Part shown: piece after piece, positions 1-64,000 of the stretch
Layout of the letters: the number at the start of each line of letters is the position of its first letter
Numbering within the stretch: position 1 is the first letter of the stretch
Origin: a virus
DNA: 64,000 bases
IMG/VR virus record: IMGVR_UViG_3300035703_000076
Location: 4,947 to 68,946 of that record
Strand: one strand, 5' to 3'
Notes under the pieces: generated by a model
What the model was told of the DNA's origin: nothing
What the model saw: the letters and a program-made list of their open reading frames with translations, nothing else
Databases searched by the model: none
Position numbers and translations under genes: made by a program

Positions 1-35
1 GTCGGGGCAGATGGCGGCGTGGTTTTTCATTGGTT

Positions 36-452
36 TTATTTAAAGGCAAGGTTTATTTTTTCTGAAAGAAGTTTCTCTGCGTCAAGGGTATAAGATAATT
101 CTTGCCAAAGCGGGACTTTGTGATTACTCCATTCTAAAAACTTGTATTCCATATATCTTTTTTTTGCTAATTCCAATCTTTCTTTTTGTTTTTTTGGCAA
201 TTTTGATTTACAGAAAAAAACTAATCTTAAATCAATTTTACGAATGCGTAAATCATCCTCAAAAACATTAAAATCAGCCCTTACTCCAATAAGTTCAAAT
301 TCTATGCCGTTTTCAAAAAAAGTTTTATTTTGGTATCTGTCAAAAGTTTCCCTTTCTACTTTTTCTTTTATTTTCTCAACAATAGCGTTTACTGCCGAGG
401 CTGCTTTAAATCTTTCTTGTTGAGCTTCAATTAAAAATTTCACTAATTCCAT
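36..452 (-). CDS. hypothetical phage protein (138 aa)
   Basis: ATG-started ORF co-oriented with the early region; no motif recognised. Confidence 0.75.
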   Translation of the reverse strand: MELVKFLIEAQQERFKAASAVNAIVEKIKEKVERETFDRYQNKTFFENGIEFELIGVRADFNVFEDDLRIRKIDLRLVFFCKSKLPKKQKERLELAKKRYMEYKFLEWSNHKVPLWQELSYTLDAEKLLSEKINLAFK

Positions 453-483
453 TGGTTTAAAGTTTTTGGTTATTAATAATCGG

Positions 484-570
484 TCATTGGTTCAATCCTT
501 CAAAAATTAATTCTTCGCCGGTCAAGGCGTGGTAAAGATTTCCAATCCTGAGTTCGTGTGCTTTTATCAT
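484..570 (-). pseudogene. internally collapsed remnant of an 'ELRIGN...NLYxALTGEEL' phage protein (28 aa)
   Basis: Hand translation MIKAHELRIGNLYHALTGEELIFEGLNQ*; N- and C-terminal motifs of a family recalled from Bacteroidota phages are joined directly. Confidence 0.55.
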
Positions 571-575
571 TGGTT

Positions 576-614
576 ATGTGGATAGTTAATGTGGATAGTT
601 AATGTGGATAGTTA
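576..614. repeat. 3 x 13-bp perfect tandem repeat ATGTGGATAGTTA
   Basis: Copies start at 576, 589 and 602. Confidence 0.95.
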
Positions 615-624
615 TGTTTGCTTA

Positions 625-674
625 ATTTTGTTGGATATGTGCAAGTTTATGGCACATGTCTGGTAGTTATAGGA
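625..674 (+). other. attI-like leader/recombination site of cassette array A
   Basis: 34/44 nt identical to 61424-61467, ending ATGTCTGGTAGTT; directly precedes the first cassette (GTT at 666). Confidence 0.7.
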
Positions 675-676
675 AA

Positions 677-850
677 TTAAAAAATTGAAGTGAGCCTTTT
701 CCAAAATGACTTCCATCTAAATTTAATTATCCTGTCACAAATCATACACCTATCAGTTGTGTAGTGTTCGGTATTTGTGTAAATAATGTTTCTAAAATCA
801 CCACAATCGTGTTTAGCGTGGGTGTATGCTTTGTCTTGTTCTTTATTCAT
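677..850 (-). CDS. cassette A1 gene, 57 aa, possible Zn-binding (HxC...CxxC)
   Basis: Hand translation MNKEQDKAYTHAKHDCGDF...DRCMICDR...KRLTSIF*; below the ORF-track size cut-off; fills cassette 1. Confidence 0.7.
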   Translation of the reverse strand: MNKEQDKAYTHAKHDCGDFRNIIYTNTEHYTTDRCMICDRIIKFRWKSFWKRLTSIF

Positions 851-869
851 CGTATCAATTTTTTAACTA

Positions 870-970
870 TCCTATAACAGCACCTAACAAAAATGGCTGC
901 ATAAGCATTGGTTTTCAATTCAGAAGTTCTTACAAGCAGCCACTTCTGTTAGCCGCAAAACGTTATGTGC
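870..970 (+). repeat. attC-like hairpin A1
   Basis: TCCTATAAC...TAACAAAAATGGCTGC / GCAGCCACTTCTGTTA...AAAAC-GTT. Confidence 0.85.
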
Positions 971-974
971 CATT

Positions 975-1256
975 TTAAGGCGACACGTAATAAGGGTTTG
1001 AAGCAATCTTTATGTAGCTTTTAGCATACAAATTGAATCTACTTCCATCAACCCAATAAACAGCATGTTGCGTGCTTAACATATTTACAGAATCGCATTC
1101 TATTTGTGCAGACGTAGTCCAGTTATCATCATCTGTTTTTGCTATTATGTAAGCACGTTTTGGTTTTGGTTCTAACTCACACGAAGAAAAAACGGCACAT
1201 AACAACAAACTTGCAAAAGCAAGGGTTAATCGGTTAATTGAAAATTTGTAATTCAT
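975..1256 (-). CDS. cassette A2 gene, predicted lipoprotein (93 aa)
   Basis: Hydrophobic N-terminus ending FSSC (lipobox-like); start codon lies inside hairpin A2. Confidence 0.75.
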   Translation of the reverse strand: MNYKFSINRLTLAFASLLLCAVFSSCELEPKPKRAYIIAKTDDDNWTTSAQIECDSVNMLSTQHAVYWVDGSRFNLYAKSYIKIASNPYYVSP

Positions 1257-1329
1257 ATTACATTTGTTTTAAGTTGAAATTTTGTGCTTCTAAATACTTG
1301 CCTTCGCAAGTTTGCAAAACGTTAGTGGC
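1194..1329 (+). repeat. attC-like hairpin A2
   Basis: GGCACATAAC-A-ACAAACTTGCAAAAGCAAG / CTTGCCTTCGCAAGTTTGC-AAAAC-GTT. Confidence 0.85.
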
Positions 1330-1333
1330 AAGT

Positions 1334-1549
1334 TTAAAAACCGCACTTGACACATTTTATATCCTTTTTATCCATTGAAGTGAATCCAATTGGTAATTCT
1401 GGAACATCGCATATACATTTAGATTCTTCGTTGAATATTTTATAATCATTACAAATTTTCTGCAATTCGTCTTTCTCTATAAGAAAATCACCTGTAAATT
1501 GGTCAATTCTTAGTTCATATTTTTGGATTAATTTATCTATTAGTTTCAT
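1334..1549 (-). CDS. cassette A3 gene, 71 aa, C-terminal CxC...CxxC
   Basis: ORF fills cassette 3; Cys motifs. Confidence 0.7.
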   Translation of the reverse strand: MKLIDKLIQKYELRIDQFTGDFLIEKDELQKICNDYKIFNEESKCICDVPELPIGFTSMDKKDIKCVKCGF

Positions 1550-1579
1550 ATTTTAATTTATAAATGTTAATAAAAACCA

Positions 1580-1712
1580 GCCACTAACACTCGCTATAAG
1601 TAATGGCGGGTTCAGTGGTAATTGTTGTGTTGTGCTTTCTATTGTCATTTGTTGTATTTTGATAGTGAGTAGTTCCAATACCGCCACTACTCATAGCGGA
1701 AACGTTATAGGG
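1580..1712 (+). repeat. attC-like hairpin A3
   Basis: GCCACTAAC-ACT-CGCTATAAGTAATGGCGG / CCGCCACTACTCATAGCG-GAAAC-GTT. Confidence 0.85.
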
Positions 1713-1742
1713 CATTTAAACTGTTTGGCACATAATCTTAAA

Positions 1743-1952
1743 TTACTCAATCAATAAATTATATTCGGATAGGTACTCTCGTATCTTCTCCCTGCTATCT
1801 TGATAGGCAATATACATATCTTCTGGCAGAGTCTCATACTTGAGTTTGCCTCGTAAATACTGGTCATATTCAAATATAGCCGCAGCATACTTACTGCCAT
1901 TAATTGCTAATTGTGCTTCTTCAATCGTGTCAAATTCTATGACTATTTTCAT
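1743..1952 (-). CDS. hypothetical phage protein (69 aa)
   Basis: ORF in the tightly packed minus-strand run. Confidence 0.75.
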   Translation of the reverse strand: MKIVIEFDTIEEAQLAINGSKYAAAIFEYDQYLRGKLKYETLPEDMYIAYQDSREKIREYLSEYNLLIE

Positions 1953-1976
1953 TTTAAATAAATTTAAGATTTTCTT

Positions 1977-2330
1977 TTACACCCCATACACCCGAACATT
2001 CAACCTTACCTCACCATTTGGCCGCTTCCTTCCAAGGCCAGTTAACTCGTCAAAAACGGCGTAGATTAAAGCCTTGTCCAAATCGAAGCAATCGGCTGAA
2101 AATTGACTTACCTCCATTTTGACAAACCGAAGATTCTTTTCAGGCATGGATGGAACGGAATGAAGTTTACCAGGAATCAATCCCTTTTCCTTCATTGTTC
2201 TATTCGCCTTGTTCATTGCAAGTTTGAGAAATGCTTTTCTAGCTTCGGCAGAATGGATTTCAATTTGTTTGCGGTGCTGCTCGATTTGGTCTAATCGGTA
2301 GTTAAGGATGGTTTCGTAGTTTTGGAGCAT
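1977..2330 (-). CDS. hypothetical protein
   Basis: ORF, operon packing. Confidence 0.7.
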   Translation of the reverse strand: MLQNYETILNYRLDQIEQHRKQIEIHSAEARKAFLKLAMNKANRTMKEKGLIPGKLHSVPSMPEKNLRFVKMEVSQFSADCFDLDKALIYAVFDELTGLGRKRPNGEVRLNVRVYGV

Positions 2331-2332
2331 GG

Positions 2333-2665
2333 TTAAAGATTTATTATTTCTCCTGATTCTGTTTTGTAATTAAACTTAAATCCATCGTTTACGAAGTTTC
2401 GCACAAGCGATGGGCTTGAAAAAACCTTGCCATTTTTTATGCAATTTGAAATATCTTCAATGGTTGCTCGCCCAAACTCGTAACTGTTTCCATGTAAGGT
2501 GAAAGTATCGCTTTCTCGGTCAAGCGACCACCAACCGCCACCTTTTACGTTATTTTTGTTCGTAACAAGTTGTTTGTGATAGGTGCATTTCGCCAATATC
2601 AAACAATCCCCATGTTCTTCGTCAGTTTCGATAATAAATTTTGTAAAAACGTCCATTTTCTTCAA
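2333..2665 (-). CDS. hypothetical protein (start probably MDVFTK at 2656)
   Basis: ORF, operon packing. Confidence 0.7.
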   Translation of the reverse strand: MKKMDVFTKFIIETDEEHGDCLILAKCTYHKQLVTNKNNVKGGGWWSLDRESDTFTLHGNSYEFGRATIEDISNCIKNGKVFSSPSLVRNFVNDGFKFNYKTESGEIINL

Positions 2666-2668
2666 TTT

Positions 2669-2917
2669 TTATTTGTGGTTATTTTTTGCAATTTGATTCA
2701 ATACTTCAACGTGTTCGGCTGTCAATTCAAACTCATCCCAAGCCCCGTACCTGCATTTGTAGCCGAAAAGGTACTTTAGGGCGTACTTTAATCGGTGAAA
2801 AAACGGCCTCGGTGCTAAGTGGATTTGAAGGTAAGTTGTGTTGTCGTCCTCGTCATGGTTGACAATGATTTGATGCTCGGTTGAGTAACAATTGCAGATT
2901 AAGATTTGTGGGTGCAT
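2669..2917 (-). CDS. hypothetical protein (CxC..H, YLFGY..YG.W motifs)
   Basis: ORF, operon packing. Confidence 0.7.
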   Translation of the reverse strand: MHPQILICNCYSTEHQIIVNHDEDDNTTYLQIHLAPRPFFHRLKYALKYLFGYKCRYGAWDEFELTAEHVEVLNQIAKNNHK

Positions 2918-2920
2918 GGT

Positions 2921-3838
2921 TTACTTCTCCTTCAATGGTTTAAACAAAAACTTCCTTGGTGTGGTCGAAGGAACTGAACATTCCTCAACGATTTCGGGGT
3001 AGGTTTCCTTCAATTTCTTGCTGTCTAATTTCGTTGTTTCTTCCCCTCCCTTCCAAGTGAACAATGGCTTTCCTTCTTTGCTTAAAATAACCTCATTTTC
3101 AAGCATCTTCATCTTGATAGTTTCCTCAATCGTTTCCTTCTCGCTTTCAAGCCTTGTCAATTCTTTTCGTACATTCCCAAGGGCTTTGTGTAGTTCAACG
3201 ATTCCATCATCCGCAACAATTGACTTGGCGTTGCTTTTCGGAAACATTTCAAGCACGTCCTCTGCGTTTTTCGGTTCGGGTGCAACATCAGTCAAAACGT
3301 GGTTGTGCCAAAAGTTCCTTGCCGATTCAAGTTGTTCCTCAAACAAATCTTCTTGGAACGTCCATTGCATACTTCCGATTGAACTACCACTTTTAAGGTA
3401 GAAAATGATTCCTGTTTTTAGGCCGCAAATGCCCAACTCCCAATTGATTTGCTCAATCCAATAAACGGGAATGTCATCAACCGATTCAATTCTTTGCTGG
3501 GTGTTTTTGAGGGAAATAATTACTTCCTCGTAATCCAATCGGGCAAAGGCATCAGGAACGGCAACAATACCGATTTCCTTGGTGAACATTTCCTTGTTAA
3601 GCCTTTCATGGGTTAATCGAACAACCCCGCCTTCTTGGTTGATTTTTTCAACCCCCATTTGAAGGATAAATGGTTCAATTTTGATTCCAATAAGTTGCTT
3701 TTCGGAAAGTTCACCTTTTGTGGCTTTGCCCGTTTTTTGTTGCCAGATTTGGAAGGGGGTAACGTAATCGTTAAACCCCCTGATTGCGGCAATGTCGGAA
3801 CCTCCAATGCCGTGTGCTTTGATGTTTGATTTTTCCAT
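2921..3838 (-). CDS. YqaJ-family (lambda exonuclease-like) recombination nuclease
   Basis: GIGGSDIAAI.G...Y.TP..IW..KTG N-terminal motif; PD..(S)LK core; YWIEQ. Confidence 0.85.
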   Translation of the reverse strand: MEKSNIKAHGIGGSDIAAIRGFNDYVTPFQIWQQKTGKATKGELSEKQLIGIKIEPFILQMGVEKINQEGGVVRLTHERLNKEMFTKEIGIVAVPDAFARLDYEEVIISLKNTQQRIESVDDIPVYWIEQINWELGICGLKTGIIFYLKSGSSIGSMQWTFQEDLFEEQLESARNFWHNHVLTDVAPEPKNAEDVLEMFPKSNAKSIVADDGIVELHKALGNVRKELTRLESEKETIEETIKMKMLENEVILSKEGKPLFTWKGGEETTKLDSKKLKETYPEIVEECSVPSTTPRKFLFKPLKEK

Positions 3839-3840
3839 GA

Positions 3841-4479
3841 TTAGAAAGGTAAAGAAGTGTCTTCGTCCTCAGCCGCTGGATATTGGTTGTTTGAAATGTG
3901 AGTTTCGGCAGGGCTTGTTAGTTTTGCGTACTGCTCCGAAGATTTGATTTTGTCCTTGATAAAGTCTGGCAAAGATTCAAATTTGGCTTTGTCAAAGTTG
4001 TCAAGTTCAAAAACAAAGGTTGGATTAACTTGTGGTGGACACTCCATACCTTTAATCATTGGTGAAACAGAAGCGATTTCGTTGTAAACAACAGAAGGGT
4101 CTTTTGCTCCTGGTTTCTCAATGATGTTAAGCATACAAGCAACTCCAAGAAGCTTTGTGATGTCGAACGATTTTGCTTCCGCCTCGGTGAAATCTTTGCC
4201 CCTCCAAGAAGCAAGCATCTTGCGAAGTGTTGCTTTCTCATTCATTGACAAAGTGTATTCCTTGGAAATCACACAAGGCTGTTCACCTTTGTCCTCGTTA
4301 AACACTTTCTTTTCGGTTGGAAGTTCCCATCCGATTCTCACTTTGTGAAGAAGTTTTTCTTCGCCTTGGAAGCTTTCTTTGATTGTTCCAAGTTCAATCA
4401 TTTGGTAACACCTTGCAAGGTAGTTGCCTGATGGGATTAATTCTCTTTTAACCCCTTTGTTGGTTGCGTTGATAGCCAT
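3841..4479 (-). CDS. putative ssDNA-binding/annealing protein
   Basis: Adjacent to YqaJ; G.Y.ARCY..I.LGT motif; acidic C-tail ending DTSLPF typical of SSBs. Confidence 0.65.
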   Translation of the reverse strand: MAINATNKGVKRELIPSGNYLARCYQMIELGTIKESFQGEEKLLHKVRIGWELPTEKKVFNEDKGEQPCVISKEYTLSMNEKATLRKMLASWRGKDFTEAEAKSFDITKLLGVACMLNIIEKPGAKDPSVVYNEIASVSPMIKGMECPPQVNPTFVFELDNFDKAKFESLPDFIKDKIKSSEQYAKLTSPAETHISNNQYPAAEDEDTSLPF

Positions 4480-4491
4480 TGTTTATTTGAT

Positions 4492-4920
4492 TTAAAAATT
4501 AAAGTTTACTTGTTCGTTTGGGTCGGGAATATACACGTTCAATTCCTCCGCCGCAAATTGTTTGATGTCTGCAAGATACTCCATAAACTGCGAAGTTGTT
4601 AGGTTTGAGGTGTGTCCTGTAATAGTTTTCACCTCCCCTGTTGTTTCATTTATCAAATCTTCTTTGACAAAGGTTTGCTTCATTAGTTCGTGTACTTGCC
4701 CGGTTGTTAATTTGTACCCAATTTGATAAAAACCATCTTTGAGGATTGGGTAAACTACTCCCCACAGATAGGCGTTTTGTTCGTTGCTTCGTTTTTTACG
4801 TTTTCTTTCGATTGTAAGAACTATTTCCTTCCCTTCAAAGGATTTTATCGCTTCGGTAATTGGCTGTCTATTAGACGAAATTAGGCCGTTAATTACTTTG
4901 GTCGGGAAGGATAGTTTCAT
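4492..4920 (-). CDS. NinB/YbcN-like recombination protein
   Basis: RS.EQNAYLWG, H..MK, TS.L...F..YL..I motifs. Confidence 0.75.
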   Translation of the reverse strand: MKLSFPTKVINGLISSNRQPITEAIKSFEGKEIVLTIERKRKKRSNEQNAYLWGVVYPILKDGFYQIGYKLTTGQVHELMKQTFVKEDLINETTGEVKTITGHTSNLTTSQFMEYLADIKQFAAEELNVYIPDPNEQVNFNF

Positions 4921-5132
4921 TACGCAATTACGTTTTGATTGAAAACAACATGACTCCTGTCAAGTTCTGGATTGCCTCGCTCGTTTACTAAACAGGCTTC
5001 AAGTTCAAGTTTAATATCTTCAAGGTTTACAGGTTCAACTTTTCGGATATAAAATGTTTCTTTGTCGCCTTGGTTCGCAAGGTCGTAAAATATCTCTACT
5101 TGAAATGTTGCTAATGTTTTTAGGCTTTCCAT
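4920..5132 (-). CDS. hypothetical protein
   Basis: Stop overlaps the next gene's start. Confidence 0.65.
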   Translation of the reverse strand: MESLKTLATFQVEIFYDLANQGDKETFYIRKVEPVNLEDIKLELEACLVNERGNPELDRSHVVFNQNVIA

Positions 5133-5137
5133 ATTAT

Positions 5138-5530
5138 TTAGTTCTCGTCAAAGAAATCTGATAATGATGGTTTCGAGTACCAATTTGAAATAAATCCATT
5201 TTCTCCAATATGCAAATCGATATAATCGCCATATTTTCCTGGAATTAATTCATTTGGAACATAGTCATTTTCAATAGAAGATATGGTATTTCCTTCTGAA
5301 TCTAAAAGGAAATATGAACCTTCGTCACAAACCTTCATGCTTAAATGACCTTTTTGACCTTTTGGCCAATCCAAAACTCGCCCTTCGTCAATATTAATAA
5401 TAGCAGACCACGTATTTCCACTTCTTAATGGGAAATCATTTGGTATATCCTCTTCTCCATATCTTACAGCTACGTCAACTTTGACCATTACAATTTCAAC
5501 CTCTTTTTCCGCTTTAATTATTGCTTTCAT
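5138..5530 (-). CDS. conserved hypothetical phage protein (KVCDEG.Y, YVP, YGDYI motifs)
   Basis: ORF, operon packing. Confidence 0.75.
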   Translation of the reverse strand: MKAIIKAEKEVEIVMVKVDVAVRYGEEDIPNDFPLRSGNTWSAIINIDEGRVLDWPKGQKGHLSMKVCDEGSYFLLDSEGNTISSIENDYVPNELIPGKYGDYIDLHIGENGFISNWYSKPSLSDFFDEN

Positions 5531-5553
5531 TTTATTATTGATTTTTAATTGAT

Positions 5554-5865
5554 TTACTTTTCCCTGTTGTCGTATCTTACAACTGCTGCGCTTTCCCTTT
5601 CACCATCCCCTAATTCAGCATCAACGGCATTTTGCAATTCTTTGATAAACTCGTTCGGCTTGGCTAATTCAAAGCCTGTTATCTCGTGGCTTGCTGCGTA
5701 CCTTGCCCCTGTAATATCATCGACGTAGCCTTCATTGGTTGAAACTGATACTTCAAGGTCAACCACTACCGAAATGGTTATGGTGTCATCTTTTCTTTGC
5801 GGGGTTCGGCCAAATGTGGCCTGACTTGCTGCGGCAATTGCAGCCTTGATTTGTTCTGATTTCAT
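5554..5865 (-). CDS. hypothetical protein, first gene after an early promoter
   Basis: ORF about 21 nt downstream of the predicted +1. Confidence 0.7.
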   Translation of the reverse strand: MKSEQIKAAIAAASQATFGRTPQRKDDTITISVVVDLEVSVSTNEGYVDDITGARYAASHEITGFELAKPNEFIKELQNAVDAELGDGERESAAVVRYDNREK

Positions 5866-5874
5866 CGCTTAAAT

Positions 5875-5898
5875 GTTGTTATTGACTCTGCGAAAATA
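5875..5898 (-). promoter_or_regulatory. early promoter: TATTTTCG-N4-GTCAATAACAAC
   Basis: Variant Bacteroidota -7 box plus a motif shared at identical spacing with 8218-8241 and 13465-13487. Confidence 0.7.
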
Positions 5899-5956
5899 GT
5901 AAATATTTTGATTGGAGTACAGAAATTGTTTAATTATTTTTCATGGCGCAAATAAG

Positions 5957-6226
5957 TTAGGCGCAACTAATAAGAACCGCAGATTTGAGATTGCTTGCAC
6001 CATCTGACGGGTCGATAAACATTCCATAATTAAAATACAGGTTGTTCTTAGTTTGCAAAATAATTTCCTTCGTCCTTGTTTTTACTTCGACAATTTCAAA
6101 TACTTTAAACCTGAATGACCTCCTTGGGTGGTCGTGCATATCTCTATGAAATTCACAAGCCAATAAATCGCCCTTTTCCAAGCCTTCAAAGTCTGCTATT
6201 GTTTTTAACTCTTTTGTCGTTATCAT
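5957..6226 (-). CDS. hypothetical protein (possible ex-cassette gene)
   Basis: ORF; its stop lies in GTTAGGCGCA, like the cassette gene ends. Confidence 0.7.
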   Translation of the reverse strand: MITTKELKTIADFEGLEKGDLLACEFHRDMHDHPRRSFRFKVFEIVEVKTRTKEIILQTKNNLYFNYGMFIDPSDGASNLKSAVLISCA

Positions 6227-6286
6227 TTCTTTTTCAAATTATTCCCCTGCCGAAAAGCCGCCCAGCAGGATAGCGGTTAGTTGGTT

Positions 6287-6326
6287 TCATTCAAAATTAG
6301 CCTTCCATCGAGGGTAAACATTGGGG
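6287..6326. repeat. 40-bp direct repeat, copy 1 (copy 2 at 7478-7517)
   Basis: 38/40 identical: TCATTCAAAATTAGCCTTCCATCRAGGGTRAACATTGGGG. Confidence 0.9.
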
Positions 6327-6506
6327 TTAATCTGAAACCAACAACTCAATAGAAATGTTTGATAAATCTACCCCACACCTTTCATAAATTGCCATTTTCA
6401 TATCCCATTCAAGGTCTTTTAACTCTTTTGCCTTTTCGTTTTCGTTTTTCCAATCTGTGTTCCATTTTTCAACTTCTGATAATTCAATTTTTGCTACAAT
6501 TTTCAT
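6327..6506 (-). CDS. hypothetical protein (59 aa)
   Basis: Hand translation MKIVAKIELSEVEKWN...ELLVSD*; A-rich upstream. Confidence 0.6.
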   Translation of the reverse strand: MKIVAKIELSEVEKWNTDWKNENEKAKELKDLEWDMKMAIYERCGVDLSNISIELLVSD

Positions 6507-6533
6507 TTTTTTTTGTATGTTTTTAAAATATTA

Positions 6534-7001
6534 CTATCTGCTTTCCATATCGAAAATCAACTTTGCCTCTATTGACTTCATCAGTTCTTTTATCGCCCCT
6601 TCTTTTGTTCCAGATTCGGCAACCATACCTTCTACTCCAACAAGTTCTGCCGTCCAAGAATGAAATTTACCATACGCCGTATCGGTTTTAATTTCTTGAA
6701 ATTTAATATCTAATTTTGGGAGTGCTTTGTTTGTTTTTGGCACGTGCTGACTTAATTTTTCCACTACCAATGCAAGGGTAGTAGACGGCAACCTTAACGC
6801 ATTAACGATGCACCAATTAGCAATTTCTGAATTTTGGTTAGGCAGTAAAATAGTTCTGCAAATTGCCACTATTTCGGAAAGTTGCGTTTCGGTCAAATTA
6901 AGGCCGTACTCAAATTCCATGTGTTTAAAAAGTGTTTGATTTTCTGATGCCATTGGGTTTATTTTTTGCTTGTTAAATGATAGCTTCCGCAATACGGACA
7001 T
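6534..7001 (-). CDS. hypothetical protein; C-terminus HicB-like (AEL.G..G...E..TKE.AI)
   Basis: ORF; weak motif resemblance; true start may be MASENQ at 6953. Confidence 0.55.
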   Translation of the reverse strand: MSVLRKLSFNKQKINPMASENQTLFKHMEFEYGLNLTETQLSEIVAICRTILLPNQNSEIANWCIVNALRLPSTTLALVVEKLSQHVPKTNKALPKLDIKFQEIKTDTAYGKFHSWTAELVGVEGMVAESGTKEGAIKELMKSIEAKLIFDMESR

Positions 7002-7130
7002 TTGTAAACTCGTTTAGGCTTTTTCGTTGCCAACCTTCGCTGACTTTTTCCGTAAGCCCTTCCTTGCTTGGAAAAGCTATTAACTACCTTTTGCGCTTGT
7101 TCAAATGTATCAAATGAAGTTTTTCCGCAA

Positions 7131-7481
7131 TTAGACATTATCTACCTCCTTTGCCTGGGTTCGTATTTCATCAAGGCTTCTCAATATAGAATCTACTCTA
7201 TCATTTGGGAACTCCTCTCTAATTACCGAAAGCAGTAATTTTACTTCTTCGCATTTCACATAAAAATCAAATGCCAATCTTTGGTTTTCCGTAGGGTTTT
7301 GAATTTCCTTGAATCGTCGAATATTTAGGTCGATTTCGTGGATTCGAATAAGGGCTGCAACCTTTGGAATAAGTTTCGATTTGTCAAAGTATGGTTCGTT
7401 TTCAATTGCTTCAATTATCTTGGTCGCAATGAAAATAGGCGATTGGGTTTTTATATCTCGTTTAGCCATTGTTATTATCAT
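7131..7481 (-). CDS. hypothetical protein
   Basis: ORF, operon packing. Confidence 0.65.
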   Translation of the reverse strand: MIITMAKRDIKTQSPIFIATKIIEAIENEPYFDKSKLIPKVAALIRIHEIDLNIRRFKEIQNPTENQRLAFDFYVKCEEVKLLLSVIREEFPNDRVDSILRSLDEIRTQAKEVDNV

Positions 7482-7953
7482 TCAAAATTAGCCTTCCATC
7501 AAGGGTGAACATTGGGGCGGCCTCGTCGTGGATTAGACACCTGTTCCATTTAGCGGATTTAACGATTACAGGGATAGGGCTGTGCATTTTTGCAACTTTT
7601 TCCAAGTCCTTAATCGCTTGCTTGCAGTCCTTTTCGAAATATGGCCGAACTGCTAAGCCTCGGTCTTTCATTGTGGATTGGTTTTCCTCGGTTCCGTTCC
7701 AAAGTTGCTCAAGCTGTCTAATGCGTTCTAATCGCTCGGAAACGATGAAGGTGTGGAAATGGTCAATGAAGATGTACTCGAAGCCTATATCTAAGGCAAT
7801 GCATAGATTAATGAACTTAAAGCCAAGGGTTCGGTTTGCCAAATTGAAAACTCGTTCAACTCGTTTTGGCGTGGTCGGTTTCTTGTTTAAAAGCCTGTTT
7901 GCTTCTTCGGGTTTGTAAAGGAACAGGCGGTCGGGGTAGGTGTCGGATAGCAT
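7462..7953 (-). CDS. hypothetical protein (163 aa)
   Basis: ORF; its 3' end is duplicated at 6287-6326. Confidence 0.7.
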   Translation of the reverse strand: MLSDTYPDRLFLYKPEEANRLLNKKPTTPKRVERVFNLANRTLGFKFINLCIALDIGFEYIFIDHFHTFIVSERLERIRQLEQLWNGTEENQSTMKDRGLAVRPYFEKDCKQAIKDLEKVAKMHSPIPVIVKSAKWNRCLIHDEAAPMFTLDGRLILNDNNNG

Positions 7954-8217
7954 AGTTTCTCTTGATTTTAGTGGTTATTTCCCAAATATTCCCAAACCTT
8001 AACTAAGGATGGCCAGGCTACGTTGACAATCAAACCTGCAACGTAAACAATTGCCATCCAAGATACGGCAAGTAATAGGAATCGGCAAATGCCGTGGGTT
8101 CGGGCTTTCATGCGAAGCAAAAATTAATGGTTGATATAATGACTAATAAGCCAATAGAAAAGATAATTGCGGCAGCAAGTAGCAGCCTTTTAAGGAGGTT
8201 AGGTTTCATTGTTTTAA

Positions 8218-8241
8218 GTTGTTATTGACATTGCAAATGTA
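8218..8241 (-). promoter_or_regulatory. early promoter: TACATTTG-N4-GTCAATAACAAC
   Basis: Consensus TAnnTTTG box plus the shared leader motif. Confidence 0.75.
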
Positions 8242-8248
8242 GTAATTT

Positions 8249-8473
8249 CTAAATATCATCAATATCTTTTCGGATAAAACTTTCGGGGTTTCGGTAAAAA
8301 TACCCAGCCCTAACCACCACCTCTCTCATTTTGGTTTCGGATAAGATTCCTAAAGCATAACGGTTTCGGATGTTGTTTCCCCATTGGCTGCTCATCCCGC
8401 ATCTGCGGTAAAAGTATTTAAAGTTTAAGGTGTAGCAGAAAGCCTGCTCTAAACTCATTGTTTCTGTTCTCAT
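8249..8473 (-). CDS. hypothetical protein
   Basis: ORF. Confidence 0.6.
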   Translation of the reverse strand: MRTETMSLEQAFCYTLNFKYFYRRCGMSSQWGNNIRNRYALGILSETKMREVVVRAGYFYRNPESFIRKDIDDI

Positions 8474-8492
8474 TGTTGTTACATTGATTTGA

Positions 8493-9185
8493 TTAAAGTA
8501 AATTTTCTTGTTTGTAATAGTTTATTAGATACCACACATTTTGAGGTGTAAACTCCTTCCCATCGGTTGTTATGTAGCCGCTTCGTTTGTAGCCTAAGCG
8601 ATTAAGGTTGTAGCTAATTTCCTTTAGAAGATAGTCGGGGTTGGCGGCAATATACATTTTGATGTACTCGTATATCTGAACTTTGTTGTTATCCTCCCAT
8701 ACGGCTCTTTTCCTTGCTATTCCTCCATTAACTGCGGCTTCATAGCTTAGGTTTTCAGGTTTTCCAAGTTTCACTCCATTGGATTTCTTTACTTGCAATG
8801 CAGCCTTTGTTCGTTTGCTTATCAGTTCCCTTTCGTGCTGTGCCATCGTTGCGAAGATGCCAAGGGTTAGGGTGTTGAGGTCGGGCAAATCTAAACAAAC
8901 AAAGTTAACTGATTCCTTCAAAGTAAACAAAAAAGATACATTTCTACTTAGTCTGTCTAACTTAGCTATGAGCAAAGTTGCTTCTTTTTGTTTACATTCC
9001 TTTATAGCTTGTTCAAGTTGAGGTCGCTTGTCCTTCTTACCCGATTCAACTTCTGTAAACTCCTGCAATATACGGCCATTATTTTTGGCGTATAAGTTAA
9101 CAGCTTGCTTTTGTGCTTCCAAACCTAAGCCTGATTCGCCTTGTCGCTTTGTTGATACTCGGTAGTATGCAATGTAGGTTTTCAT
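8493..9185 (-). CDS. serine recombinase (resolvase/invertase family)
   Basis: YYRVST..Q, G.K..RP.L and KLDRLSRN catalytic motifs; ERELIS.RTK helix E. Confidence 0.92.
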   Translation of the reverse strand: MKTYIAYYRVSTKRQGESGLGLEAQKQAVNLYAKNNGRILQEFTEVESGKKDKRPQLEQAIKECKQKEATLLIAKLDRLSRNVSFLFTLKESVNFVCLDLPDLNTLTLGIFATMAQHERELISKRTKAALQVKKSNGVKLGKPENLSYEAAVNGGIARKRAVWEDNNKVQIYEYIKMYIAANPDYLLKEISYNLNRLGYKRSGYITTDGKEFTPQNVWYLINYYKQENLL

Positions 9186-9187
9186 AT

Positions 9188-9424
9188 TTAATTTAGCGTA
9201 AAGGATTCCAAGGTTAAGATTTCAAGTTTGGCGAATTGTAGCTGCCAATACATTCTTCTGACGGCTTTATAATATTCCCAAAATTGTTCCTGTTCCCTTT
9301 TCGGCAACTTGAATAATTCGCCCGAATTTATGAAGTTTCTACATTCCGCTTTTTGGGCGGAAAGTTCGGCAATGGCTTCATCGTTTGAAGTCAAACGACT
9401 GATGGTGTCGGTGTGGTAGTACAT
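9188..9424 (-). CDS. hypothetical protein (start MYYHTD)
   Basis: ORF; internal ATG with A-rich upstream. Confidence 0.6.
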   Translation of the reverse strand: MYYHTDTISRLTSNDEAIAELSAQKAECRNFINSGELFKLPKREQEQFWEYYKAVRRMYWQLQFAKLEILTLESFTLN

Positions 9425-9455
9425 TGTTTGTTGGTTGGTTTTAAAGATTAATGTT

Positions 9456-9688
9456 TTAGGGCAATTCAAAGAATGGATAGTCATTATCATCAAAGTCATT
9501 CTCAAAAGCAATCAATCCCTTTTTGCTAAGGTATTTCCTTTCGCCTCCGCTATGCCGAAAGTACATTGTATTTTCTTCGTCCAATTTCTCGAACTTCAAT
9601 AGGGTTGCAAAAGGTAGTGTTGGGTTTGTGTCGCTGTATATTTTACCAGCAACAAGTTCTTTTGGGTGGTTGATTTTTTGTAGGTCAT
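9456..9688 (-). pseudogene. frameshifted hypothetical gene
   Basis: ATG ACC TAC + A6 is out of frame with a downstream open frame of about 75 codons (INHPKELVAG...PFFELP*); one extra A restores it. Confidence 0.45.
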
Positions 9689-9738
9689 TTGATTATTTTT
9701 TTTGATTGGTTTAACATTAAGTTTTTTTCGGGTTTGGG

Positions 9739-9963
9739 TTAAGCGCACCACCGAGGAAAGTCAATTTCTCCCGTTTTTATAATAATTTGGGCTACTTCTT
9801 GGGCTTCGTTCCCTTGGTACAAACCATCGGCAATGCAAGCTATAAACCATGAATGTAAATTATCCTCCTCGCTGTGCGCTGCTTCGGGGTCTGCCGCTAA
9901 ACTGGAAATTCTTAAAAGTTCATTTGTGGCAAGTTCTTTTGTTAATTTTTCACGTTCGTTCAT
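9739..9963 (-). CDS. hypothetical phage protein (DPE.AH..ED...RWCA)
   Basis: ORF with a recurrent small-phage-protein motif. Confidence 0.75.
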   Translation of the reverse strand: MNEREKLTKELATNELLRISSLAADPEAAHSEEDNLHSWFIACIADGLYQGNEAQEVAQIIIKTGEIDFPRWCA

Positions 9964-9996
9964 TTTGATTAATTTTTACTCGGTTAATACATTTCC

Positions 9997-10194
9997 CTAT
10001 TTCGGGTTTGTTGTTACATTATTTACATTGTTATTGCCCCATTCAACGATTTCTTGCAATGGTGTGGACTGCGAAAAGTTTTCCTCTTTAAAAGGAAACT
10101 TAAAGCCCTCCTTCCAAAGTTCGGCAGTTCGGTTGTACGCTGTACCATTTTGGACGATTAAATAATGGTTGTTTTTTAGCTTGATTTTTAACAT
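9997..10194 (-). CDS. hypothetical protein
   Basis: ORF. Confidence 0.6.
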   Translation of the reverse strand: MLKIKLKNNHYLIVQNGTAYNRTAELWKEGFKFPFKEENFSQSTPLQEIVEWGNNNVNNVTTNPK

Positions 10195-10202
10195 TGTGTT
10201 TT

Positions 10203-10424
10203 TTATTGGTTGGTTAATAGTTCTTTTGCTCTTATCATTCCCAAAAGGAAATAATTTAATTCATTGTAGGGCAATGTAGGGCTAATTGTACTTTGTCCTA
10301 ATTGGGCGAAAAAGTGAGGGGTTGTTTTTCGTTTATCATTAAAGATATATTGACGAATGGTTATGCCCAATTTTAAACAATTGGCTGCATTTTGCAGGGC
10401 TTCAAGTTCGGTTATGTTTGACAT
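10203..10424 (-). CDS. hypothetical protein
   Basis: ORF. Confidence 0.65.
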   Translation of the reverse strand: MSNITELEALQNAANCLKLGITIRQYIFNDKRKTTPHFFAQLGQSTISPTLPYNELNYFLLGMIRAKELLTNQ

Positions 10425-10449
10425 TGCTTTTTTTTGGTTGGTTAATTAA

Positions 10450-10698
10450 TTAAAACTCTTTGTTGTCCTTTATGATTTCATTGCATAGGGCTAAATATCC
10501 TTGATGTACCCTATTTTTCCCATTGTGGTCGGTTTCGTCGGGTAAGCTATGCCAATTGTCAACTGCCTTGCTGTTGGTTGTTACGGTGTGAATTTCTTTG
10601 CCATAGTGGACACATGAGATATACCAATGTCCGTAAGTTGAGGGTTCGACATTCAGTTTTTTAACGTTGTGAAATGCTTGGGCTTTTGTGGCGTTCAT
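10450..10698 (-). CDS. hypothetical protein
   Basis: ORF. Confidence 0.65.
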   Translation of the reverse strand: MNATKAQAFHNVKKLNVEPSTYGHWYISCVHYGKEIHTVTTNSKAVDNWHSLPDETDHNGKNRVHQGYLALCNEIIKDNKEF

Positions 10699-10724
10699 TT
10701 GATTGGGGGGTTAGTTTATTAAAG

Positions 10725-12197
10725 TTAAAATTCCATTTCAAAAATTACTGATTGGGCTTGTTGACTGGTTGTTTCTTTTGCTCTGCCCGTTTGTCTTTTT
10801 TGGTAGGCTGTTTGCGGTTTAGCTTCAAAAAGTGGAAAGCCTTTTAGTTGAGCAACTTTAGCGTTGAAAGTTTCCCATACTTTTTCACTTTTAAATTCAA
10901 AGTGCATGTTTCCATTTTTGAAAGCTTTGTATTTAAAAAACTCGCACCCATCAAAATATTCACCGTAAGCATTGCGGTTTATGGATTGGTATAATGTTCT
11001 TATTTTGTCGTAATCAATACCACAGGCAAAACAAAGGGCTTTTTCAAGGTCTTCAACTTTGGTACTATTGTATGAACTAAGGTAGTTGTAAGTTGTGCTT
11101 GTAACGCCGTATTCTTTTGCAGGGTTTACAATGTTAGGAAGAATAAACTTTTTACCTACTAAAAAATGGCCGTTTGTTTTCCATCCTTGGACATTGTACC
11201 TGTTGTCGTGGTGATGCTTGGTAATTGTGTCGAAAGCTTCTAAAATCGCTTTATCCATACGATTTCCAGCAGTTCCAATAATCATTTCCACCATTTTGTA
11301 AATGTTTCGCATGGTAAAGGGAACATTTTGCTGCGTTTCAGTAAATTTATTAATATCCTCCCTTAATGACTTGGTTGAATATTTGTCTAATTCAAATTTT
11401 TTGATGATAAAAAGCCAAGCGGATTTTTGAAGATTAATTTTAAATTCATTTCTTAGAACTGTCGCACCCTTCTCTGTGCAACTAAAGCTTAAACTTTCAC
11501 CATAAAATCCGCTTAGTAAAGCATTCATTTTTTTGGCCGTGTTTAATTGTTCGTCATAAATTTTAATTGCAGCCACATACCTATTAACCAAGTCCCTTAC
11601 AAAGTTGTAAGTAATTAGTCCGTTTCCCTGCGCTTCGATTGGGTCTTCCTCCATAAAAAAACCTTCAAATTCTTGGCTGTATTCGCTTGATGGCTTTTGA
11701 ATGGATACCAAAGCTATGTTAACATCTGTTTGCCTTTCAGAAGTAGAAAAACAATTGCCTAAATTTACATAGTTTCCATTCTGTTTAACAACTTCATAAA
11801 GTTCTTTTCTTTGCTGCGAATATGTGTTTTTTAATGTTTCCAAATTCAGTAGGCTAATAATCCTGCATCCTGATGGGGCAATGTTGAAAGCATGAAGCAA
11901 ATGTTCAGCACCTCGGCTAAAAGGAGGATTCATTACGATAAAATCAATATGACTAACATCTTCGCTTTTCAGTTCTAAAAAGTTTTCAGCAATTAACTTG
12001 CATTTGCTTTTAATGATTTCTTTTAGCCTTGAGTCGTTTTCACATGCAATAACATTACCTCCTTTATTTTTTAGGAAGTCAACTATGTTACCACTCCCTG
12101 CGCTTGGTTCTAAAATGGTCTTGCCTTGGAAATCTATTCCAAAAGTCATTTGTTCAATTACGTCCGTAGGGGTTGGGTAAAAATCTTGATTAAACAT
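10725..12197 (-). CDS. N6-adenine-type DNA methyltransferase with DUF4942-like C-terminal domain
   Basis: DFYPTP, LEPSAGSG (motif I), VMNPPF (motif IV); C-terminal GWKTN and FKNGNMH.F. Confidence 0.88.
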   Translation of the reverse strand: MFNQDFYPTPTDVIEQMTFGIDFQGKTILEPSAGSGNIVDFLKNKGGNVIACENDSRLKEIIKSKCKLIAENFLELKSEDVSHIDFIVMNPPFSRGAEHLLHAFNIAPSGCRIISLLNLETLKNTYSQQRKELYEVVKQNGNYVNLGNCFSTSERQTDVNIALVSIQKPSSEYSQEFEGFFMEEDPIEAQGNGLITYNFVRDLVNRYVAAIKIYDEQLNTAKKMNALLSGFYGESLSFSCTEKGATVLRNEFKINLQKSAWLFIIKKFELDKYSTKSLREDINKFTETQQNVPFTMRNIYKMVEMIIGTAGNRMDKAILEAFDTITKHHHDNRYNVQGWKTNGHFLVGKKFILPNIVNPAKEYGVTSTTYNYLSSYNSTKVEDLEKALCFACGIDYDKIRTLYQSINRNAYGEYFDGCEFFKYKAFKNGNMHFEFKSEKVWETFNAKVAQLKGFPLFEAKPQTAYQKRQTGRAKETTSQQAQSVIFEMEF

Positions 12198-12232
12198 TTT
12201 TTAAAGTATTTATTGATTAATAAAATTGAACA

Positions 12233-13240
12233 TTAGTTTTTTGAACTGATTAAAAAACTTTTTACGTCTTCTAATTTGCGCTTGCTGAAAATAATACCTT
12301 TTCCACATTTTAAACGTGGGTTGTAACTTCCTCCGATTTTTATTAAACCTTCGTAGTGTTTGGTTAAATCCCCAACAACGGCGAAAGCTTTTTCGGAATA
12401 GTCAACTATTTTGATTTTACCTTTTACCTCTACTTCTGTTTCAACGGTTTCGGGTTTAACATTGGCTGCTTCATCAGTTACAAATTGAATGTAGAAAAAG
12501 TTTTCAATCCCACTTGTGGCTGTTTTGTCGTTCCTTTTTACCTCAAAACTTTTGAAACCGTCGGGAATAGAGGTATGATATAAAAGCCTGTGCGCTATCC
12601 TGTTCGGTTGGTCATTATAGTCTAGGTTTGAAAAATCAAAAAGTAACTCTAATTGCTTTTCAACTTCTTGGGAAATCTCATTAGAAATATCCCTGTGTGA
12701 ACTTACATACTTTGCTTGGGGAATGTCGGTTCTTTGGTTGCTGTATTCATAAATATCCTCCATGCCGTTGAAATGGCCGTATTGATATTTATCAATAATA
12801 TTATCAACTTCGCCAGTCGTTGGGCCGTTTGACCAATTAACATGAACGCTGTTTCCTCCTGAAAAAGAATCGGACTTTACAGAGAATTTAACAGAAGGGA
12901 AAACCTTTTTCAATTCTTGCTTAATCGCTGCGCTCGCTGCTGCGTGGCTGCTTGACTTTCCTTTGTTGGCTTCTTTTTGTTTTGCCTTCCATTCTTCTCG
13001 GCTGTCTGCTGCTGCTTTTAAGCTATTAACCTTGGCTGTTAATAGCTCAATTGTTCTATACCTGAAAAAGTCAGTATGATTGGCCGCAGTACCCCAAAAG
13101 GATTTTAAATAAAAATCGGTTTCGTGTATAAAAATAAATAGATTTTTATATTCAATTTTTTTGTATCCATTGCGTAATAGCCAATCAAATTGGGTTGCTC
13201 TGCTGTTGTCCCTGTCTGCTTTGGTTAATAGTCTGTTCAT
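12233..13240 (-). CDS. LPD29-domain polyvalent-type protein
   Basis: LKKVFP.VKFSV.S...SGG.SV.V.W..GPT...V......Y..G.FNGMED.Y motif; C-terminal DYSEKAFAV.G...GG.YN.RL domain. Confidence 0.75.
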   Translation of the reverse strand: MNRLLTKADRDNSRATQFDWLLRNGYKKIEYKNLFIFIHETDFYLKSFWGTAANHTDFFRYRTIELLTAKVNSLKAAADSREEWKAKQKEANKGKSSSHAAASAAIKQELKKVFPSVKFSVKSDSFSGGNSVHVNWSNGPTTGEVDNIIDKYQYGHFNGMEDIYEYSNQRTDIPQAKYVSSHRDISNEISQEVEKQLELLFDFSNLDYNDQPNRIAHRLLYHTSIPDGFKSFEVKRNDKTATSGIENFFYIQFVTDEAANVKPETVETEVEVKGKIKIVDYSEKAFAVVGDLTKHYEGLIKIGGSYNPRLKCGKGIIFSKRKLEDVKSFLISSKN

Positions 13241-13284
13241 TGCTTAAAAGTTTAAAAGTTTAAATATTTGGTTGGTTGGTTGGT

Positions 13285-13452
13285 TTAGTTTTTTGAAGTC
13301 AAATTTTCAAGGAAAAGAACGATGCTTAAAATGATGCTTAACAAGGTGAAAAAAGCGAAAAACTGATATTCCTTTGAAAAGGCTGAAAAACCGACAAGGA
13401 AAAGGCAAAGAAATAAGCTAATTAATAGGGGTTGGTTTGGTTGGTTGTTCAT
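13285..13452 (-). CDS. small two-TM membrane protein (about 55 aa)
   Basis: Hand translation MNNQPNQPLLISLFLCLFLVGF...; first gene after the promoter. Confidence 0.55.
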   Translation of the reverse strand: MNNQPNQPLLISLFLCLFLVGFSAFSKEYQFFAFFTLLSIILSIVLFLENLTSKN

Positions 13453-13464
13453 TGTTGTATTGTT

Positions 13465-13487
13465 TTGTTATTGACACGACAAACATA
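13465..13487 (-). promoter_or_regulatory. early promoter: TATGTTTG-N4-GTCAATAACAA
   Basis: Consensus TAnnTTTG box plus the shared leader motif. Confidence 0.75.
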
Positions 13488-13572
13488 CGGCAACAATTAA
13501 TACAAAAAACAACAGCAAATAAAAAAAGTTGTAACTGCTTGGAAATCAATGAAAAAGATTTACATAAAAGGT

Positions 13573-14061
13573 TTATTTCTTGGCCTTTTTTAGTGGTTTT
13601 TTACCCAATTTTCGGCGGTTTTCTTCCTGTTGTTCAACAAGGAACGGAAAGGTTGTACGAAAGTCCAGGGTGAACATATCGCAAAATTCGAGGGTTGGAA
13701 GGTAGATTAAACAGACTGAATAAGCTTTAAAAAAGGTGTGGATTGGTAGTCCTCTTAAATAGTCAGGTTTGCATCGGGAAAATAGTTGGTTGGATATTTT
13801 AGCGAGGGCTGAAAATTCAGGTTGACTTAGTCCGCTAATCTTTTGTATGTATATCAAATTAGCCCTAAATTTTGCGTAAAATTGCGTTAAGTGGTTTGAA
13901 AAGGCTAAACCATTATAATGAGTGTAAAGTATGTTTAAATGGTTAAAATGGGCTTTTCCTTCATCAGTCTTGAACTTGGAGAGAGCGTTATTAATCATTT
14001 TCTCCCTCTGCAATTTATAAGCTTCAAGGCTTTTATTTGCTTTCCATTTCACATTTTCCAC
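13573..14061 (-). CDS. XRE-like HTH protein (possible repressor)
   Basis: NL..I....GLSQ.EF...A.IS....SR pattern; sits at the divergence point. Confidence 0.55.
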   Translation of the reverse strand: MENVKWKANKSLEAYKLQREKMINNALSKFKTDEGKAHFNHLNILYTHYNGLAFSNHLTQFYAKFRANLIYIQKISGLSQPEFSALAKISNQLFSRCKPDYLRGLPIHTFFKAYSVCLIYLPTLEFCDMFTLDFRTTFPFLVEQQEENRRKLGKKPLKKAKK

Positions 14062-14378
14062 CCTTTTCCTCCTTTCAATTCAACCTTTCCTTCCTTTCCA
14101 CAACCTTGAACGTTGGTTTAAGGTTATGAAAATTGGTGGTTTTGGTAATTGATTGGAGCATTTTGTTAGTTAATAATTTATTTGAATTGCCGCAAAGATA
14201 AAGCAATTTTTTAAATATACAATAGCACCCTGGTCGTATATTGCCTATGCCTTGCTTCCCTTGCCTTGCCTTGCTTGGTTGTGGTTTGGGTTTGACCTTG
14301 AAAAAAAAAGTAAGGCAGGGGGGTTGATGGCAGGGGGGTGCTTTTTTTGTCTGCTTGGTTTGGCTGAACGTGGGGGTA

Positions 14379-14490
14379 AACCCCTCTTTCATTGAGGGAC
14401 AACCCCTCTTTCAATCAGGGATGCTTTCTTCAACCCCTCTTTCTTTGCGCTAAACCAATTTTCCTTCAACCCTCTTTCATTGAGGGATGC
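14379..14490. repeat. four copies of AACCC(C)TCTTTC, three followed by A(T/A)T(G/C)AGGGA
   Basis: Copies at about 14379, 14401, 14432 and 14468 in a pyrimidine-skewed intergenic region. Confidence 0.85.
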
Positions 14491-14771
14491 CTTCTTTGAC
14501 CTTCCTTTCTCCCTTGTCAACCTTTAGCTTTCTTTTCAATCCTTCCTTTCCCTTCAACAGCTTCTTTCTTTTGGATGATAAGAAAGGTTAGATTGATTGA
14601 ATGGTAAGTAATCCTTCAACAACAGCTTTGGTTTGAATGTTATGGATGTTTTGGATGTTTTGAATGTAAGTCAAGGTTAAAAAAAGTATATCAAAAAAAA
14701 TAATACTTGGATAATAAACTAATAGAAGCGATTTTGCTTTGCCTACTCTAACAAGGATTTTATGTATAACT

Positions 14772-14834
14772 TCGGTACTATTAGTGGTATTATCGGTACT
14801 ATTAGTGGTACTTTTGGTACTATTAGGAGTACTG
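14772..14834. repeat. 3 x 21-bp iteron-like repeat (TYGGTACTATTAGKRGTA...)
   Basis: Period 21 bp at 14772, 14793 and 14814; just upstream of the RepL-like gene promoter. Confidence 0.85.
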
Positions 14835-14914
14835 ACAGGATAAAAAAAAGTTATTATAAATGTAAATTGATAAAATATTAGTACTATATTTGCGGACTGA
14901 AAGTAATTTAATAA

Positions 14915-15391
14915 ATGAAAGAGAGGCACGTAAAAACAACTGAAACTGTTACCAATAATTTCTCAGAAGAAACTGGGGAATTGAAGGGGAGCCATAAAGA
15001 AACAAAGAGCTATTCGATATTCGTGGAGGATAGCGAAAGCTTTGCTTATGTGTTTTCTTCGATTATAGGGGCATTAAAGAACTTGAATGGTAATGATGTA
15101 CTTCTTTTGACTTATTGTTCGTTAAACGCAGAATTTAACACCAACAGGATTACGATTAACAAGCCCATCTGTGACGAAATTTATGAGAAGCTTGGCGTTC
15201 CATATCAGTCGGTTAAGAACTCGCTTGGAAAAATGACCAAGATTGGTATCTTTCAAAGGTTGGGTTCGGGAAGTTATTTGATTAATCCCCATTACTATTG
15301 GAGGGGTAAAAGGAATGAGAGAGGTAAAGTTGCCAAAGAGTTTAGTATATCAGTAAAAATCAAACCAAATAATAATTTTGAAAATGAGTAA
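14915..15391 (+). CDS. RepL-like winged-helix replication protein
   Basis: HTH followed by G.YLINP.YYWRG, typical of RepL-type proteins; TATATTTG promoter upstream. Confidence 0.7.
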   Translation: MKERHVKTTETVTNNFSEETGELKGSHKETKSYSIFVEDSESFAYVFSSIIGALKNLNGNDVLLLTYCSLNAEFNTNRITINKPICDEIYEKLGVPYQSVKNSLGKMTKIGIFQRLGSGSYLINPHYYWRGKRNERGKVAKEFSISVKIKPNNNFENE

Positions 15392-15635
15392 AACAGAATT
15401 TTTAGAACTTTACGGAGAAGCAAAAGTTTCCTTTTCTTTTTATTACAAATACACCTTTTCGTTTAAGGGCGAATTTGATGGCAAGTCAATTTATGCAAGC
15501 GTTGGCGGCATTGCTGATGATATTTACAAGTTAAACATAATCGGAGGGCAGGAATACTTGTTGAAGGACTTGGATTTTAATTACGCCGAGGTTACAAAAT
15601 GCGGAATTACAATTGCTGAATTTAATGACTTTTAA
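15378..15635 (+). CDS. hypothetical protein
   Basis: ORF, operon packing. Confidence 0.7.
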   Translation: MKMSKTEFLELYGEAKVSFSFYYKYTFSFKGEFDGKSIYASVGGIADDIYKLNIIGGQEYLLKDLDFNYAEVTKCGITIAEFNDF

Positions 15636-15649
15636 TAAAAACCAATAAA

Positions 15650-15874
15650 ATGAGTGAACCTAAAAAAAGACATTTCTTTGTAGGCTATTGGGCAATCACG
15701 GCTGATGGTGAGAAGGTTGTGAGTTCTATTATGATAGATACGTTTGGTGTTTTTCCAAGCATAGATAGCTTAGCTGATTCTATAAAGCCTTTTTATGATA
15801 ATTCGGACGTAGAGATTATTTCCATTACCGAACTATCTGAAACTGATTACAAACAATTTTACGGGGAGGAATAA
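15650..15874 (+). CDS. hypothetical protein
   Basis: ORF. Confidence 0.7.
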   Translation: MSEPKKRHFFVGYWAITADGEKVVSSIMIDTFGVFPSIDSLADSIKPFYDNSDVEIISITELSETDYKQFYGEE

Positions 15875-15876
15875 CC

Positions 15877-16101
15877 ATGACCTACCAAAAATGTCCAATC
15901 TGCGATGGAATCGGTATGGTTCCCGAACCCTATGCTGTAACAACAAGCTTCCACGTCAAATGCCCCACTTGCAAAGGTGCAAGGATTATCAGTTCAATGA
16001 CGGGCTTGCCTCCTGAAATGGTTGTCAAGGAAGTTGAGGAAAGGGAAAAGGATGAGCAATTTAAAAAAGAATTGCAACTTATTATCAATCAACAATTATA
16101 A
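15877..16101 (+). CDS. DnaJ-type zinc-finger small protein
   Basis: CPICDGIG...CPTCKGA (CxxCxGxG x2). Confidence 0.75.
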   Translation: MTYQKCPICDGIGMVPEPYAVTTSFHVKCPTCKGARIISSMTGLPPEMVVKEVEEREKDEQFKKELQLIINQQL

Positions 16102-16105
16102 TCTT

Positions 16106-16291
16106 ATGCAACAATTAATCAAATCAGAACTACGCCGAAGGAAGGAACAACGCCACCTTGACTATTATGGCAAATGGGTTGAACGAGCAATGGCAATGAC
16201 TGCACGAAACAAACCCCGCCCCATCCTCCAAGATGAAATTGAGTATCCCGAAGCTGAAACATTTTGCTTTGAACTGAAAAATAGGAAGTAA
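16106..16291 (+). CDS. hypothetical protein (start MQQLIK)
   Basis: ORF. Confidence 0.55.
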   Translation: MQQLIKSELRRRKEQRHLDYYGKWVERAMAMTARNKPRPILQDEIEYPEAETFCFELKNRK

Positions 16292-16416
16292 CCCCCTAAA
16301 AACACCGAAGGCCACCTATTACAGCAGCCTTTGATGAAAACTTTAAACTATGAAAAAAAGTGAATCAAAACCAACCACGGAAAATTCACGCCACAAAGGT
16401 AAATAAACTTTTTTAA

Positions 16417-16677
16417 ATGAGAAACTTCCTTATTGTAATTTTATTTCTGTTGTGTGTAGTCCAGGCAAATGAGATTGACAAGCTTGAAAAGATTGACGAG
16501 GTTCACATCATGGAGGCTTGTTACCCCGAAATTGACACAATGGTTGGGCAGGATTGCGTTAAAATTGTTTTTGGAAGGATTGCCAAGCAAATTTATGACG
16601 ACACGCTTAAAACGAACAGAATTTACATAGAAAAAGCAACTTTTAAATATTACTCCAATGACCCTCACCGCCGTTGA
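16417..16677 (+). CDS. hypothetical protein with signal peptide
   Basis: MRNFLIVILFLLCVVQA N-terminus. Confidence 0.6.
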   Translation: MRNFLIVILFLLCVVQANEIDKLEKIDEVHIMEACYPEIDTMVGQDCVKIVFGRIAKQIYDDTLKTNRIYIEKATFKYYSNDPHRR

Positions 16678-16882
16678 CCAACTGATACTTGACTTGACTT
16701 CCAACCGAATGCTTGAATTGAAAGACCCGTTTCTTTTCCAAGACCTTGTAACCAAAGCTAAGGAAATCGAAATGAAGCAAATCGTTGAAGCGAGAAGCAC
16801 CGCCCCTTTGTTGTTGAACCCAATGAAGGAAGATTATAAGGTTGAAGCGGAGCATTATTACAACAAGAAGTTTAAAAAATAA
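16658..16882 (+). CDS. hypothetical phage protein (TAV...AKE.E..QI..A...AE.YY)
   Basis: ORF with a motif common in Bacteroidota phages. Confidence 0.7.
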   Translation: MTLTAVDQLILDLTSNRMLELKDPFLFQDLVTKAKEIEMKQIVEARSTAPLLLNPMKEDYKVEAEHYYNKKFKK

Positions 16883-16904
16883 TTTGTAGTTTCAAAAAAG
16901 TTTT

Positions 16905-17035
16905 TACCTTTGCTCCAAGTTCACTCTTGGCGGAGCGCACTAAAAAGACATTTTTTATTCCTCGGGCATAGCCCAAAGAATTCGCCCCACTTGAAGTTCC
17001 CCTCCGCCAAGAGAACAAGTGGGCTTTTCTTTTTT
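16905..17035 (+). promoter_or_regulatory. promoter plus structured leader/attenuator
   Basis: TACCTTTG box; 12-bp inverted repeat 16924-16935/17002-17013; competing stem 16986-16993/17016-17023 followed by a T tract. Confidence 0.65.
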
Positions 17036-17036
17036 A

Positions 17037-17804
17037 ATGCCAAACCACAAAAGAGATAGGGAGTATGTAAGGTTTCAAGCTAAACTTAGCGATGAGGGCT
17101 TGCTTTCTTTGTGGTGCAACTTCGATACATTAAAAAGGCATTGCGAAGTAATTAACGGAAAATGGGCAGACCTTGATGGAGGTTTTGTTCGTACAAAAGA
17201 CCTCGAAATTCACGCTAAAAGGTTAAAGGTAAGGAAAGATACCCTTCGCAAGAAATTAAGCCAAATGGTGAAAGAAGGATGGGCAATAAAGAAGCGTACA
17301 GGCGTTCAATTAGTTTCTTGGAAAAAGGTTGCGGCTAAATATGGTTTCAACCTTAAACAGAGAATGATTTTAGGCCACAACAAAAAGACGTTTAGGCAAA
17401 ATGCCACTTATGCTTACATAAGAAGTTCAATAAATCAAAAAGTTCACCGAAGATTTCAAGAACTTAACAGAAAGGAAATGATTGTTAAAAAGGAGCTTAT
17501 CAGAGAAACCAAGCTCGCTTTGATTAACAACCCCAGCGATGATTACAACTTTGCTCCTTCTGTTAGAGAGATTGCAAGGAATATCGGATTAAAGTCAGCA
17601 AGAAGCGTTTCAGCAATTAATCAGAACCTTGAAGCAAGGGGATTGATTGAAATGGAGAAAAGAATAGCTTTTTTTTGCATGACTTCGTACTTTCCAATCC
17701 ATATCAAAGGACAACCCGAATTTGAAGGACATTGTTTCCGTTCAAAGAATGACAAAGGGCTTGTTGTAATGAGAAGATTGAAGCAATTTATTTTTTTAAA
17801 ATGA
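17037..17804 (+). CDS. tandem winged-HTH DNA-binding protein (possible replication initiator/regulator)
   Basis: TLRKKLSQMVKEGW and LexA-DBD-like PSVREIA..IGLKS...V......LE.RGLI. Confidence 0.6.
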   Translation: MPNHKRDREYVRFQAKLSDEGLLSLWCNFDTLKRHCEVINGKWADLDGGFVRTKDLEIHAKRLKVRKDTLRKKLSQMVKEGWAIKKRTGVQLVSWKKVAAKYGFNLKQRMILGHNKKTFRQNATYAYIRSSINQKVHRRFQELNRKEMIVKKELIRETKLALINNPSDDYNFAPSVREIARNIGLKSARSVSAINQNLEARGLIEMEKRIAFFCMTSYFPIHIKGQPEFEGHCFRSKNDKGLVVMRRLKQFIFLK

Positions 17805-17940
17805 GGCTTTGGCAAGAAAATGCACATATTGAAAGAAACCCAATACCTTTAGACCATTTGGCATTAAGACAACAGCAAGGAGTGTTTGACCCCCTTGAGA
17901 TAGCTAAAAACCCGACAAAAACTAAAAAAAACTTGAAAAA

Positions 17941-18321
17941 ATGAAAAAACTGACTTACAACCTTGAGAAAGATATGGAATCGGGAGAAATCGAAATTTAT
18001 AGCTCAAACAGCAAAACTAAGCCTCCATACACTTTCGAAGGCTTGCTTAATCTTGCAAATTTGCATTCTACAAGCGCACTGCAAGCGGCGCATAGCTCTA
18101 TGACTTATTACAAATTTAATTACCTTAATACAGAGGAAGAAAGAGCCGAAAATCCACGTTATGCTATGGTGAAAAAATGGGAGCAATATTACGAAACCAT
18201 AAAAAGTAACAAAAGGTACAAGTGTTCTTGTGGATGGAAAGGAAAAGAAATCGAAACGCAGGAAAATCATTTTGGAGAATGTATTTGCCCTGATTGCAGG
18301 ACTACAATAAACACAGATTAA
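17941..18321 (+). CDS. hypothetical protein with C-terminal Zn ribbon (CSCGW.G...CPDC)
   Basis: Cys motifs. Confidence 0.7.
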   Translation: MKKLTYNLEKDMESGEIEIYSSNSKTKPPYTFEGLLNLANLHSTSALQAAHSSMTYYKFNYLNTEEERAENPRYAMVKKWEQYYETIKSNKRYKCSCGWKGKEIETQENHFGECICPDCRTTINTD

Positions 18322-18330
18322 ACAATAAAA

Positions 18331-18522
18331 ATGGAAACCTCAAAACAAAATGGCGATTTTGTAATTGTTGACAAACAGGTTTACGCCAAAATGAAAGAAT
18401 TTATTGAAGGCTACAAATACGCTTTGCAAACAACAAAGTCAATGCCAAATTTCGAACCTCTTGAAAAGCTGAAAATGCTCAAAATAATAGAGCAAATTAA
18501 GGAATGTCAAAAATTTATGTAA
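18331..18522 (+). CDS. hypothetical protein
   Basis: ORF. Confidence 0.6.
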   Translation: METSKQNGDFVIVDKQVYAKMKEFIEGYKYALQTTKSMPNFEPLEKLKMLKIIEQIKECQKFM

Positions 18523-18779
18523 GCATGGAAAAAGAAACTACCGAACACTTAATAAGAATTCATTATAGAATTAAAGATTTTGCCGATGCAAGAGATAAAG
18601 AAGGGCTGAAAAATTACCTTGAATCTTTAAACAAAGAAGAATCTACTTGCGGCGAGTTAAGGATAGCTCTTATAATTTGCAAGGATATTAGAAGCTTTGT
18701 GGATAAAGATTTAATTCCTGACGATATTTTTGAAAGCATGAAAAAACTCCTATTTAGCAAAACCAATAGTAAATATTAA
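18504..18779 (+). CDS. hypothetical protein
   Basis: ORF. Confidence 0.6.
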   Translation: MSKIYVSMEKETTEHLIRIHYRIKDFADARDKEGLKNYLESLNKEESTCGELRIALIICKDIRSFVDKDLIPDDIFESMKKLLFSKTNSKY

Positions 18780-18961
18780 AATGTTAGAACTAATTGAAAC
18801 CTCAAACCAGCATTCGTCAATAAGCCCCTTGTTGCTTGTAGTTGCTTTTTTATTTTTATTGGTAGTCCTTGCAATAATGCTGGTTGGTGATGATGAAAAT
18901 GAAAAATAATTTTTTTTAATTCATAATTATTCATAACTTTGCACAACCATTACTGGTAAAC

Positions 18962-19285
18962 ATGGAAGATTTAAACAACTCTAAAGACCTAAAGGTAATT
19001 GCCAAAGGGATTCATGAAATGCTTGCAAATGAAACGCCTTCATCATTTCAAATTTGGCTTGAAGAAAATGGGTTCGAGAACGACTTTGAAGAAGAAAAAG
19101 AATTAAGCGAAAAAGACCTGTTTCAAATTGGATTTAGGGGTATGGGAAAATATATTCAATTCTTTAACGAATTTATTGATTTGCCTCTTGATGAAAATTT
19201 TAGAAAAACCATAAGCGGAAACGATAAAATGAGGGCTATTATGGTAAGAATGATTGAAGTTAAAATTATTGAAAAAGGGGTGTAG
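18962..19285 (+). CDS. hypothetical protein, paralogue of 62370-62678
   Basis: Shared C-terminal domain Q.GFR...KY..FFNEF.......NF....S.N...R...V..IE..IIEK.V; own TAACTTTG promoter. Confidence 0.75.
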   Translation: MEDLNNSKDLKVIAKGIHEMLANETPSSFQIWLEENGFENDFEEEKELSEKDLFQIGFRGMGKYIQFFNEFIDLPLDENFRKTISGNDKMRAIMVRMIEVKIIEKGV

Positions 19286-19286
19286 G

Positions 19287-19568
19287 ATGGAAAAGATTAA
19301 ATTCAAATGTTTGCTTTGCGGAAGGGATAATTTCGATGCAAAACAACCCCATAGATGCCAAGGCGGATTTAGGAAAAGGGGGCTGAAGTGGGAAATGATA
19401 GTTCCTGAATTAACAGGCTTTGAAATGCTTGAACTTGGTAAACGCGCAAGCGATAAGGCCGACCTGTTTATGATGGCAACGCACCAAATAAGGGAAGCAA
19501 TGAAGTTGCATAAAATGAACAGGGAGAAAGGCGCAATTTTGTATGTAATTAACAAATTTAATCTATAA
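19287..19568 (+). CDS. hypothetical protein (CxxC..HxC)
   Basis: ORF from MEKIKF. Confidence 0.6.
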   Translation: MEKIKFKCLLCGRDNFDAKQPHRCQGGFRKRGLKWEMIVPELTGFEMLELGKRASDKADLFMMATHQIREAMKLHKMNREKGAILYVINKFNL

Positions 19569-19728
19569 CATGGACGAAATAACTAAGCGAGAATTAAAAG
19601 GCGCAATAATAATGCTGTTAGGCGTTTTGGTTGCTGTAGTGTCCGAGCATTGGCTAAATCTTACATTTGGATTGATAATGGGATTTATCTCGCTAAGCTA
19701 TTTTTCACACCTTTTTAAATAAAACATA

Positions 19729-20010
19729 ATGGACAAAAAACAAAAGCAATTTCCCTCATACGAAGATTTTGAAGTTCAAAAAGAGGCTTTCAAAGGAACT
19801 ATTGAGGGCTCGTTTATCTACGAATTTATTTTCAACAAAAAACTTGACAGCGTAGGTTATTTTAAGGCAATTGAAAAGGCTTTGAAAAACCAAGACTACG
19901 CCTATTATTTGTATGAAAGAAATAAGTGGAACATGGAACACAGACCAACACGGAAGCAAAGGGTTATTAGGTGGTGGAATAGGTTAATTGCTAAACTTTT
20001 AATTAAATAA
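19729..20010 (+). CDS. hypothetical protein
   Basis: ORF. Confidence 0.65.
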   Translation: MDKKQKQFPSYEDFEVQKEAFKGTIEGSFIYEFIFNKKLDSVGYFKAIEKALKNQDYAYYLYERNKWNMEHRPTRKQRVIRWWNRLIAKLLIK

Positions 20011-20012
20011 CA

Positions 20013-20246
20013 ATGGAAAAATTTTATCATGCACTTTTTGCGTATTTTACCGTAAGCTCTGCGCTTGGCATACTTTACATGATTTGGAAAACATGGATTT
20101 TAGATGGACAATATCATAAAGACCCTTATCTTAGAAGGGATTGGTACTATTTTGTATTAATAGGATGGTTAATCACTATTCCTTTAATTTTAATAACCCT
20201 CGTTGCCATTGTTGTTGACGACATTAAAAAAATAAAATGGAAATGA
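20013..20246 (+). CDS. two-TM membrane protein
   Basis: Two hydrophobic segments. Confidence 0.65.
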   Translation: MEKFYHALFAYFTVSSALGILYMIWKTWILDGQYHKDPYLRRDWYYFVLIGWLITIPLILITLVAIVVDDIKKIKWK

Positions 20247-20542
20247 CACTAACTGAAATCCTGAAAGACTATTTTGCCAAAACTCCACTTGCCCAAGTGA
20301 AAAAAGACTGGGAAGAATCACAAGAATTTGACAAAGTTGGGCCACCTTTGGATGAGTACATGAAATTCTTGGAGGAAAAGCATTTTCCAACTCCGATTAC
20401 AAACACTATAAATTTTGGGGATATTGCTTGCATGCACAATTCTTGCACAAAATGTCACGGAAGAGGCGTTGACAATGAAGGAAGGGCTTGTATTCATTTA
20501 ATAAGCTGCAATTGTAAAAGATGCAAGCCAATGGCGTATTAA
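20237..20542 (+). CDS. hypothetical protein with Cys/His-rich C-terminus
   Basis: CMH..C..C.G.G....G..CIH.ISC.C.RC. Confidence 0.7.
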   Translation: MEMTLTEILKDYFAKTPLAQVKKDWEESQEFDKVGPPLDEYMKFLEEKHFPTPITNTINFGDIACMHNSCTKCHGRGVDNEGRACIHLISCNCKRCKPMAY

Positions 20543-20605
20543 TTTTTCCCAAAATAAATTTGTTTGTTTCATAAAACTTCATAACTTTGCATCCAATAAA
20601 CATAT

Positions 20606-20701
20606 CCTCTTCTGGTGTAATAAAACACGTTTTAGGATAAGGTGGCGTAATTAACCACAACTTGTCTTGAAAAGATGGGGGTGAAAATCCCCCAAAGAGG
20701 C
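20606..20701 (+). ncRNA. tRNA-like RNA 1 with an elongated anticodon-position hairpin
   Basis: Acceptor CCTCTT/AAGAGG; D-arm-like TGGTGTAATAAAACAC; T-arm GGGGG-TGAAAAT-CCCCC; promoter TAACTTTG at 20582. Confidence 0.6.
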
Positions 20702-20798
20702 GCTCTAAGTGTAGGATTAATCCGAACAACGAGGCGACGCAATGCGCCTACAATGCGAAAGCAAGAGGCTTGGAGATAGATATGTTTACTGAAACCTT

Positions 20799-20929
20799 GG
20801 ACAAATGGCGGGATAGGTACACGCAACAGGATGGTGTGATAGAGATTTGAAACTATAATCGTAAGCGCACCTCGTTCTTAGGAGAAATCCGATAATAGGT
20901 CGCTGGTTCGAACCCAGCTTTGTCCGCAA
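20799..20929 (+). ncRNA. tRNA-like RNA 2 with a branched insert of about 75 nt
   Basis: Acceptor GGACAAA/TTTGTCC; D-arm TGGCGGGATAGGTACACGC; canonical T-arm GCTGG-TTCGAAC-CCAGC; no canonical anticodon stem-loop. Confidence 0.7.
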
Positions 20930-20944
20930 AACTTTTAAACTAAA

Positions 20945-21166
20945 ATGAAAGGAATTTATTTAACAGAAGAAGGCGTAAATGAAATAGGAAAAGCTATTTA
21001 CGTTTTAGAGCGTTCCATTTCTAATGCAGAAGGCCAAATAAAAGAATTCAAGGAAATGGGATTTGATGTTAAGCAAAACGAAGCATCTATTCGTTCCGAT
21101 AAAAAAGTTTTGGCTGTTTACAAAGAAATCGCTTCATCTTATAAACCTTTTTCAAAAAAAAATTAA
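20945..21166 (+). CDS. hypothetical coiled-coil protein
   Basis: ORF. Confidence 0.65.
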   Translation: MKGIYLTEEGVNEIGKAIYVLERSISNAEGQIKEFKEMGFDVKQNEASIRSDKKVLAVYKEIASSYKPFSKKN

Positions 21167-21171
21167 CCACC

Positions 21172-21318
21172 ATGCCCAAACTCCGCAAAACGATAAACAT
21201 TGACAAGGAAACAGCCAACAAGGTTGAAAAGTTGTCTGTCAAGCAGAAAAGGTCGTTCAGCCAAATGAGCGATATTTTGTTGAACAAAGGGATTGAAGTA
21301 ACTGAAAAGGGAAAGTGA
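21172..21318 (+). CDS. ribbon-helix-helix-like protein (48 aa)
   Basis: Hand translation MPKLRKTINIDKETANKVEKLSVKQKRSFSQMSDILLNKGI...; CopG/RHH pattern. Confidence 0.65.
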   Translation: MPKLRKTINIDKETANKVEKLSVKQKRSFSQMSDILLNKGIEVTEKGK

Positions 21319-21450
21319 TGCCACGCTACGCCAAAGTAATCGCAACAGGAATCATTGGAAGGGTTCACGATATGGACGAGCATTTTGTTGGCTTGTGGAT
21401 TGATGGGAAAAGTCGGTTGCAAGTGTACCTAATTGGGGAGGTTGAATTAA

Positions 21451-21690
21451 TTGATTAAAGCTATGAACATAACTATCAAAGCCGATTCCGAGGATATAAG
21501 GATTTACGTTGATAAATTGCTTCATTTGAGGTTTCCAAGGGATAAAAACATAATTGTGCATAGTTGGATTGAAGGACACAGCAAAGCTTTCTACATTAGC
21601 CTCGATGTCAATGGAAGGAAGGAAGTTGTTATTTACGACAGCAAGGAAATGTGGGAGAAGGTGTTGAAAGTATTAGATTGTGAATTGTAA
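21451..21690 (+). CDS. hypothetical protein
   Basis: ORF. Confidence 0.6.
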   Translation: MIKAMNITIKADSEDIRIYVDKLLHLRFPRDKNIIVHSWIEGHSKAFYISLDVNGRKEVVIYDSKEMWEKVLKVLDCEL

Positions 21691-21701
21691 AAAATTAAAA
21701 A

Positions 21702-21896
21702 ATGAAAAATCAATCACTCCCCACCTTTGAAACATTCGTTGAAGATAACTTCATCAGAATCCATTTCAATCTTTACCAATCCATTGACACGAAAATTTAC
21801 TTCACCTACGAACAGGTTGAGGCAAGGTACGCCAACTTGAAGTTTCAAGAAAGGGCAAAGAAATTAAACTTAAATCAGGAGGAAAAAGAACAATGA
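21702..21896 (+). CDS. hypothetical protein
   Basis: ORF. Confidence 0.6.
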   Translation: MKNQSLPTFETFVEDNFIRIHFNLYQSIDTKIYFTYEQVEARYANLKFQERAKKLNLNQEEKEQ

Positions 21897-22375
21897 AACA
21901 CCATTCAATCATTGGCCGAATTGATGCCGAAAACTACAACAGCTTAATCAACTTCTTGAACGAAAGCCAGGGTGAACAGAAATCAATTTTGCTCAATAGT
22001 GGGGGAGGGGAAATAGCTTATTGTTATGCTACCTTGCACGCAATTGAAAAGGTTGTGGACGAAGTTGAACTTGTTGGCTCTAATGGCGTTTATAGCGCAG
22101 CCTTTGAAATATTCTATAAATTTAGCGGCAAAAAAGTTCTTTTGCCATACTGTAAAGGAATGACACATAGGCCAATGGTCGGCGTATCTTTAACAGACAA
22201 CCTCCAAACGGTTTTCAGAGAGGACGATTGCCAAAAAAGAACATTGAAGGACAATCAACAGAACCTAATTGACGAATGTTCAAAGTTTTTAACGCCAAAA
22301 GAAATGAAGGACTACAAGCGTGGGGTTGACGTTTATTTCACCTACAACCGAATGAAAGAAATCTTTAATTTGTAA
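21893..22375 (+). CDS. ClpP-like protease-family protein
   Basis: IGRID, LNSGGG, YSAA (catalytic Ser) and MTH (His) motifs. Confidence 0.7.
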   Translation: MKHHSIIGRIDAENYNSLINFLNESQGEQKSILLNSGGGEIAYCYATLHAIEKVVDEVELVGSNGVYSAAFEIFYKFSGKKVLLPYCKGMTHRPMVGVSLTDNLQTVFREDDCQKRTLKDNQQNLIDECSKFLTPKEMKDYKRGVDVYFTYNRMKEIFNL

Positions 22376-22377
22376 CA

Positions 22378-22812
22378 ATGAAAATATTAGCACTTGACAT
22401 AGCCACCAACACGGGGTGGAAAACAGAAACAGCAAGCGGGGTGTGGAACTTAAAACCTGCAAGGGGTGAAAGCGAAGGAATGAGGGTTGTAAGGTTTAAA
22501 TCCAAAGTAAGGGAACTTATCGACATGGAATCAATTACCCTTGTCAGTTATGAACGCCCTGCGGGAATGCACAAAGCCTCCATTATGGTTGCATCAGAAA
22601 TGGTGGGGGTACTGAAAGACCTTTGTATTGAAAAGGGGATTGAACTTGCTTGTTATTCAGCAACAGAAATCAAAAAGTTTGCAACGGATAAAGGCAATGC
22701 GAACAAGGAGCAAATGATTGAAGCGGCAAGGAAACGTGGATTTAATCCAGCTGACGACAATGAGGCTGACGCTATATGGTTATACCTTTTAACTAAAAAA
22801 GATGTTAACTAA
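22378..22812 (+). CDS. RuvC-like Holliday junction resolvase
   Basis: ILALD....GW, YE, KKFAT.KGNA.K..M, DDNEADA. Confidence 0.85.
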   Translation: MKILALDIATNTGWKTETASGVWNLKPARGESEGMRVVRFKSKVRELIDMESITLVSYERPAGMHKASIMVASEMVGVLKDLCIEKGIELACYSATEIKKFATDKGNANKEQMIEAARKRGFNPADDNEADAIWLYLLTKKDVN

Positions 22813-22813
22813 C

Positions 22814-23071
22814 TTAGCAGTTCCACCTTTTTCTTGCGGCTTTGCCTCGTTCGCCTGTCCAACCCTTAGACCTTGCACAGAAACTTTTCTTTCTTGCAGC
22901 GTCCTTTTCTGTTTTTGGATTTGGAGCAGGTGGTTTAAGGTTAGAACCCGTTTTAGCATTTAGAAGTCTGCGACCTCTTTCAGTCATACCAGCTCCCTGA
23001 GAAACGGGTAAGTAGTTTTTATTTTTGCCCTTTGTGGTTTTAGGAATTGGTTTGTCGTGTTTGTTTGCCAT
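22814..23071 (-). CDS. small basic phage protein (RKKSFCAR...RKRWNC; DUF6321-like)
   Basis: Motif; own TAATTTTG box 4 nt before the ATG. Confidence 0.75.
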   Translation of the reverse strand: MANKHDKPIPKTTKGKNKNYLPVSQGAGMTERGRRLLNAKTGSNLKPPAPNPKTEKDAARKKSFCARSKGWTGERGKAARKRWNC

Positions 23072-23106
23072 AAGACAAAATTACAAAAAAATAATTATCT
23101 TTGCCT

Positions 23107-23475
23107 ATGCAATATTTTGGAATCATACTTATAGCAGTAGCTATATTAATTTTTATTTACGCCACACTTGAACTAAGGAGAAGCCGTATATTAGAACGTG
23201 AAGACCTGGAAGATGGGGATTTGTCTCAAAATGCAAGTAGTATTATTGGTGAAGTTGCCGAAAAGCCGTTTGACCTTGTTACCTTTCGTGGTGAAACAAT
23301 AAAAATGGGAATATACGAAGCTTGGTATTTTAATAATGTACTGAAAGACAGGAAAGCAAGAAGCAAAGCTTGGGCTTTAGCCAAAAAAGGAAAGTACCCC
23401 TTTCCTGAAATATTGGAAATGGAGAAAGATTGGAGAGCAACGAAGGATAATCCTATTGAAGTAACTCTACCCTAA
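23107..23475 (+). CDS. membrane-anchored hypothetical protein
   Basis: N-terminal TM; TATCTTTG box just upstream. Confidence 0.65.
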   Translation: MQYFGIILIAVAILIFIYATLELRRSRILEREDLEDGDLSQNASSIIGEVAEKPFDLVTFRGETIKMGIYEAWYFNNVLKDRKARSKAWALAKKGKYPFPEILEMEKDWRATKDNPIEVTLP

Positions 23476-23737
23476 ATGCTCTATTAATGGAAATTTCATT
23501 TCCTTCGATTCCTTTTGAATCAGGCAGAAACAAAACCTTTACGTTGTCTCCCTTTTTGATTCTTTCAAGGATATTAAATATGCCTTCTTTCGCTTCAAAG
23601 AACGGAAAGAAAGATTTTCCATTTTTCTCGTTTACGACTTCTAACTTGAAGCAAGTTTTTTTAAAAGGCTCTCCTTCTCTTGTTGTTAAGTGTCTATGTG
23701 ACAGACTTACGAATTTTCCTGTAATTGATGATGACAT
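23453..23737 (-). CDS. OB-fold/SSB-like small protein (DUF3127-like)
   Basis: ITGK......T..G..F.K..F........F.F......I.KGD.VKV.F pattern from MSSSITG. Confidence 0.55.
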   Translation of the reverse strand: MSSSITGKFVSLSHRHLTTREGEPFKKTCFKLEVVNEKNGKSFFPFFEAKEGIFNILERIKKGDNVKVLFLPDSKGIEGNEISINRAFRVELLQ

Positions 23738-23764
23738 TTCAAATAAATAAAGCACAAAAATAGT

Positions 23765-24151
23765 ATGGAAGACGAATATTTTGACTATATCCCTGAAATT
23801 CCTAAACTTCTTACTGACCAAGAGTTTGAAGAAGCGGAAAAAGATTCGATAAGAAAGCCTTATGTGGCAAAGTTATTAAAGTTATTTAGGCACGTTAAGG
23901 AAAGGCCAGAATTAAAGGTAAAGGCAATGCTAAATTCAAGCCTTGATAGCATCTATACGATGACTTCTGATGGCGGGTTAAGTGTTGTTAAGGATGGTGA
24001 TGTGAACCCACTTTTAAAAGCAAATTTGCTTATTGCAGAAAAGTCTGCTTCAATAATGAAAGGAATTAACGAAACGAAAAAATTAACAGGAGAACCTAAC
24101 CAAGAAAGTGAAGGAGTAAAAGAATCAAAATTTAAACCTAAGTTGGGATAA
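23765..24151 (+). CDS. putative terminase small subunit
   Basis: Size and position immediately upstream of the large subunit. Confidence 0.5.
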   Translation: MEDEYFDYIPEIPKLLTDQEFEEAEKDSIRKPYVAKLLKLFRHVKERPELKVKAMLNSSLDSIYTMTSDGGLSVVKDGDVNPLLKANLLIAEKSASIMKGINETKKLTGEPNQESEGVKESKFKPKLG

Positions 24152-24168
24152 ATTAGTAATTTTGCGAA

Positions 24169-26124
24169 ATGGGTTTAATTAAAAACAATCAATACTTTAA
24201 GTCTTTACCGAAAGACGTTGCTGACGTATTGGAAAAATTCGACCCCAAAAAACCTATTTTTCAATTTACGAATATACCTACTTTTCGGACAAATCTTGAA
24301 AAGGAAAAGTATTGGGCAACAGAATTTGAAAGGTGGAATGTTGGATATGGTGGACTTCCTGCAACCTTGTACTTTATGGCAACTCAAGGGATGCTTAAAA
24401 ATCGTATAACAGGTGGGTTAGAACGTCCCGTTTGTCGTGATGTTGATTTGTACCTTCACACAAGACTTGAGATTGCAAAGAAACAAAAACGTAGCGCAGG
24501 AATATTAAAAGGTAGGGGTGTTGGGCTATCAACCTTGTTTGGCATATTGGCTAATCATACTATGCTTATAAAGCCTGGTAGTAATATTAATATGACCTCA
24601 AAAGACCAGCCAACCCTTGCTAAGATTTTTTCCGACAAATTGATTGTTTGCTACGAGAATCTTCATAAGGATATACGACCCGAAGAAAAGAACAGAAACG
24701 AAACCAAACAAACCTCTTACCTTGCTGTAAAAAGCGAATATGTTAATCAGTTTGGTGAAACAAAAGAAGGGGTGAGTACAATCTTTGCAAGGGAAACTTC
24801 TGATAGCGATAAAAGTGCTTCTTCTTTTTCGGGTAGTGGTGCTGCATTAGGTTTATACGACGAGCTTCCTTTGCATAGAAGGAAAAACAAGCTTTTAAAC
24901 TCGTCTATTGAGTGTTATAGAAATCCAAGGACAAAAGAACTTGATGGATTTTTGATTTGGGGAGGAACGGTGGAGGACACTTTAACAAACGATGACTTGA
25001 TGGAGTTCAAGAAAACTGTTGAAAAGTCTGACACTTGGAAAAGCGATATAATTTTTCTTGACTGTCTTTGGGGTTTTCAAAAAACAAGCACCGATTATAC
25101 GGGATGGACAGATTGGGAGAACGGGCAAATATGGTATGAAAAGGAAATCGAAAGTATGATTTCTAAGTCTGACGATGAAGCTATACGTTCTTTTAAGAAA
25201 AACAACCCAAGAAGTATTAATGATATTTTTGAACTTGCTCAAGGCGGATTTTGGGAGGACGATGTTGCTTCAATAGCCAAGCAGCACTACGATGAATTGA
25301 TTTCAATTCCCGAAGCCAAGATGCCTCTTGTAACAGGAAACATATTTAGAAACGGAAGAAAATCTACCTTTATGCCAAGCGCAAAAGGTTTTTGTGAAGT
25401 TATTGAACAACCAAAAAGTGGGGTAAAATATTTTATCGGCGTGGATGGTGCTGCTTCGCAAGAAAACACAACCAATAGTTCTGAAAAGGATAGGTCTAAG
25501 GTGTCGGCAACGGTGATGAAAATATACGAAAGCCCCGAAGGGTTGAATTTTGCTCCTGTTTGCCAATATACAGAACTTCCAAAACAAATGGAAAAGTGTT
25601 ACGAGGTATTAACCGCTCTTGCCACTTGGTATAACGCTAAAGTGCATATTGAATCCAACCAAGGACAAGCAACAGGAATTGTAACGTATTTTATAAACCA
25701 AAATCTTGAAGATTATTTATTTGCCCTTCAAGCGGAGGTGGGGACACATATATTAAAGAAGAAAGCAATATACGGTCAATATAGAACGGAGCAAATATTG
25801 TCTAAGCAAATTGACCTTGGAAATATTTATCTAAGAAAACATTGTAAGGATATTTTTATCCCTTCATTGATGTATGAAATAGCTTTTGCAAATCATACAG
25901 ACAACTTTGATAGGCTAAGTAGCTTTTTAACGGTTCTTGCTATTGCTTGGCCTTTAATAAACAAGCCTATTCAAAAAGAAAATAAAATTCAGCAATTCAT
26001 AGAACACCCTGTAATGGTAAGGAATCAAGACGGAAGTTGGGGGTGGGGTATGAAAAGGCAATATCTTGTAAATCCACACGAACACACAAATAATCTTTTA
26101 CCCGACACATACTCAAGACAATGA
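24169..26124 (+). CDS. terL: terminase large subunit
   Basis: LKGRGVGLS (Walker A), LGLYDE (Walker B), GGT coupling motif, FIGVDG RNase H-like nuclease. Confidence 0.9.
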   Translation: MGLIKNNQYFKSLPKDVADVLEKFDPKKPIFQFTNIPTFRTNLEKEKYWATEFERWNVGYGGLPATLYFMATQGMLKNRITGGLERPVCRDVDLYLHTRLEIAKKQKRSAGILKGRGVGLSTLFGILANHTMLIKPGSNINMTSKDQPTLAKIFSDKLIVCYENLHKDIRPEEKNRNETKQTSYLAVKSEYVNQFGETKEGVSTIFARETSDSDKSASSFSGSGAALGLYDELPLHRRKNKLLNSSIECYRNPRTKELDGFLIWGGTVEDTLTNDDLMEFKKTVEKSDTWKSDIIFLDCLWGFQKTSTDYTGWTDWENGQIWYEKEIESMISKSDDEAIRSFKKNNPRSINDIFELAQGGFWEDDVASIAKQHYDELISIPEAKMPLVTGNIFRNGRKSTFMPSAKGFCEVIEQPKSGVKYFIGVDGAASQENTTNSSEKDRSKVSATVMKIYESPEGLNFAPVCQYTELPKQMEKCYEVLTALATWYNAKVHIESNQGQATGIVTYFINQNLEDYLFALQAEVGTHILKKKAIYGQYRTEQILSKQIDLGNIYLRKHCKDIFIPSLMYEIAFANHTDNFDRLSSFLTVLAIAWPLINKPIQKENKIQQFIEHPVMVRNQDGSWGWGMKRQYLVNPHEHTNNLLPDTYSRQ

Positions 26125-28343
26125 TTTCATTAAACATGATTGAACCCCAGGTTTTTCGTCCTGACCCTTGGATTAGCAAAAACGAAATCGACAAACAAAT
26201 GGTTGAAGTCGATGAGGACAAAAGGCAGATTACTTGGTTTAGTCAAAACCTTAGATTTTTCTTATACAACTATTACAACCGACCTGCTGGAAGTTGGTCT
26301 ATTGACGACCCAATGGAGAATCTTCGGATTGTTTCAAGGGGTGTTGAGTTTAGTAGGTACTTGTTTGGAAAGCAAAACAATCTTTTCTACAAGCAGTTTA
26401 CAACGGATATGGATAACAACAATCTTCAAGTTCGTTGGGAGGCAGGAAAGGAAATTTCAAATATTTACAGGCATCATTTAGGTTTGTTTGAAAAACAACT
26501 TGGAAACAAGAAGATAACTGCATTAACTTTAAGTAGAGATGTTGTTGTTGAAAGGAAAGCGTTTATTGAGGCGGCAATGCTTCAAGGTAGCGAAGAGTTT
26601 ATGCAAGTTCTTGGTCAAATTGATGGAATGAGCTTAAATCCACTTGGAACAAAAGAGAACCCTAAAACTCCGCAAAAAGCTGCGGAAATGGCTATGAAGA
26701 AGTGGAAAGACAAGGCGGCTGACAATGCAGTTAAATTGGGGTACGCCTTGCAAGAGGGGCAGTTTATGGATATGATTATGAAGGCTTGTTTTGCTGACAA
26801 GTATGCCGCAAACTTTACAGGCGTTAGTATCCTTGCAAAAAATGGAAAGCCCGAAATTCAGCATCATCCCTTTTACAATTTGTTTTGGGAGAAAGCGACA
26901 AACGACCCCTTCAATAGAAAAATGAAAGCTGCTGGGTATATCGAGCAATTAACTGCCCAAGAAATATTAACAAGGTGGAGTGTAAACGAGCAAACGGCAC
27001 AAGAAATAAAAGATGCGTATATGAACATAACGCCAAACGCCAACTATTATAATTGGCCTTTATTTTCTTGGTATGGCCCTGCGACAACAAGCAGAGCAGG
27101 AACGATAAGCGTTGTTACTTGTTTTTGGATTGGGCCAAGACACTTAAACAAAAAGAAAATAAATGACAAGTATGGCAACGTAAATTACGTTAAGCCAAGA
27201 AAGAACGAAAAGTCTGAACTTGTAACAAACGATTTATACTATTGTGTTTTTGCTGGTGATAGATGGATTTTGGAAGAAGGTCTTGCAAATAATGTTGTTC
27301 GTTCTTGGGACAACAAGAGCAACCCTGAAATGCCCATCAAGATTTTTGATGGATTCAATATAATGGGCGATGGCACGTCTATGGTTGGTCTTATGAATCA
27401 AATCCAAGATATGCTTGACTTCCTTCGGTTCAAGATTAAATCCATTATGGCAAGGGATAAGGGTGTTGTATATTTGATGGATGGAAGCAAATTGAACAGC
27501 CTTACTGATAATCCGAAAAGGCTTATCAATGACTTTAGTGCTTTTGGTTTTAGCGTATACAATGGTGCATCAGGCGAGTATGGGGACGTTCAGTTTGGTG
27601 ATGGTGAACTAATAAAGCCGCTTGACTTTAGGCTTGATAGCGCAGCAATAAACGTATACACCAACCAATATGCTTTCTTCCTTAATCAAATGGAGAAGAT
27701 TGCATCATTAAGCGGCGTTGCTATGGGGCAACAAACAACCTACGTTTCGGAGAAGGTGAGAAAAGCCTCAATGGAAGCTGCATATACAGGACTGCTTTCC
27801 GAGTTTACCAACTTTACAAGGTACGAAGAAGAGATTTTGCAATACGCAGTAAACTTGTATATTTTGCTTTTAAAAGGCAAGAAAGAAAACATTGTTATTG
27901 GCAAGGAAGGTATTGATGTGCTTGATGTTGATGGAGAATGGACGTTGCAAGATGTTTTGATATACCTCAAAACAGACGATGTTATTGATGAAGAAAGAAA
28001 ACTAAGCCTTGATGGAAAACTTCTTGCTTACTTACAAAATAGTGGAAACCCAAATAGCGCAGAAGCGTTCTTGACTTCAATTAAAATGATGAAGGCGGAA
28101 ACGTATCAAGAGGCGGAAGATATTTTAGAGGACTATATCGAGAAAGCTAAAAAAGCCCTTGACGAAGCAAATGCACAAGCACAAGCAATGAAACTTGCAG
28201 AAATGCAAAACTATCAAAACGCTGTTGACAAACAAGAGTCGGGAGCAACGGCAAGAAAGGAAATGGAGGTTAACTCTAAAATGGCAGTTGAAGCAGCAAA
28301 TCTTGAAGCAAAAGAACAAGAAATGCAGCAACCTTCGGCTTAA
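26121..28343 (+). CDS. portal protein
   Basis: 740 aa between TerL and scaffold; helical, coiled-coil C-terminus. Confidence 0.8.
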   Translation: MISLNMIEPQVFRPDPWISKNEIDKQMVEVDEDKRQITWFSQNLRFFLYNYYNRPAGSWSIDDPMENLRIVSRGVEFSRYLFGKQNNLFYKQFTTDMDNNNLQVRWEAGKEISNIYRHHLGLFEKQLGNKKITALTLSRDVVVERKAFIEAAMLQGSEEFMQVLGQIDGMSLNPLGTKENPKTPQKAAEMAMKKWKDKAADNAVKLGYALQEGQFMDMIMKACFADKYAANFTGVSILAKNGKPEIQHHPFYNLFWEKATNDPFNRKMKAAGYIEQLTAQEILTRWSVNEQTAQEIKDAYMNITPNANYYNWPLFSWYGPATTSRAGTISVVTCFWIGPRHLNKKKINDKYGNVNYVKPRKNEKSELVTNDLYYCVFAGDRWILEEGLANNVVRSWDNKSNPEMPIKIFDGFNIMGDGTSMVGLMNQIQDMLDFLRFKIKSIMARDKGVVYLMDGSKLNSLTDNPKRLINDFSAFGFSVYNGASGEYGDVQFGDGELIKPLDFRLDSAAINVYTNQYAFFLNQMEKIASLSGVAMGQQTTYVSEKVRKASMEAAYTGLLSEFTNFTRYEEEILQYAVNLYILLLKGKKENIVIGKEGIDVLDVDGEWTLQDVLIYLKTDDVIDEERKLSLDGKLLAYLQNSGNPNSAEAFLTSIKMMKAETYQEAEDILEDYIEKAKKALDEANAQAQAMKLAEMQNYQNAVDKQESGATARKEMEVNSKMAVEAANLEAKEQEMQQPSA

Positions 28344-28498
28344 ATTTTATACCTTTCTCTAAGGATTTGATTTATAAGTTCAGTTGGGCTTATATCTCTT
28401 TCTTGGCATTCTTGACGAAATTTTCTTAGTAAATTAGGACGAGGGGTAATTCTCAACAAAGAGGATTGCCCCTTTCTGCTTGTTGCAATTTTTTCCAT
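28340..28498 (-). CDS. ribbon-helix-helix-like regulator (52 aa), counter-oriented
   Basis: MEKI...LRIT....L...F...C....IS..ELIN..L; TATATTTG box 4 nt before the ATG. Confidence 0.65.
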   Translation of the reverse strand: MEKIATSRKGQSSLLRITPRPNLLRKFRQECQERDISPTELINQILRERYKI

Positions 28499-28591
28499 TA
28501 GGCAAATATAGGCAATTAAACCGATATACATAACTTTCTTAATGTATAAGCCAAGGTATTTTTGTGGTTGATTTATAAAAACGAAAGCAAA

Positions 28592-29704
28592 ATGGAAAAC
28601 AGCAACGAAATGGACTGGACACAAAACCCAGCATTGACGCAAGCAATTGAAAGCAAAACCGTTCAACAAACAGAAGCTCCGAAAGGGGATTTGATGGAAG
28701 AAAAGGTTGAAACGATTGAAAGTGAAACAAAAGTCGAAAAACCTGTTGAACAAGCGAATCCTCAAGGGGAGCAAGAGCAGCAAATTGAAGTTAATAAGGC
28801 TGCTGAATCAAAGGATGATATTTTTGATGTTGATGATTCAGAAGTTTTTTCTCAAATCATTACCGACCCAAGTAAGGAGAAAGAAGTACAAGAAAACAAA
28901 ATCAACCCAGAGGTTGAAAAGAAAATAAAGTTCCTTGAAGATTTAGAATCAGACCCAATTGCCAAATTGGTTATTGAAGCAAGATTAAGAGGCGAAGATG
29001 TTTATGAGGCTTTAGAGAAAGTAAAACCAATCAATGTAGAAAAACTTTCTATTGATGATTTGAAGAAAGAATACTTTAAAGAAGCGGAAAAAACATTAAA
29101 ACAAATTGGACTTGATGAAGACGAGGTGAGGGATGAAATGGAAAGGGAGATGGACAAGTTCAATGATATGACAAGGCTTGAACAAGCTCAAAAGCTTGGC
29201 GACATAAAGCAGAAAATGATAGCGGAAAATGCCAAACGCTTGGAAGAAGCAGGCAACAATCCGTTTAAACAAGCAGCAGCCAAGTTAAGTGAGATAAGAA
29301 AGCAAAATATAGAAAACGCACAGGCAGAATGGGGGCAAATGAAAAAAGACCTTGTTGGTAAGTCGATGTATGGTTTGGAATTAACCCAAGAACGTATCGG
29401 CATGGTTGAAAAATTCATTCAACACCCAAACTACCCTCCCGTTTTAAACTCTGATGGCTCTATCAATATGCAAAAAACCTTCCTTTTGTACGGGCCTTAT
29501 GCACTTCGGAATGATGTGTCAAAGGCAATAGCGGCAAAAGCAAAAGGTGAAGGCAAAGATGAAGTTTACAGAGAGGTGACACGCCCTGACGATTACACCA
29601 CAAGGCGACCAAATTCACCAGCGTTGAACGGCAATACTGACCGCAAGACGGCATTAGCAAACACAATCGCAGAGGCGTTCGGTGGTGGCCTCGACAAATT
29701 TTAA
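28592..29704 (+). CDS. capsid scaffolding protein
   Basis: Acidic coiled-coil protein directly upstream of the capsid gene; own promoter box. Confidence 0.7.
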   Translation: MENSNEMDWTQNPALTQAIESKTVQQTEAPKGDLMEEKVETIESETKVEKPVEQANPQGEQEQQIEVNKAAESKDDIFDVDDSEVFSQIITDPSKEKEVQENKINPEVEKKIKFLEDLESDPIAKLVIEARLRGEDVYEALEKVKPINVEKLSIDDLKKEYFKEAEKTLKQIGLDEDEVRDEMEREMDKFNDMTRLEQAQKLGDIKQKMIAENAKRLEEAGNNPFKQAAAKLSEIRKQNIENAQAEWGQMKKDLVGKSMYGLELTQERIGMVEKFIQHPNYPPVLNSDGSINMQKTFLLYGPYALRNDVSKAIAAKAKGEGKDEVYREVTRPDDYTTRRPNSPALNGNTDRKTALANTIAEAFGGGLDKF

Positions 29705-29726
29705 CAACAATTTTTAATCAAAAAAA

Positions 29727-31112
29727 ATGGCACAAGCTTTAACCCCCAACACAAACCTGATTGCGAACGGTTTGACGCTTCCTTCGTTGGATAGCATGAA
29801 ACTCGCCGCAGACATTTCAGGTCAATATTGCGAATTTATGAAAGTAATTTGGATGCTCAACTATGACCGTCCAATGGAAGAAATGAGTATTTCCACAGTT
29901 GATGGTAAACGTACAACTACAATTCTTCCTGACACAATCCGTACTGCTACCTTGGCTGCAAATGCAATTCCTCTTGGTGGTGGACAATTTCAAGTAACCT
30001 TTACAGACCCTAACTACTCTTTGTTCCGTGTTGACGACATCATCCGTGATACCTACGCCAACAAATCGGCTCGTGTGGTTAGCTTTGTACCAGGTTCGGC
30101 TATCATTACTGCTGCTGATGCAACAGGTATTAACGTAGCTTCTCAATTCCTTGCAGGACGCAACGTAACTTGTTTAGATGGTGTTCAATCTCCAAACCTT
30201 TACAGTTCTTCTCCTGATGGAATCTACAACGACCCAAGCCAACAATTCAACTACGCTAACATCGTTCGTGAAGGAGCGCAAATTAGCCGTCGTAATGGAG
30301 TTGATTCCACAATGGTTCAATTCAAAGGTAAAGGTTGGTACTTTGCTTATGAGCAACAAATGGTACAACGTATCTTCCGTGGTCTTTCTTTCCGTTTCTT
30401 GTTTGGCGACCGTTTCTCTGATGGTACTCGTAACTACAATGGCGGATTGGATTGGTTAATTCCAAACCGTGGTGGTTCAGTTTTCTCTTTGCCAACTCCA
30501 TTTAGCTTGACTGACATCAACGATTGGATTCAAAAAATCATCATTTCAAACGCTACTCCAACTTTGGATATTTGGGCTTTCTGCGGAACACAATTTATGT
30601 TGAGATTTCAACAACTTGCTACCGCTAACGCCCAATACATTACCAACCTTGGCCCACGTGCGGAACTTAACGGTAAATCATTGGTTAACTACAACGTGAT
30701 GACTTATAGCATTATGGGTGTAAACGTAACCTTTATGCGTCTACCTGTTCTTGACTACGCTAAAGCGTTCCCTGATGTATCAGTAAACGGTGGTTTGAAA
30801 TCTTCTTGGACTTGTTATATGATGAACCTTGCCCCAATCCCAGGTGTGGGTGGTGGAATGTTGCCAGCTCTTGAGTTCTTCTACTTTGGCGCACAACCTG
30901 TATTCTATGGTTATGTTGCAGGAACAATCAAAGATTGGAACGGAGTAGCAGGCGGCTCAATGGGTTCAGTAAACGCCCTTGCAGGTGACGTGAATCTTGC
31001 CTCTTACCTAAGCGCAACTGATAAAGACGGTATTTCTGCCTATATCGGTGCTGACGTGGGAATTGACGCTCGTGACACTAAAGCAATGGTTAAATTCTAC
31101 ATTAGCGCATAA
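29727..31112 (+). CDS. major capsid protein
   Basis: 461 aa; position; high-expression codon bias; FLFG.R......GGL motif; followed by a GC hairpin. Confidence 0.8.
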   Translation: MAQALTPNTNLIANGLTLPSLDSMKLAADISGQYCEFMKVIWMLNYDRPMEEMSISTVDGKRTTTILPDTIRTATLAANAIPLGGGQFQVTFTDPNYSLFRVDDIIRDTYANKSARVVSFVPGSAIITAADATGINVASQFLAGRNVTCLDGVQSPNLYSSSPDGIYNDPSQQFNYANIVREGAQISRRNGVDSTMVQFKGKGWYFAYEQQMVQRIFRGLSFRFLFGDRFSDGTRNYNGGLDWLIPNRGGSVFSLPTPFSLTDINDWIQKIIISNATPTLDIWAFCGTQFMLRFQQLATANAQYITNLGPRAELNGKSLVNYNVMTYSIMGVNVTFMRLPVLDYAKAFPDVSVNGGLKSSWTCYMMNLAPIPGVGGGMLPALEFFYFGAQPVFYGYVAGTIKDWNGVAGGSMGSVNALAGDVNLASYLSATDKDGISAYIGADVGIDARDTKAMVKFYISA

Positions 31113-31128
31113 TTAAGTAAACACATTT

Positions 31129-31146
31129 GGGGGCTTATACGCCCCC
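31129..31146 (+). other. GC hairpin after the capsid gene (no T tract; stabiliser or weak terminator)
   Basis: GGGGGC-TTATAC-GCCCCC. Confidence 0.6.
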
Positions 31147-31170
31147 TTAATAAAAAAATCAAACAAAAAA

Positions 31171-32238
31171 ATGACACCTCCAATAGTAAACATTCTTAAC
31201 ACCGTAACAGGTGCGGCTGATGCCACAATTACAGGTGGAAAAGTTGCTTTTCCAAACGTATCAGGTTTTCCTGTAATTGACTACTTGAAAATCAAGGATT
31301 CAGTTTTCAATCAATCAACTGTTTATACACCAGTAACTCCTGTTGTATTTGCCGCAGGATGCAAACGTGCCTTGCAAGAACAATCAGCAAGTTTTGACAT
31401 CACCTTTACTGCTGCTAACAGCACAACTTATGCTTTTACAATTGAGCAAGTTGTAAACGAAAGATTGCAAGTTGTTCCATTTTCATTCACCTCTGATTCA
31501 ACTGCTACTGCTGCTGAAATCGCAGGTGCTTTTGTAAGTGCAATCAACGCTGCAACTTCCTTGCGTGTAACTGCATCAGGAACAGGCTCTCCTATAACTG
31601 TTGTTGCTCAACCAATCGTAAATGGTGGAACTGCCAACTTTACAATCATTCCACAAGGTAACGTAGCCGTTGACTTGACAAAAAACGCTGCTTTATCGGC
31701 AGGTGGTGGAAGCGCAATTAGCGGTATTACCAATGCTACACCAAGAGTTGTAAGTGCTACTGCTCACGGCTTGAAAAATGGACAAACAATCGTATTGAGA
31801 GCTTGCGCAGGTGCGGGAGCTACTTCTGTAAACGGAATTGCTTTCCAAGTTCAAGTGGTTAATGCAAACTCTTTTAGCCTTGTAGGTTCAACAAATGCTG
31901 GTGCTATTACAGTTGCCGCAGTAGAGGTTTATTTTCCTGGTCAAGAGCCTTTGGGTCAATATGCTGATGTATTGAAAAGTCTTGTTGCCGCAGGAAGCAC
32001 AAACTTGCCAACTGTTGGTCAGCAATATGCTCAAGTTAACCTTGTGTACAACACAGACGATACATCTTTGTTGAACACTCAAAGGGAAGACTACAACCAA
32101 GCAATTCTTTGGGTTAACCAAGGTTCTTCCACTACCGTATCTGCTGCTCCTGACGCAAACTACTTGCTTCTTGAAACGCAGGTTGCTACTATCTTGGGTG
32201 GTGGCGGAAGTGCTTACCTTGCTGTTCCAACTCCTTAA
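31171..32238 (+). CDS. auxiliary capsid/decoration protein with FCCH-like inserted domain
   Basis: A/T/G-rich beta protein after the capsid gene; ITNATP.VV....HGL.NGQ motif. Confidence 0.65.
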   Translation: MTPPIVNILNTVTGAADATITGGKVAFPNVSGFPVIDYLKIKDSVFNQSTVYTPVTPVVFAAGCKRALQEQSASFDITFTAANSTTYAFTIEQVVNERLQVVPFSFTSDSTATAAEIAGAFVSAINAATSLRVTASGTGSPITVVAQPIVNGGTANFTIIPQGNVAVDLTKNAALSAGGGSAISGITNATPRVVSATAHGLKNGQTIVLRACAGAGATSVNGIAFQVQVVNANSFSLVGSTNAGAITVAAVEVYFPGQEPLGQYADVLKSLVAAGSTNLPTVGQQYAQVNLVYNTDDTSLLNTQREDYNQAILWVNQGSSTTVSAAPDANYLLLETQVATILGGGGSAYLAVPTP

Positions 32239-32266
32239 TTTGTCTTAGCAAACTGAAAGCCTTATG

Positions 32267-32293
32267 GGGGGCTATTGACTTAGCCCCCTTTTT
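32267..32293 (+). terminator. rho-independent terminator
   Basis: GGGGGCTA-TTGACT-TAGCCCCC-TTTTT. Confidence 0.85.
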
Positions 32294-32317
32294 ATTAATC
32301 AAAAAAAAGAAAGCAAA

Positions 32318-33466
32318 ATGAAAAACAAAGTATTACCAGCAGGCACTTACATCGTTGAGGCCAACTCTTCTGAACTTACAGAAGGAACACACGTTATCCC
32401 AGGTGTATACAGGGATGGAACAAAAACCGTATATCTTCTTACTGATTTTGGAATTTCAGACGAATCGCCCGAAATAGGTTCAGGCAAAACCAAATGGAAC
32501 TTGGAGCTAAAAAGGGGCTATGAATCGCATCCTTTTGAAATTACCATCACGGATATGGATGATGACAATGAGCGTTCAAGAAAAGAATCGTTCATTTTAG
32601 CTTTGCGTAGACATAGCCATTGCAACAATCCTGAAAACTCCAACTACAAATTTGTTACTCCATCGTTTAAGGTAATCAACAAGGCTGATAAAATCAATGA
32701 GCGTGTTGGAATTATCAAAGGCAAAGGAAGTGTATACAACTACATTAGCGACCTTACCTTTGAAGAATTGCGTGACCTTGAATTTGCGGAAGGCGGAAAT
32801 GCTATTGGGAAAACATACGATGACCTTTTTGTGAAATGGGCTGATTTTGACACAAGCCCTGCAATGATTGACCCTGAAAACTTTATGAGGAAACAAAAAG
32901 GAAGCGACAGGGCTATTGAGGTTATTGTAAACAAAGCAATCAGGCTTCTTATTGTTGAACAAAGGGATGGTTACTATTATATTAGCGGTGAACTGATTGG
33001 TAAATCGGTTGCCGATGTAATTAACTATTGCAAAGAAAACACCGAGAAGTACGAAAAGCATATTCTACCAATGGTGAGAAAGTCGGATGTTCTTTTGGAA
33101 ACTCCTGAAAAATCTGCAAGAATTGTTGCCAACCCAAACGAGGAAGCAAAACAAGAGCAAGCAAAAAGGGATGAATTACGCAAGATTTGTTTTCAAAAAG
33201 GAATCCATTACAACCATACTTGGACTTCTTCTAAGTTAGAGGCTTTGATTCAGGAATATGACAATGCTCCTGAGAATAGCACTTTAAGAAAAGAGGCTAA
33301 GATTATGGCTAAGGAAAACGAAAAGGTTGGCGAAAAAGTAAGGATGAAAACTGTTGTTGCCTATTTAAAAACCTACAATGTTCCCCACGTTGAGGGCGAC
33401 ACGTTGGAGAATTTAGAAAAGGCAATGAAAAATCATCAGCTTGAAAAAGCCGCCGCAGCACTTTAA
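32318..33466 (+). CDS. conserved virion-module protein of unknown function
   Basis: 382-aa ORF between head and neck genes. Confidence 0.75.
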   Translation: MKNKVLPAGTYIVEANSSELTEGTHVIPGVYRDGTKTVYLLTDFGISDESPEIGSGKTKWNLELKRGYESHPFEITITDMDDDNERSRKESFILALRRHSHCNNPENSNYKFVTPSFKVINKADKINERVGIIKGKGSVYNYISDLTFEELRDLEFAEGGNAIGKTYDDLFVKWADFDTSPAMIDPENFMRKQKGSDRAIEVIVNKAIRLLIVEQRDGYYYISGELIGKSVADVINYCKENTEKYEKHILPMVRKSDVLLETPEKSARIVANPNEEAKQEQAKRDELRKICFQKGIHYNHTWTSSKLEALIQEYDNAPENSTLRKEAKIMAKENEKVGEKVRMKTVVAYLKTYNVPHVEGDTLENLEKAMKNHQLEKAAAAL

Positions 33467-33490
33467 TATACACCCTCAACCCCTATGTAT

Positions 33491-33522
33491 AAGCCGCTTT
33501 TAATCAAGGCGGCTTTCTTTTT
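33491..33522 (+). terminator. rho-independent terminator
   Basis: AAGCCGCTT-TTAATC-AAGGCGGCTT-TCTTTTT. Confidence 0.8.
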
Positions 33523-33585
33523 GCCTAAAAACATCCACAACTTTAATTTAAGTGTAAAATAAGCTATATTTTTGCGTATACAACC

Positions 33586-34482
33586 ATGACAGGCTTAGAA
33601 CTAAAACGCATATTTGACCTTCAAGTCGACAAGGACTACACAGGCTATTGGGACAATATTAAGCTCAATAGAATCTTTGCAAGAGCCTTGATTAATGCGA
33701 TGGAGAAGATTTATCGTAATTTGTCTGAACAAGGCGAATACGATGAATTAAGGGGCTTTATTAAAGTTAACAGAACCTTTACCCCCGCAGCGTTTAATAT
33801 TCTGTATACGGACATAACCGCTACTGCTACACCAAACATACAGGACTACTACCACTTGTTGCACGTTAGCGCACAATTTAACGAGCCGCTTTATAATGTA
33901 AATGTTGTTTCAGCAACCAACGCAAGTCCAATAGTTGTAACCTTTAGTGGTCAAAACAATATACGGACAGGAGATAAGTTGTTTTTTAGTGGTGCTGTTG
34001 GCAATACTAACCTTAATGGTTTAAGGTATCCGAAAAAGGTAAAGAACAATGTGTTTGCTTTATACCTGGACGAGAACTTTCAAACCCCAACCACAGGAAA
34101 CGGAGCGTACACAACATTGAGCGCAAGCGTAGCGAGGTATTGGTATGAGGCTTGTCAAAGGTATTTTTCTGACAGAAAGAATACGCAGTTTGGTTCACCC
34201 TCAGCAAGCAATCCAAAGTTTGAACAACAAAATGGAACGGCTTTAACGCCAACTATGATTTTGTTTCATCCGTTAACCTTGCAATGCAACCAAGTTAGCG
34301 TAGATTATATTTCTCAACCTCCACAAGTTATTGACGTTGCTGACAATGTAATTGACCTTGAAAGGTGGTACGACAAAACAATGCTTTACCTTGTTGTTGA
34401 ACAAGCCTCTTTATTGGCTGCACAACAAATAAGGGATGGTGAACTTTATCAATCTACGGCTGCTCAAATAGTACAACAATGA
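33586..34482 (+). CDS. tail ring/adaptor protein with FCCH-like insertion
   Basis: MT..EL...F...DK N-terminus and Y...P C-terminus resemble crAss-type ring proteins; ATNASP.VVT insert. Confidence 0.6.
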   Translation: MTGLELKRIFDLQVDKDYTGYWDNIKLNRIFARALINAMEKIYRNLSEQGEYDELRGFIKVNRTFTPAAFNILYTDITATATPNIQDYYHLLHVSAQFNEPLYNVNVVSATNASPIVVTFSGQNNIRTGDKLFFSGAVGNTNLNGLRYPKKVKNNVFALYLDENFQTPTTGNGAYTTLSASVARYWYEACQRYFSDRKNTQFGSPSASNPKFEQQNGTALTPTMILFHPLTLQCNQVSVDYISQPPQVIDVADNVIDLERWYDKTMLYLVVEQASLLAAQQIRDGELYQSTAAQIVQQ

Positions 34483-35114
34483 CAGGAAACGAAGTATACG
34501 AAAGATTTGTAAGGCTTGCATCTGCTGGTATTCAAACCGACGAAAGCCGTTGGGATGAGCCTTATGTTCAAAACCTTGTTGACACTTGTAGGGCAACTGC
34601 TATACAAACGATTTATGTAAAGACTAAAATCATTCACCCCAATTGGGTTCAAGAATTGAATTTAGAATTTAGCGAAGATTTGCAAGAGGATAATTGTTTT
34701 CAACGATTTGAATGTCCGATGTTTGTTTCTCTTGATGGAAGCACTCAAGGGCTGATGTTTGCAGGAAGCCAAAGAAACAATTGCACAATTCCTGTTGTTC
34801 GTACAAGAGCAGAACTTGGAATTTATCAAAACAATAGGGTTACAGCAAACAGAATGATGGGGTTGTATGTTTACCCTTACCTCGATATTTACCAAAAGGG
34901 CATAATGCTTGAACAAGTAAGAGTTAGTGGCGTATTTCAATATCCATTTCAACTTCCTACATACAACAAAATGATTGACGAATATCCTGTTACAACGGAT
35001 GTTCTTGAAATAATGGAAGAAATTTGGGTAAATAAACTTAAAGTTATTATGGCAACGCCACTTGACATTTTGCCTGATTCAAAAGAAACCCCAGCAACAC
35101 TACCTAAACAATGA
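34479..35114 (+). CDS. tail ring/adaptor protein
   Basis: Position; GVF..P...EYP motif. Confidence 0.6.
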   Translation: MTGNEVYERFVRLASAGIQTDESRWDEPYVQNLVDTCRATAIQTIYVKTKIIHPNWVQELNLEFSEDLQEDNCFQRFECPMFVSLDGSTQGLMFAGSQRNNCTIPVVRTRAELGIYQNNRVTANRMMGLYVYPYLDIYQKGIMLEQVRVSGVFQYPFQLPTYNKMIDEYPVTTDVLEIMEEIWVNKLKVIMATPLDILPDSKETPATLPKQ

Positions 35115-35827
35115 GCGAAATTCACGGAACATACGCAAAGGTTAGTATGGATGAGGTAATCCAACAAGCTAAATCTGAACTTGATATTGAGAACACGACC
35201 CAATGGGATTTGTTTTTGCAAGTTGAGGGAGAGGAAGCTGTTAGAAATCTTAATTGCCAATCGCTTGTTTACAAAAAGCAAGAATGTATTGATATTTGCG
35301 AGGGGCAAACTCCGTTGCCTTGCGGTTTTTATAAGTTTTTAGGATTAAGGTACTACGACCAAAGGTTGGGTAATTGCCAAAAAGTTATTTATGCAGACAC
35401 AATGTTTTTAAATGCAGAGGGTTGCAATAATTGGCCTTTCCCTGCGGGAGAAACAAGTTGGTTTACCAAAAATTGGTTTACCGCAATGCAGATAGTAAAC
35501 GGAAAGATGAGTTTTGTTAATGGACACGGTTTTGACAAAGCTGTTATTGCTTACCTTGGCTTTAATGTGGACGAGAACGGACACCTTATAATATACGAAC
35601 ACTACGTTAGGGCTGTTAAGGCGTATATGAAATATCGCTTTATGATGAAAAAGCCGCAGAACTATGTTCGTATGCAAATTGACGATGCTATGGCAGAATG
35701 GAAGGCGCAAAAAAGATTTGTTAAAGGGGAGGACAATGCCTTTAATGCTGATTTATACAGAAGGGAGATTATGGCAGCAATGACCGCTTTAATTGTTTCA
35801 CCGACAATACCAACTTGGACTTATTAA
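35111..35827 (+). CDS. tail ring/adaptor protein
   Basis: Position; LPC, AY.G..VDE.G...I motifs. Confidence 0.6.
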   Translation: MSEIHGTYAKVSMDEVIQQAKSELDIENTTQWDLFLQVEGEEAVRNLNCQSLVYKKQECIDICEGQTPLPCGFYKFLGLRYYDQRLGNCQKVIYADTMFLNAEGCNNWPFPAGETSWFTKNWFTAMQIVNGKMSFVNGHGFDKAVIAYLGFNVDENGHLIIYEHYVRAVKAYMKYRFMMKKPQNYVRMQIDDAMAEWKAQKRFVKGEDNAFNADLYRREIMAAMTALIVSPTIPTWTY

Positions 35828-35828
35828 G

Positions 35829-38800
35829 ATGCCTGAACAATCAGTTGTACCTATTGGAAATTTAAACCTTGATGTTGATATAGCAAGGATTAAGGATGGC
35901 GATTATTCAAACGCTTTGGATATTACTTTCATAACAGACGAAGGTGGGTCAAGTGTTAGTGCTGAAAACCAATATGGAAACAAGTTTTCCTTTAAGTTAG
36001 GAAGTGTTGTTCCGCAGGTAAAGAAGTTTGTGATAAATATGCCCTCAAGCACGATTCCAAACGATATTCATTCTGCAACAGTATTTAGAAGCAACGGACT
36101 GCCTTGGTTTAGTTTTAATTTTTATTATCTTTCAACCCAAGCGGCAACTATATTAGATTTTGAAAGCGAATTTATATCTGAAATAAACGTAGCAGCTTCT
36201 TCGCCTCCATTCCCTTTTCAATCGTCTTTAAGCGGTGGGGTTTATTCTATTTGGCTTGCACAGGACGGTCTTGATTGGAATATCCTTATTGATGGAGTTC
36301 CGCAAACAATTATTCAAGAGCCTGTTGGTAAACCTGGAATATTTAAACCAATAGGAAGTTCGTATATTGACAACGACCTATTTGTTTGGTCTTGTGTAAC
36401 TGATGATGAACCTTTGAAAGTTGACGTTGTAAATAGTCAGCAATTAGGGCAAATGATTGTCGTAAACACAGTTCCCTTTGCTAATCCCTATATCGGTTTA
36501 CAACACGTTTATATTAGCGGAACAAACAATGGAATGGACGGGGCTTGGCTTGCTCAAAATAGCGTTGGTAGTCCTTTTTCATTCTTGCTTATTGGAAGCC
36601 AATGGACGGTTAATTCAAGCGGTGGAACAATACTTATTGGAACAGAAGCGATAGGAGAGCTTGGAGTTGCTCAATATACGGAAGGAACAGATTCGTATAC
36701 ATACACAAGACTTGCAAGGTCAAGGAAATTTAATTTTGTTTCAAAGCATCAAATTGACGCTCGTCCAACCGAAAGGAACATAAGAAGTACAAATTTCTAT
36801 TGGACTGACAATTACAACCAACAAAGGTGTATGTACTATAAAGGTGCATATATTCAAGATGGTTTTATTTCTTATTTTAACCCTTTAGGGCTATACGAGT
36901 ATCAAACGCTTAATGAAGAAATACGTTCGCAAGTAATTGCTAATTTTAAGGTTCAATTTGTTTCGCAAGATTCAACAGGAGGTGCAGTAAAGGCAGGAAA
37001 TCATAGGTACGTTGTAAGAGCAAGGAGCGGGGGTAGAAATAAGACTGAAATATCATTACCATCAGGACTTGTAAACGTATACGCTCAACCAAATAGCAAC
37101 TTAGCTTTGGGTTCGGAAGTTGGAACGGTTACTCCAAAAATAAACAACTTGCTAATTACAAACATTCCACCTGGCGTGTTTGAGGAAATTGAACTTATTG
37201 ATATTCTTTACAGTTCAAGTTTTGGTTTAATTAGCGCAACGGTTGTCAATATTTTTCCTTTAGGCATAGATGATATTGAATTAAAAGTAAGCCATACAGG
37301 TAATGAGGCGGGTTCGTTTGGAATTGATTCAACAGAACTTCAATATATTACAGAGATTTATAAAACCGTAAAAAGCAATCAAGTGATTGACAATAGAATG
37401 GTCAACACAAATGTTACTTTATACGAAGAGCTTGACTTGTCGGAGTTTTTTAAAACTTGGAAACATAGTATCATAAGGCAAACGATAAATGATAGTGGAA
37501 ATTTTTTCAGTAGATTTGATATTCAGTATAATTCAAACTCTATTGGCAATCTATGCTATCCTTCAAAAGCTAATTTAGCCTATGGAGAATATCAAAATCC
37601 TTCAAATGTAAATTCAAATATGAGCCTTATGTTGAATGAAACATATAGGTTTATGGCTGTTTGCAAAAGAAAAGATAATGGCCAACTTACTTCTGCTTTT
37701 TGGATTGATGACATTTGTGTAAACAATAGGGGTGTAAATGAAAATGCCCTTGGTTTGCCTATTACAGTAAATAGAAGGGTTGCTACGGTTGCGGATGCTG
37801 ATATTGTTGTCCCTGCAAGCGGAGCGGGTTCGATAGGCTTTCAAAATGTAATATTTGCCTACGATAGCGGAGCTTTGCCTGGTTCTCCATTGATTTATAA
37901 TTATGGGCAAATATATTACGCAGGACACGGACTACAAACGGGGGATACTGTGTTTGTAGCAAATTTTACAGGAGCGGGTGCTGTTGCAAATGGGATAGAT
38001 GTCGGTGCATATTTTACAGTTAGTGTTATTTCTTCTGATACCTTTAATTTAAACGGATGGGTTAATGCTGGTAATGTTTTTTCAGTTGGCTTGACTTCTT
38101 ATTGGGCTACTGCCGTTGCTCCATCGGGCAACCTTCCGCAGAATTATGGATGGAATAATTTAATGGTGTATAGCTATGGTGTTGAGTTTAGCGGATTCGA
38201 CCTTGCCTTTCAAATTGATGGTAAACCATTTTATGAGTTGTTTGATGAGATTTATATATTTAGAGCAGATTGTGTTCCCGAAATACTTTATACAGGAGTT
38301 TTAGTTCCATCTGTTTCGGGCAGAATATATGTTCCTGAATATAAATTTGGGCATGGCGATGGTGGTTTATTGACCGATTTTTTTGATGCACAAGGAAGTC
38401 ATCCATATCAAAGCGGGGGGTCAACCGACCAAGAGGCTTACAATTCGGGAGATTATACTTCTTATCCTGCCCAAGGAACAGGCGGAGCTGACTACGAAAA
38501 ATATACGGCTCAATGTGCTTTTTATAGCCCCGACCACGATATGGTGGGCAATAATGTTGACAGGTATTTCGCTTCTGATATTATTTTAAATTATGGGCCA
38601 ATGAGCTTCATAAGAAGTTCAAACGGTTTAGGTAAAATTGAAAGCGGAGGTAAAAACCCTTGGCATTTAGATACAGCAATGGAACTTGCTTGGCTTCAAA
38701 GGCCACAATACCCTAACATAATGCAAAATTTTACGGGTGCTGGTTTTGTTGAAAAAGGCGGAGTGTACACAAACCAAGGTTTTCCTAATTATGTAAAGAA

Positions 38801-40745
38801 GCAAGTTTATATTGTAGACCCTTCTCAGCCGAATAAGGGTACAACAAATTTTGACCTTGCACCTTCTTGGTTTTTTGACTTAAATCAACCCTTATGGACT
38901 TGGGGTAGCGACCCTATACAAAACGGTTATTTAGATACAATTTGCTATGGTCAATATTACAGGCCAAAAGCTTACGATATAAATAATCCCGAAGCAAATA
39001 AATACGGAAGTTTCAAGCAAACAGTAAGTTATTATACGGGATTTTCTTTAAACGTACAACAGTATTCAACATTTGCAGGTCAACAATTTCCTACAAATAT
39101 TGTTCAAGTTTATGGCGGAGATGTTTACAATCAAAAGTATTTTCACAAAGTAAGAATACCTGTTTCAACCGACCAATCTGGTTTTGTTGACACGACTTAT
39201 TGGGTTGGCGGAGGCGGAGCTTTAATTTACTATTCACAAAATAGGCACAACGCAAGAATGATTAGGGACGTGAATGGTGATGGCGATGCTCAATTTCCTA
39301 TTTCAAATTATGGAGGATGGTTAAGCCCTCAAAAGTCTGCTCGTCCTGTATATGACCCTACCTATGATTATTGGACAAGTGTTAAACAAAAATTAGGCTA
39401 CTCAACTGATGTTCGGGACTATGCCGCCCCATCCCGAACTGTTTACTCCGCTTTAAAACCTCAAGACGGAACGTATGATGGTTATAGGGACTTTCAGCCA
39501 CTTGACTTCCTTGATGTTCCCCTTACGGATGGGGAAATAACCCATCACGAAAAGGTAAATGGCGAGTTGTTTATACAGCAAGTTAAGAAGTGGCTTAAAT
39601 ACTTCTTCAACACAAGGGGTGAACTTCAAGTTACAGGCAATTCAACTTCAATTGCAATTGGCGATGGAAGCGTTCTTTCTCGTCCACCAATCGAACTTTC
39701 TGCCTATGGTTCAAGAAACAAATGGTCTTTTATAAAAGGCAAAAGCGTTGGAGGGCAAGAAGTTGTTTACATATTTGATTTGACCTCAAAAGCTATCATC
39801 AGATACGCTGGGGATGGCACAAGGAACATTTCTCTTGAAAACAATATTGACAGCTTTATACGCAATAATACACGCTTTTTGGATGGTGTTGATACTCCCG
39901 CTTGGAAGTATGGTATTGCGGCGGTGTGGAACGAAAAAAGAAAGGTTGCCATTTGGACTGCAAGGGCTATTAACCCAACAAAGCCGATATGGTTTGTAAC
40001 ACTACCTTATCAAGTTGGCGACATAGTTTGGTTTGGCGACAACAATACAGATGCAGGATGGGAACAGTTGCCTGCGTTTTTTGAATGTATACAAGCAAAC
40101 AATGGTTCTTTATCCAACAAGCCATTAAGTGGTGCTGATTGGCAAGACTATTGGGTTCAGTTACCTTTGTCCGACAATAGGGTTTATAATGTTTGGACGT
40201 TAGAATTTAACGAACTAAAGAATGGATTTAGTACCTTTGGCACTCCAAAACCTAAAATCTATATGCCATTTAGAAATACCGTTCTTACAGGCGACCCAAG
40301 GGTTAGTTTTAGCTTGCAGTATGAACAAGATATTTACGAGCAAGACAATGGCGAAAAGGGTGTTTGGTATGATTACAGAACTGGTGAGGGGCTTTATGCC
40401 GATGGTTTTATAGAGCTTGTTTTTAATTCACAAACGCAGGATATTAAACATTATTTAGCCCTTCGTGTAAATAGTTTGATAAAACCTTTTAAATTTGAAC
40501 TTTTTACGAAAAAGAATCAAACTTTCATGTTGGCTTCGGATGTTGAAGAAAGGGAGGATTTGTTCTTTACTGCTGTAAAAAATGACTCTAATACGCCGCC
40601 GTATATTGGTCAAAACGACCAAGATACTTCTGCTATTTTTGGTCAATATGTAAAAATTAAAATGTACTTTGAAAAAAGAACAAGGCAATATTTAACTGAT
40701 TTGATGGTAAGGTTTAAATTTAGTCCAAGAAACTCAAATAAGTAA
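35829..40745 (+). CDS. tail stabilisation/muzzle protein (P22 gp10/crAss-type)
   Basis: About 1640 aa; N-terminal LN.D......GDY.NAL.I, YWTD..N; C-terminal TL.FNE..N.F..F and G.Y.... Confidence 0.7.
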   Translation: MPEQSVVPIGNLNLDVDIARIKDGDYSNALDITFITDEGGSSVSAENQYGNKFSFKLGSVVPQVKKFVINMPSSTIPNDIHSATVFRSNGLPWFSFNFYYLSTQAATILDFESEFISEINVAASSPPFPFQSSLSGGVYSIWLAQDGLDWNILIDGVPQTIIQEPVGKPGIFKPIGSSYIDNDLFVWSCVTDDEPLKVDVVNSQQLGQMIVVNTVPFANPYIGLQHVYISGTNNGMDGAWLAQNSVGSPFSFLLIGSQWTVNSSGGTILIGTEAIGELGVAQYTEGTDSYTYTRLARSRKFNFVSKHQIDARPTERNIRSTNFYWTDNYNQQRCMYYKGAYIQDGFISYFNPLGLYEYQTLNEEIRSQVIANFKVQFVSQDSTGGAVKAGNHRYVVRARSGGRNKTEISLPSGLVNVYAQPNSNLALGSEVGTVTPKINNLLITNIPPGVFEEIELIDILYSSSFGLISATVVNIFPLGIDDIELKVSHTGNEAGSFGIDSTELQYITEIYKTVKSNQVIDNRMVNTNVTLYEELDLSEFFKTWKHSIIRQTINDSGNFFSRFDIQYNSNSIGNLCYPSKANLAYGEYQNPSNVNSNMSLMLNETYRFMAVCKRKDNGQLTSAFWIDDICVNNRGVNENALGLPITVNRRVATVADADIVVPASGAGSIGFQNVIFAYDSGALPGSPLIYNYGQIYYAGHGLQTGDTVFVANFTGAGAVANGIDVGAYFTVSVISSDTFNLNGWVNAGNVFSVGLTSYWATAVAPSGNLPQNYGWNNLMVYSYGVEFSGFDLAFQIDGKPFYELFDEIYIFRADCVPEILYTGVLVPSVSGRIYVPEYKFGHGDGGLLTDFFDAQGSHPYQSGGSTDQEAYNSGDYTSYPAQGTGGADYEKYTAQCAFYSPDHDMVGNNVDRYFASDIILNYGPMSFIRSSNGLGKIESGGKNPWHLDTAMELAWLQRPQYPNIMQNFTGAGFVEKGGVYTNQGFPNYVKKQVYIVDPSQPNKGTTNFDLAPSWFFDLNQPLWTWGSDPIQNGYLDTICYGQYYRPKAYDINNPEANKYGSFKQTVSYYTGFSLNVQQYSTFAGQQFPTNIVQVYGGDVYNQKYFHKVRIPVSTDQSGFVDTTYWVGGGGALIYYSQNRHNARMIRDVNGDGDAQFPISNYGGWLSPQKSARPVYDPTYDYWTSVKQKLGYSTDVRDYAAPSRTVYSALKPQDGTYDGYRDFQPLDFLDVPLTDGEITHHEKVNGELFIQQVKKWLKYFFNTRGELQVTGNSTSIAIGDGSVLSRPPIELSAYGSRNKWSFIKGKSVGGQEVVYIFDLTSKAIIRYAGDGTRNISLENNIDSFIRNNTRFLDGVDTPAWKYGIAAVWNEKRKVAIWTARAINPTKPIWFVTLPYQVGDIVWFGDNNTDAGWEQLPAFFECIQANNGSLSNKPLSGADWQDYWVQLPLSDNRVYNVWTLEFNELKNGFSTFGTPKPKIYMPFRNTVLTGDPRVSFSLQYEQDIYEQDNGEKGVWYDYRTGEGLYADGFIELVFNSQTQDIKHYLALRVNSLIKPFKFELFTKKNQTFMLASDVEEREDLFFTAVKNDSNTPPYIGQNDQDTSAIFGQYVKIKMYFEKRTRQYLTDLMVRFKFSPRNSNK

Positions 40746-40749
40746 AACA

Positions 40750-41445
40750 ATGGGATTAACTGAATTAATAATCGGTGCTTATCAGGTTGATAAAGGCAAA
40801 AAAGCTATGAAAGCTTTGGAGGCTAAAGGAGTCGACCCTTTATCTCCCGAATATTTAAAGATGCAAGGTGTTGCAGAAGAAATGGCAAGGAGGGGTTTTA
40901 GTCAGCAAGAAATAGAGGCGTATATGAACGAGCAGCTTTCTGCCTCAAATGCCGCCTTTAATGCTCAACGCAATATGGCGGGGGGCAATCTTGCTCAAGC
41001 GATGGGTGCAACCCAAGTTTTGCAAATGCAAAAAGCAAATGCTGCAATGGCGGCTAAGGATGCAGAATTAAAAAGGTCAAATGTTCAGACATTGTTTAAC
41101 GTATATCAAACGCTGCAACAACAAAAGAACATAAACCAAGAAAGGTTTGATAGGCAAATGGCTGCTGCAAATGCCATTGCTGCTGCTGGAGCGCAAAATG
41201 TTGCAACAGGGATAACTGATATTAAAAACACAGTTCTTGGTGCGTTTACGGCTGGCGCAGGCAATACAGGGCAAAGTGGCTTCAAAACACCAGACCCTTA
41301 TCAACAATCGCCAACAACAACAACGGCATCTAACCCAATGGCAAGCAATCCTGAAATTAATATTTCTTCTTATCAAAGCCCATACGAAGGGCAACCGTAT
41401 AACCCTTACGATATAGGAGGATTTTCAGGCAATAAAGGATTTTAA
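40750..41445 (+). CDS. putative internal virion (ejection) protein
   Basis: A/Q/M-rich helical protein after the tail stabiliser. Confidence 0.6.
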   Translation: MGLTELIIGAYQVDKGKKAMKALEAKGVDPLSPEYLKMQGVAEEMARRGFSQQEIEAYMNEQLSASNAAFNAQRNMAGGNLAQAMGATQVLQMQKANAAMAAKDAELKRSNVQTLFNVYQTLQQQKNINQERFDRQMAAANAIAAAGAQNVATGITDIKNTVLGAFTAGAGNTGQSGFKTPDPYQQSPTTTTASNPMASNPEINISSYQSPYEGQPYNPYDIGGFSGNKGF

Positions 41446-41449
41446 TTAA

Positions 41450-42964
41450 ATGGCATACGTTATATCACCATACGCACAACCTGCGATACTGCCGAGAGAT
41501 AATACGGGGGTTCAACTTGTTTCTGAAATTGCCAAAGCTGGCTATGCTCGCCGTATGAAGGAAATGGAGAACAAGATGAAGTTGGAAGAAGAGGGAAGAA
41601 AGGCTTTTGATGAAGCGTATAAATATGCAAATCTTGATTTAAGCAAGGTTGACCCAATTTATCACGATGAGTTAAAGAGGCAAGCAGATGCTTTGGCTAA
41701 AGGAATGATTGAGGCTTACAAGCAAAATCCTGCATCGTTTAAATACAATACCGCCATTGCAGACGAGGCTCGGAGGCTAAGTACAATTAAAACGCAAAGG
41801 GAGGCTCAAAGTGCTGACATACAAAAGTCTATGGATGCGAGAAGGCAACTTGAAAAAGAAGGCAAGTTTGATGTAGCATTTAACGAGCTTGGGCAAGCTT
41901 ACTCGGCTTGGCAAAATGCAACAGACCCTGCTGAAAAAGCTAAAAAACAACAGGAGTTTATTGAAAGATACACTTCTGGCGATTTGAACATAGCAACGCC
42001 TAAAGTTGAAGATTATACTTGGGCGGGCAATGTGGCTAAAGAAGCTAAAGATTTAATACAAAGTCAACAAGGCAGAAAATTAGATTACACACAAAGGAAA
42101 ACATTTGAAGATGTAATAATGAATGATGAACGTAAGAAATCATCATTAGCAAAACAAATAGGATTAGACAGTTCAACACCCGAAGGCGAACAAGAACTTA
42201 GAAAAAGAATTCAAAGCTATTTGCCGTCAGGTGAAAAACCAGCTCCGCAAGGTGGGGGTTATGGATTAGGTTATGCTTCTTCCATAACAAATCCAACACC
42301 TGGCAGAGTGGATTTTGGTATGACTACGGAAAAACAAGGGGGAGGAACAATGACGGCACAATCTTCTGTTACCTCGCCCGCTCAAATTACTTTTTCTACT
42401 GCAATGCCAACAACGCTTGTTCAGCCATCAGTTTCATATGGCCTTGAAAATGGGAAAACATTAAATAACGATGCCGATTTTAAGGATAACAAGCTGTTTG
42501 AGGTCGCTTTGAGTAAAGTTGCTTTATTGCCTGTATATAAAAAGGGTGTTACAAGGAAAGGCGGGGTTGACGTTTCGGGAGAAATTGTTGACGACTTGAA
42601 TCTTAATGATGAAAGATTAAATGGCAAATATGAGTATAAGGTTTTTGCAATAGGTCAAGGAACGAAGGAAATTGGTGAAGATAGCAGAGACAAGCAATTG
42701 ATAACAAAAGATTTGTATATACCAATAAACCAAGTAAAAGACGCAGTTTGGGATAAGCTTGCTCAATCAGAAAAGCAAAGCGTTATGAAGAACATTTTTG
42801 ATATGAAGGAATTGGCGAGAGATTATAATTCTAAATTAAAAAGCCCAAGTAGCGAAAAGCCTGCTGCTGAAAAGCCGAAGGGTGAATATAAAATTACCAT
42901 GCAGTACAAGGGGGCTACTTATGGCAGAAATTCAGAAAAAGACCAATGGGTTAAAATAAAATAA
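41450..42964 (+). CDS. putative internal virion (ejection) protein
   Basis: 504 aa; position. Confidence 0.6.
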   Translation: MAYVISPYAQPAILPRDNTGVQLVSEIAKAGYARRMKEMENKMKLEEEGRKAFDEAYKYANLDLSKVDPIYHDELKRQADALAKGMIEAYKQNPASFKYNTAIADEARRLSTIKTQREAQSADIQKSMDARRQLEKEGKFDVAFNELGQAYSAWQNATDPAEKAKKQQEFIERYTSGDLNIATPKVEDYTWAGNVAKEAKDLIQSQQGRKLDYTQRKTFEDVIMNDERKKSSLAKQIGLDSSTPEGEQELRKRIQSYLPSGEKPAPQGGGYGLGYASSITNPTPGRVDFGMTTEKQGGGTMTAQSSVTSPAQITFSTAMPTTLVQPSVSYGLENGKTLNNDADFKDNKLFEVALSKVALLPVYKKGVTRKGGVDVSGEIVDDLNLNDERLNGKYEYKVFAIGQGTKEIGEDSRDKQLITKDLYIPINQVKDAVWDKLAQSEKQSVMKNIFDMKELARDYNSKLKSPSSEKPAAEKPKGEYKITMQYKGATYGRNSEKDQWVKIK

Positions 42965-45900
42965 TGGAAGATTTAAACAACCTACCCGAAACTTTACCTG
43001 CGGACTTCAAGTTTGACGAAGCGCCCGAAACGCTTCCTGCTGATTTTAAATTTGATTCCGAGGCTGAAAAAAAAAATTCTATTGGGAACGCTTTACCGAC
43101 TGGTGGCAAAGTTGGGGTATCCGCAACCCCTTCTACTGGAAATGAAGTTGCTGGTTTGCTTGGTGTTAAACCGATTAAGCCAAGTCAATACGCTGCTCCT
43201 ACCCCATTGGTTGAAAAGGCAAAAACGATTGTCGAGCCTGTTGCAAAGGGGCAAGTAATTGACGAAAAAAACAAAACTATCATTGAGCCAATTTTAATAA
43301 AAATTGGACAAGAAAAAGACCAACCATTACCCGCTTCGTTCGACAAAACGACTTTTGATAATTACAACAGAACCTTTGAGGATTACAAGCAAAAAAATAA
43401 ATGGCTTGGTGATGCTATAAAAAACAACACTTTAAATTACTATGTAAACAGCGGAGGTGCTTTAAGCGACTTGGGCAACATAGCAAGCGGAGTTTTATCT
43501 GCTCCTGCTTACAAAAAAGCGGAAGAAGAATATAAAAAAAGCCCAAGTTATGCTCAATTTGCAAAACAAATACAACAATCTAAAAACGCTTTCTTTGAAG
43601 CAAAAGCAAAAGCCGACAAAGAAACTGAAAGACAATCAGAAGCTATTGCACAATCATTAGGCGGTTGGGGTTCTTTAGTTGACAAAGTTGGCAATGCTGA
43701 TGTTGAAAAAATAAGGGAAGGTGTAGATTCTTTCCTTGAAAAAAATAAAATTGAATCAGATAGCCCAATAGCTTACAAACTTAGAAATGAATTAAAAGCC
43801 CAAGCCGAATTTAAGCAAATTGAGCCAAAGATTAATAAGGAATTTGAGGCTCAATATCAAAAACTTTATGGCACAACGCCCGAAGAAGATATTAAAAAGG
43901 AATATGGCGTAACAGTTGAAAAAGCCAAAGGTATAAAGGCGGCAAAGCAAGAACTTGAAAAGAAAAGATTATTGGAAGACAAAGCTCTTGAAGCTGAATT
44001 TAAACCCGAATACGAAAGCCTTGGTTCTTCATATAAGGCAAAGACAACGGAAATAGACAGCCAAATTGAAAACGACCCTGAACTAAATTCTTTTGCACAA
44101 CAACTTGGCCAAGAAAGGCAAAGTAGATATCAAGCAATGGTTGACAACGGGCAAATGTCTGTTGAACAGGCTAATGCAGAAATGAATAGTCCTGCGTCAA
44201 TAGAAGAGGAGAAAAAAAAGATATTGCAGAAGGTTAATGAAAAATATGGAAAGGTTTACGAAAGTGCTTTTGCTGAATATCAAAAAAGCTTAAATGAAGT
44301 TGGTTCTCGTTACAAATCTGCTTATAGGCAACAAGAAAACGCAAGGGTAGAACAAGCAAACAAAAAGATACAATCAGAAATTGAATCTTTGAAAGGACAA
44401 TTTGAAATAAGCCCTGCCTTAATTGAGAAAAGAAAGAAGGCTTATGGCGAAGCTTATACAAAAGTTTCAGAATCAGGATTGAAAGCGGAAATTGCGGCAG
44501 GCAGAACTTTGCCATTTTTGGCGCAAGCAGGAATGTCGTTATTAATGGGTCTTGGAGGTGGATTAAAGGGCGTTGGTGCTGAATTTGACAACAAAACGCT
44601 GTATGACCTTGGTGAATCGCTTGAAAGTGATTTCAAAATCAATGTAGGCGAATCTAAAGAGTTTTCCGATTGGCTTGATTCAAGCAAGTTGACAGTTGGC
44701 ACGGGTAACATTATTGGCCGTATGATTCCTGGTATTGGATTAACCGCCGCCGCTGCCGCTTTAACAAAAGATTGGGGATTAACAGCAAGGCTTGCAACAA
44801 CGGCTGTTACAAGTTTCGCTGCTGAATCTTCAGATATGGCAGGGACAATTAGGGATGAAGTTTTACAATCAACTGGCGACCCTGCAAAAGCGGATGATGC
44901 CGCAAGGGATATGTGGAGGTCGCAATTGTATCTATTCCCTTTGTATGGGATTGAGGGTGCGCCATATATTGATGAATTTTTTACTCAATTAGGAAAAAAA
45001 ATTGCGCCAAAGATTTTTGCAGAAACGGCAAAGGGTGCAAGAAAAACACTTGGACAATGGGCAAAAGAAACTGCTGTAAAAACATTAGCAGGTGGCGTTG
45101 GTGAAACTATCACAGAAATAGCCCAAGAGTTTCCTCAAAACATAAACGAAGAAGCTATTAGAAACGGAAAAGAAATTAAAGGAATTGTTGACCAAATTGA
45201 CGTTTACAATGAGGGCGCAACCCTTCCTAAATTAAAGGAAACAATTGTAACGGTATCGCCTTCTACGTTAATAATGGGTGCTACTCCTGTTTTTGTTTCT
45301 TCTGCTTACAACAAAGCAAAAAGCAGTTATTATGAAAGGAGTGTTGACAATTATTTAAACTCTGCTTCAATAAGTGCTTCTTTAGAAACAAGCCCCGAAC
45401 AATATTTGTTTAACATTAACAGAGAAAAGGGAAAGAATTTTACAGGAACGCTTTTAAATACTTTATTTACAAGTGGGAAAATAAGCGAAAGCGAGTTTGA
45501 TAGGCTTAGTGAGAAGATGGTAAATATGGAAGCCTATAATGAAGTTGTCAAAAAGGCCAAAGCAAAAGGCACTGAAATTGGTAATTTAGTCGGATACAGG
45601 CTTTATGACCAATATATCTCTGCAACTCAAGCTTACGAATCTGAAAAGGATGAACTTGCAAAAGAAGTTCTGAAAAAACAAGCAGATGAAGCAAAGGCTC
45701 AATTTGTCAATCTTTTGCAAGGTAAAGGGGCAAATATTTCTGTAATGACTTTAGGTAACGGACAGGAATACGCCTTTTTGCCTGACGAAATGATGTTTGC
45801 ATTGCAGTTTCCAAATATTAGGGAAAGTATTAAAAATGGCGACATTGGAGTGGTTGTTGGTGGTGACAAAGCAGTTGTTGGCGATTTGTTAAATGAATTA

Positions 45901-46971
45901 AATTCGTTAGAAAAAGAGCCGCAAGTTGAAGAACCCACCCAAGCTCAAGAAGTTGTTGTTGAAGAAAAACCCATACCAACAGAAGCTGTTTTAGTTGAAA
46001 GGCAAAAAGAAAAAAGGGATGCTGAAATTGAGGAAGTTCAAGCGTTGCGTGATGACTTGGGGCAAGAAGTTGAACTTATCAACGACATACCTTCTTTTAT
46101 TGACGATGTGATTGATAGGATTGACCTTGGAATGATGGTTGCGCCTGAAATGCTAAGTGATGCAGTTGGTGAACTTGACAAGCAATTTGACAAACTTCAA
46201 GAATATAAAAACGACCCATCAAGAACACACACAACTGCTCAAATTGATGCAATGATTGATGTTCTTTCTGCGGTTAAAACAGAGATTCAAGATTATCAAT
46301 TAAAACAATCAGAAAATGAACAACCAACAAAAACCGAGCCTACAACTGAGGCTGCTCCGAGCGTTGAGCCAAGCCAAACAATCGAAACAAACCAAGTAAC
46401 TCAATCACAAACCACAAATACAAACCAAAATGAACAAAAAACCAAAATTGGGGAGCGGGGAACGCTTCAAGAAAATGACCAACAAGTTGGAGAAGGAGGG
46501 CAAGTTCAAGGAATCAGCGAAGAAAATCGCGGCATCAGCGGGGATGAAAGCCTACGGGAAAGCCAAGATGCAGAAGATGGCACAGGCGGGCAAGAAGAAA
46601 ATGTAACGGAACAAGGGGGTGTAACAGCCCCCTCTCCTAAAACACAACCCAATGAAACAAAAACAGAACAAGAAAAGCCCCTGCTGGAAGGGGTACGAAA
46701 TGGTGGGAATGAAACCCAAGGCGGGCAAGAAAGTACCGAACTGCGTGCCGAAGCCCAAAACCAAGAAGAAGTAAAAGCAACCATTGCAGATGCCGTAGCA
46801 AAGTTTTATGCTATTGAAGGCAAAGGTTCTCAAAAGCGTGAGGCAGCAAAAGCGTATAGGCAAACTTTAGAAAAAATGCCAACGGTAAAAAACATTTTTG
46901 ACAATATAAAGCCTATATTTGCACAACTTGAAAGAGAAGGAATTATAACAAAATCTAAAGAATGTCCATAA
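42964..46971 (+). CDS. large ejection/internal virion protein (1335 aa)
   Basis: Coiled coils, Gly/Ala-rich membrane-like segments, E...E..QE motif, N-terminal PETLPADFKFD x2. Confidence 0.7.
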   Translation: MEDLNNLPETLPADFKFDEAPETLPADFKFDSEAEKKNSIGNALPTGGKVGVSATPSTGNEVAGLLGVKPIKPSQYAAPTPLVEKAKTIVEPVAKGQVIDEKNKTIIEPILIKIGQEKDQPLPASFDKTTFDNYNRTFEDYKQKNKWLGDAIKNNTLNYYVNSGGALSDLGNIASGVLSAPAYKKAEEEYKKSPSYAQFAKQIQQSKNAFFEAKAKADKETERQSEAIAQSLGGWGSLVDKVGNADVEKIREGVDSFLEKNKIESDSPIAYKLRNELKAQAEFKQIEPKINKEFEAQYQKLYGTTPEEDIKKEYGVTVEKAKGIKAAKQELEKKRLLEDKALEAEFKPEYESLGSSYKAKTTEIDSQIENDPELNSFAQQLGQERQSRYQAMVDNGQMSVEQANAEMNSPASIEEEKKKILQKVNEKYGKVYESAFAEYQKSLNEVGSRYKSAYRQQENARVEQANKKIQSEIESLKGQFEISPALIEKRKKAYGEAYTKVSESGLKAEIAAGRTLPFLAQAGMSLLMGLGGGLKGVGAEFDNKTLYDLGESLESDFKINVGESKEFSDWLDSSKLTVGTGNIIGRMIPGIGLTAAAAALTKDWGLTARLATTAVTSFAAESSDMAGTIRDEVLQSTGDPAKADDAARDMWRSQLYLFPLYGIEGAPYIDEFFTQLGKKIAPKIFAETAKGARKTLGQWAKETAVKTLAGGVGETITEIAQEFPQNINEEAIRNGKEIKGIVDQIDVYNEGATLPKLKETIVTVSPSTLIMGATPVFVSSAYNKAKSSYYERSVDNYLNSASISASLETSPEQYLFNINREKGKNFTGTLLNTLFTSGKISESEFDRLSEKMVNMEAYNEVVKKAKAKGTEIGNLVGYRLYDQYISATQAYESEKDELAKEVLKKQADEAKAQFVNLLQGKGANISVMTLGNGQEYAFLPDEMMFALQFPNIRESIKNGDIGVVVGGDKAVVGDLLNELNSLEKEPQVEEPTQAQEVVVEEKPIPTEAVLVERQKEKRDAEIEEVQALRDDLGQEVELINDIPSFIDDVIDRIDLGMMVAPEMLSDAVGELDKQFDKLQEYKNDPSRTHTTAQIDAMIDVLSAVKTEIQDYQLKQSENEQPTKTEPTTEAAPSVEPSQTIETNQVTQSQTTNTNQNEQKTKIGERGTLQENDQQVGEGGQVQGISEENRGISGDESLRESQDAEDGTGGQEENVTEQGGVTAPSPKTQPNETKTEQEKPLLEGVRNGGNETQGGQESTELRAEAQNQEEVKATIADAVAKFYAIEGKGSQKREAAKAYRQTLEKMPTVKNIFDNIKPIFAQLEREGIITKSKECP
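46316..46399 (+). CDS. candidate nested ORF, +1 frame (27 aa)
   Basis: MNNQQKPSLQLRLLRALSQAKQSKQTK*; A-rich upstream; same frame as the next two nested ORFs. Confidence 0.35.
   Translation: MNNQQKPSLQLRLLRALSQAKQSKQTK
46430..46606 (+). CDS. nested small basic protein, +1 frame (58 aa, KPKLGSGERF type)
   Basis: MNKKPKLGSGERFKKMTNKLEKEGKFKESAKKIAASAGMKAYGKAKMQKMAQAGKKKM*; A-rich initiation region. Confidence 0.75.
   Translation: MNKKPKLGSGERFKKMTNKLEKEGKFKESAKKIAASAGMKAYGKAKMQKMAQAGKKKM
46652..46774 (+). CDS. nested small basic protein, +1 frame (40 aa, PCWKGY...VPNCVP type)
   Basis: MKQKQNKKSPCWKGYEMVGMKPKAGKKVPNCVPKPKTKKK*. Confidence 0.8.
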   Translation: MKQKQNKKSPCWKGYEMVGMKPKAGKKVPNCVPKPKTKKK

Positions 46972-47498
46972 TGATACTCGATTCTCCAATGATGGTTATG
47001 CCTGAGTTTCCAAAAAAACTTGACGCAAAGATTGTTAGCCTTTTAATGCCACGTTTAAATGACGAGTACAAGGCTTTCTACTTCTACCGAGCCGCTTCAA
47101 ATTACTGCAAAGGTGTAGGTTACGAAAAAGCCGCAGAGTTCTTTGCAGCCGAATCTCTTGATGAACTTTCCCACGCAAAGGGTATTGAAACATACCTTGT
47201 TGATTGGAACATTGACGTTAATTTGCCTATCGTTGAAACCCCACAAATTGTTTTTAGTGGACTATTTGAGGTTCTTGTAAAGGCTTATGAACTTGAGTAC
47301 AACCTTTGGAAAGAGTACAACGATACTTCTGATGAGATTTTTGGCAAAGGCGATATTGCCACGTTTAACTTCCTTAGAACATATACGGATATACAAACCA
47401 AGTCTGTTGCTGAATACAGCGACAAGCTCAATATGCTTCAAGGGGTTAATGTGATGAGCAAGTTTGAACTTCTTACTTTAGAGAAAAAATTATTCTAA
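46962..47498 (+). CDS. ferritin-like protein (non-haem ferritin fold)
   Basis: LN.E..A...Y, FF...S.DE..HA, A...E, D..T.NFL.....Q ferroxidase-type pattern. Confidence 0.85.
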   Translation: MSIMILDSPMMVMPEFPKKLDAKIVSLLMPRLNDEYKAFYFYRAASNYCKGVGYEKAAEFFAAESLDELSHAKGIETYLVDWNIDVNLPIVETPQIVFSGLFEVLVKAYELEYNLWKEYNDTSDEIFGKGDIATFNFLRTYTDIQTKSVAEYSDKLNMLQGVNVMSKFELLTLEKKLF

Positions 47499-47499
47499 T

Positions 47500-50400
47500 A
47501 TGGCTTGCGAGGTCAAATACCAAGGGCAGACACTTTCTTTTGAAGAGTTTGCCGAAAAGTTGCATAATGGACTTTTGGACGAATTTATTGCCCAAGGTGT
47601 TGTTAAGAATGTACCAACCATAAAATCAATTCAAGATGCCGTACAAAAGCAAAGCGCAGAGGGCGTTCTTTCACGCCAACAAGGAGAAGCTGGAAAAGCA
47701 GGGGGTGAACGTCAAGGAATGGGACAAGGCAAGCAAGGGCAAGAAGCTGCCAAGCCGAGCAAAGAAGAAATAACTTCCGCAGAAGCAACGGTTGCTCTTG
47801 ATGAAGAAACCGAACTATTGCTTGAAGGACTTGCCGCAGAAAGGAGAAGGGCGGGCAAATATACAGTTGACGGAGTAACATATACAAGAAACGAAAAAGG
47901 ACAAGGCATTGTTTCGGAAGAAGGTGGGGATGTTAGGTTTACAAATGAACCTGGCGGTGGTGGCGTTGTCGTTCCTTTCAGATACAAACTTGTTGAAGCA
48001 AACACAGTTCAGCCTTCACACGAAGGAGGTTTGAGAAATCCAAACTTCTTTATACCCGAAGCGCAACCTAAAAATAGGAACGACCAAGCAAGTTTATTGG
48101 CGGAGGATGATTTTGCCAACAACCCAAGGTTTGGCGAGCTTGGACAAGATACAGGGGCGTATAAAGGTGCGCCCGTTGTAAACGAAAGGGGTGAAGTTAT
48201 TCAAGGAAACAACAGGGCTGCTGGACTTAAAAAGGGATATGCTGTTGGCAATAAAAAGTACAAGCAAGACTTAGCTGCAAATGCAGAGAAGTTTGGGTTT
48301 ACCAAAGAGCAAGTTGAAAGCATGGAAAACCCCGTGCTTGTTCGTGAAGTTATTGTAACTGATGAAAAAGCTATTGAACTTGGAAACTACGATGTAAAAG
48401 ACCTTGAAACCGCAGGAAAAAGAAGGATTGACCCTTCTGCCCTTGTTCGTAGGCTTCCTTCAAAAGTTAAAGCGAGCCTTGCTAAAGTTATTTCAGCAGG
48501 GGAAACGATTAAAGAATCTATTAAAGAAAATGCGGATGAGATTTATCAACTTATACGTCCGTATATCAATACAAGTATTGCCAACACTATAATCACAAAT
48601 GGCAAATTAAATTCTGTTGGTATTGAGGACGTTGAGGGCTTATTTACGCAGTTCTTGTTTCAGAATGGCGACCCTAACCTTCCTCAAATGTTTGAAGGTT
48701 TGTCTAATACGCAACGTGAGGGTATTAAAAAGTCTTTACCATACTTGCTAAGTGCAGGAGCAGGCAAAAGTATCATACCCGATGTTCAAGAAGCGATAAT
48801 TGCTATTTCCGATTTTATGGCAAGCGGTAGCTCTGATTTTAATGCTTGGCTTTCTCAAGGGGATATTTTTGTAGACAACAAAACGCCAAAAGATATTTAT
48901 TCTCCGCTTGCTTTAAAGATTGCAGAGATATTAAATACAGCCAAAACACAAGCCGATATAGTTGGAACTACTACAAGGTCAAAAACAGAACCAACATCTT
49001 TTGTTAAGTATAGCGAATTGACAAAAGGAACAGAAGCGGGTTTATTTGAGGAAGCTAAAGAGGGTATTTCAAAAAAAGAAGCAATAAAACAAGCATTTAA
49101 TGTAGATTACAATGAAAGAAAAACTTATTCAAATAGTCAAAGAATCGAAGAAAAGGCTTATAGAAAGCAAGAAGAAGAAAACTCAGTTAAGCAAAAATAT
49201 AAAGATGACCTTGCCAAAGGATTAGATAATTTAATTACTAAGCTCGGAGGAAAGAAAAATATAACACCAGAAGAAAGAACTTTTATAATAGAAGATTTAC
49301 GAAATATAATAAAAGGTCTTGTTGGGTTAACTTATGAGGAAATAAAAGAAATGGTTGTTCCTGCTTTGAAAAAGTTAGGATTAACTTCTCGTGAAGTTGA
49401 CGATATTTTAGTCGAAGCAACTACCGAAGAAAGAAGAAGGCCAGACTATTCAGAACCTTCTTTAGAAAGAGAAACTGAAACAAAGAAAAGTAGAACATTA
49501 GAAACGGTTGAAACTTTTTCTTCAAAAAGAATAGCGGAAAGAATTAAAAAACTTGAAAACTATTACTACAAAGTTCTTCCAAATGAAGAAGTTAAAGCTG
49601 CCGTAAATAAGATTTTTGAACTTTATTCTGTCGAAGAAATCGCTGACGATTTCCTTAACCCTGATGTAAATTCAAAAATGTATGGGCCTGTAAAAACGGT
49701 AATAGGTCTTGAACTTATGAAACGATTCAGTAAGGAAAAGAACTATGAAATGTTTAACAAGGTCGCAAATGAATATGCAGAAATAGCAAAAGAAGGGGCA
49801 AGAACAATTCAAATTATAAACATATTTGATATTGTAAAATCAATGGGAGGGATATTTGCTAAATTAAAAGCAAAGGAAATTATACAAGAAAGAAACCAAA
49901 GATTGCGCGATTTGAACAAACAGAAGATGGAGCAAATTGCTATGCAACTTAAAAATGCAAATACGCAAGCAATAGATGAGGCATTAGGCGATGAAAAGAT
50001 AAGGGAAATAGTTGGCAAGATTTTACAAAAATATGCGCCCCAAACAACAACAACTGATGAAAAACAAAAAGAGGCGAGTAAAGCAAAATCAAAAACAAAT
50101 CTTAATGAAGGTAGGATAAAAGAGCTTATTGATAAAAAGAAATTATTAAAAGAAAAAATAAAAAAAGGCGGCTATTTTACAAGCGGAGGAATTACGCCAG
50201 AGCTATTCGAGCTTGCTGCTACAAATATCGAATTAGGTACAAGAACATTTGCTGAATTTTCAAAGCAAATGACAAAGGATGTTGGTAAGGCTATTAAACC
50301 ATATTTACTTGAATTATACAAAGAAGGCAAGTCTATATTAAAAAATCAAGGACAAGACGTTTCTGATACAACAAGTAATGTTGACGCATCTTCTGAATTT

Positions 50401-52992
50401 TCTTCTATGTTTGAAGATAAGGACATAAAAACCCTTGTTGGTAAAACTATACAAGAAAATCTTGAAACTATATTACGCAAAGGACTTGGTGAATCTCAAA
50501 GAAGTAAAACAATAAAAGAAATCACCGACAAGCTTGGACTTGAGCCGTCTGACGCTGCTTCTATCGTTGATAAGATAAATTCAGAGTTTGACAAAAGGGT
50601 TAAAAATAAGCAAGAAGGCATAAAGAAAAAGCTATTAAAGGGTCTTAATAAACAAACAAGAGAGAGGAAAGAGTCTTGGGAAAAATTAGCAGAAGCGTCA
50701 AGGTCGGGAATTTTATCTGATGAAGAATTAAAGCCTTACTTAGAGAAAGCTTTTGGTATAGAAGAATTAAGCGAAAAGGACGCAAATGAAATAGAAAGGA
50801 TTGCAGATAATATAACAAAGTTTCCAGAAGGCAGCCCTTTTCAAACAAGGGAAATTTATAGGCTTGCTCAAAAATTAAACTCTTTATCTCCTTTTACTTT
50901 TTCTGAAATTATGACTTCCATTTTTTACGGAAACATACTTTCAGGGCCTAAAACCCAAGAAGGCAACTTTGTTTCAAACTTATCAAAAGCAATAGAATTA
51001 TTATCCATTGACACTATAAGAGCTATTTCAAAGGGTGATTATAGATTTTTAGGCACAGCCTTAAAGGGGTTATTAATAGGCTTGCAAGGCGAAGGTATTC
51101 CTGGTTTTAAATCTGCATTGCTTACAGGGAAAATACCAACAAGGGAAAAAATTAAAGGCTTTAGGGGTATTGAAGATTGGAATCCGACAAGTCTTGTAGG
51201 AAAAGGTTATAAGCAGTTGAAATATGTTACGAGGCTTATGGGTGGTGTTGATGCTTTATATTACGAATCAGCAAAATATAAAAGGGCTTTTCAGTTGGCT
51301 TACGATAAAGCCAAAAGAGATAATAAGGGCATGACATCTTCGGAAGCTTATCAAAAGTTTATAAACGAAATTTACAATAACGACCCTACTTTAAAAAATT
51401 TTATAGCACAAGCAGATGCAGATTATAATGAAAGGGTGAGTCAAATAAATGATGACTTGGATTTAACTGACGAGCAAAGAAAAAGTCAAATTATGGAGGC
51501 TGGTATAGATAGGGATTCACAAGTATATTATTATATATTTGGAAATCTACCCGAAGATATACAAGAAGAATCTAAAATTTACGCCAAAAGAGCAACGTAT
51601 ACACAAACGCCTGAAGGGTTTATTGGCCTTTTAGCAAGGAACTTAAATTCTTTTATACAAGGAGTTCCTTTAATGAATAGGGTTATTCCTTTTGTTAATA
51701 TTATTGGAAACGTAGCAAATGATGCTTTTAACTATGGAAACTTCGGTTTAGCACCTATTGCTCGTTCTGTGACAGAAAAGGGCTCTATAAGCGAAGCTAT
51801 TAATAGGAATCTTGAAAGGTTTGGAATAGTAACAACCAATAAGTATAAGTTTAACGAAAAAAGCCCCTTAACTGAAAATGAAAAAGCGGATTTAAGGGCA
51901 AAGGCTGTTCTTGCTTTTTCTTTAAGTGCCGCAAGTATGTTGTACTTATTGAGGCCGAAAGATGATGATGATGAAGATTATGAAACAGAAGTTTCGGGTG
52001 CAGGCCCAAGTACGAGAAAAGAAAGGGATGAACTTTTAGCAAAAGGATGGAGGCCATATTCAATAAGAATAGGAAATAATTATGTAAGCTATAAGTATAC
52101 TCCTTTTGTTTTATTATTTGCAATTGTTGGAAACATTCAAGACCAAACAAGGTATAAATCAAGTGATGATGAGCTTGAACTAAAGGTCACAAATGCTTTA
52201 TTTAAAACATACTCAAGAACTTTTTTTGATATGACCTTCTTAACAGGGTTGGCTGATTTATTTTCTGCAATAGCAAATAAAAACGATAAAGGCGTGTGGC
52301 AACAAGACCTTGGTAAGTGGGTATCTAAAAACCTAAAAGCTGCCGTTGTACCGTTTTCAAATTTTATTGAGCAATCTTATAATTACTATCTTGATTATAT
52401 GGATATGCCAATGCCAGAAACAAGAAGAAGCGAAGGTGAAAAAACATTTACTGCTAATCTTTTAAGCGGCATACCCATAATAAGCAATATGTATAATATG
52501 CCAAGAATGAATGCACTTGGCGAGCCTATAATGGTTGAAAATGAATTTTTGATTACTGAAAAGAAGGAATCAAAGGGTATATGGAAACTTTTTGAAGATA
52601 AAAAATATAGGCCAACCTATCCTTATCCAAATGAAATTGCTGTTATTGATGAAGATGGTATAAAGAATATTTCTTCTAAAGAATATTCGACCTTTATGAA
52701 AGTTCGAGGCAACTTTATAAAAAGTGTAATAAACCATAGAGAAAACAAAAGTAAACTTGAAGGCTATCCAATAAAAGATGGCAAAAAAGAGCCTTTTAAA
52801 AAAGAAATAAACGAAGTGTTTTATAACGGAAATAAATTTGCTACTCACTTTATTTTACTTCAAAGAAGAGGCGAAAAGTTAGATGAAGAAAATATAGAAA
52901 AAATTATACCTAACTATATGAAAAAGATAAAAGCGTATAAACAACCAAAAGAAGAGTCAAAAAAGATTGACTACGTAATCAAGGGTTACTAA
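47500..52992 (+). CDS. giant polyvalent/ejection protein with DdrB-associated ParB-like domain
   Basis: Y.LVEA....PSH, QP..R, GAPVV...G.VIQGN.R motif; C-terminal PF...P/G..PYS....YVSY region resembling LPD38-type tails. Confidence 0.7.
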   Translation: MACEVKYQGQTLSFEEFAEKLHNGLLDEFIAQGVVKNVPTIKSIQDAVQKQSAEGVLSRQQGEAGKAGGERQGMGQGKQGQEAAKPSKEEITSAEATVALDEETELLLEGLAAERRRAGKYTVDGVTYTRNEKGQGIVSEEGGDVRFTNEPGGGGVVVPFRYKLVEANTVQPSHEGGLRNPNFFIPEAQPKNRNDQASLLAEDDFANNPRFGELGQDTGAYKGAPVVNERGEVIQGNNRAAGLKKGYAVGNKKYKQDLAANAEKFGFTKEQVESMENPVLVREVIVTDEKAIELGNYDVKDLETAGKRRIDPSALVRRLPSKVKASLAKVISAGETIKESIKENADEIYQLIRPYINTSIANTIITNGKLNSVGIEDVEGLFTQFLFQNGDPNLPQMFEGLSNTQREGIKKSLPYLLSAGAGKSIIPDVQEAIIAISDFMASGSSDFNAWLSQGDIFVDNKTPKDIYSPLALKIAEILNTAKTQADIVGTTTRSKTEPTSFVKYSELTKGTEAGLFEEAKEGISKKEAIKQAFNVDYNERKTYSNSQRIEEKAYRKQEEENSVKQKYKDDLAKGLDNLITKLGGKKNITPEERTFIIEDLRNIIKGLVGLTYEEIKEMVVPALKKLGLTSREVDDILVEATTEERRRPDYSEPSLERETETKKSRTLETVETFSSKRIAERIKKLENYYYKVLPNEEVKAAVNKIFELYSVEEIADDFLNPDVNSKMYGPVKTVIGLELMKRFSKEKNYEMFNKVANEYAEIAKEGARTIQIINIFDIVKSMGGIFAKLKAKEIIQERNQRLRDLNKQKMEQIAMQLKNANTQAIDEALGDEKIREIVGKILQKYAPQTTTTDEKQKEASKAKSKTNLNEGRIKELIDKKKLLKEKIKKGGYFTSGGITPELFELAATNIELGTRTFAEFSKQMTKDVGKAIKPYLLELYKEGKSILKNQGQDVSDTTSNVDASSEFSSMFEDKDIKTLVGKTIQENLETILRKGLGESQRSKTIKEITDKLGLEPSDAASIVDKINSEFDKRVKNKQEGIKKKLLKGLNKQTRERKESWEKLAEASRSGILSDEELKPYLEKAFGIEELSEKDANEIERIADNITKFPEGSPFQTREIYRLAQKLNSLSPFTFSEIMTSIFYGNILSGPKTQEGNFVSNLSKAIELLSIDTIRAISKGDYRFLGTALKGLLIGLQGEGIPGFKSALLTGKIPTREKIKGFRGIEDWNPTSLVGKGYKQLKYVTRLMGGVDALYYESAKYKRAFQLAYDKAKRDNKGMTSSEAYQKFINEIYNNDPTLKNFIAQADADYNERVSQINDDLDLTDEQRKSQIMEAGIDRDSQVYYYIFGNLPEDIQEESKIYAKRATYTQTPEGFIGLLARNLNSFIQGVPLMNRVIPFVNIIGNVANDAFNYGNFGLAPIARSVTEKGSISEAINRNLERFGIVTTNKYKFNEKSPLTENEKADLRAKAVLAFSLSAASMLYLLRPKDDDDEDYETEVSGAGPSTRKERDELLAKGWRPYSIRIGNNYVSYKYTPFVLLFAIVGNIQDQTRYKSSDDELELKVTNALFKTYSRTFFDMTFLTGLADLFSAIANKNDKGVWQQDLGKWVSKNLKAAVVPFSNFIEQSYNYYLDYMDMPMPETRRSEGEKTFTANLLSGIPIISNMYNMPRMNALGEPIMVENEFLITEKKESKGIWKLFEDKKYRPTYPYPNEIAVIDEDGIKNISSKEYSTFMKVRGNFIKSVINHRENKSKLEGYPIKDGKKEPFKKEINEVFYNGNKFATHFILLQRRGEKLDEENIEKIIPNYMKKIKAYKQPKEESKKIDYVIKGY
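47636..47773 (+). CDS. nested small basic protein, +1 frame (45 aa, MP(F/Y)KSKAQ type)
   Basis: MPYKSKAQRAFFHANKEKLEKQGVNVKEWDKASKGKKLPSRAKKK*. Confidence 0.8.
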   Translation: MPYKSKAQRAFFHANKEKLEKQGVNVKEWDKASKGKKLPSRAKKK

Positions 52993-53156
52993 ATCAACCC
53001 CGCCTTTCTCTTGTACTTCAATATTCTTTCATCAACAGTTGTTTGGCAAAAATCTTGTGTTCTGTAAACCCCGCCAAGAAGTTCAATATCTTTCTGTTTG
53101 ATATAAACCCTAACTGCAACTTTCTTTAGTTCAGGTGGTAGCTTTTTTCTTGGCAT
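52989..53156 (-). CDS. small DNA-binding (RHH-like) protein, counter-oriented (55 aa)
   Basis: MPRKKLPPELKKVAVRVYI...; TATATTTG box 4 nt before the ATG. Confidence 0.65.
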   Translation of the reverse strand: MPRKKLPPELKKVAVRVYIKQKDIELLGGVYRTQDFCQTTVDERILKYKRKAGLI

Positions 53157-53254
53157 AATGCAAATATACACAATTTCAACAAGTTAAGTCAATAAAAGCG
53201 ACACGAAATCAAATGCAATTATTGTCAATGTTATAATAGTATAATTTTGTGTCC

Positions 53255-53827
53255 ATGCCAACACCATCAGCACCATCAAGTGTACTTATACCTTCGATTA
53301 AGGTTTGCATGAATAACAATTGTGCGAAGGTTGAAATCTACGACACAACCTGCCCTTATTCTAACAGCAATTTAAACGGATGGGGTTTGCCGAATGTGGC
53401 AATTACAAGTATTGTTTCTGCTACGTTAGACATCAGCGTTTACAATCCTGTTACGGAAACTTTCTCTATTGAAACTTCGGGGATTGACGTTTCTTCTGTT
53501 CTTCCTAACATTAGCAATATTCCATACATAGCCACTATTGGGAAGTCTGATATTTATTACCTTGTTGTAACATATACAACTGATACGGGTGATGTATATA
53601 CTGCCGAATATTACTATGTTAACCTATGCGATTACTACTGCTGCTACGAAAAGAAAGCTGCGGCAAGTTGTGGTTGTCAAGGCGGAACAATAGAACTTTT
53701 CAACATTTGGACGCTTCTTCAATCAATTGAAGCAACGACTTGTTGCGGGGTGAATATTGCCGCCATATTGGATATGATTAAAAAGTTAAAGAAATATTGT
53801 TCTGACTGCGACTGCGGTTGTAAATAA
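53255..53827 (+). CDS. tail-fibre hub/adaptor with Cys-rich C-terminus
   Basis: D.T..Y...N..GWG.PN; ends CSDCDCGCK. Confidence 0.6.
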   Translation: MPTPSAPSSVLIPSIKVCMNNNCAKVEIYDTTCPYSNSNLNGWGLPNVAITSIVSATLDISVYNPVTETFSIETSGIDVSSVLPNISNIPYIATIGKSDIYYLVVTYTTDTGDVYTAEYYYVNLCDYYCCYEKKAAASCGCQGGTIELFNIWTLLQSIEATTCCGVNIAAILDMIKKLKKYCSDCDCGCK

Positions 53828-53837
53828 ACTTACCAAA

Positions 53838-54614
53838 ATGTGTAACTGCAAATCAAATAATTGCACTTGTTGCAACGGAATATTAAGAGGCCCACAAGGC
53901 CCTGCTGGCGTACAAGGGCCACAAGGTGTTGCTGGAACAAATGGAACGAACGGGACAAATGGCACGAATGGAACGAACGGGACAAATGGTCAAGACGGTG
54001 TTGCCGTTATTGATAGTTTGAGTTATACTGAAAACCAACAAACGAATGTTTCAGGCGGATATGCTGATTCGGGTTTTCAAAATGTGTCTGCTCCAGGCTC
54101 TATTTCTAATATACAAATAAGAACGGGTTCTGTTAACGACCTTTGGTTTAGAAACGAAGATGATGCTATTCAATTTCAAATGGTATTATCAAACACCAAC
54201 ACAGGCGGAAGGATTATGCAAGCTGTTGGGGTTGCCTTTAACGACCAAGGAAATTTAGGAGGTGCTGTTTACGCTGCTCCTTTTCAAGGTTTTACAAAGG
54301 GTAATTCAGAGCCAAGTTCTAATATTCTTTTGCATATTGAAGGAACAATAACTCGCATAACAAATACAACATTTAGAAGCCATTCTAAGTATTTTATAAC
54401 TCAACCAAATATTGCCTCTGTTCCTTTTACAGGTTTTTCTACTGGCGTATTTGAAGACCCCGCAGGGAGGCTTTCTGAATCTGTTTATGACATAACTTAT
54501 TCAACTGATTTTGATAACGTAAACGGTTTATATTTAATTCCATTTATACAAAATGAATTTGCCAACGATTGGGGGTTAATTTTCTTTACCGCTTGGGGTC
54601 TTAAAAAAGTATAA
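53838..54614 (+). CDS. collagen-like fibre protein
   Basis: N-terminal Cys cluster, G-X-Y repeats including (GTN)x6. Confidence 0.75.
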   Translation: MCNCKSNNCTCCNGILRGPQGPAGVQGPQGVAGTNGTNGTNGTNGTNGTNGQDGVAVIDSLSYTENQQTNVSGGYADSGFQNVSAPGSISNIQIRTGSVNDLWFRNEDDAIQFQMVLSNTNTGGRIMQAVGVAFNDQGNLGGAVYAAPFQGFTKGNSEPSSNILLHIEGTITRITNTTFRSHSKYFITQPNIASVPFTGFSTGVFEDPAGRLSESVYDITYSTDFDNVNGLYLIPFIQNEFANDWGLIFFTAWGLKKV

Positions 54615-54616
54615 CA

Positions 54617-55540
54617 ATGCCAAAAATAATTAACACACAGATATTTACGGTTAACGCAGCAGGCGCAACATTTACCATAAATGATTATGATACATTTGGT
54701 GAATATGTTATTTCGGGTGCTGCTGCCCTTGTAGCAAACAACAGCGTCATATTTGGCGGAACTCCGCTTTTGAATATGAACGTAAAAGTTCGCTACGAAG
54801 CGACTTGCACCAATGCAGGAGGAACTGTAACCATTTTGGGAACTGTTCTTAACAATACCCAAATGGGTCAACCTTGCTTTGCTGATTGCAATTACAATGG
54901 GGCTTCTTGGGATGTTCAAGTGTATGCTGATGCTTCTTCAACAGGATGGATTGTAAGCACCGATTTTAGCCCAGGTTCTGTTAACACGGCAGCTATTGCC
55001 AACAATGCAGTAACTCACGCTAAATATCAAACCATTGCTGACCAAACCTTTTTAGGGAACGTATCAGGTGGTGTTGCAAGTCCCTCCGCTTTAACCGTTG
55101 CTCAAATGCAAACGGCTCTTGGTGTAAATAGTGGGTATGCTACTGTTTATTATGCAAGTATAACAATACCAACGGCAAGTGTTTTGACGTTAAACACAAC
55201 TCCGTTGACGATTGTGGCTGCCCCAGGTGCAGGGTTGGCTATACAAGTTGTTTCTGCAACCGCAAGTATGACCTACAACACAACCGCTTATGCTACAAAT
55301 GGAGTTTTAAGTTTAATCTCTTTAGGTTCTGTAATTAGCCAAGCCGCCTTAACTGCAAATGGTTTTTTGTTTGGAACAGTAACAAGAAATGTGTCTTTTG
55401 AAATAACAAAATCTGCTCTAATTACAGACACTCAAATTGGGGTAAACACACCATTGCTTGTTCAGGTTGATACAGCAGACCCAACGGCAGGAGATAGTGA
55501 TATAACAGTAACCGTACTTTATCGTATATTGCCAATATAA
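54617..55540 (+). CDS. virion fibre/structural protein
   Basis: T/A/V-rich; VNTAAIANNAVT.AK fibre motif. Confidence 0.7.
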   Translation: MPKIINTQIFTVNAAGATFTINDYDTFGEYVISGAAALVANNSVIFGGTPLLNMNVKVRYEATCTNAGGTVTILGTVLNNTQMGQPCFADCNYNGASWDVQVYADASSTGWIVSTDFSPGSVNTAAIANNAVTHAKYQTIADQTFLGNVSGGVASPSALTVAQMQTALGVNSGYATVYYASITIPTASVLTLNTTPLTIVAAPGAGLAIQVVSATASMTYNTTAYATNGVLSLISLGSVISQAALTANGFLFGTVTRNVSFEITKSALITDTQIGVNTPLLVQVDTADPTAGDSDITVTVLYRILPI

Positions 55541-57273
55541 TGTTAACAGCAGCCGACATAAAAAGACAGTCTACCTTAGCTTGGTGTTGCCTTGGTAAAA
55601 GAATGGGCGATTCTTTAGTTATGGAAAAACAAGGTCAAAAGTGTGAAGGAAATATGAGGGAGATTGGCTACGGCTTTCTTTATGTAAATGCAGTAAAGGG
55701 TTATGTTCCCGAAAATGATGTTGTAACGGCCTATTCAAGTGGTTGCCAAATGAATTTTGAAGGCAATCAGTTTATAATCAACAGCTATTTTGATGTAGCA
55801 ACAAATACATTTTACGAAATGTATGATAGTGCAAATGCTGATAGCGTAGGAAGTTGGCTTTATTTTGACGCAACGCAAGTAACATCAAGTTCAGCAGGTG
55901 GTGGAACAGTTTCTTTATCATACACATACGACCCTGTTACAGGTGTTTTAAGCATAGATGGCGGTGCTGATATCTTTCAAGTTACTTATGATAAGTTTTT
56001 TGAAAACATATACCTTACCAATGAAGATGGAAATGTTTTGACATTAGGGTTTTATGGAGAAAAGACATTAAATGGCTGTTCGGAAGTTGTTGTTCTTGCC
56101 GACAAACCTTGTCTTGGGCCAACCGAGGTTCAGTCAATTTTAAACAAGGCAAGCAAGAATTGCGACTGCAACTGCGAGGATTATGTTAACTCTGAACCAA
56201 CAAGCAAAAGAGGCGAATCGCTTTATTTAAGTGATGCTGAATTTAATTGCATTGATGGGGTTGTTTATATGACAATAAACTTTTCATATTCAGGCTCTCC
56301 ATTGCCTAATTCTTTTGGAATTTATGTAAACGGAAACATTGTGTATACATTTTCAGACACAGGGTTAAGTAGCGGAAGTTTTGTTACAACTGTTACAAGC
56401 CCAGAAATTGCGGCATTGGCTCAAAACGCCACTTATGATATAACAATTTACGACAACTACGGAACAACTTCTTCTTGGGCTTCAAACACAATTGAATCAA
56501 TTCCATTGAACACTTGTACCCCTCCCGAAGTTTGTTGTACTGTATGCGACCTTAGTAATGGGCAGTTTTTTGTTTCGGCAATGAACATAAATGGAGATGA
56601 CTACAATTTATTGAATCCTCCACCTGCTCCATTTGACGCATATATGGGAACGTATATAACCTTTGATGGAAGCAATGGCTACACTTGGTCGCCTATAACA
56701 TCCGATGATAGCTATACTTATAGCTTCGATTGCGAATCAAATGTTGCTGTTATGGATACCCCTGCGCTTAGAGAGGTGTTTTATTTAACAATAGATTTCA
56801 ATTGTGCTGCAACAGGCGCAACGGGTTATGCAATAATTGAAGATTCAGAAGGAACCCCATTGCCTGTGATATTCACATTAGAAGTGTCAGAAGAATTTAC
56901 GAAAGATTGTAGCGGGGAATGTTGCAATATAGAAACATTGAATGGTTACACTTTAGATTCTATTGGCAAGTTTTACTATACAGGCCCAGATAGCGGTTCT
57001 TACATAGCCCTGCCTGCTGTTGGGGAGGATGTAATAAAGTTTGTTTTCATCAGCGAATCGTCTGTTGAGGTTTACACTAACGATGTGTTAACGGGAACTT
57101 ACAACTATACTTATACGCCATCAAGCGGATTGTTGTATATCGAATCTCCGCCTGATGATTCCAATGGTTATCTTCAATTAACTTGCGATTGCGGCTTGTT
57201 TATTTACACGGTGTTTATTCCTGATGGTGATGGGTCGTATACAATAGTGAATTATTACTTTCAATCAATATAA
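55540..57273 (+). CDS. acidic Cys-containing structural protein with repeated beta domains
   Basis: 577 aa; repeated Y.Y.Y.P..G.L.I motifs. Confidence 0.65.
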   Translation: MLTAADIKRQSTLAWCCLGKRMGDSLVMEKQGQKCEGNMREIGYGFLYVNAVKGYVPENDVVTAYSSGCQMNFEGNQFIINSYFDVATNTFYEMYDSANADSVGSWLYFDATQVTSSSAGGGTVSLSYTYDPVTGVLSIDGGADIFQVTYDKFFENIYLTNEDGNVLTLGFYGEKTLNGCSEVVVLADKPCLGPTEVQSILNKASKNCDCNCEDYVNSEPTSKRGESLYLSDAEFNCIDGVVYMTINFSYSGSPLPNSFGIYVNGNIVYTFSDTGLSSGSFVTTVTSPEIAALAQNATYDITIYDNYGTTSSWASNTIESIPLNTCTPPEVCCTVCDLSNGQFFVSAMNINGDDYNLLNPPPAPFDAYMGTYITFDGSNGYTWSPITSDDSYTYSFDCESNVAVMDTPALREVFYLTIDFNCAATGATGYAIIEDSEGTPLPVIFTLEVSEEFTKDCSGECCNIETLNGYTLDSIGKFYYTGPDSGSYIALPAVGEDVIKFVFISESSVEVYTNDVLTGTYNYTYTPSSGLLYIESPPDDSNGYLQLTCDCGLFIYTVFIPDGDGSYTIVNYYFQSI

Positions 57274-57276
57274 GCG

Positions 57277-58416
57277 ATGACAAGACAAGAAGAAATAGTT
57301 AAGGGGTTTAATGAAAGTTGGAGTCAATTCGGTATAAACGTATCGAGCAATGTTTCTAACCCTATAAACGGAATTACAGTAAACAATCCAAATGGAGGAA
57401 GGGCTGTTGCTTTAAATTTCATTGACGGAGTTAATGCAACAAAACTAACTGCTGCTCAAATTGCTGCGCTACCAAATCCACAAGCAGGTCAAATTGTATA
57501 TCAAACCGATGGAGTTACAGGTGTTTATGTTTATGATGGTGCTTCTTGGGCTAAAGTAGGAGGCTTGTCTTCTGTAAATGGAACAACCAATCGCATCACG
57601 GTAACAGGTGGAAATACGATTGATATTGCCTCAACTTATGTTGGACAAACTTCAATCACAACACTTGGAACAATCACCACAGGAACTTGGACAGGAATCA
57701 TTGGTCAAGCAACAATGACACTTGGTTCTGATGCAACAGGTGATATTTATTACAGAAATTCGGGTGGAAACTTAACAAGGCTTGGAATCGGTTCTGCGGG
57801 TCAAGTTCTTGGAGTTAGTGCAGGTATTCCTGCTTGGCAAGCTGCGGGTTCAGGGATTACAGTAGGCACTACAACAATTACATCAGGCACATCAGGCCGC
57901 ATTGCATTTAACAATAGCGGCGTGTACGGAGAAAGTGCTGATTTATTTTTTGATTTAACCAATAAACGATTAGGAATAGGAACAAGTTCACCAAGCTACT
58001 TTGTTGATGTTATAAGTCCAGGCAACCAAAGTACACAGGCAAGGTTTAGAAATACCACTACCCAAACCTCAGTAGAAATCTATTCAGGAAGTGGAGTAGT
58101 AATTGTCGGCGGTTATGCTTCTCTTGGTTCGACTATTATGGCTGAAATGTACATTCAATCAAATACGGTTTATTTCACCAAGTCAACGGGTGCAAGAATG
58201 TTTACTTTGAATGATGGTTATATGGCACTTGGCACTAATACATCACCAACGGCAAGAATACATTTACCCGCAGGAACGGCAAGCGCAGGAACTGCTCCTT
58301 TGAAATTAACCGCAGGAACAAACTTAACTACTCCCGAAAGTGGAGCATTTGAATTTGATGGAACTAATCTTTACTTCACCGTTGGTGGAGTTAGAAAAAC
58401 AGTAACTTTAGTATAA
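57277..58416 (+). CDS. tail fibre protein
   Basis: YVGQTSITTLGTITTGTW, GDIYY, RLGIG, GIGT.SP, GAFEFDGTNLYFT motifs. Confidence 0.8.
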   Translation: MTRQEEIVKGFNESWSQFGINVSSNVSNPINGITVNNPNGGRAVALNFIDGVNATKLTAAQIAALPNPQAGQIVYQTDGVTGVYVYDGASWAKVGGLSSVNGTTNRITVTGGNTIDIASTYVGQTSITTLGTITTGTWTGIIGQATMTLGSDATGDIYYRNSGGNLTRLGIGSAGQVLGVSAGIPAWQAAGSGITVGTTTITSGTSGRIAFNNSGVYGESADLFFDLTNKRLGIGTSSPSYFVDVISPGNQSTQARFRNTTTQTSVEIYSGSGVVIVGGYASLGSTIMAEMYIQSNTVYFTKSTGARMFTLNDGYMALGTNTSPTARIHLPAGTASAGTAPLKLTAGTNLTTPESGAFEFDGTNLYFTVGGVRKTVTLV

Positions 58417-58435
58417 ACAATTAAGAATAAATAAA

Positions 58436-58684
58436 ATGCAAGTAGAATTTCTTAAAACAAATGTGGAGGGTTCGCCCAAAATTGACCTTGTAACAGGCGT
58501 AACAACACAAGCGGCTACTATTGTTAGTCAATTTGTTGGAAACCCACACCCTGACAAGTTTCTTCAAACCGATTATCAAGTGTTTGACCTTGACAACAGC
58601 TTGTCTATTGAACAGGCTTTGGCTCAACTTGATGTTCAAGCTGCTCAATGGGTGGACGACACTTACAACACACCTCAACCTTAA
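58436..58684 (+). CDS. small tail-associated protein
   Basis: ORF following a fibre gene. Confidence 0.65.
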   Translation: MQVEFLKTNVEGSPKIDLVTGVTTQAATIVSQFVGNPHPDKFLQTDYQVFDLDNSLSIEQALAQLDVQAAQWVDDTYNTPQP

Positions 58685-58706
58685 TCATAAATAAACAAGA
58701 AAGCAA

Positions 58707-58892
58707 ATGGAAAACAATCAAGAAAGCAACGTGCCTGAGTTTGATATAAACGAATTTGTGGCAAAGAAAGAGCAAGAGTGTACCGAAAAAATAAATGAAG
58801 TCCTAAAAGAATACAACTGCCGTATAAAATCGGAGTTTGTTATTTCCGAATCAGGAATTTCTCCAATTCTTAAAATAGTTTTCATAAAATGA
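58707..58892 (+). CDS. small coiled-coil protein (possible fibre chaperone)
   Basis: ORF. Confidence 0.6.
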   Translation: MENNQESNVPEFDINEFVAKKEQECTEKINEVLKEYNCRIKSEFVISESGISPILKIVFIK

Positions 58893-59650
58893 CAAGGCAA
58901 GAAGAAATATTAAAAGGGATAAATGATTCTTGGTTTAACTTAGGCGTTAATGCAACCTCGAACACATCTTTACTTGTAAATGGGATTACCGCAAATAATC
59001 CAGTTCACGGAAGAAGCGTTGTGTTAAATTTCTCCGAAGGATTGAATGTACCAAAGTTTACCCTTGCTCAAGTTTCTTCTTTTAAAAATGTAACCGATGG
59101 GCAACTTGCGTATATCACCGATGCTACCCCTGCTGGAATTTATGTTTACATAGGTTCGTCTTGGGTTTTAAGCCAAGCGCAATCAAATCCTTTCGGAAAC
59201 TTTTTGGACACCACAACACAAACCGTTGCTATTGATGCCATTGCTGCAATGAAGTTTAATACAACAATTGAATCTTCAAGTGTAAGCATAGTTAATGACA
59301 ATTTAGGCTATCCAACAAGAATAACCTTCGCAACGCCTGGTGTTTACAATATACAATTTTCAGCGCAGTTGTATAGGACAAGTGGAGGCAGTTCAAAAGA
59401 CCTTGTTATTTGGCTTAGAAAAGGCGGAGTAGATGTTCCACAAAGCTCCACAAAAGTAACCCTTCAAGCAGGGGCTAATTACCTTGTAGCTTCTTGGAAC
59501 TTTTTGCAAAGCATTTCTGCCGCAGGCGAATATTATCAAATTATGTGGACGCAAAACGATAATATAGAACTATTATACGAAGCGGCTAATTTAACCATTC
59601 CTTATCCTTCAATTCCGTCCATAATATTAACCGTTAACAAAGTTAACTAA
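58889..59650 (+). CDS. second fibre/spike protein, C1q/TNF-like C-terminus; N-terminus paralogous to 57277
   Basis: MTRQEEI.KG.N.SW shared; GVYNIQFSAQL...IW.R..G.DVP.S motif. Confidence 0.75.
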   Translation: MTRQEEILKGINDSWFNLGVNATSNTSLLVNGITANNPVHGRSVVLNFSEGLNVPKFTLAQVSSFKNVTDGQLAYITDATPAGIYVYIGSSWVLSQAQSNPFGNFLDTTTQTVAIDAIAAMKFNTTIESSSVSIVNDNLGYPTRITFATPGVYNIQFSAQLYRTSGGSSKDLVIWLRKGGVDVPQSSTKVTLQAGANYLVASWNFLQSISAAGEYYQIMWTQNDNIELLYEAANLTIPYPSIPSIILTVNKVN

Positions 59651-59812
59651 AAGTGAACATTGAATCAATATGCTACGTTACTCTGACAATAGCGGCCATT
59701 CTTGCAACTGCAAACAATTACATTCTGTTTCGGGCAAGGCTAAAAAAAATAAGGCAATCAAGACAAATATTAAAAAAGCTTCAAACCCAAAAAAACAAAA
59801 AAAATAAAGAAA

Positions 59813-60031
59813 ATGTACCACTTTGACCCTACTGATTTTTCATCCGAAGACAAGTTGATGTATTTTCCACTTATCGTTAGTGTTGTTTTGAATGTTTTTC
59901 ACATTCTTCAAACGCCAGAGTTTTATCAATCTCTTTTATATGTAATTCAATTTGCTTCTGCGGCAATAAGCTTGTTTTTTGGCTTAAAAAAATTGGTTAA
60001 TTATATTATATTTCTTTTTAAGAAAAAATAA
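59813..60031 (+). CDS. putative holin/membrane protein
   Basis: Two TM segments, basic C-terminus, lysis context. Confidence 0.6.
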   Translation: MYHFDPTDFSSEDKLMYFPLIVSVVLNVFHILQTPEFYQSLLYVIQFASAAISLFFGLKKLVNYIIFLFKKK

Positions 60032-60033
60032 AA

Positions 60034-60309
60034 ATGACAACTTTTAAATTAAAGAACTTTACCAAAAACAACACTCCAAGGTGGGCTGCTCAAATTGGAA
60101 ATTCAGCACTTATAATAGGTGCTTTTTTTGCTTCTGCTGCCGCAACTGCAACTGCTATTGAGAGTTATTTTGAAGTTGTTCCTGCAAGCCTTATTGATAT
60201 ATTAGCTTACTCAAAATTAATAGGTGCTGTTGGTGGTTTGTTTTGTGGTTTTGTAAAAACTATTTCTAAGCTGTTTGGCATTCCATTAAAAGATTTAGAT
60301 TTGCAATGA
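60034..60309 (+). CDS. putative holin/membrane protein
   Basis: TP.W...IG N-terminus, two TM segments. Confidence 0.6.
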   Translation: MTTFKLKNFTKNNTPRWAAQIGNSALIIGAFFASAAATATAIESYFEVVPASLIDILAYSKLIGAVGGLFCGFVKTISKLFGIPLKDLDLQ

Positions 60310-60512
60310 AAGCGGAGGTTGACAAATACGAAGAGTCAAGGGAGTTTCCTTGGGAGATTGTGTTGAGCCAAGCCGTTCCTTTTATTGTGGAACTTTTTTC
60401 AAGAAGAAGGGCTTTAAAGAAACGCATTGAAGACCTTGAAAACCTTATAAAGGTGCAACAGTATCAAATAACAGAATTAAAGGAGCTGATAGAAAATAAA
60501 AAGCGAGATTGA
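60306..60512 (+). CDS. small membrane-associated coiled-coil protein (lysis module)
   Basis: ORF. Confidence 0.55.
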   Translation: MKAEVDKYEESREFPWEIVLSQAVPFIVELFSRRRALKKRIEDLENLIKVQQYQITELKELIENKKRD

Positions 60513-60525
60513 TTACTTTTGTTGC

Positions 60526-60933
60526 ATGAATAAAGCAACGATAACAAGAACGTATAAAAAGGACGTTACATTGGGCGAAATGAGCCTATCAAATTCCAAG
60601 GGTGAAACATTATCACTTAAAACGATTGAACTGCCTTGGAAAGAAAATAAAAGCAGAATTTCTTGCATTCCAAAGGGAACTTATTCAGTAACATTCACCC
60701 CTTCGCCAAGGCTAAAAAAGAAAACTTATAGGGTTGTGAATGTGAAAGGTCGGGATGGGATTTTATTTCACCCAGCGAATTTTTCAAGTCAACTAAAGGG
60801 TTGCATTGCTCCTTGCTTAAATCACGCCGATATTAATAATGACGGAGTTATTGATGGAACTTCAAGCAGAAATGCAACGGAAGCTTTGGAGAAATTCTTC
60901 CAAACAGAAAGTTTTGAGTTGACTATTGAATAA
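60526..60933 (+). CDS. DUF5675-family putative endolysin/peptidase
   Basis: TIELPW..N...ISCIP.G.Y, SPR, V.GR.GIL.H.AN....GCI. Confidence 0.8.
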   Translation: MNKATITRTYKKDVTLGEMSLSNSKGETLSLKTIELPWKENKSRISCIPKGTYSVTFTPSPRLKKKTYRVVNVKGRDGILFHPANFSSQLKGCIAPCLNHADINNDGVIDGTSSRNATEALEKFFQTESFELTIE

Positions 60934-60951
60934 GTTTTTTAACTTTGCGAA

Positions 60952-61039
60952 AAGTATAACCCTGTCGGTTGTTATTGACGTATCCACTTAGACAGGCTGC
61001 CCCTGAAGTTTCTTTGATTACTTTGGGGGTTTCTTTTTT
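60952..61039 (+). ncRNA. candidate sRNA of about 88 nt
   Basis: TAACTTTG box at 60940; stem CCTGTC/GACAGG enclosing GTTGTTATTGAC; terminator 61000-61039; no ORF. Confidence 0.5.
61000..61039 (+). terminator. rho-independent terminator
   Basis: CCCCTGAAGT...ACTTTGGGGG plus T tract. Confidence 0.75.
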
Positions 61040-61122
61040 GTGGAAGGGGTGGAAAAAACAAAAGCCACCGATTAAAGTGGCTCCTGTCCTGTTTACCTAA
61101 TTACCTGTGGCAAAGGTAGGGA

Positions 61123-61413
61123 TTATTTCACTTCAAATTTAACTTTCTTTCCATGTTCAAACATCGTGTTTTGCTTAAACCTACATTTGCCCGATTTTCC
61201 GTTGCAAGGTTGGTATGCAATACAGGATTTTCCGCATGCCTCGTGTTCAAATATTTCCTCTGCTGCCCTACACCAAAAATACTTGTCGTTATTTTCTGGA
61301 ACCGCTTCAAATAGTTCAATTTCGGTCAATCCTTGCTCTTTGGCATCGGTTAAATGATAGTCCAATGTGTAGCACATTTCCGATAGTTCTGTAAGAAAGT
61401 AGTATTTAGGCAT
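61123..61413 (-). CDS. Cys-rich hypothetical phage protein
   Basis: FWC...CG..C..Y.P.NG..G.CR motif. Confidence 0.75.
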   Translation of the reverse strand: MPKYYFLTELSEMCYTLDYHLTDAKEQGLTEIELFEAVPENNDKYFWCRAAEEIFEHEACGKSCIAYQPCNGKSGKCRFKQNTMFEHGKKVKFEVK

Positions 61414-61423
61414 GGTTTATTTG

Positions 61424-61474
61424 ATTTTGTTAGGTATGTGCCATAAAGTGGCTTATGTCTGGTAGTTACCTGCC
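61424..61474 (+). other. attI-like leader/recombination site of cassette array B
   Basis: 34/44 nt identical to 625-668; GTT at 61465. Confidence 0.7.
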
Positions 61475-61738
61475 ATTTTCCCAACGACCGATAACCCAAT
61501 CAGGAACAATTCCATCATTAGTTCTATTGGCTAAATCTTCATCCCAACTGAAATTCACGACTATCTTTTCATCTGAACTCCAATCCCTACCAAAATCTTC
61601 AATAGTCAATTCAGCATCGTATTTCGCCAATAATGCTTTTAACTCGTTTTGGAATTGTTCTACCTTATCCTTACCCGACAAAAAAACGGCAGGTAACACG
61701 GGTTTGGCAAAATTGCCGTTTTGTTCTTCTATTAACAT
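61466..61738 (-). CDS. cassette B1 gene (90 aa)
   Basis: Starts in the hairpin loop; its stop TAA coincides with the GTTA core. Confidence 0.75.
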   Translation of the reverse strand: MLIEEQNGNFAKPVLPAVFLSGKDKVEQFQNELKALLAKYDAELTIEDFGRDWSSDEKIVVNFSWDEDLANRTNDGIVPDWVIGRWENGR

Positions 61739-61819
61739 CAGTTCTTAATTTTAAACATTTGTACTTCTATTTAGCTTTTCGGTTCGGCAACTTCGCCAAA
61801 CCCGATACCGTTAGGCACA
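61688..61819 (+). repeat. attC-like hairpin B1
   Basis: GGCAGGTAAC-A-CGGGTTTGGCAAAATTGCCG / CGGCAACTTCGCCAAACCCG-ATACC-GTT. Confidence 0.85.
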
Positions 61820-62083
61820 ATTAAGCAACATACCTTCGAGTTCAGAAATAACCACAATCCATTGCTCACTTTCAATGTTCATTGCTTCATCCATTTGTCC
61901 TTTATCTGCAAAATCTTTACACAAATTAGCTAAATCAATCGCTGCGATTAAATTGTCTTTATTTGATAACATCCCTGTGTATGGGTTGTGGTCTGATGAT
62001 TTCAACATCAATTCTACTATTTCTTTCGTTTTCATAATTTTAACTGTGCCTAACAGCGTATATGTGCAATACGCTTTCAGCAT
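61811..62083 (-). CDS. cassette B2 gene (90 aa; alternative start 62035)
   Basis: Its stop TAA coincides with the GTTA core. Confidence 0.75.
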   Translation of the reverse strand: MLKAYCTYTLLGTVKIMKTKEIVELMLKSSDHNPYTGMLSNKDNLIAAIDLANLCKDFADKGQMDEAMNIESEQWIVVISELEGMLLNCA

Positions 62084-62143
62084 TTGTTGTTAATAATTAA
62101 GTTTATCGTATGCGTACTGCACATATACGCAAACCCGTTACCT
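62045..62143 (+). repeat. attC-like hairpin B2
   Basis: TGTGCCTAAC-A-GCGTATATGTGCAATACGC / GCGTACTGCACATATACGC-AAACCC-GTT. Confidence 0.85.
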
Positions 62144-62386
62144 AATCTTCACCATCACCCTATCCCCTACTTGCCTTACAAACTGCCCTTTGATGATAAG
62201 GACTGAATCTTTTCCGACCTTACCGAAGTTGTAGCCGATTTGGATTTGATGGTTAATGATTGGCTTTGACTGCGAGTGGTTCTTGGTGGGAAGAGTTCCT
62301 ATCCATAGCAAAATCAAACAGGCAATTGCAATGTAAATGCCTAACAAAAGTTTATAAGAACTATCCATCCTACACCTCCTTTTCAA
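62138..62386 (-). CDS. small membrane-anchored protein (start probably MDSS)
   Basis: N-terminal TM. Confidence 0.65.
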   Translation of the reverse strand: MKRRCRMDSSYKLLLGIYIAIACLILLWIGTLPTKNHSQSKPIINHQIQIGYNFGKVGKDSVLIIKGQFVRQVGDRVMVKIR

Positions 62387-62678
62387 TGATTAACCTTTCA
62401 ATTTGCTTGACCTTCATTTCCCTTATTGTTGGGTTTTCCGAAACTATGGTTTTGAAGTTGCTGGAAAATTGATAATTGGTAAACTCGTTAAAAAAATTAA
62501 CATATTTTTCAATGGCTCTAAATCCAGCTTGAAGCATATCATTTTCTGTTTGCTCAATTGCAATTTCTGCATCAATACCTTCCAGCCTATCCCTTTCAAT
62601 CTTCGCAACCTTCAATATCTGGTCATAGTGGCAAGGTTGGCAGCGTACTTGGATGCGTTTGGTTCTTGTTTGCTTCAT
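62370..62678 (-). CDS. hypothetical protein, paralogue of 18962-19285, RHH-like N-terminus
   Basis: Shared C-terminal domain. Confidence 0.7.
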   Translation of the reverse strand: MKQTRTKRIQVRCQPCHYDQILKVAKIERDRLEGIDAEIAIEQTENDMLQAGFRAIEKYVNFFNEFTNYQFSSNFKTIVSENPTIREMKVKQIERLIIEKEV

Positions 62679-63199
62679 GCTTTGTCCTCCTTCAAAGTTA
62701 CTTGAACACCTTTAACCTCCGATGCAATGGTAAGTAGTTCGGATATGGTAAGTTGCTCGGTTCTGATTGGTTTTGCGGTCGTGTGGATAGAAAATCCTGT
62801 CAATGCTGATGGATTTTTTGCAATAAAATAATCCTTTCCATCGTCATTGAATTTAGCAACAACGATTCTTTTGGTAAATATATCAGCATCCCATACTTTC
62901 ACCTCCATTTCGCAAGGAAATTCAACATCTTCCTCCAAGCCAAGTTCGGCATCGGTTGGGATGTGGTCAAAGATTTGGCATTGCAATTTTTCTGCAAGGT
63001 TTCTATTTAAACAGGAAAAGATATGATTAGCTATACCATAATACCTAAAATCTTTAAGTGCCTCTTTAGTGTTTATGTAGTCAAATCCAATATACTGCTG
63101 AATCAATCCTTTTTCGTTCATTTTTTCCCAAAACCTTTTCAGTTCAACCGCAAACTCTGGCGATTGATTCTCGATTACGACGTTGTTGATTTTTTTCAT
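62675..63199 (-). CDS. hypothetical protein
   Basis: ORF, operon packing. Confidence 0.7.
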   Translation of the reverse strand: MKKINNVVIENQSPEFAVELKRFWEKMNEKGLIQQYIGFDYINTKEALKDFRYYGIANHIFSCLNRNLAEKLQCQIFDHIPTDAELGLEEDVEFPCEMEVKVWDADIFTKRIVVAKFNDDGKDYFIAKNPSALTGFSIHTTAKPIRTEQLTISELLTIASEVKGVQVTLKEDKA

Positions 63200-63201
63200 G
63201 G

Positions 63202-64000
63202 CTAAATATTAAAGAATTTACAAAATTCAACGTTACCATATTGGCTCTTGGTTTTTTCGGCCATTTCCAAAATAGTGAACTTTTGTGGCTTAATTCCAGC
63301 CGATTCGATAAACGATTTTACGCCTTGCTGACAAGCGCCTGTAATCACTCGGTAAACCTCAATACATTTATCGTAGGGCAGTTTTTCGTTTACGTCCATG
63401 CCTTTAAAATCGTCCTTATTCCTTTCAGCAATTTTGTAAATCAAATCCGCCTTAGCATCCTTAATTGTGTCTCCATGTGCATATTTGCCGTTTCCATCAG
63501 TTACAAGAAAATACTCGTTTTTTTTGCCAACGTCTTTAAGTCTCCAAACATTACCTTTTTTCGATATTACCTCCGAAAATTTACCATCGGCCAAGACAAA
63601 ATCGCCATTTCCTTTGCCCCATTTCATAAATGGGATATTTTGATTTTGTAAAATTGGCAATTGTGCTTTTACTTTATCAGGTAGCGTGCAGCCTCTGAGG
63701 TAGAGAGAGCCGCCGATAGTAGTAGGTAGTACCAAGTTATCAGGTAGCGTGCAGTCTTCGAGGTAGAGATGGCCGCCGATAGTAGTAGGTAGTACCAAGT
63801 TATCAGGTAGCGTGCAGTCTTCGAGGTAGAGATAGCCGCCGATAGTAGTAGGTAGTACCAAGTTATCAGGTAGCGTGCAGCCTCTGAGGTAGAGAGAGCC
63901 GCCGATAGTAGTAGGTAGTACCAAGTTATCAGGTAGCGTGCAGCCTCTGAGGTAGAGATAGCCGCCGATAGTAGTAGGTAGTACCAAGTTATCAGGTAGC
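63202..64000 (-). CDS. LRR-like repeat protein (5' end outside the window)
   Basis: 21-aa repeats LPDNLVLPTTIGGxLYLxxCT; C-terminal AHG.T...A..DL..K / YR.ITGAC..G...F domain. Confidence 0.85.
   Translation of the reverse strand, partial: LPDNLVLPTTIGGYLYLRGCTLPDNLVLPTTIGGSLYLRGCTLPDNLVLPTTIGGYLYLEDCTLPDNLVLPTTIGGHLYLEDCTLPDNLVLPTTIGGSLYLRGCTLPDKVKAQLPILQNQNIPFMKWGKGNGDFVLADGKFSEVISKKGNVWRLKDVGKKNEYFLVTDGNGKYAHGDTIKDAKADLIYKIAERNKDDFKGMDVNEKLPYDKCIEVYRVITGACQQGVKSFIESAGIKPQKFTILEMAEKTKSQYGNVEFCKFFNI
63674..64000. repeat. 63-bp tandem repeat, at least 5 copies
   Basis: Units start at 63674, 63737, 63800, 63863, 63926 and 63989. Confidence 0.95.

What the first reader, a model, noticed from the sequence alone, without database searches (positions are those of the whole stretch)
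46316..46774. Cluster of small basic genes overprinted inside the 1335-aa ejection gene
Seen: three consecutive +1-frame ORFs, each with ATG after an A/C-rich tract and ending TAA: 46316-46399 (27 aa), 46430-46606 (MNKKPKLGSGERFKK...AASAGMKAYGKAKMQKMAQAGKKKM) and 46652-46774 (..SPCWKGYEMVGMKPKAGKKVPNCVP..). The 0 frame here is an acidic Q/E/G-rich disordered linker, and Lys is mostly AAG, which reads as Q/E in the 0 frame. From recall, 'KLGSG.RF' and 'CWKGY...VPNCV' are widespread stand-alone small phage proteins. Inference: real nested genes absorbed into a tolerant linker, giving basic peptides co-expressed with the acidic cargo, possibly for DNA condensation or co-packaging. Standard gene callers would miss them.
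Basis: partly seen in the sequence, partly recalled or inferred. Interest (0 to 1): 0.85.

Follow-up and report, generated by a model that had tools for sequence, protein, structure and literature searches.

The report
Small phage genes nested in giant genes
Two of the three small reading frames, plus a third one in the next gene, are complete and still conserved small phage genes that lie out of frame inside giant virion-protein genes and have been silently recoded so the giant frame stays open, which is an unusual way for overlapping genes to arise.

Summary
The three +1-frame ORFs exist as described.

**The two real genes.** The 58-aa ORF (46430-46606, KLGSGxRF family) and the 40-aa ORF (46652-46774, CWxGY..VPNCVP motif) belong to widespread small phage protein families.

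**The 27-aa ORF.** It has no homologues and is not shared with relatives. It is most likely a chance ORF in a T-poor linker.

**Evidence that the nested genes are functional.**
- Substitutions among relatives that share the nested context are synonymous in the small frame and non-synonymous in the giant frame.
- Third codon positions carry almost no T: 0/58, 0/40 and 1/45, against 37% in regular genes of this phage.
- Stand-alone homologues carry 3-5 stops in the equivalent frame.
- Starts are preceded by A-rich leaders without a Shine-Dalgarno motif, like the phage's ordinary genes.

**Spread.** 31 of 81 MPYKSxAQ hits in IMG/VR loci are nested in the same way, and a fourth nested family turned up in relatives.

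Translation and function remain untested. I rate this a new variant of overlapping genes.

The parts
42964..46971 (+). Host giant ORF (1335 aa, frame 0). It is a mosaic gene whose positional homologues in relatives carry polyvalent-protein domains.
   Evidence: ORF listed. It has no Pfam or PHROG family of its own. Homologous-position genes in L001, L112, L140 and L104 carry ART-PolyVal (below cutoff), GNAT, LPD23 and a metallopeptidase domain.
46316..46399 (+). 27-aa +1-frame ORF, most likely a chance ORF in a T-poor P/T/E/Q linker.
   Evidence: No Pfam or PHROG hit. The region is not homologous in L001. Among all fetched loci there is only one 41-nt blastn match and a tblastn hit at E=0.22.
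46410..46429 (+). A/C-rich leader of the 58-aa gene, and the 5' edge of the block shared with otherwise different upstream contexts.
   Evidence: Identity with L001 starts at 46410. A 30-kb contig of run X4 replaces 45971-46410 with 912 other letters and resumes at 46410. There is no Shine-Dalgarno motif, as for the phage's regular genes.
46430..46606 (+). Nested gene 1: a 58-aa basic protein (pI 10.4) of the KLGSGxRF...AAxxGxKxYG...M family, in the +1 frame of the giant ORF.
   Evidence: 19 of 19 candidate homologues of 53-75 aa at E<=1e-3, and all 12 invariant columns are present. 237 tblastn-confirmed places in IMG/VR. T at position 3 is 0/58. Substitution pattern. AlphaFold model is a two-helix hairpin, pLDDT 72.
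46608..46637 (+). G5/C5 hairpin between the two nested genes, and the 3' edge of module 1.
   Evidence: RNA fold -16.7 kcal/mol, z = -2.1, with 8 of 200 shuffles folding as well. Identity with L001 ends at 46632. The X4 contig ends at 46632 and another starts at 46637.
46637..46651 (+). A/C-rich leader of the 40-aa gene, and the 5' edge of module 2.
   Evidence: Identity with L001 resumes at 46637 after L001's extra ~1.4-kb domain. L084 has a third, different upstream sequence that joins at the same place.
46652..46774 (+). Nested gene 2: a 40-aa basic protein (pI 10.3) carrying the CWxGY..G.K.K..VPNCVP motif, in the +1 frame.
   Evidence: 2975 representative proteins at E<=1e-3. 8 PHROG families, best E 9e-9. 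All 12 invariant columns present. T at position 3 is 0/40. Substitution pattern.
46775..46971 (+). Conserved 65-aa C-terminal tail of the giant ORF, reachable only by reading frame 0 through both nested genes.
   Evidence: It is identical at protein level in WIN, L083 and L084, with only 2 changes, both synonymous. No frame-0 start codon lies directly after the nested gene.
46962..47498 (+). Ferritin-like gene between the two giant genes (context; used as the anchor to find relatives).
   Evidence: Pfam Ferritin, E 7.6e-20. 26 viral and 45 metagenome loci found with it.
47500..52992 (+). Second host giant ORF (1830 aa), a polyvalent or internal-virion protein.
   Evidence: Pfam ddrB-ParB, E 2.1e-25, residues 158-284. 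PHROG hits to DarB-like antirestriction and internal virion protein.
47636..47773 (+). Nested gene 3, not in the finding: a 45-aa basic protein (pI 10.4) of the MPYKSxAQ...GVNVxEW..SKGKKLP family, in the +1 frame.
   Evidence: 181 of 192 candidate homologues at E<=1e-3. T at position 3 is 1/45. Selection tests. A-rich leader test.

Best explanation
The 58-aa and 40-aa ORFs, and the 45-aa ORF in the next gene, are real, functional small genes that pre-date their position. They belong to widespread families of small basic phage proteins that normally stand alone. In this phage lineage the giant modular virion (polyvalent) genes read straight through them in another frame (giant frame = small frame +2).

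The DNA therefore codes twice:
- The small frame gives the conserved basic protein.
- The giant frame gives an acidic, poorly constrained linker that joins the domains on either side.

To allow this, synonymous sites of the small genes were recoded. T is almost absent at third positions, because it would create TAA, TAG or TGA in the giant frame before the many AAx, AGx and GAx codons. G is preferred, which makes Glu, Gly, Ala or Val rather than Lys or Arg in the giant frame.

Inferred, not shown: the small proteins are made by independent internal initiation at their own ATG on the late mRNA, using the same A-rich leaders without a Shine-Dalgarno motif as the phage's ordinary genes.

Weakly inferred from context: they act with the virion or cargo proteins, for example as small nucleic-acid- or virion-associated basic proteins. 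I put about 30% on that specific role.
For: **1. Homology to stand-alone families.**: 19 of 19; 2975 representatives; 181 of 192. All family-invariant residues are kept.

**2. Purifying selection in the small frame while nested.**
- For the finding's own two ORFs, 20 changes were counted among WIN/L083/L112 and WIN/L083/L084. Small-frame non-synonymous changes were 7 of 20 against 0.79 expected (p=2.8e-5). Giant-frame non-synonymous changes were 18 of 20 against 0.75 expected (not significant). Small-synonymous/giant-non-synonymous against the reverse was 12:1 (p=6e-4).
- For the MPYKSxAQ core, within 5 groups that share both flanks, the same comparison gave 42 against 7 of 65 changes (p=6e-9). 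Over all 31 nested sequences it was 187 against 40 of 369, like the stand-alone set at 264 against 48.

**3. The codon-position periodicity of substitutions switches frame exactly at the module.** By giant-frame position 1/2/3: upstream 8/1/18, module 15/3/6, downstream 50/33/163.

**4. Recoding.**
- T at position 3 in nested against stand-alone copies: KLGSG 0.00 against 0.26; MPYKS 0.014 against 0.18; CW 0.02 against 0.24.
- Stops in the giant-equivalent frame per copy: 0 against 4.8, 4.6 and 3.4.
- The window's own regular genes have 37% T at position 3. Rare codons GGG, GCG, CCG and AAG are used.

**5. Start context.** A fraction at -20..-1 is 0.60 in 22 flank-unrelated nested MPYKS starts, against 0.37 elsewhere in the same giant frames. 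None of 10000 random draws reached the observed value. 40 of 41 regular genes inspected lack a Shine-Dalgarno motif and have A-rich leaders.

**6. The leader travels with the ORF into different contexts**.

**7. Recurrence.** 31 of 81 MPYKS hits, 3 of 84 KLGSG hits and 4 of 90 CW hits are nested in frames of 200 codons or more, always in the same frame relation. A fourth family was found by the T-free signature alone and has 308 stand-alone homologues.

**8. The giant frame must be read through.** It leads to a conserved 65-aa tail and to downstream domains.
Against: - There is no direct evidence of translation of the small ORFs. There is no proteomics or ribosome profiling, and the host is uncultured.
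- RNA-library contigs cover only parts of the region, and such libraries can hold DNA.
- The counts for the two ORFs of the finding rest on only 20 substitutions in 3+3 sequences.
- Parsimony and spanning-tree counts ignore recombination and multiple hits.
- Gene conversion from stand-alone copies could mimic selection in principle. The nested-specific T-free recoding argues against it.
- In relatives L111, L112, L140 and L150 the family-invariant Trp of the CW motif is Gln. That sub-lineage may be diverging or decaying, although its changes are still 17 small-synonymous against 5 of the reverse class.
- Function is unknown. There is no Pfam family, no PDB homologue and no fold match.
Confidence: 0.8

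Rival explanations
1. Untranslated passengers. The small-gene sequences were captured when neighbouring genes fused, or when domains were shuffled, and today they serve only as linker DNA for the giant protein. The small frame looks intact because capture was recent or because of repeated gene conversion from stand-alone copies.
For: T-poor, Lys-rich genes are nearly open in the other frame, so capture is easy. The nested and stand-alone states changed at least twice on the family tree; starred branches force at least 2 changes, and the best count is 10. The invariant Trp is lost in one nested CW sub-lineage. No expression data exist.
Against: - Divergence accumulated within lineages that share the nested context is strongly synonymous in the small frame.
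- Start codon, stop codon and all invariant residues are kept in 31 distinct nested MPYKS sequences.
- Nested copies form their own recoded, T-free population, so they are not being overwritten by stand-alone copies.
- A-rich leaders are kept in unrelated contexts.
- The giant frame shows no amino-acid constraint there: 18 of 20 changes are non-synonymous.
Confidence: 0.1
2. Alternative isoforms by recoding. Ribosomes that start at the small ORF's ATG shift -1 into the giant frame, or ribosomes in the giant frame shift +1. The small sequences would then be optional in-frame domains of the giant protein rather than separate proteins.
For: The same peptides occur fused in frame in other phages. 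MPYKS is the N-terminal domain of 462-1047-aa open frames in L168, L200, L222 and L225. The CW motif is in frame in 71 of 90 hits, and KLGSG is a C-terminal part in 13 of 84. The small frame reaches the giant frame by a -1 shift, and the ORFs end in A-rich Lys runs.
Against: Each small ORF is closed by a stop codon a few codons upstream of its ATG and by its own stop, so ribosomes in the giant frame cannot enter and stay. I saw no X XXY YYZ heptamer when reading the ORF ends, but this was not searched formally. The giant protein has its own conserved N-terminus upstream of the module.
Confidence: 0.04
3. Selfish mobile mini-cassettes. The leader, ORF and (for one module) hairpin units are mobile DNA that inserts into giant genes. 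They are tolerated because they keep the host frame open, like in-frame palindromic elements or out-of-frame homing-endonuclease genes. This concerns origin and can be true together with the best explanation.
For: Module edges coincide with homology breakpoints in at least three contexts and with contig breaks in population data. Flanks of nested MPYKS copies are unrelated in 18 singleton contexts plus 5 groups. Different families, or a different subfamily, occupy the same junction in relatives.
Against: There are no terminal inverted repeats or target-site duplications around the modules, and the cassettes encode no recombinase or endonuclease. The same adjacent pair MPYKS-KLGSG exists stand-alone in L213 and nested in L216, which fits fusion over resident genes at least as well. 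Mosaic domain shuffling of polyvalent proteins would give the same breakpoints.
Confidence: 0.2
4. Assembly or sequencing artefact. Compensating indels put in-frame domains out of frame.
For: None beyond the general possibility in metagenome assemblies.
Against: The same frame relation is seen in independent assemblies (L001/L083, L084, L109, L110, L111, L112). Contigs of two further studies cover the modules with no gaps. The small frame has stops between the ORFs, so no single indel pair would give a continuous protein.
Confidence: 0.01

Closest known systems
Lambda-type spanin genes Rz/Rz1 (recalled from knowledge; no call)
   Same: A complete small gene lies in the +1 frame entirely inside a larger gene on the same strand, with its own start. 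Across phages the same two genes occur embedded, partly overlapped or separate.
   Different: Rz and Rz1 are one functionally coupled pair. Here at least four unrelated small families are embedded in giant modular virion genes at linker positions. The overlapped part of the host gene is an unconstrained linker rather than a functional domain, and no functional link between the small and giant products is known.
Classical overprinted genes of small phages and viruses, such as phiX174 E in D and B/K in A. Review PMC8227390 seen as a listing and abstract only.
   Same: Two proteins are read from one DNA stretch in different frames on the same strand, with internal initiation and compositional bias at synonymous sites.
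   Different: In overprinting the nested frame is the young, de novo one. Here the nested frame is the old one (thousands of stand-alone relatives), and the young frame is the stretch of the long ORF that reads across it. This is the reverse polarity.
Polyvalent proteins of phages and conjugative elements (Iyer et al. 2017, PMC5512222; passages read with 'find')
   Same: The host genes are giant, mosaic, late-region genes. The 1830-aa one carries the hub domain ddrB-ParB. Positional homologues carry ART-PolyVal (weak), GNAT, LPD23 and a metallopeptidase domain.
   Different: The paper's main text has no occurrence of 'frameshift' or 'linker', and 'nested' occurs only for a hairpin fold. Genes nested in the linkers are not described there. 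Its supplementary files were not seen.
Out-of-frame HNH endonuclease gene inside a DNA methylase gene of Mycobacterium phage Applejack (PMC12613952; abstract in a search listing only)
   Same: A member of a pre-existing gene family sits out of frame inside another phage gene.
   Different: HNH genes are self-mobile homing elements. The small genes here encode no nuclease and show no mobile-element ends.
Pfam DUF3008 and DUF6496 small proteins (leads only)
   Same: These are short, basic, phage-associated proteins. The language-model search put DUF3008-bearing clusters at 0.88 for the 45-aa protein and DUF6496-bearing clusters at 0.77 for the 58-aa protein.
   Different: There is no Pfam hit at E<=1 for the 45-aa or 40-aa proteins. 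These scores are below the tool's 0.9 lead threshold.

Membership tests
Same-strand nested overlapping protein-coding gene pair | Two open frames over the same DNA, with the shorter one entirely inside the longer | tested here: met
   46430-46606 and 46652-46774 lie inside 42964-46971, and 47636-47773 lies inside 47500-52992. All are at +1.
Same-strand nested overlapping protein-coding gene pair | Purifying selection on the nested frame | tested here: met
   Small-frame non-synonymous changes were 7 of 20 against 0.79 expected (p=2.8e-5). The discordant classes were 42 against 7 within shared contexts (p=6e-9).
Same-strand nested overlapping protein-coding gene pair | Selection that keeps the host frame open and functional across the overlap | tested here: met
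   0 stops in all nested copies, against 3.4-4.8 per stand-alone copy, and T at position 3 is 0.03 or less; the tail and downstream domains are conserved.
Same-strand nested overlapping protein-coding gene pair | Both products made in infected cells | not testable with these tools
   No proteomics or ribosome profiling exists. Contigs from RNA libraries cover only parts of the region and may be DNA.
KLGSGxRF small phage protein family (unnamed; alignment A3) | Invariant K-L-G-S-G-x-R-F near the N-terminus and AA..G..K.YG..KM in the second helix, in a protein of about 55-75 aa | tested here: met
   47-76% identity to 19 proteins, with all 12 invariant columns present in the window ORF.
CWxGY..VPNCVP motif family (unnamed; alignment A5; PHROGs 9737, 4359 and others) | P-C-W-x-G-Y ... 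G-x-K-x-K ... V-P-N-C-V-P within about 30 residues | tested here: met
   The window ORF has all 12 invariant columns. Relatives L111, L112, L140 and L150 have Gln in place of Trp.
MPYKSxAQ small phage protein family (unnamed; alignment A4) | M-P-Y-K-S at the start, then Q..F, L..QGV.V.EW and SKG..LP, in a protein of about 45 aa | tested here: met
   67-87% identity to 23 aligned members, with the 12 invariant columns present.
Pfam Phage_Mu_F (PF04233), for the 58-aa ORF | Score at or above the gathering cutoff of 29.6 bits | tested here: not met
   17.7 bits, E 0.006. Six in-frame longer proteins that carry the KLGSG part also have no Pfam hit.
Polyvalent protein (Iyer et al. 2017), for the 1830-aa host gene | Giant multidomain phage protein in the late region with a hub domain such as ddrB-ParB | tested here: met
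   ddrB-ParB at 89.7 bits against a cutoff of 27.6. PHROG hits to DarB-like and internal virion protein.
Polyvalent protein (Iyer et al. 2017), for the 1335-aa host gene | Recognisable effector or LPD domains in the protein itself | tested here: inconclusive
   Searches give no family for the window protein; positional homologues carry ART-PolyVal (23.6 bits, below the 31.2 cutoff), GNAT, LPD23 and DUF6782.
Programmed ribosomal frameshift site | The new frame is open from the shift site, with a slippery heptamer and no independent start needed | tested here: not met
   each small ORF is preceded by an in-frame stop within a few codons and begins with its own ATG. No heptamer was seen by eye, and there was no formal scan.
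MITE- or palindromic-element-like in-frame insertion | Terminal inverted repeats and/or target-site duplication at the module ends | tested here: not met
   the only repeats are A-rich low-identity direct repeats and two short imperfect inverted pairs that do not lie at the module edges.

The most novel reading that the evidence does not exclude
Giant virion-packaged polyvalent proteins of a broad group of (mostly freshwater) phages that do not use Shine-Dalgarno motifs grow and shuffle domains by reading across resident small genes in the -1/+2 frame. The small genes are old, widespread basic-protein families (at least four). They survive as fully functional nested genes through genome-wide-atypical synonymous recoding (T-free, G-rich third positions). 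One DNA stretch then yields a basic small protein and, in the other frame, the acidic linker of the cargo protein. This would be a recurrent route to overlapping genes with reverse polarity, in which the long ORF is the overprinter. It would leave a simple sequence signature that finds hidden genes, and it might reflect a functional pairing between the small basic proteins and the giant proteins that carry them.
Probability: 0.5. Interest if true: 0.85.

Novelty: new variant of a known kind. Interest (0 to 1): 0.8.

Why it matters
**Annotation.** Gene callers forbid long same-strand overlaps, so these conserved genes are invisible in every genome where they are nested. That was 31 of 81 hits for one family in the loci examined here. 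A T-free third-position signature recovered a fourth family without prior knowledge, so a systematic scan is feasible.

**Evolution.** Textbook overprinting creates a new protein inside an old gene. Here the old gene is the short one, and the new coding sequence is the linker of a giant protein. This gives a concrete mechanism for how adjacent phage genes can fuse into polyvalent proteins without losing the small genes between them. It also provides a natural experiment on how far synonymous sites can be pushed, since the nested genes use codons that are rare in the phage's own genes.

**Biology.** It singles out four uncharacterised, very abundant small basic phage protein families as worth functional study. 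It also suggests that they are linked to virion cargo proteins.

Tried and rejected
- **Pfam** gave nothing usable for the small ORFs.
- **PHROGs** gave nothing for the 58-, 45- and 27-aa ORFs.
- **PDB sequence profiles** of the three families gave no hits, apart from one chance 15-residue match to a ribosomal protein at E=0.69.
- **AlphaFold model** of the 58-aa protein is a two-helix hairpin (pLDDT 72, pTM 0.30) with 0 Foldseek matches in the PDB. It gives no functional lead.
- **ESM Atlas** returned only unnamed viral clusters. The DUF3008 and DUF6496 leads are below threshold.
- **tblastn against cultured phages** found nothing for the 58-aa and 45-aa proteins. BLAST's low-complexity filter was on, so this is weak evidence. 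The 40-aa motif hit 259 records, mostly cyanophages, and every listed row was annotated as a hypothetical protein, an unnamed gp, or nothing.
- **Mobile-element ends** were not found.
- **Sigma-70 promoter and terminator scans** gave counts near the shuffled expectation and nothing at the module starts. The scan does not cover Bacteroidota-type promoters.
- **Sequencing runs.** The stretch or part of it is held by 20 runs from 17 studies. RNA-library contigs (X19, X20) cover 46770-46971, 47359-47814 and 47869-48019 only. Parts without cover, and presence in an RNA library, are not used as evidence of expression or of its absence.
- **A single origin of the nested state** could not be resolved on a 39-column tree. 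The count was 10 changes against 19.7 in shuffles, and starred branches force at least 2.
- **The 27-aa ORF** was considered as a fourth gene and rejected.
- **Not used:** the second structure job, complex prediction and the genome-contig scan.
Full report
**1. What is in the window**

The window is most of a complete 68.9-kb phage record with direct terminal repeats. A 1335-codon ORF runs from 42964 to 46971.

It is 47636-47773 (45 aa), in the +1 frame of the next giant ORF (47500-52992, 1830 aa).

Composition sets the two regions apart:
- GC rises to 0.50-0.55 over 46450-46800 and 47650-47800, against roughly 0.30-0.45 around them.
- These are the most T-poor + strand stretches of the window, with T at 0.075-0.10 against a mean of 0.30.
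- Stops are therefore scarce in all + strand frames, and an open alternative frame alone means nothing.

**2. Are the peptides real families?**

- **58-aa ORF.** It found 19 called proteins of 53-75 aa (19 of 19 candidates at E<=1e-3, 49-78% identity). They share K-L-G-S-G-x-R-F and a second conserved block.
- **40-aa ORF.** It matched 2975 cluster representatives at E<=1e-3, 29 of them at E<=1e-10, and 8 PHROG families of unknown function. The roughly 30-residue CWxGY..VPNCVP motif occurs alone in 39-100-aa proteins and, often repeated, inside longer ones.
- **45-aa ORF.** It found 181 of 192 candidates at E<=1e-3, nearly all 44-70 aa and starting M-P-Y-K-S.
- **27-aa ORF.** It has no Pfam or PHROG hit. 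It lies in sequence that is not homologous in the closest relative. Among all fetched loci it has only a 41-nt match and a tblastn hit at E=0.22. I treat it as a chance ORF.

None of the three real families has a Pfam model, a solved homologue or a name in the sources.

**3. Relatives and anatomy**

I used the ferritin-like gene between the two giant genes (46962-47498; Pfam Ferritin, E 8e-20) as an anchor. It fetched 26 viral and 45 metagenome loci, some of which are the same contig in both collections.

An HMM scan of the window plus these 71 loci gave 19 hits:
- The same nested modules, always with giant frame = small frame +2, are in L083 (same contig as L001), L084, L109, L110, L111 and L112.
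- A partial module is in L139.
- A nested CW module at another position is in L140 and L150.
- The other loci have none of the three families within the flanks fetched.

L001 shows the structure best. Its giant gene has a different N-terminal two-thirds. Identity with the window begins at 46410, which is 20 nt before the ATG of the 58-aa ORF. It ends at 46632, just after a G5/C5 hairpin. About 1.4 kb of extra frame-0 sequence follows, with a weak ART-PolyVal hit. Identity resumes at 46637, which is 15 nt before the ATG of the 40-aa ORF.

Other contexts join at the same edges:
- L084 joins a third, different upstream sequence at that same point.
- In population data, a 30-kb contig of run X4 replaces 45971-46410 with 912 other letters and ends at 46632.
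- Another X4 contig starts at 46637.
- A contig of X2 has unrelated sequence directly before 47636.

Each module, meaning the leader plus the ORF, is therefore a unit that recurs at domain junctions.

The host genes are mosaic polyvalent proteins. The 1830-aa one carries ddrB-ParB (E 2e-25) and PHROG hits to DarB-like and internal virion proteins. Positional homologues of the 1335-aa one carry GNAT, LPD23 and a metallopeptidase domain. The window's own 1335-aa protein has no recognisable domain, so 'ejection gene' is an inference.

**4. Which frame is selected?**

The offset makes the test simple. Small-frame position 3 is giant-frame position 1, and small-frame position 2 is giant-frame position 3.

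*The finding's own two ORFs.* I counted 20 changes along minimum spanning trees of WIN/L083/L112 (58-aa ORF) and WIN/L083/L084 (40-aa ORF).
- 15 changes fall at small-frame position 3, 4 at position 1 and 1 at position 2.
- 12 are synonymous in the small frame and non-synonymous in the giant frame. 1 is the reverse. 6 are non-synonymous in both, and 1 is synonymous in both.
- Against mutational opportunity (kappa 2), small-frame non-synonymous changes are 7 of 20 where 0.79 is expected (p=2.8e-5).
- Giant-frame non-synonymous changes are 18 of 20 where 0.75 is expected, which is not significant.

*The MPYKSxAQ family.* I took the ungapped 39-codon core of every hit whose ATG-CC start could be located.
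- I dropped duplicates, truncated copies and the 7 in-frame fusions.
- I moved L110 to 'nested', because its locus is only 1055 nt and the giant frame is open over all of it.
- This left 31 nested and 28 stand-alone distinct sequences.
- Parsimony on a FastTree tree gave 369 changes in the nested set: 109/65/195 by codon position, with 187 small-synonymous/giant-non-synonymous against 40 of the reverse class. Opportunity was 0.21 against 0.25.
- The stand-alone set gave 264 against 48, much the same.

*Shared nested contexts only.* I restricted the count to five groups (13 sequences) whose upstream and downstream flanks are both BLAST-similar, so that the nested state is inherited.
- 65 changes split 42: 7: 16 (p=6e-9).

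*Flank control.* In the window's clade, the periodicity of change by giant-frame position is 8/1/18 in the 135 nt upstream, 15/3/6 in the module, and 50/33/163 in the 600 nt downstream. The selected frame switches at the module and switches back.

**5. Recoding**

Nested copies are a distinct synonymous population.

| Family | T at position 3, nested | T at position 3, stand-alone | Stops per stand-alone copy in the giant-equivalent frame |
|---|---|---|---|
| KLGSG | 0.00 (n=4 distinct) | 0.26 (n=58) | 4.8 |
| MPYKS | 0.014 (n=30) | 0.18 (n=35) | 4.6 |
| CW | 0.02 (n=7) | 0.24 (n=17) | 3.4 |

- In-frame CW copies have T at position 3 of 0.33 (n=69).
- GC at position 3 is 0.72-0.76 in nested copies against 0.40-0.50 in stand-alone ones, while GC at positions 1 and 2 is similar or slightly lower in the nested copies.
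- No nested copy has a stop in the giant-equivalent frame.

In the window, T at position 3 is 0/58, 0/40 and 1/45, against 0.37 in nine regular genes. The nested ORFs use codons that this phage otherwise avoids: GGG, GCG, CCG, and AAG in 28 of 45 Lys codons against 35%.

G is enriched beyond what avoiding T requires (0.50 against 0.24). This turns would-be Lys and Arg codons of the giant frame into Glu and Gly. The giant-frame segments are acidic (pI 4.1-4.4) across the two ORFs of the finding. Both frames are therefore shaped by selection, which also explains the GC bump. Near-identical protein pairs, nested L216 against stand-alone L229 and nested L226 against stand-alone L214, illustrate the recoding.

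**6. Start sites**

Of 41 regular gene starts inspected, all but one lack a Shine-Dalgarno motif and have A-rich leaders. The nested ORFs look the same. This is the pattern known from Bacteroidota (my knowledge), so that is my guess for the host.

In 22 flank-unrelated nested MPYKS contexts, the A fraction at -20..-1 is 0.60, against 0.37 elsewhere in the same giant frames. None of 10000 random draws reached that value.

Together with the fact that the leader travels with the ORF (section 3), this argues for internal initiation. It remains an inference.

**7. How general is it?**

I took the top-80 IMG/VR loci per family, 240 loci in all, and scanned the + strand only.

| Family | Hits | Nested in another open frame of 200 codons or more | Stand-alone | In-frame part of a longer frame |
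|---|---|---|---|---|
| MPYKS | 81 | 31 | 43 | 7 |
| KLGSG | 84 | 3 | 68 | 13 |
| CW | 90 | 4 | 15 | 71 |

- Most of the host frames for nested MPYKS copies are 1000-2000 codons. Three of the 31 nested hits belong to the window's close relatives.
- Of the 3 nested KLGSG hits, 2 are the L001 contig and the third is L216.
- Of the 4 nested CW hits, 3 are close relatives and the fourth is L237.
- The frame relation is the same in every nested case.
- Giant-frame flanks of nested MPYKS copies are mostly unrelated: 18 singletons and 5 groups.

A blind scan covered 173 open frames of 800 codons or more in all fetched loci, duplicates included, looking for alternative-frame ATG-ORFs of 30 aa or more.
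- The three families clustered out with T at position 3 of 0.03 or less.
- A fourth family (M-I-x-K-T-S-K-G-Y-Q-V...) also appeared, in 14-15 loci. It is nested in the giant gene upstream of the ferritin gene in more distant relatives.
- Clusters of chance ORFs had T at position 3 of 0.11-0.21.
- The fourth family has 308 of 310 stand-alone candidates at E<=1e-3.

At the junction where the window has MPYKS, relative L148 has a divergent nested ORF of the same general type, and L095, L104, L086 and L122 have none.

Both states of the same gene pair exist. The adjacent pair MPYKS-KLGSG stands alone after the portal gene in L213 and is nested in a 1511-codon frame in L216. L081 has KLGSG and CW stand-alone in an array of small basic genes.

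On a poorly resolved 39-column tree, the nested and stand-alone labels need 10 changes, against 19.7 when shuffled (0 of 500 shuffles as low). Starred branches force at least 2 changes. The state has therefore changed more than once.

**8. Reading**

Shown:
- The ORFs exist, and the frames are confirmed in independent assemblies.
- In the nested state the small frame is under purifying selection.
- The giant frame is kept open and acidic by synonymous recoding.
- The arrangement recurs in many phage contigs and in four families.

Inferred:
- The small ORFs are translated by internal initiation.
- The arrangement arose by fusion over resident small genes, by shuffling at them, or both.

Unknown:
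- What the small basic proteins do. Their usual location in head and structural gene clusters, their in-frame occurrence in larger phage proteins and their nesting in virion cargo genes suggest a virion- or cargo-associated role.

**9. Literature**

Four full-text searches returned nothing that describes small conserved genes nested in giant phage proteins.

The polyvalent-protein paper (PMC5512222) was read through 'find' passages only. Its main text has no 'frameshift' or 'linker', and 'nested' occurs only for a hairpin fold. Its external supplementary files were not seen, and they might list these motifs under other names.

Overlapping genes in phages are well known: review PMC8227390 (abstract only), and Rz/Rz1 and phiX174 from my own knowledge. 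I therefore class this as a new variant of a known kind. What distinguishes it is the reversed polarity, with an old short gene and a young long-frame segment, together with the strong recoding signature and the recurrence.

Noticed in passing
window 47636-47773 (+): A third nested small gene (45 aa, MPYKSxAQ family) lies in the +1 frame of the next giant gene. It was not part of the finding. It gave the largest data set for the selection tests.
   Followed up: yes
L097, L098, L101, L104, L105, L115, L134-L136, L141, L144, L145, L147, L150 (e.g. L104:1268-1402): A fourth nested small-gene family (M-I-x-K-T-S-K-G-Y-Q-V..., 44-45 aa) lies in the giant gene upstream of the ferritin gene in more distant relatives. 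It was found only through its T-free third positions. It has 308 stand-alone homologues.
   Followed up: partly
L148:~1040-1180 (+1 frame of the giant gene downstream of the ferritin gene): A divergent nested ORF of the M-P-F-K-S-E-K-Q-R-R-F type sits at the same junction where the window has the MPYKS gene. My HMM missed it at E<=1e-4.
   Followed up: no
window 46962-47498 (+): A phage-encoded ferritin-like protein (Pfam Ferritin, E 8e-20) lies between the two giant virion-protein genes. It is conserved across about 70 related loci. This is an unusual cargo-region gene.
   Followed up: no
window 46608-46637 (+): A G5/C5 hairpin (-16.7 kcal/mol, z -2.1) without a T tract lies between the two nested genes. 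It is conserved in L001 and L112, and it coincides with homology and contig breakpoints. Its role is unknown.
   Followed up: partly
window, 41 gene starts: Almost no gene has a Shine-Dalgarno motif, and leaders are A-rich. This suggests a Bacteroidota-like host. The major capsid protein (29727-31112) weakly resembles the SU10 capsid protein (E 8e-5, below cutoff).
   Followed up: no
window 12233-13240 (-): A 335-aa protein with an LPD29 domain (large polyvalent-protein-associated domain 29, E 2e-18) stands alone on the other strand. Its Ala/Lys-rich stretch is the most A-poor spot of the + strand. It has no nested ORF.
   Followed up: partly
L081:3456-5044: A high-GC phage contig carries an array of about eight consecutive small basic genes between structural genes. 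They include stand-alone KLGSG and CW members. Such arrays may be the source pool for the nested genes.
   Followed up: no
L111, L112, L140, L150 (CW module): The Trp that is otherwise invariant in the CWxGY motif is Gln in this nested sub-lineage. Its substitutions still favour the small frame, 17 against 5.
   Followed up: partly
L001:~6673-8146: The closest relative has an extra ~1.4-kb domain exactly between the two nested genes. It has a weak ART-PolyVal hit and an H-E-x-x-H motif.
   Followed up: partly

Follow-up and report, generated by a model that had tools for sequence, protein, structure and literature searches.

The locus considered here raises the question of whether a short open reading frame buried in a giant phage gene is itself a gene, and whether a recurring peptide of the giant protein is its shadow in another frame. 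The window, i.e. the whole 64,000-nt stretch analysed (IMG/VR record IMGVR_UViG_3300035703_000076), contains such a frame, hereafter S. An earlier note had suggested that S belongs to a common family of small phage proteins with the N-terminal pattern MP(F/Y)KS.AQ, and that the motif (D/N)A(I/V)Q(K/E)QS of giant virion proteins may generally be the trace of a gene overprinted in the +1 frame, a widespread and largely unannotated arrangement.

The locus and its two reading frames

Translation confirms the nested frame together with its coordinates and readings. S has 45 residues, begins MPYKSKAQRAFFHANKEKLEKQGVNV and ends at a TAA stop (47771-47773), lying wholly within a plus-strand ORF of 1830 codons (47500-52992) at an offset of one base (+1). 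Over the same DNA the giant frame reads DAVQKQSAEGVL, also given as ...TIKSIQDAVQKQSAEGVLSRQQGE..., and the GC content of the dual-coding stretch is 0.514, versus 0.345 for the remainder of the giant gene. The features of the locus are collected in Table 1.

Table 1. Features of the nested gene, its giant host gene and their surroundings (window positions)
Feature	Position	Strand	Description or basis
178-residue gene, phrog_16594	46962..47498	+	Function unknown; directly upstream of the giant gene
Giant gene hosting S, 1830 residues	47500..52992	+	Virion or polyvalent-type protein (Pfam, PHROG, gene neighbourhood)
N-terminal domain of the giant protein, ~45 residues	47500..47634	+	Alignment; blastp vs L069; pLDDT 62-73
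A-rich, G-poor, weakly structured leader inside the giant ORF	47616..47635	+	Candidate internal initiation region before the S ATG
Dual-coding stretch, giant residues 46-92, DAVQKQSAEGVLSRQQGEAGKAGGERQGMGQGKQGQEAAKPSKEEIT	47635..47775	+	E/G/Q/A/K-rich linker
S, nested 45-codon gene, ATG to TAA	47636..47773	+	Small basic phage protein family, predicted three-helix fold
DdrB-like ParB domain of the giant protein	47971..48351	+	Pfam; first recognisable domain past the linker

Regarding the giant protein, Pfam reports the ddrB-ParB family (PF18763) at residues 158-284 (E = 2e-25, 89.7 bits), and among PHROGs it matches an internal virion protein as well as an antirestriction family of the DarB-like type. 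Its gene belongs to the structural module, with terminase and portal upstream, and the adjoining phrog_16594 gene recurs as a neighbour of giant genes and of S at other loci. In four lineages with S near the giant start, residues M1, A2, C3, E16, L21 and K42 of the giant N-terminal domain are invariant, and AlphaFold confidence for residues 1-30 is moderate (pLDDT 62-73). Since this domain is conserved ahead of S, translation of the giant protein would start upstream of S and must pass through it. The AlphaFold2 model of giant residues 1-300 (6 sequences) has a mean pLDDT of 35.6, which is too poor for the linker to be called more disordered than its surroundings.

Besides S, the giant gene contains 8 same-strand alternative-frame ORFs of at least 30 aa. 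The length of the S frame alone is thus within chance, and it is homology that places it beyond.

S as a member of a small phage protein family

A word search with S returned 188 proteins of 24-79 aa (E ≤ 0.01, down to 5e-17), with identities of 66-91% among the 120 matches listed. A profile search of 1.84 billion representatives found 1060 clusters at 50% identity (E ≤ 0.001, best 2e-23), and tblastn confirmed S in 408 IMG/VR stretches and in 43 among MAG contigs, so the family is indeed common. AlphaFold2 predicts three helices for S with a pLDDT of 90.2. That the +1 frame is open by chance within a linker of low complexity and related to no gene, as the 8 further ORFs might suggest, is refuted by these homologues, their clusters and the confidently predicted fold, and this reading retains virtually no probability.

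The family alignment has invariant M1, P2, Y3, S5 and Q8, with the motif M-P-Y/F-x-S-x-x-Q at the very start of the protein. Residues F12, L19, K21, Q22, G23, V24, V26, E28, W29, A32, S33, K34, G35, L38 and P39 are invariant or nearly so, and S of the window has every one of them. It also agrees with the family in length (~45-60 aa with the N-terminal motif), in the central KQGVNVxEW(D/N) and SKGKKLP blocks and in its basic, lysine-rich C-terminal tail.

S itself matches no family in Pfam (E ≤ 1) or PHROGs. A fold search with its model found no relative in the PDB (best E 8.5) and uncharacterised small phage proteins only in BFVD (best E 0.057). DUF3008 (PF11450), which we take to be a small family with an S-like N-terminal motif, was considered as its identity and rejected: its cut-off of 24 bits was not reached, and hmmscan of S gave no match at E ≤ 1. 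PF11450 was likewise absent from four distant S members (E ≤ 0.1) and from all six frames of the complete phage genome (E ≤ 10). The nearest Pfam-bearing atlas cluster, a 55-aa viral one with 15% of its members assigned to PF11450 (score 0.88), is a lead only.

As for deposited phage genomes, tblastn with S gave one weak, uninformative match (22 residues, E = 1), which falls between two small annotated genes of Phage C75C1. The expectation that the arrangement is widespread therefore holds only as far as metagenomic phages are concerned.

Free, nested and fused copies

The arrangement of S was compared over 117 S genes, taken from the window and 115 loci, the latter from the best 80 of the 408 IMG/VR stretches and from the 43 MAG contigs. 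These loci were fetched by S similarity with a regular expression that included the ATG, so broken copies may be under-sampled; the 8 loci that this expression rejected are without exception free-standing, with S starting at a codon other than ATG or at a shifted place. S is free-standing in 76 of the 117 cases, nested in 35 and fused in frame at the N-terminus of a larger protein in 6. The giant frame is that of S minus one base in all 35 nested cases, while ORFs covering S in the remaining frame reach 32-149 codons only (8 loci). Both frames are open across the whole overlap in these 35 genes and in the 40 unique nested sequences. Host ORFs range from 393 to 3374 codons, S lies 44 to 1812 codons into them, and the giant genes, mosaic and fast-evolving, are otherwise barely alike. 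Five nested loci are on GC-rich contigs (0.58-0.65), where open alternative frames are less surprising.

The giant-frame motif recurs, in the broader form (D/N/Y/H)A(V/I/L)(Q/R/P)(K/E/Q)(P/Q/R/S)(S/G/K), in every nested locus listed. The check that had been proposed, translating the +1 frame of motif-bearing genes, was made by a codon-blind search for the giant peptide, using a 10-sequence subset as the query. Among 42 pattern matches, 17 loci, on 7 new contigs, were confirmed, and all 17 carry an intact, ATG-started S with both frames open throughout. When 141 sources were scanned in six frames with an HMM, no decayed copy of S turned up within any giant ORF. From a giant-frame alignment of 31 sequences no search pattern could be derived because conservation was too low, and a word search with giant residues 38-97 returned 7 close relatives only, from which nothing is learnt on prevalence. 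The constant relative frame of the 35 nested genes, together with the intact S at all 17 loci, the stronger constraint on S and the absence of most nested S proteins from a large protein collection (both described below), supports the proposal that the motif is the shadow of an overlapping gene.

An unresolved tree of S (39 columns) needs at least 14 changes of the free/nested label and is compatible with a single origin of nesting. Because nested copies are related, nested counts do not represent independent events. Origin by simple fusion of the two genes flanking S was considered and is contradicted by the flanking homology: at four loci (L075, L080, L090, L058) the part downstream of nested S shares homology with the gene that precedes free S at four others (L043, L077, L074, L045), so the position of S is not syntenic.

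Among the best 150 profile matches, 49 carry S at the N-terminus of proteins of 124-1019 aa and one at the C-terminus. According to Pfam and PHROGs, 4 of the 16 fusions tested have DUF6321 at the C-terminus, and beyond this domain only PHROGs of unknown function were found in the 16. Gene callers do not report nested S: in a collection of 15 billion proteins 5 of 6 nested S proteins are absent, while 4 of 4 free ones are present. The description of nested copies as largely unannotated is thus borne out.

Selection on the S frame

According to pairwise differences among 32 unique nested copies, S codon positions 1, 2 and 3 vary at 0.24, 0.142 and 0.374, respectively. Over the same 114 nt, amino-acid identity is 0.732 in S versus 0.496 in the giant frame (39 unique nested copies). 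In 19 disjoint nearest nested pairs, 146 changes are synonymous in S only versus 41 in the giant frame only, against an opportunity-predicted share of 39.6% for the former (binomial p = 8e-27). Between the window and its close relatives L001 and L002 the overlap has 7 variable sites, of which 6 are synonymous in S and all 7 nonsynonymous in the giant frame. One natural variant in a sequencing run is of the opposite kind, K34R in S and synonymous in the giant frame. Such substitution patterns show S to be the more constrained frame in nested copies and under purifying selection.

These values bear on the possibility that nested S is a silent relic, absorbed into the giant gene, with the giant frame alone translated and S persisting through recent ancestry. 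The expression of S is predicted from sequence, gene callers omit it when nested, and the nested label clusters on the S tree, which is compatible with a single origin; all three would suit a relic. However, divergence among nested copies reaches 35 of 120 nt, and in spite of it the ATG and the open frame are intact in all 40 unique ones. The bias towards S-synonymous changes, seen again in 6 of 7 sites between close relatives, also speaks against a relic, and variation is lowest at S position 2, corresponding to giant position 3, the reverse of what coding by the giant frame alone predicts. Taken with a leader that has start-site properties in 40 of 40 copies (see below), this makes a relic improbable.

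Selection and composition in the giant frame

The giant frame leaves its own mark on nested copies. T occupies S position 3 in 1.4% of cases in nested versus 18.6% in free copies, and the difference persists where no stop would arise (15/679 versus 171/1102). At giant codon position 1, T amounts to 1.6% in the overlap versus 16.1% elsewhere in the giant genes. In AT-rich loci, the GC3 of the S core is 0.77 in nested (n = 34) versus 0.38 in free copies (n = 38). The overlap reads as an E/G/Q-rich stretch in the giant frame, and the giant-frame sequence upstream of S is conserved coding sequence. Judged by the avoidance of stops and T-first codons and by the GC3 shift relative to free copies, the giant frame is likewise under selection.

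It might be argued instead that S simply stands free, that the downstream protein starts after it, and that the open giant frame is a chance product of purine-rich DNA. Coding DNA rich in lysine and glutamate has few stops in some frames, free S often lies 1-13 nt behind a large gene, and upstream genes of at least 800 aa stand in the nested-type relative frame in 10 of 16 cases. In free S copies, though, 188 of 874 sites before AA, AG or GA hold a T, from which an arithmetic estimate gives a chance-open giant frame in ~1-2% of S genes, compared with 35 of 117 found. Nested copies shun T even where no stop results, the giant parts upstream of S reach 1812 codons, and the 45 codons before S in the window are conserved coding sequence, stop-free up to S. 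A split gene is accordingly very improbable.

Start-site signals and the probable translation of both frames

All 40 unique nested loci start S with ATG. The fraction of A at positions -20 to -1 is 0.586, versus 0.368 elsewhere in the same giant ORFs, and the minimum free energy of the region from -40 to +3 is -1.82 versus -5.12 kcal/mol, the leader being more weakly structured in 40 of 40. Shine-Dalgarno-like words precede nested S in 5 of 40 loci. In Bacteroidetes, initiation is described as tuned by upstream adenines and weak structure (Baez et al. 2019, PMC6847099). In several studies, metagenomes from freshwater, plankton and the subsurface contain the stretch or close relatives. Small shares also occur in two RNA libraries; RNA-library contigs from two studies, which belong to relatives, span 47359-47931, and this is not proof of transcription, strand or ends.

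A-rich runs can also be slippery and act as -1 frameshift sites. On another reading, S might never be made by itself but be joined to the giant protein by a programmed +1 shift into S, giving the upstream part with the tail of S, or a -1 shift out of it at its lysine-rich end, giving S linked to the downstream part, a reading with which the lysine-rich tail and the natural in-frame fusions of S to large proteins (49 of the best 150 profile matches N-terminal, one C-terminal) agree. Canonical X_XXY_YYZ heptamers in the S frame, however, are no commoner in nested (11/40) than in free copies (21/68), their place varies and the window has none; a search for a programmed -1/+1 site at the frame junction found no conserved slippery sequence at a fixed place in these 40 and 68 copies. 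The conserved ATG and the start-type leader would be superfluous for frameshifting, and all nested copies of S keep their own stop codon. Frameshifting is therefore regarded as quite improbable.

Proposed mechanism

The explanation that is considered likely as a whole is that positions 47636-47773 (138 bases) are dual-coding, with an internal start for S, and that S is ancestral and the linker was laid over it. On the sequence evidence, the one DNA stretch very probably yields two things, a small folded protein and, as part of the giant one, a flexible linker. In its own frame, S would be an old and widespread 45-residue basic phage protein of three helices; in the other, the giant gene would supply an E/G/Q-rich, hydrophobic-poor linker between the N-terminal and DdrB-ParB domains. 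Ribosomes starting at 47500 would read through the overlap and make the giant protein, while others may initiate at the internal ATG (47636), terminate at the TAA (47771-47773) and release free S. The S ATG, behind an A-rich unstructured leader, would be of the type used by hosts without Shine-Dalgarno recognition.

Since S is free-standing in most loci, it is read as the older frame and the giant linker reading as derived. Of the earlier suggestion of overprinting, two frames on one stretch stand, with one qualification: the giant linker appears to be the overprinting frame. When the linker reading was laid over ancestral S, third positions of nested S were presumably recoded to G or C and almost never T, which would leave S unchanged and free the giant frame of stops and of bulky codons beginning with T.

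As for the role of S, it may tentatively be pictured as acting inside the virion, where it would serve large ejected proteins as a partner or handle and require its N-terminus to be free, because S fused in frame almost always occupies the very N-terminal end of large virion-type proteins of low complexity. An unlikely but broader idea treats S, together with the frame left open one base before it, as a portable dual-coding "linker cassette". It would join modules into giant polyproteins, give phages the shared homology by which to shuffle them, and still yield free S, which would need its own N-terminus and help, as handle or partner, to package or pilot the giants. On this idea S would be the sole conserved DNA common to otherwise unrelated genes of giant ejected proteins, and both its depth in them and the side of homologous modules on which it lies would vary.

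Comparison with known systems

Polyvalent proteins with DdrB-ParB domains are described as encoded among late virion genes (Iyer et al. 2017, PMC5512222). The S host resembles them in its DdrB-like ParB domain, late/virion neighbourhood, mosaic structure and fast evolution. The main text of that paper, in which the words "linker", "overlapping", "frameshift" and "low-complexity" are absent, describes no gene embedded in linkers, in which the S host differs. Large multidomain phage proteins with conflict-type domains such as DdrB-like ParB, whose genes lie among the late or virion ones, define this class, to which the S host would belong, with one Pfam domain only above the cut-off.

Phage genes nested out of frame are textbook rarities, and gene callers exclude them systematically. 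In the present case a single conserved small gene is repeatedly nested in the largest genes of many uncultured phages, and the comparative signals are unusually clean because free-standing S is a built-in control for the effect of dual coding on codon choice. A recurring "motif" of giant virion proteins would thereby turn out to be no functional peptide but the shadow of another reading frame, and these phage genomes would gain an unannotated protein. The locus also offers a natural system for how a new linker reading gets laid over an old gene, with a clean genetic handle: in the window the T of the S ATG is the third base of a giant Asp codon, so that ACG in its place would abolish the S start and leave the giant protein as it is.

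In lambda, Rz contains the whole of Rz1 in its +1 frame, and phiX174 has nested genes as well. In common with these, S is a small gene on the same strand inside a larger one, in another frame, with both frames open and its own internal start. The two spanin subunits are functionally linked, whereas no such link is known for S and the giant protein. Further differences from Rz/Rz1 and phiX174 concern the host, a giant virion or polyvalent-type gene, and the site of the overlap, which falls on an inter-domain linker and not on a folded or functional part. Unlike in those systems, the embedded gene appears to be the older and is the more conserved one, copies of it also stand free or form the N-terminal domain of in-frame fusions, and the depth at which the same S cassette lies varies widely, from 44 to 1812 codons, among giant genes with little resemblance otherwise.

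The overlapping gene pair and its surroundings

A +1-frame ORF nested in an 1830-codon gene had been proposed for this region, and its coordinates and both translations were confirmed. This small ORF and its family are called S below, and long ORFs hosting S are called giants; loci fetched around relatives of S carry L-numbers and S-bearing proteins carry P-numbers. Over the DNA of S the giant gene reads ...TIKSIQDAVQKQSAEGVLSRQQGE... It also holds 8 other same-strand alternative-frame ORFs of at least 30 aa, and an S-sized ORF in an alternative frame is, by itself, not remarkable.

Coordinates of the overlapping genes and of a recurrent neighbour
Feature	Position	Strand	Description
S ORF	47636-47773	+	45 codons, ATG start, TAA end; product MPYKSKAQRAFFHANKEKLEKQGVNVKEWDKASKGKKLPSRAKKK
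Host giant ORF	47500-52992	+	1830 codons; S one base out of step inside
phrog_16594 gene	46962-47498	+	178 residues, function unknown; recurrent neighbour of giants and S

The source phage record is complete (68,946 bp, terminal repeats), and the GC content of the window is approximately 0.37. Upstream of the giant gene are terminase and portal, after which several very large late genes follow in a run. Three such genes stand in a row at 35793-52992 (1650, 1335, and 1830 codons); among them PHROGs matches only the third, to a DarB-like family and an internal virion protein, and gives no match for the first two or for a further pair of smaller late genes (504 and 577 codons). Residues 158-284 of the giant protein match a DdrB-like ParB domain (PF18763). 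Beyond terminase, portal, and a weak major-tail-protein match, recognisable structural proteins of the phage are few.

The phrog_16594 gene directly precedes the giant gene in L049, L069, and L105 and free-standing S in L074, whereas in L007 and L024 it is located downstream of the giant gene. The 45 codons preceding S in the window form a conserved N-terminal domain without a stop, and ribosomes starting at 47500 therefore have to translate the overlap as well. Four lineages (window 47500-47634, L069, L105, and L049; alignment A4) have such a domain of ~45 residues ahead of S, starting with M-A-(x)-C, and a 'DL..(I/L/F)K.I.'-like ending is found before S deep within the giants of L058, L075, L080, and L090. 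The conserved N-terminal domain may travel with the S cassette.

S as a protein family

Of 5.8 billion proteins searched through a word index, 188 (24-79 aa) match S at E<=0.01; identity is 66-91% among the 120 matches listed, which are called as separate genes, some on 40-108 kb contigs. Profile searching against 1.84 billion cluster representatives yields 1060 clusters at E<=0.001, of which 346 reach E<=1e-10. Residues M1, P2, Y3, S5, Q8, F12, L19, G23, E28, K34, and P39 are invariant in an alignment of 50 of the word-search matches, and AlphaFold2 run on this alignment predicts with confidence a small three-helix fold (pLDDT 90.2; helices 6-14, 16-21, and 26-33). S belongs to a real and large family of proteins.

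Regarding its affinities, Pfam and PHROGs searches with S return no known family, the fold search of its model against PDB matches no solved structure, and the BFVD search finds uncharacterised small phage proteins only. S may resemble DUF3008 (PF11450), toward which a protein-atlas lead also points (score 0.88), with no match to the family model to confirm the likeness. In deposited phage genomes the family is hardly present (one weak tblastn match).

Three arrangements of S

Among the fetched loci, comprising 80 from IMG/VR (the best 80 of 408 confirmed) and 43 MAG contigs, S has an ATG in 115 of 123, which together with the window gives 117 copies; the remaining 8 loci have shifted or non-ATG starts and are free-standing. 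S is a free gene, packed tightly among other genes, in 76 copies, the in-frame N-terminus of a long protein in 6, and nested out of frame in 35, with host ORFs of 393 to 3374 codons as contained in the fetched loci. The giant frame equals the S frame minus one base in 35/35 nested copies, at a depth of 44 to 1812 codons within the giant ORF; other-frame ORFs covering S reach only 32-149 codons (8 loci).

The giant genes are barely alike outside the overlap: blastp of the window's giant protein against L025, L058, and L081 matches little beyond it, and among the giants blasted the N-terminal domain is also matched only in L069 and a second region (aa 161-284) only in L081. As for the closest relatives, L001 and L002, only ~2.2 kb around the giant gene start is common with window 42000-56000 (96% identity); L001 has an additional common piece of 223 nt, the rest being replaced or diverged. 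Similarity limited to so short a stretch indicates a mosaic structure around the S cassette. Short contigs of freshwater DNA run X2 match only within the S ORF (window 47665-47752), with unlike sequence on both sides, which fits S as a conserved island in varied contexts.

Of the 150 best profile matches, 49 (124-1019 aa) have S at their very N-terminus and 1 has it at the C-terminus. P0151 (586 aa) is the only listed protein with a C-terminal S domain (residues 539-584), and may be either a true fusion of an upstream part with S or a frameshifted gene call. The in-frame fusions L051 6001-7353, P0174, P0176, and P0226 combine an N-terminal S with a low-complexity or glycine-rich middle and a C-terminal Pfam DUF6321, and fusions P0157, P0162, and P0212 contain stretches that are G/Q/N/M-rich or resemble glycine zippers.

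A six-frame HMM scan of 141 sources finds exactly one S in each, except L122 and L120, and no decayed S within a giant ORF. L122 carries two tandem free-standing shorter S-like copies (2604-2717 and 3016-3135; 37 and 39 aa) that have the MPYKSKKQ start in common but differ from S in the second half. In L120, a MAG contig, a frameshift splits a free-standing copy into two frames (693-823), reflecting either a sequencing error or a pseudogene. On L121, a Polaribacter MAG contig, a divergent S (5020-5175) that is 45% identical to the alignment and differs in its second half is nested with the same frame offset in an ORF of 2991 codons. The giant-frame reading there is DALQKQSAE, and nesting therefore extends beyond the core S subfamily.

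The giant-protein motif and the age of the two frames

The earlier note suggested that the motif (D/N)A(I/V)Q(K/E)QS of giant proteins may generally be the shadow of an overprinted MP(F/Y)KS.AQ gene. The 31 aligned giant-frame peptides are too variable for a pattern, and degenerate codon-blind patterns were made from a subset of 10. In IMG/VR these give 42 matches, 17 of them confirmed, on 7 new contigs, and the +1 frame behind the motif holds an intact, ATG-started S in 17/17 confirmed loci. The shadow reading is supported by this result, but requires correction with respect to direction, the small gene being probably the ancestral and dominant frame. The arrangement was also rightly described as largely unannotated: in a collection of ~15 billion predicted proteins 5/6 nested S proteins (the window's included) are absent, versus 4/4 free ones present, mostly as 'hypothetical protein'.

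S is free in most loci, and contigs carrying it are binned with several phyla; the linker reading is present only with nested S and is much less conserved. We therefore infer that S came first and was later overprinted by the linker reading. In L075, L080, L090, and L058 the module that follows nested S is homologous to the gene that precedes free S in L043, L077, L074, and L045, and simple fusion of the genes flanking S therefore cannot be the whole explanation. In free loci with an upstream gene of at least 800 aa, that gene has the frame offset to S known from nested loci in 10/16, ending 1-10 nt before the ATG, so that transitions between free and nested S by gain or loss of one stop codon seem plausible. 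The short S tree does not allow such transitions to be counted.

Selection on the two frames

Pairwise differences at S codon positions 1, 2, and 3 are 0.24, 0.142, and 0.374 in nested copies (32 unique) versus 0.277, 0.197, and 0.566 in free ones (52 copies). In nested copies the most variable position is thus S position 3 and the least variable S position 2, the giant third position, which is an S-coding pattern damped by a second constraint. Across the same 114 nt the S frame has a mean amino acid identity of 0.732 versus 0.496 for the giant frame (39 unique).

In 42 pairs with nucleotide identity of at least 85%, 237 substitutions are S-synonymous and giant-nonsynonymous, 105 nonsynonymous in both, and 56 S-nonsynonymous and giant-synonymous (opportunities 0.152, 0.502, and 0.232, respectively). 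Among 19 disjoint nearest pairs, 146 are S-synonymous only versus 41 giant-synonymous only (expected share 39.6%, p=8e-27). Between the window and L001 plus L002, 6/7 variable sites of the overlap are S-silent and 7/7 giant-changing; beyond the overlap giant-frame silent changes are common. Judging from these substitutions, S is the more constrained frame in nested copies.

Selection also shapes the giant frame. T occupies 1.4% of S third positions in nested versus 18.6% in free copies: before AA, AG, or GA, where it makes a stop in the giant frame, the counts are 0/537 versus 188/874, and at non-stop-making positions 15/679 versus 171/1102. At giant codon position 1, T falls to 1.6% in the overlap versus 16.1% in the rest of the giants. 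The giant-frame overlap is rich in E (18.5%), G (14.5%), and Q (11.7%), with F, Y, W, and C nearly absent. In AT-rich loci, which most nested loci are, S-core GC3 is 0.77 for nested (n=34) versus 0.38 for free copies (n=38), the latter equal to their surroundings; GC of the overlap exceeds that of the remaining giant ORF in 38/39 cases (0.514 versus 0.345 in the window). The giant-frame residue over the S ATG is D, N, Y, or H, i.e., all four NAT codons, so that it is the start codon of S, rather than the giant protein, that dictates this motif position.

Possible initiation of S within the giant gene

In the 20 nt before the S ATG of 40 unique nested loci, A rises to 0.586 versus 0.368 and G falls to 0.126 versus 0.223 elsewhere in the same giants. 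Predicted structure at the S start is weaker than background in 39-40/40 nested loci (-1.82 versus -5.12 kcal/mol for -40..+3). Shine-Dalgarno-like words occur in 5/40 nested loci, by eye most clearly in L019 and L057, and nested S has no conserved slippery heptamer for frameshifting. Several MAG labels of S loci are Bacteroidota, whose ribosomes are described in PMC6847099 as disregarding Shine-Dalgarno, with initiation tuned by upstream adenines and weak structure. S would be started internally, at its own ATG behind an A-rich, weakly structured leader. RNA-library contigs of relatives from two studies span 47359-47931 and prove neither transcription nor strand.

Possible function and relation to known systems

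As for function, our guess, made from gene context, the N-terminal position in fusions, and the basic tail only, is that S might act inside the virion as a handle or partner of the giant ejected proteins and would require a free N-terminus. The structure model of giant residues 1-300 is of too low quality for disorder to be assessed.

A search of full-text literature found no description of the S family or its nested arrangement, and the main text of the polyvalent-protein paper (PMC5512222) lacks the words 'linker', 'overlapping', and 'frameshift'. Sequence comparison supports well the view that S nested in giants belongs to the same class as the known nested out-of-frame phage genes, as a recurrent and new variant within it.

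Follow-up and report, generated by a model that had tools for sequence, protein, structure and literature searches.

What does a 12-nt sequence that recurs at the 5' ends of several phage operons do in a non-coding spacer behind the last gene of the opposite strand? In the genome considered here, this sequence lies between the arms of an inverted repeat that is itself flanked by a promoter-like box and an intrinsic terminator, and an RNA read from the spacer would be complementary to the leaders of the operons in question. The arrangement is real and conserved, and an antisense mechanism is a plausible and attractive explanation of it. Such a trans-acting RNA with several targets was proposed in a first-pass annotation of the region. 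The layout of the locus, the complementarity, the conservation of the hairpin and its linkage to the late operon speak for that proposal, while a rival explanation, in which the repeated sequence is a protein recognition site such as a DNA operator, retains a minor share of our belief.

The junction between the two gene blocks

The window, i.e., the whole stretch of 64,000 nt that was analysed, corresponds to bases 4947-68946 of a 68,946-bp IMG/VR virus record, and coordinates refer to the window unless the record is named. A sequence of 93 bases is repeated at both ends of the record, within a 63-bp tandem coding repeat; the record probably closes on itself, the exact join being uncertain because of the tandem repeat. 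Leftward genes extend from about 14392 across the record ends to 61123, and rightward genes from 14915 to 60933. The rightward block gives family matches to a RepL-like initiator, a terminase, a portal and a tail protein, and the leftward block to a RecE-like exonuclease, NinB, a DNA methyltransferase, an LPD29 domain protein and a small serine recombinase; most of the leftward proteins among those scanned are ORFans. It is from this gene content that we infer the label "early" for the leftward operons. Promoter-like boxes of the Bacteroidota type, TAnnTTTG, occur 55 times on the plus and 59 times on the minus strand of the 68,946 bases, and the phage appears to be an uncultured one of Bacteroidota type. 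We consider it to have no cultured relative because a search of the cultured-phage collection returned solely a 137-nt methyltransferase match, in 13 Flavobacterium phage records.

The spacer between the diverging blocks contains two sets of direct repeats (14380-14487 and 14772-14834), comprising four copies of a 20-nt unit (ACCCCTCTTTCATTGAGGGA-like) and four copies of a 21-nt unit (TCGGTACTATTAGTGGTA-like). They adjoin the gene at 14915-15391, which has a RepL-family match (4e-7), and the repeats and this gene are probably a replication origin with its initiator. A leftward spacer (576-614) holds three perfect tandem copies of a 13-nt unit, TTAACTATCCACA on the minus strand, which resembles a DnaA box; the unit is kept in one related record (G001) and was not found in another (G002).

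The two blocks meet at a junction, the 189-nt gap between the rightward stop codon at 60933 and the end of the last leftward gene at 61123. The last rightward gene encodes a DUF5675 protein (family match 4.5e-24). The features of the junction are as follows:

60919-60921, plus strand: possible -33 element TTG, 18 nt upstream of the -7 box
60940-60947, plus strand: -7 box TAACTTTG (consensus TAnnTTTG)
60952-61039, plus strand: predicted non-coding RNA, of ~88 nt if made from its own start, or else the 3' end of the late-operon message
60961-60996, plus strand: hairpin with the stem CCUGUC/GACAGG, a weak upper stem and an apical UGAC
60968-60979, plus strand: anti-leader 12-mer GTTGTTATTGAC (GUUGUUAUUGAC in RNA)
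60999-61039, plus strand: intrinsic terminator recognized from its fold, with an 11-pair stem, a 10-nt loop and a U-tract
61049-61090, minus strand: intrinsic terminator of the leftward operon that ends at 61123

The box at 60940, the arms CCTGTC (60961-60966) and GACAGG (60991-60996), the 12-mer at 60968-60979 and the terminator are thus all where the first-pass annotation had put them. The TTG lies in the last codons of the DUF5675 gene; it is identical in all five junction sequences known to date, but it is coding there, and its spacing from the box is like that of the leftward promoter at 8218 (TTG-N18-TACATTTG). Given the 55 plus-strand boxes in 68,946 bases, only about 0.02 boxes would be expected within the 27 nt that separate the stop codon from the stem. 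The -7 box of Flavobacterium johnsoniae was reported to span -12 to -5 (PMC6847099), which would place the +1 of a transcript initiated at the junction box near 60952, and the terminator would set its 3' end. The arms of the terminator stem (60999-61009 and 61020-61030) are followed by TTTCTTTTTT; a simple terminator scan missed this terminator because the 10-nt loop exceeds the limit of the scan, and it becomes apparent in the fold.

The leftward operon possesses a strong terminator of its own (fold of 61040-61125, minus strand: -27 kcal/mol, z = -3.88, 0/200 shuffles as good), and therefore the junction element belongs to the rightward unit and not to the leftward one. Located between the DUF5675 stop codon (60933) and the first terminator (60999), the element at 60961-60996 occupies the place of a 3'UTR-derived small RNA. 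At the same time, a promoter-like box and an intrinsic terminator bound a non-coding unit, as they do, at the level of sequence, in the case of a trans-encoded small RNA. The unit was initially described as devoid of open reading frames: a 43-aa frame with a TTG start (60969-61100) does overlap the element, but it is broken by indels in G002, and what holds is the absence of a conserved frame. No protein-coding gene follows the junction copy of the 12-mer on either strand, and no ATG follows it on the minus strand.

Directly before the DUF5675 gene there are three short ORFs (59813-60512; 72, 91 and 68 aa), of which the first two look, by eye, hydrophobic and membrane-spanning. The rightward operon may thus end in a lysis cassette, and the lysis genes and the candidate RNA would then have a terminator in common.

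Among four runs, one low-depth metatranscriptome (X1; contigs, 7% of the sampled words) yielded 18 contigs spread over late and leftward genes. A single 180-nt contig covers 60954-61082 and continues with 51 nt unlike the window; such contigs show neither the strand, nor the ends, nor the level of a transcript, and this one, which crosses both terminators, may be DNA carry-over.

Copies of the motif in leftward leaders

When at most one mismatch is allowed, the 12-mer has five copies in the window, all of them on the plus strand, where shuffled sequences are expected to contain 0.49 and none of 100 shuffles reaches five. The exact 12-mer is found at 5875, 8218 and 60968, and copies with one mismatch at 13464 and 21625. 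The copy at 21625 is irrelevant because it lies inside a plus-strand ORF in the same sense. In the full record, a further copy at base 521 is added, which makes six forward matches and no reverse ones. The 11-mer core is present in the whole record in five exact copies, all situated in spacers and in a single orientation. Apart from the junction copy, these read GTCAATAACAA on the minus strand, followed by T, C, C or A, and a start codon of the minus strand follows each of them closely. An RNA transcribed from the plus strand at 60968 would thus be complementary to the leaders of the corresponding messages:

5875-5898, minus strand: leader copy GTCAATAACAAC (5875-5886), -7-like box TATTTTCG (5891-5898), ATG at 5863-5865
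8218-8241, minus strand: leader copy GTCAATAACAAC (8218-8229), box TACATTTG (8234-8241), ATG at 8207-8209
13464-13487, minus strand: leader copy GTCAATAACAAA (13464-13475), box TATGTTTG (13480-13487), ATG at 13450-13452
base 521 of the full record, outside the window, minus strand: fourth leader copy ATTGTTATTGAC

The boxes that precede the four leader copies are TACATTTG, TATTTTCG, TACATTTG and TATGTTTG; the motif starts 3-4 nt after the box and ends 8-11 nt before the ATG. With a box that spans -12 to -5, a gap of this size means that the motif begins at the predicted +1 of the leftward messages. The predicted leaders are ~20-24 nt long and are mostly filled by the motif; for F. psychrophilum, a similar length, a median 5' UTR of 24 nt, was reported (PMC9723704).

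The complementarity of the loop 12-mer to the leaders at 5875 and 8218 (12/12) and at 13464 (11 nt), pointed out in the first-pass annotation, is confirmed. The accompanying remark that no other copy was noticed has to be amended, given the fourth leader copy at record base 521, outside the window, and the same-sense copy at 21625. The claim that all three early operons are addressed is too strong, since other leftward spacers have -7 boxes without the motif; a scan of the record found no degenerate copy of the motif behind any other -7 box. The motif is a mark of a subset of the leftward promoters, four in the record.

Among 102 initiation regions (-30 to +15), four contain 11-12 contiguous bases complementary to 60952-60998, and the next best value is 8 (3/102). 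The predicted duplexes of the RNA with the four leaders have computed energies of -14.0 to -18.1 kcal/mol, at an opening cost of 2.2 kcal/mol for the 12-mer in the RNA and of 0.1-0.4 kcal/mol for the leaders. A naive ranking by duplex energy (duplexfold) does not single the leaders out, placing them 5th, 7th, 9th and 12th of 102; contiguous complementarity was used in its place because that ranking is dominated by long looped pairings.

Four identical copies overlapping the +1 regions of four promoters are also what a set of protein operators would look like. The 11-mer may thus be the recognition site of a protein, either a DNA operator over the +1 of the four promoters or an RNA operator in the leaders, with the junction copy as a fifth site (a roadblock, a titration site or a looping anchor) and with no RNA-RNA pairing involved. 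The location of the motif at +1 to +12 is a classic repressor position, the complementarity to the leaders ends sharply at the motif edges with unrelated flanks beyond them, and the single DNA orientation of all copies needs no RNA explanation. The motif, however, is not palindromic, and its copies are identical rather than degenerate: the 11-mer is kept in all 17 copies in the records examined, whereas protein operators usually vary. A DNA-binding protein could be hidden among the leftward ORFans, but the 37 proteins scanned (of ~100 ORFs) include no repressor-like or HTH family, and the only winged-helix match is the RepL-like initiator, which stands beside its own iterons. Moreover, a pure operator at the junction would regulate nothing but a non-coding transcript because no protein gene lies downstream of it on either strand, and the conservation at the junction extends over 36 nt and not 12 (see below). 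On balance, we regard a protein recognition site as an unlikely explanation, albeit one to be reckoned with.

Two of the leftward genes near motif-bearing promoters deserve a separate mention. The first gene behind the fourth such promoter (63202-64000 and on to record base 510) encodes a protein of ~405 aa that consists largely of 21-aa repeats (a 63-bp period in the DNA, with 5.2 copies within the window). Because the 93-bp terminal repeat lies inside this 63-bp array, both the number of repeats and the "direct terminal repeat" may be effects of assembly. The gene at 8493-9185 (minus strand) encodes a small serine recombinase of the invertase/resolvase-like type (PHROG "DNA invertase", 3.9e-35), and its end adjoins, upstream, the motif-bearing promoter at 8218-8241.

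Conservation and folding of the junction hairpin

Relatives of the junction were sought in several ways. A search with the DUF5675 protein gave 52 IMG/VR loci, two of which belong to the phage group, G001 (100% amino-acid identity) and G002 (90%); when 27 DUF5675 loci were read downstream, the element was common to only two of them (L007 and L008). A metagenome scan with a 19-mer from the loop returned four stretches, three of them real (L213 and L215, which are alike, and the distinct L216) and one due to chance (L214). A scan of IMG/VR for the -7 box followed by the motif returned at least 120 stretches, and among the matches listed 119 were chance occurrences in coding DNA and one was real (L212). 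A search for the hairpin with the 12-nt loop left free recovered only the two known records; taken together, the searches found no relative with a changed loop in IMG/VR or the JGI metagenomes. The portal protein alone and a 96-aa neighbour protein found two loci each; the portal homologues are six proteins, four of them 50-86% identical (one at 50%), and a portal profile matched two loci in IMG/VR and none in 185,579 species genomes, adding no further relatives.

Five distinct junction sequences are thus known (G000, G001, G002, L213/L215 and L216), which are 87-97% identical in the vicinity of the element, and the loop with the seed is identical in all five. Among the three junctions found through the protein (G000, G001 and G002), none of the 36 columns of the hairpin varies, while 23 of the other 154 columns of the spacer do (p = 0.009); when all five junctions are taken and the hairpin columns covered by the search word are set aside, the counts are 0/17 and 43/154 (p = 0.007). 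Since the stem is invariant, it carries no covariation signal either way. The -7 box is TAACTTTG in G000, G001 and L216 and TACCTTTG in G002 and L213/L215, i.e., it changes at a free position only; none of the six variable columns between the stop codon and the stem falls on the six fixed bases of the box, which alone is not significant (~0.2). In the terminator, 3 of the 11 pairs vary on one side and all remain paired, and the loop varies freely. A DnaA box was considered for GTATCCACT in the hairpin loop; TATCCAC occurs six times in the record and is not enriched, and the idea was dropped as an explanation of the conservation.

Motif-bearing leaders number three in G001, four in G002 and one in the fragment G004. 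Counted over four records, there are 12 leader copies, and every one of them has the exact 11-mer; the boxes, the spacers and even the downstream genes differ around it. Position 12 is C in four, T in seven and A in one of these copies; C and T pair with the G of the loop, and A cannot. The leader copy at 5875 is kept as GTCAATAACAAT in G001 and G002, and the copy at 8218 is kept in both as well. At 13464, the motif is kept in both (ending in CAAT), with a different box, spacer and downstream gene, and G001 has no promoter corresponding to that at base 521. G002 retains the junction element beside the DUF5675 gene next to a different minus-strand neighbour; in G004, that neighbour gene is present at another junction, which lacks the element. 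Therefore, it is the end of the rightward operon, and not the minus-strand neighbour, to which the element is linked.

It is conceivable that the junction copy has no function in trans and is a relic, left by the duplication or recombination of a leftward promoter-leader module, or else a chance match, kept as a 3' stabilising hairpin or terminator region of the late message in relatives that are simply close to each other. The minus strand at the junction has no -7 box, yet TAAGTGGA stands in the -7 register, 3 nt before the motif, and has the appearance of a promoter in decay. The phage genomes are mosaics whose modules meet at motif-bearing promoters, and only five distinct junctions, with 87-97% identity nearby, are known. 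A chance occurrence of the exact 12-mer in a given 189-nt spacer is, on the other hand, very unlikely when 0.49 copies with up to one mismatch are expected in the entire 64 kb. A relic would be expected to decay at the rate of its surroundings, which the hairpin, with 0/36 variable columns against 23/154, does not do, and the plus-strand -7 box has been kept, with changes at free positions only. We therefore find an inert junction copy improbable, although the hairpin itself is, as a relic would have it, thermodynamically ordinary.

The latter statement derives from folding predictions. When the RNA is folded from the predicted +1 (60952) to the U-tract, the pairs of the closing stem have probabilities of 0.89-0.92. 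The weak upper stem of this favoured fold engages part of the 5' half of the 12-mer (unpaired probability 0.15-0.7), and the UUGAC of the 12-mer is mostly free (0.73-0.92). The minimum-energy fold of 60950-61045, in contrast, omits the closing stem and pairs part of the 12-mer otherwise. The hairpin alone is no stabler than shuffled sequences (z = -0.52; 57/200 fold as well), and the value for the 90-nt unit (z = -2.19; 5/200 shuffles as good) comes mostly from the terminator. Structure prediction thus allows the hairpin without singling it out, and the earlier picture of a loop that displays the 12-mer agrees in part with the RNA that runs from +1 to the U-tract, with its stem probability of ~0.9 and its partly paired 12-mer, and not with the fold of the slightly longer segment.

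Proposed action and comparison with known regulators

According to the antisense explanation, the late (tail and lysis-side) transcription unit would end in a plus-strand non-coding RNA. This RNA could arise at a host-type promoter of its own (TTG-N18-TAACTTTG, with +1 near 60952), through transcription that continues past the DUF5675 gene, or in both ways, and it would stop at the terminator at 60999-61039. The hairpin at 60961-60996 would carry GUUGUUAUUGAC, to which the opening 11-12 nt of four leftward messages are exactly complementary; the promoters of these messages would put +1 on the G of GTCAATAACAA. Because the leaders are ~20-24 nt long and predicted to be unstructured, a duplex of 12 bp would span about -9 to -23 from the AUG and render the 5' end of the message double-stranded. 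It would include the A-rich stretch at -11 to -14, which aids initiation in Bacteroidota, where Shine-Dalgarno sequences are not used; such a stretch was reported to promote initiation in F. johnsoniae (PMC6847099). The outcome, whose direction we infer, would be a joint repression of the four leftward operons, through a block of translation and/or faster decay, as the late unit becomes active. Whether an RNA of ~88 nt, or the 3' end of the late message, pairs in the cell with the 5' ends of the four leftward messages and represses them seems to us almost evenly balanced, with doubt having the slight upper hand.

The antisense explanation would account for the transcribed non-coding setting of the fifth copy on the plus strand and for its orientation, as well as for the invariance of 36 and not 12 nt, the identity of the copies and the absence of a gene to regulate. 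Several observations weigh against it: the ordinary hairpin, the fold that shifts with the chosen ends, the sharp motif edges that resemble those of a protein site, the leader copy with an unpairable A at position 12, and the naive energy ranking. A host-type promoter that looks constitutive would, in addition, make the RNA alongside its targets, which fits a late switch poorly; the misfit is eased if read-through or accumulation dominates. The more specific proposition that an RNA sharing the late/lysis terminator serves as a master off-switch, by means of an 11-12-nt 5' tag and a hairpin anti-tag and without Hfq, is put forward more tentatively still. Lysogeny maintenance and superinfection immunity, which were initially mentioned as roles for such an RNA, receive no backing: there is no large-type integrase and no repressor among the 37 proteins scanned, and the portal profile found no prophage relatives in 185,579 species genomes.

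An analogy with the C4 RNA of phage P1 was drawn at the outset, and it holds as a concept only. The c4 RNA, said to be 77 bases in size, is cut out of the transcript that also contains its target, and it controls a single operon. In the immI region of P1 and P7, this small phage RNA, with complementary stretches that are thought to be loop-borne, was described to block translation near the ribosome-binding region (PMC12197685; PMC8546580). The candidate, predicted here from DNA, would share with c4 the complementarity to an initiation region, and its 12-mer may in part be displayed in a loop. It differs in that its element and the four targets lie on opposite strands, with 3.4 kb or more between the element and the closest target, and in that it matches the extreme 5' ends of four separate leaders. 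No homology in sequence or structure was found; the host lineage, too, is different, having no Shine-Dalgarno use and another type of promoter. A search of the whole window against Rfam at the gathering thresholds gave no matches, and a search of 60800-61200 with E up to 10 gave eight weak ones, which scored 12-19 bits where the thresholds are 36-100 and did not include any phage antisense family.

The CI RNA of satellite phage P4 is an immunity RNA that pairs with repeated short targets in phage transcripts; it is processed from the leader of the operon that it controls and causes premature termination. The candidate, unlike CI, is encoded elsewhere, and its targets are the 5' ends of separate operons. 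In phage T4, the translational repressor RegA and the endoribonuclease RegB shut off many early messages via a short sequence shared by their leaders. A coordinated post-transcriptional shut-off would be common to T4 and the phage considered here, but the T4 effectors are proteins, and the proposed effector is an RNA.

In the virulent Pseudomonas phage PAK_P3, intergenic RNAs of ~100 nt that are strongly expressed late and whose function is unknown were reported, and one of them matches an early phage gene perfectly over 11 nt (PMC4933390). These RNAs were seen by RNA-seq and the match is a single one, inside a gene; the candidate is predicted from sequence, and its match is repeated at four leaders, at a fixed position, and conserved in relatives. 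Trans-encoded and 3'UTR-derived small RNAs such as DicF and LPR1/PreS of lambda were described to have a seed of ~7-12 nt, an intrinsic terminator and several mRNA targets, bound at their initiation regions (PMC12197685; bioRxiv 10.1101/2024.10.31.621285). A seed kept in 5/5 junctions, an 11-mer kept in 12/12 leaders and complementarity to several initiation regions conform to this description; DicF and LPR1/PreS act on host genes, mostly with Hfq, and the putative targets here are the phage's own operons. To our knowledge, Hfq is generally lacking in the host lineage.

Temporal control in phages is known mostly to proceed through proteins, such as repressors, sigma and anti-sigma factors, antiterminators and RegA/RegB of T4, and the RNA cases of which we know (c4, CI, oop and sar) each act on one neighbouring operon. 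A limited search of the literature on phage small RNAs found no description of a single RNA that matches a 5' tag common to several phage operons. If the antisense explanation is true, the control of several operons by one trans-acting RNA, directed against a 5' tag that they have in common, would be a design of another and very compact kind, an RNA-tag system at the extreme 5' end of Shine-Dalgarno-less leaders of ~20 nt in a group of Bacteroidota phages. The host phylum has unusual promoters and translation initiation, and the regulation of its phages is almost unstudied. As the interaction is defined by only 12 nt on each side, it could, provided that it works, be developed into a portable multi-gene switch for Bacteroidota. 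If the protein-operator explanation is right instead, a regulon of four promoters plus a fifth site would still be defined.

Small units of comparable appearance were encountered at two other places. In L032 and L039, IMG/VR fragments of an unrelated phage, the DUF5675 gene is followed by a TATCTTTG box, ~60 nt of foldable sequence and a terminator; in these records, which are 40% and 66% complete, no 11-12-mer of the unit recurs as a set elsewhere. In the record studied here, a minus-strand spacer to the left of the window start (record bases 4633-4803) contains two TAnnTTTG boxes as well as an inverted repeat (C6...G6), and no ORF is evident in between; the spacer could be another small transcription unit.
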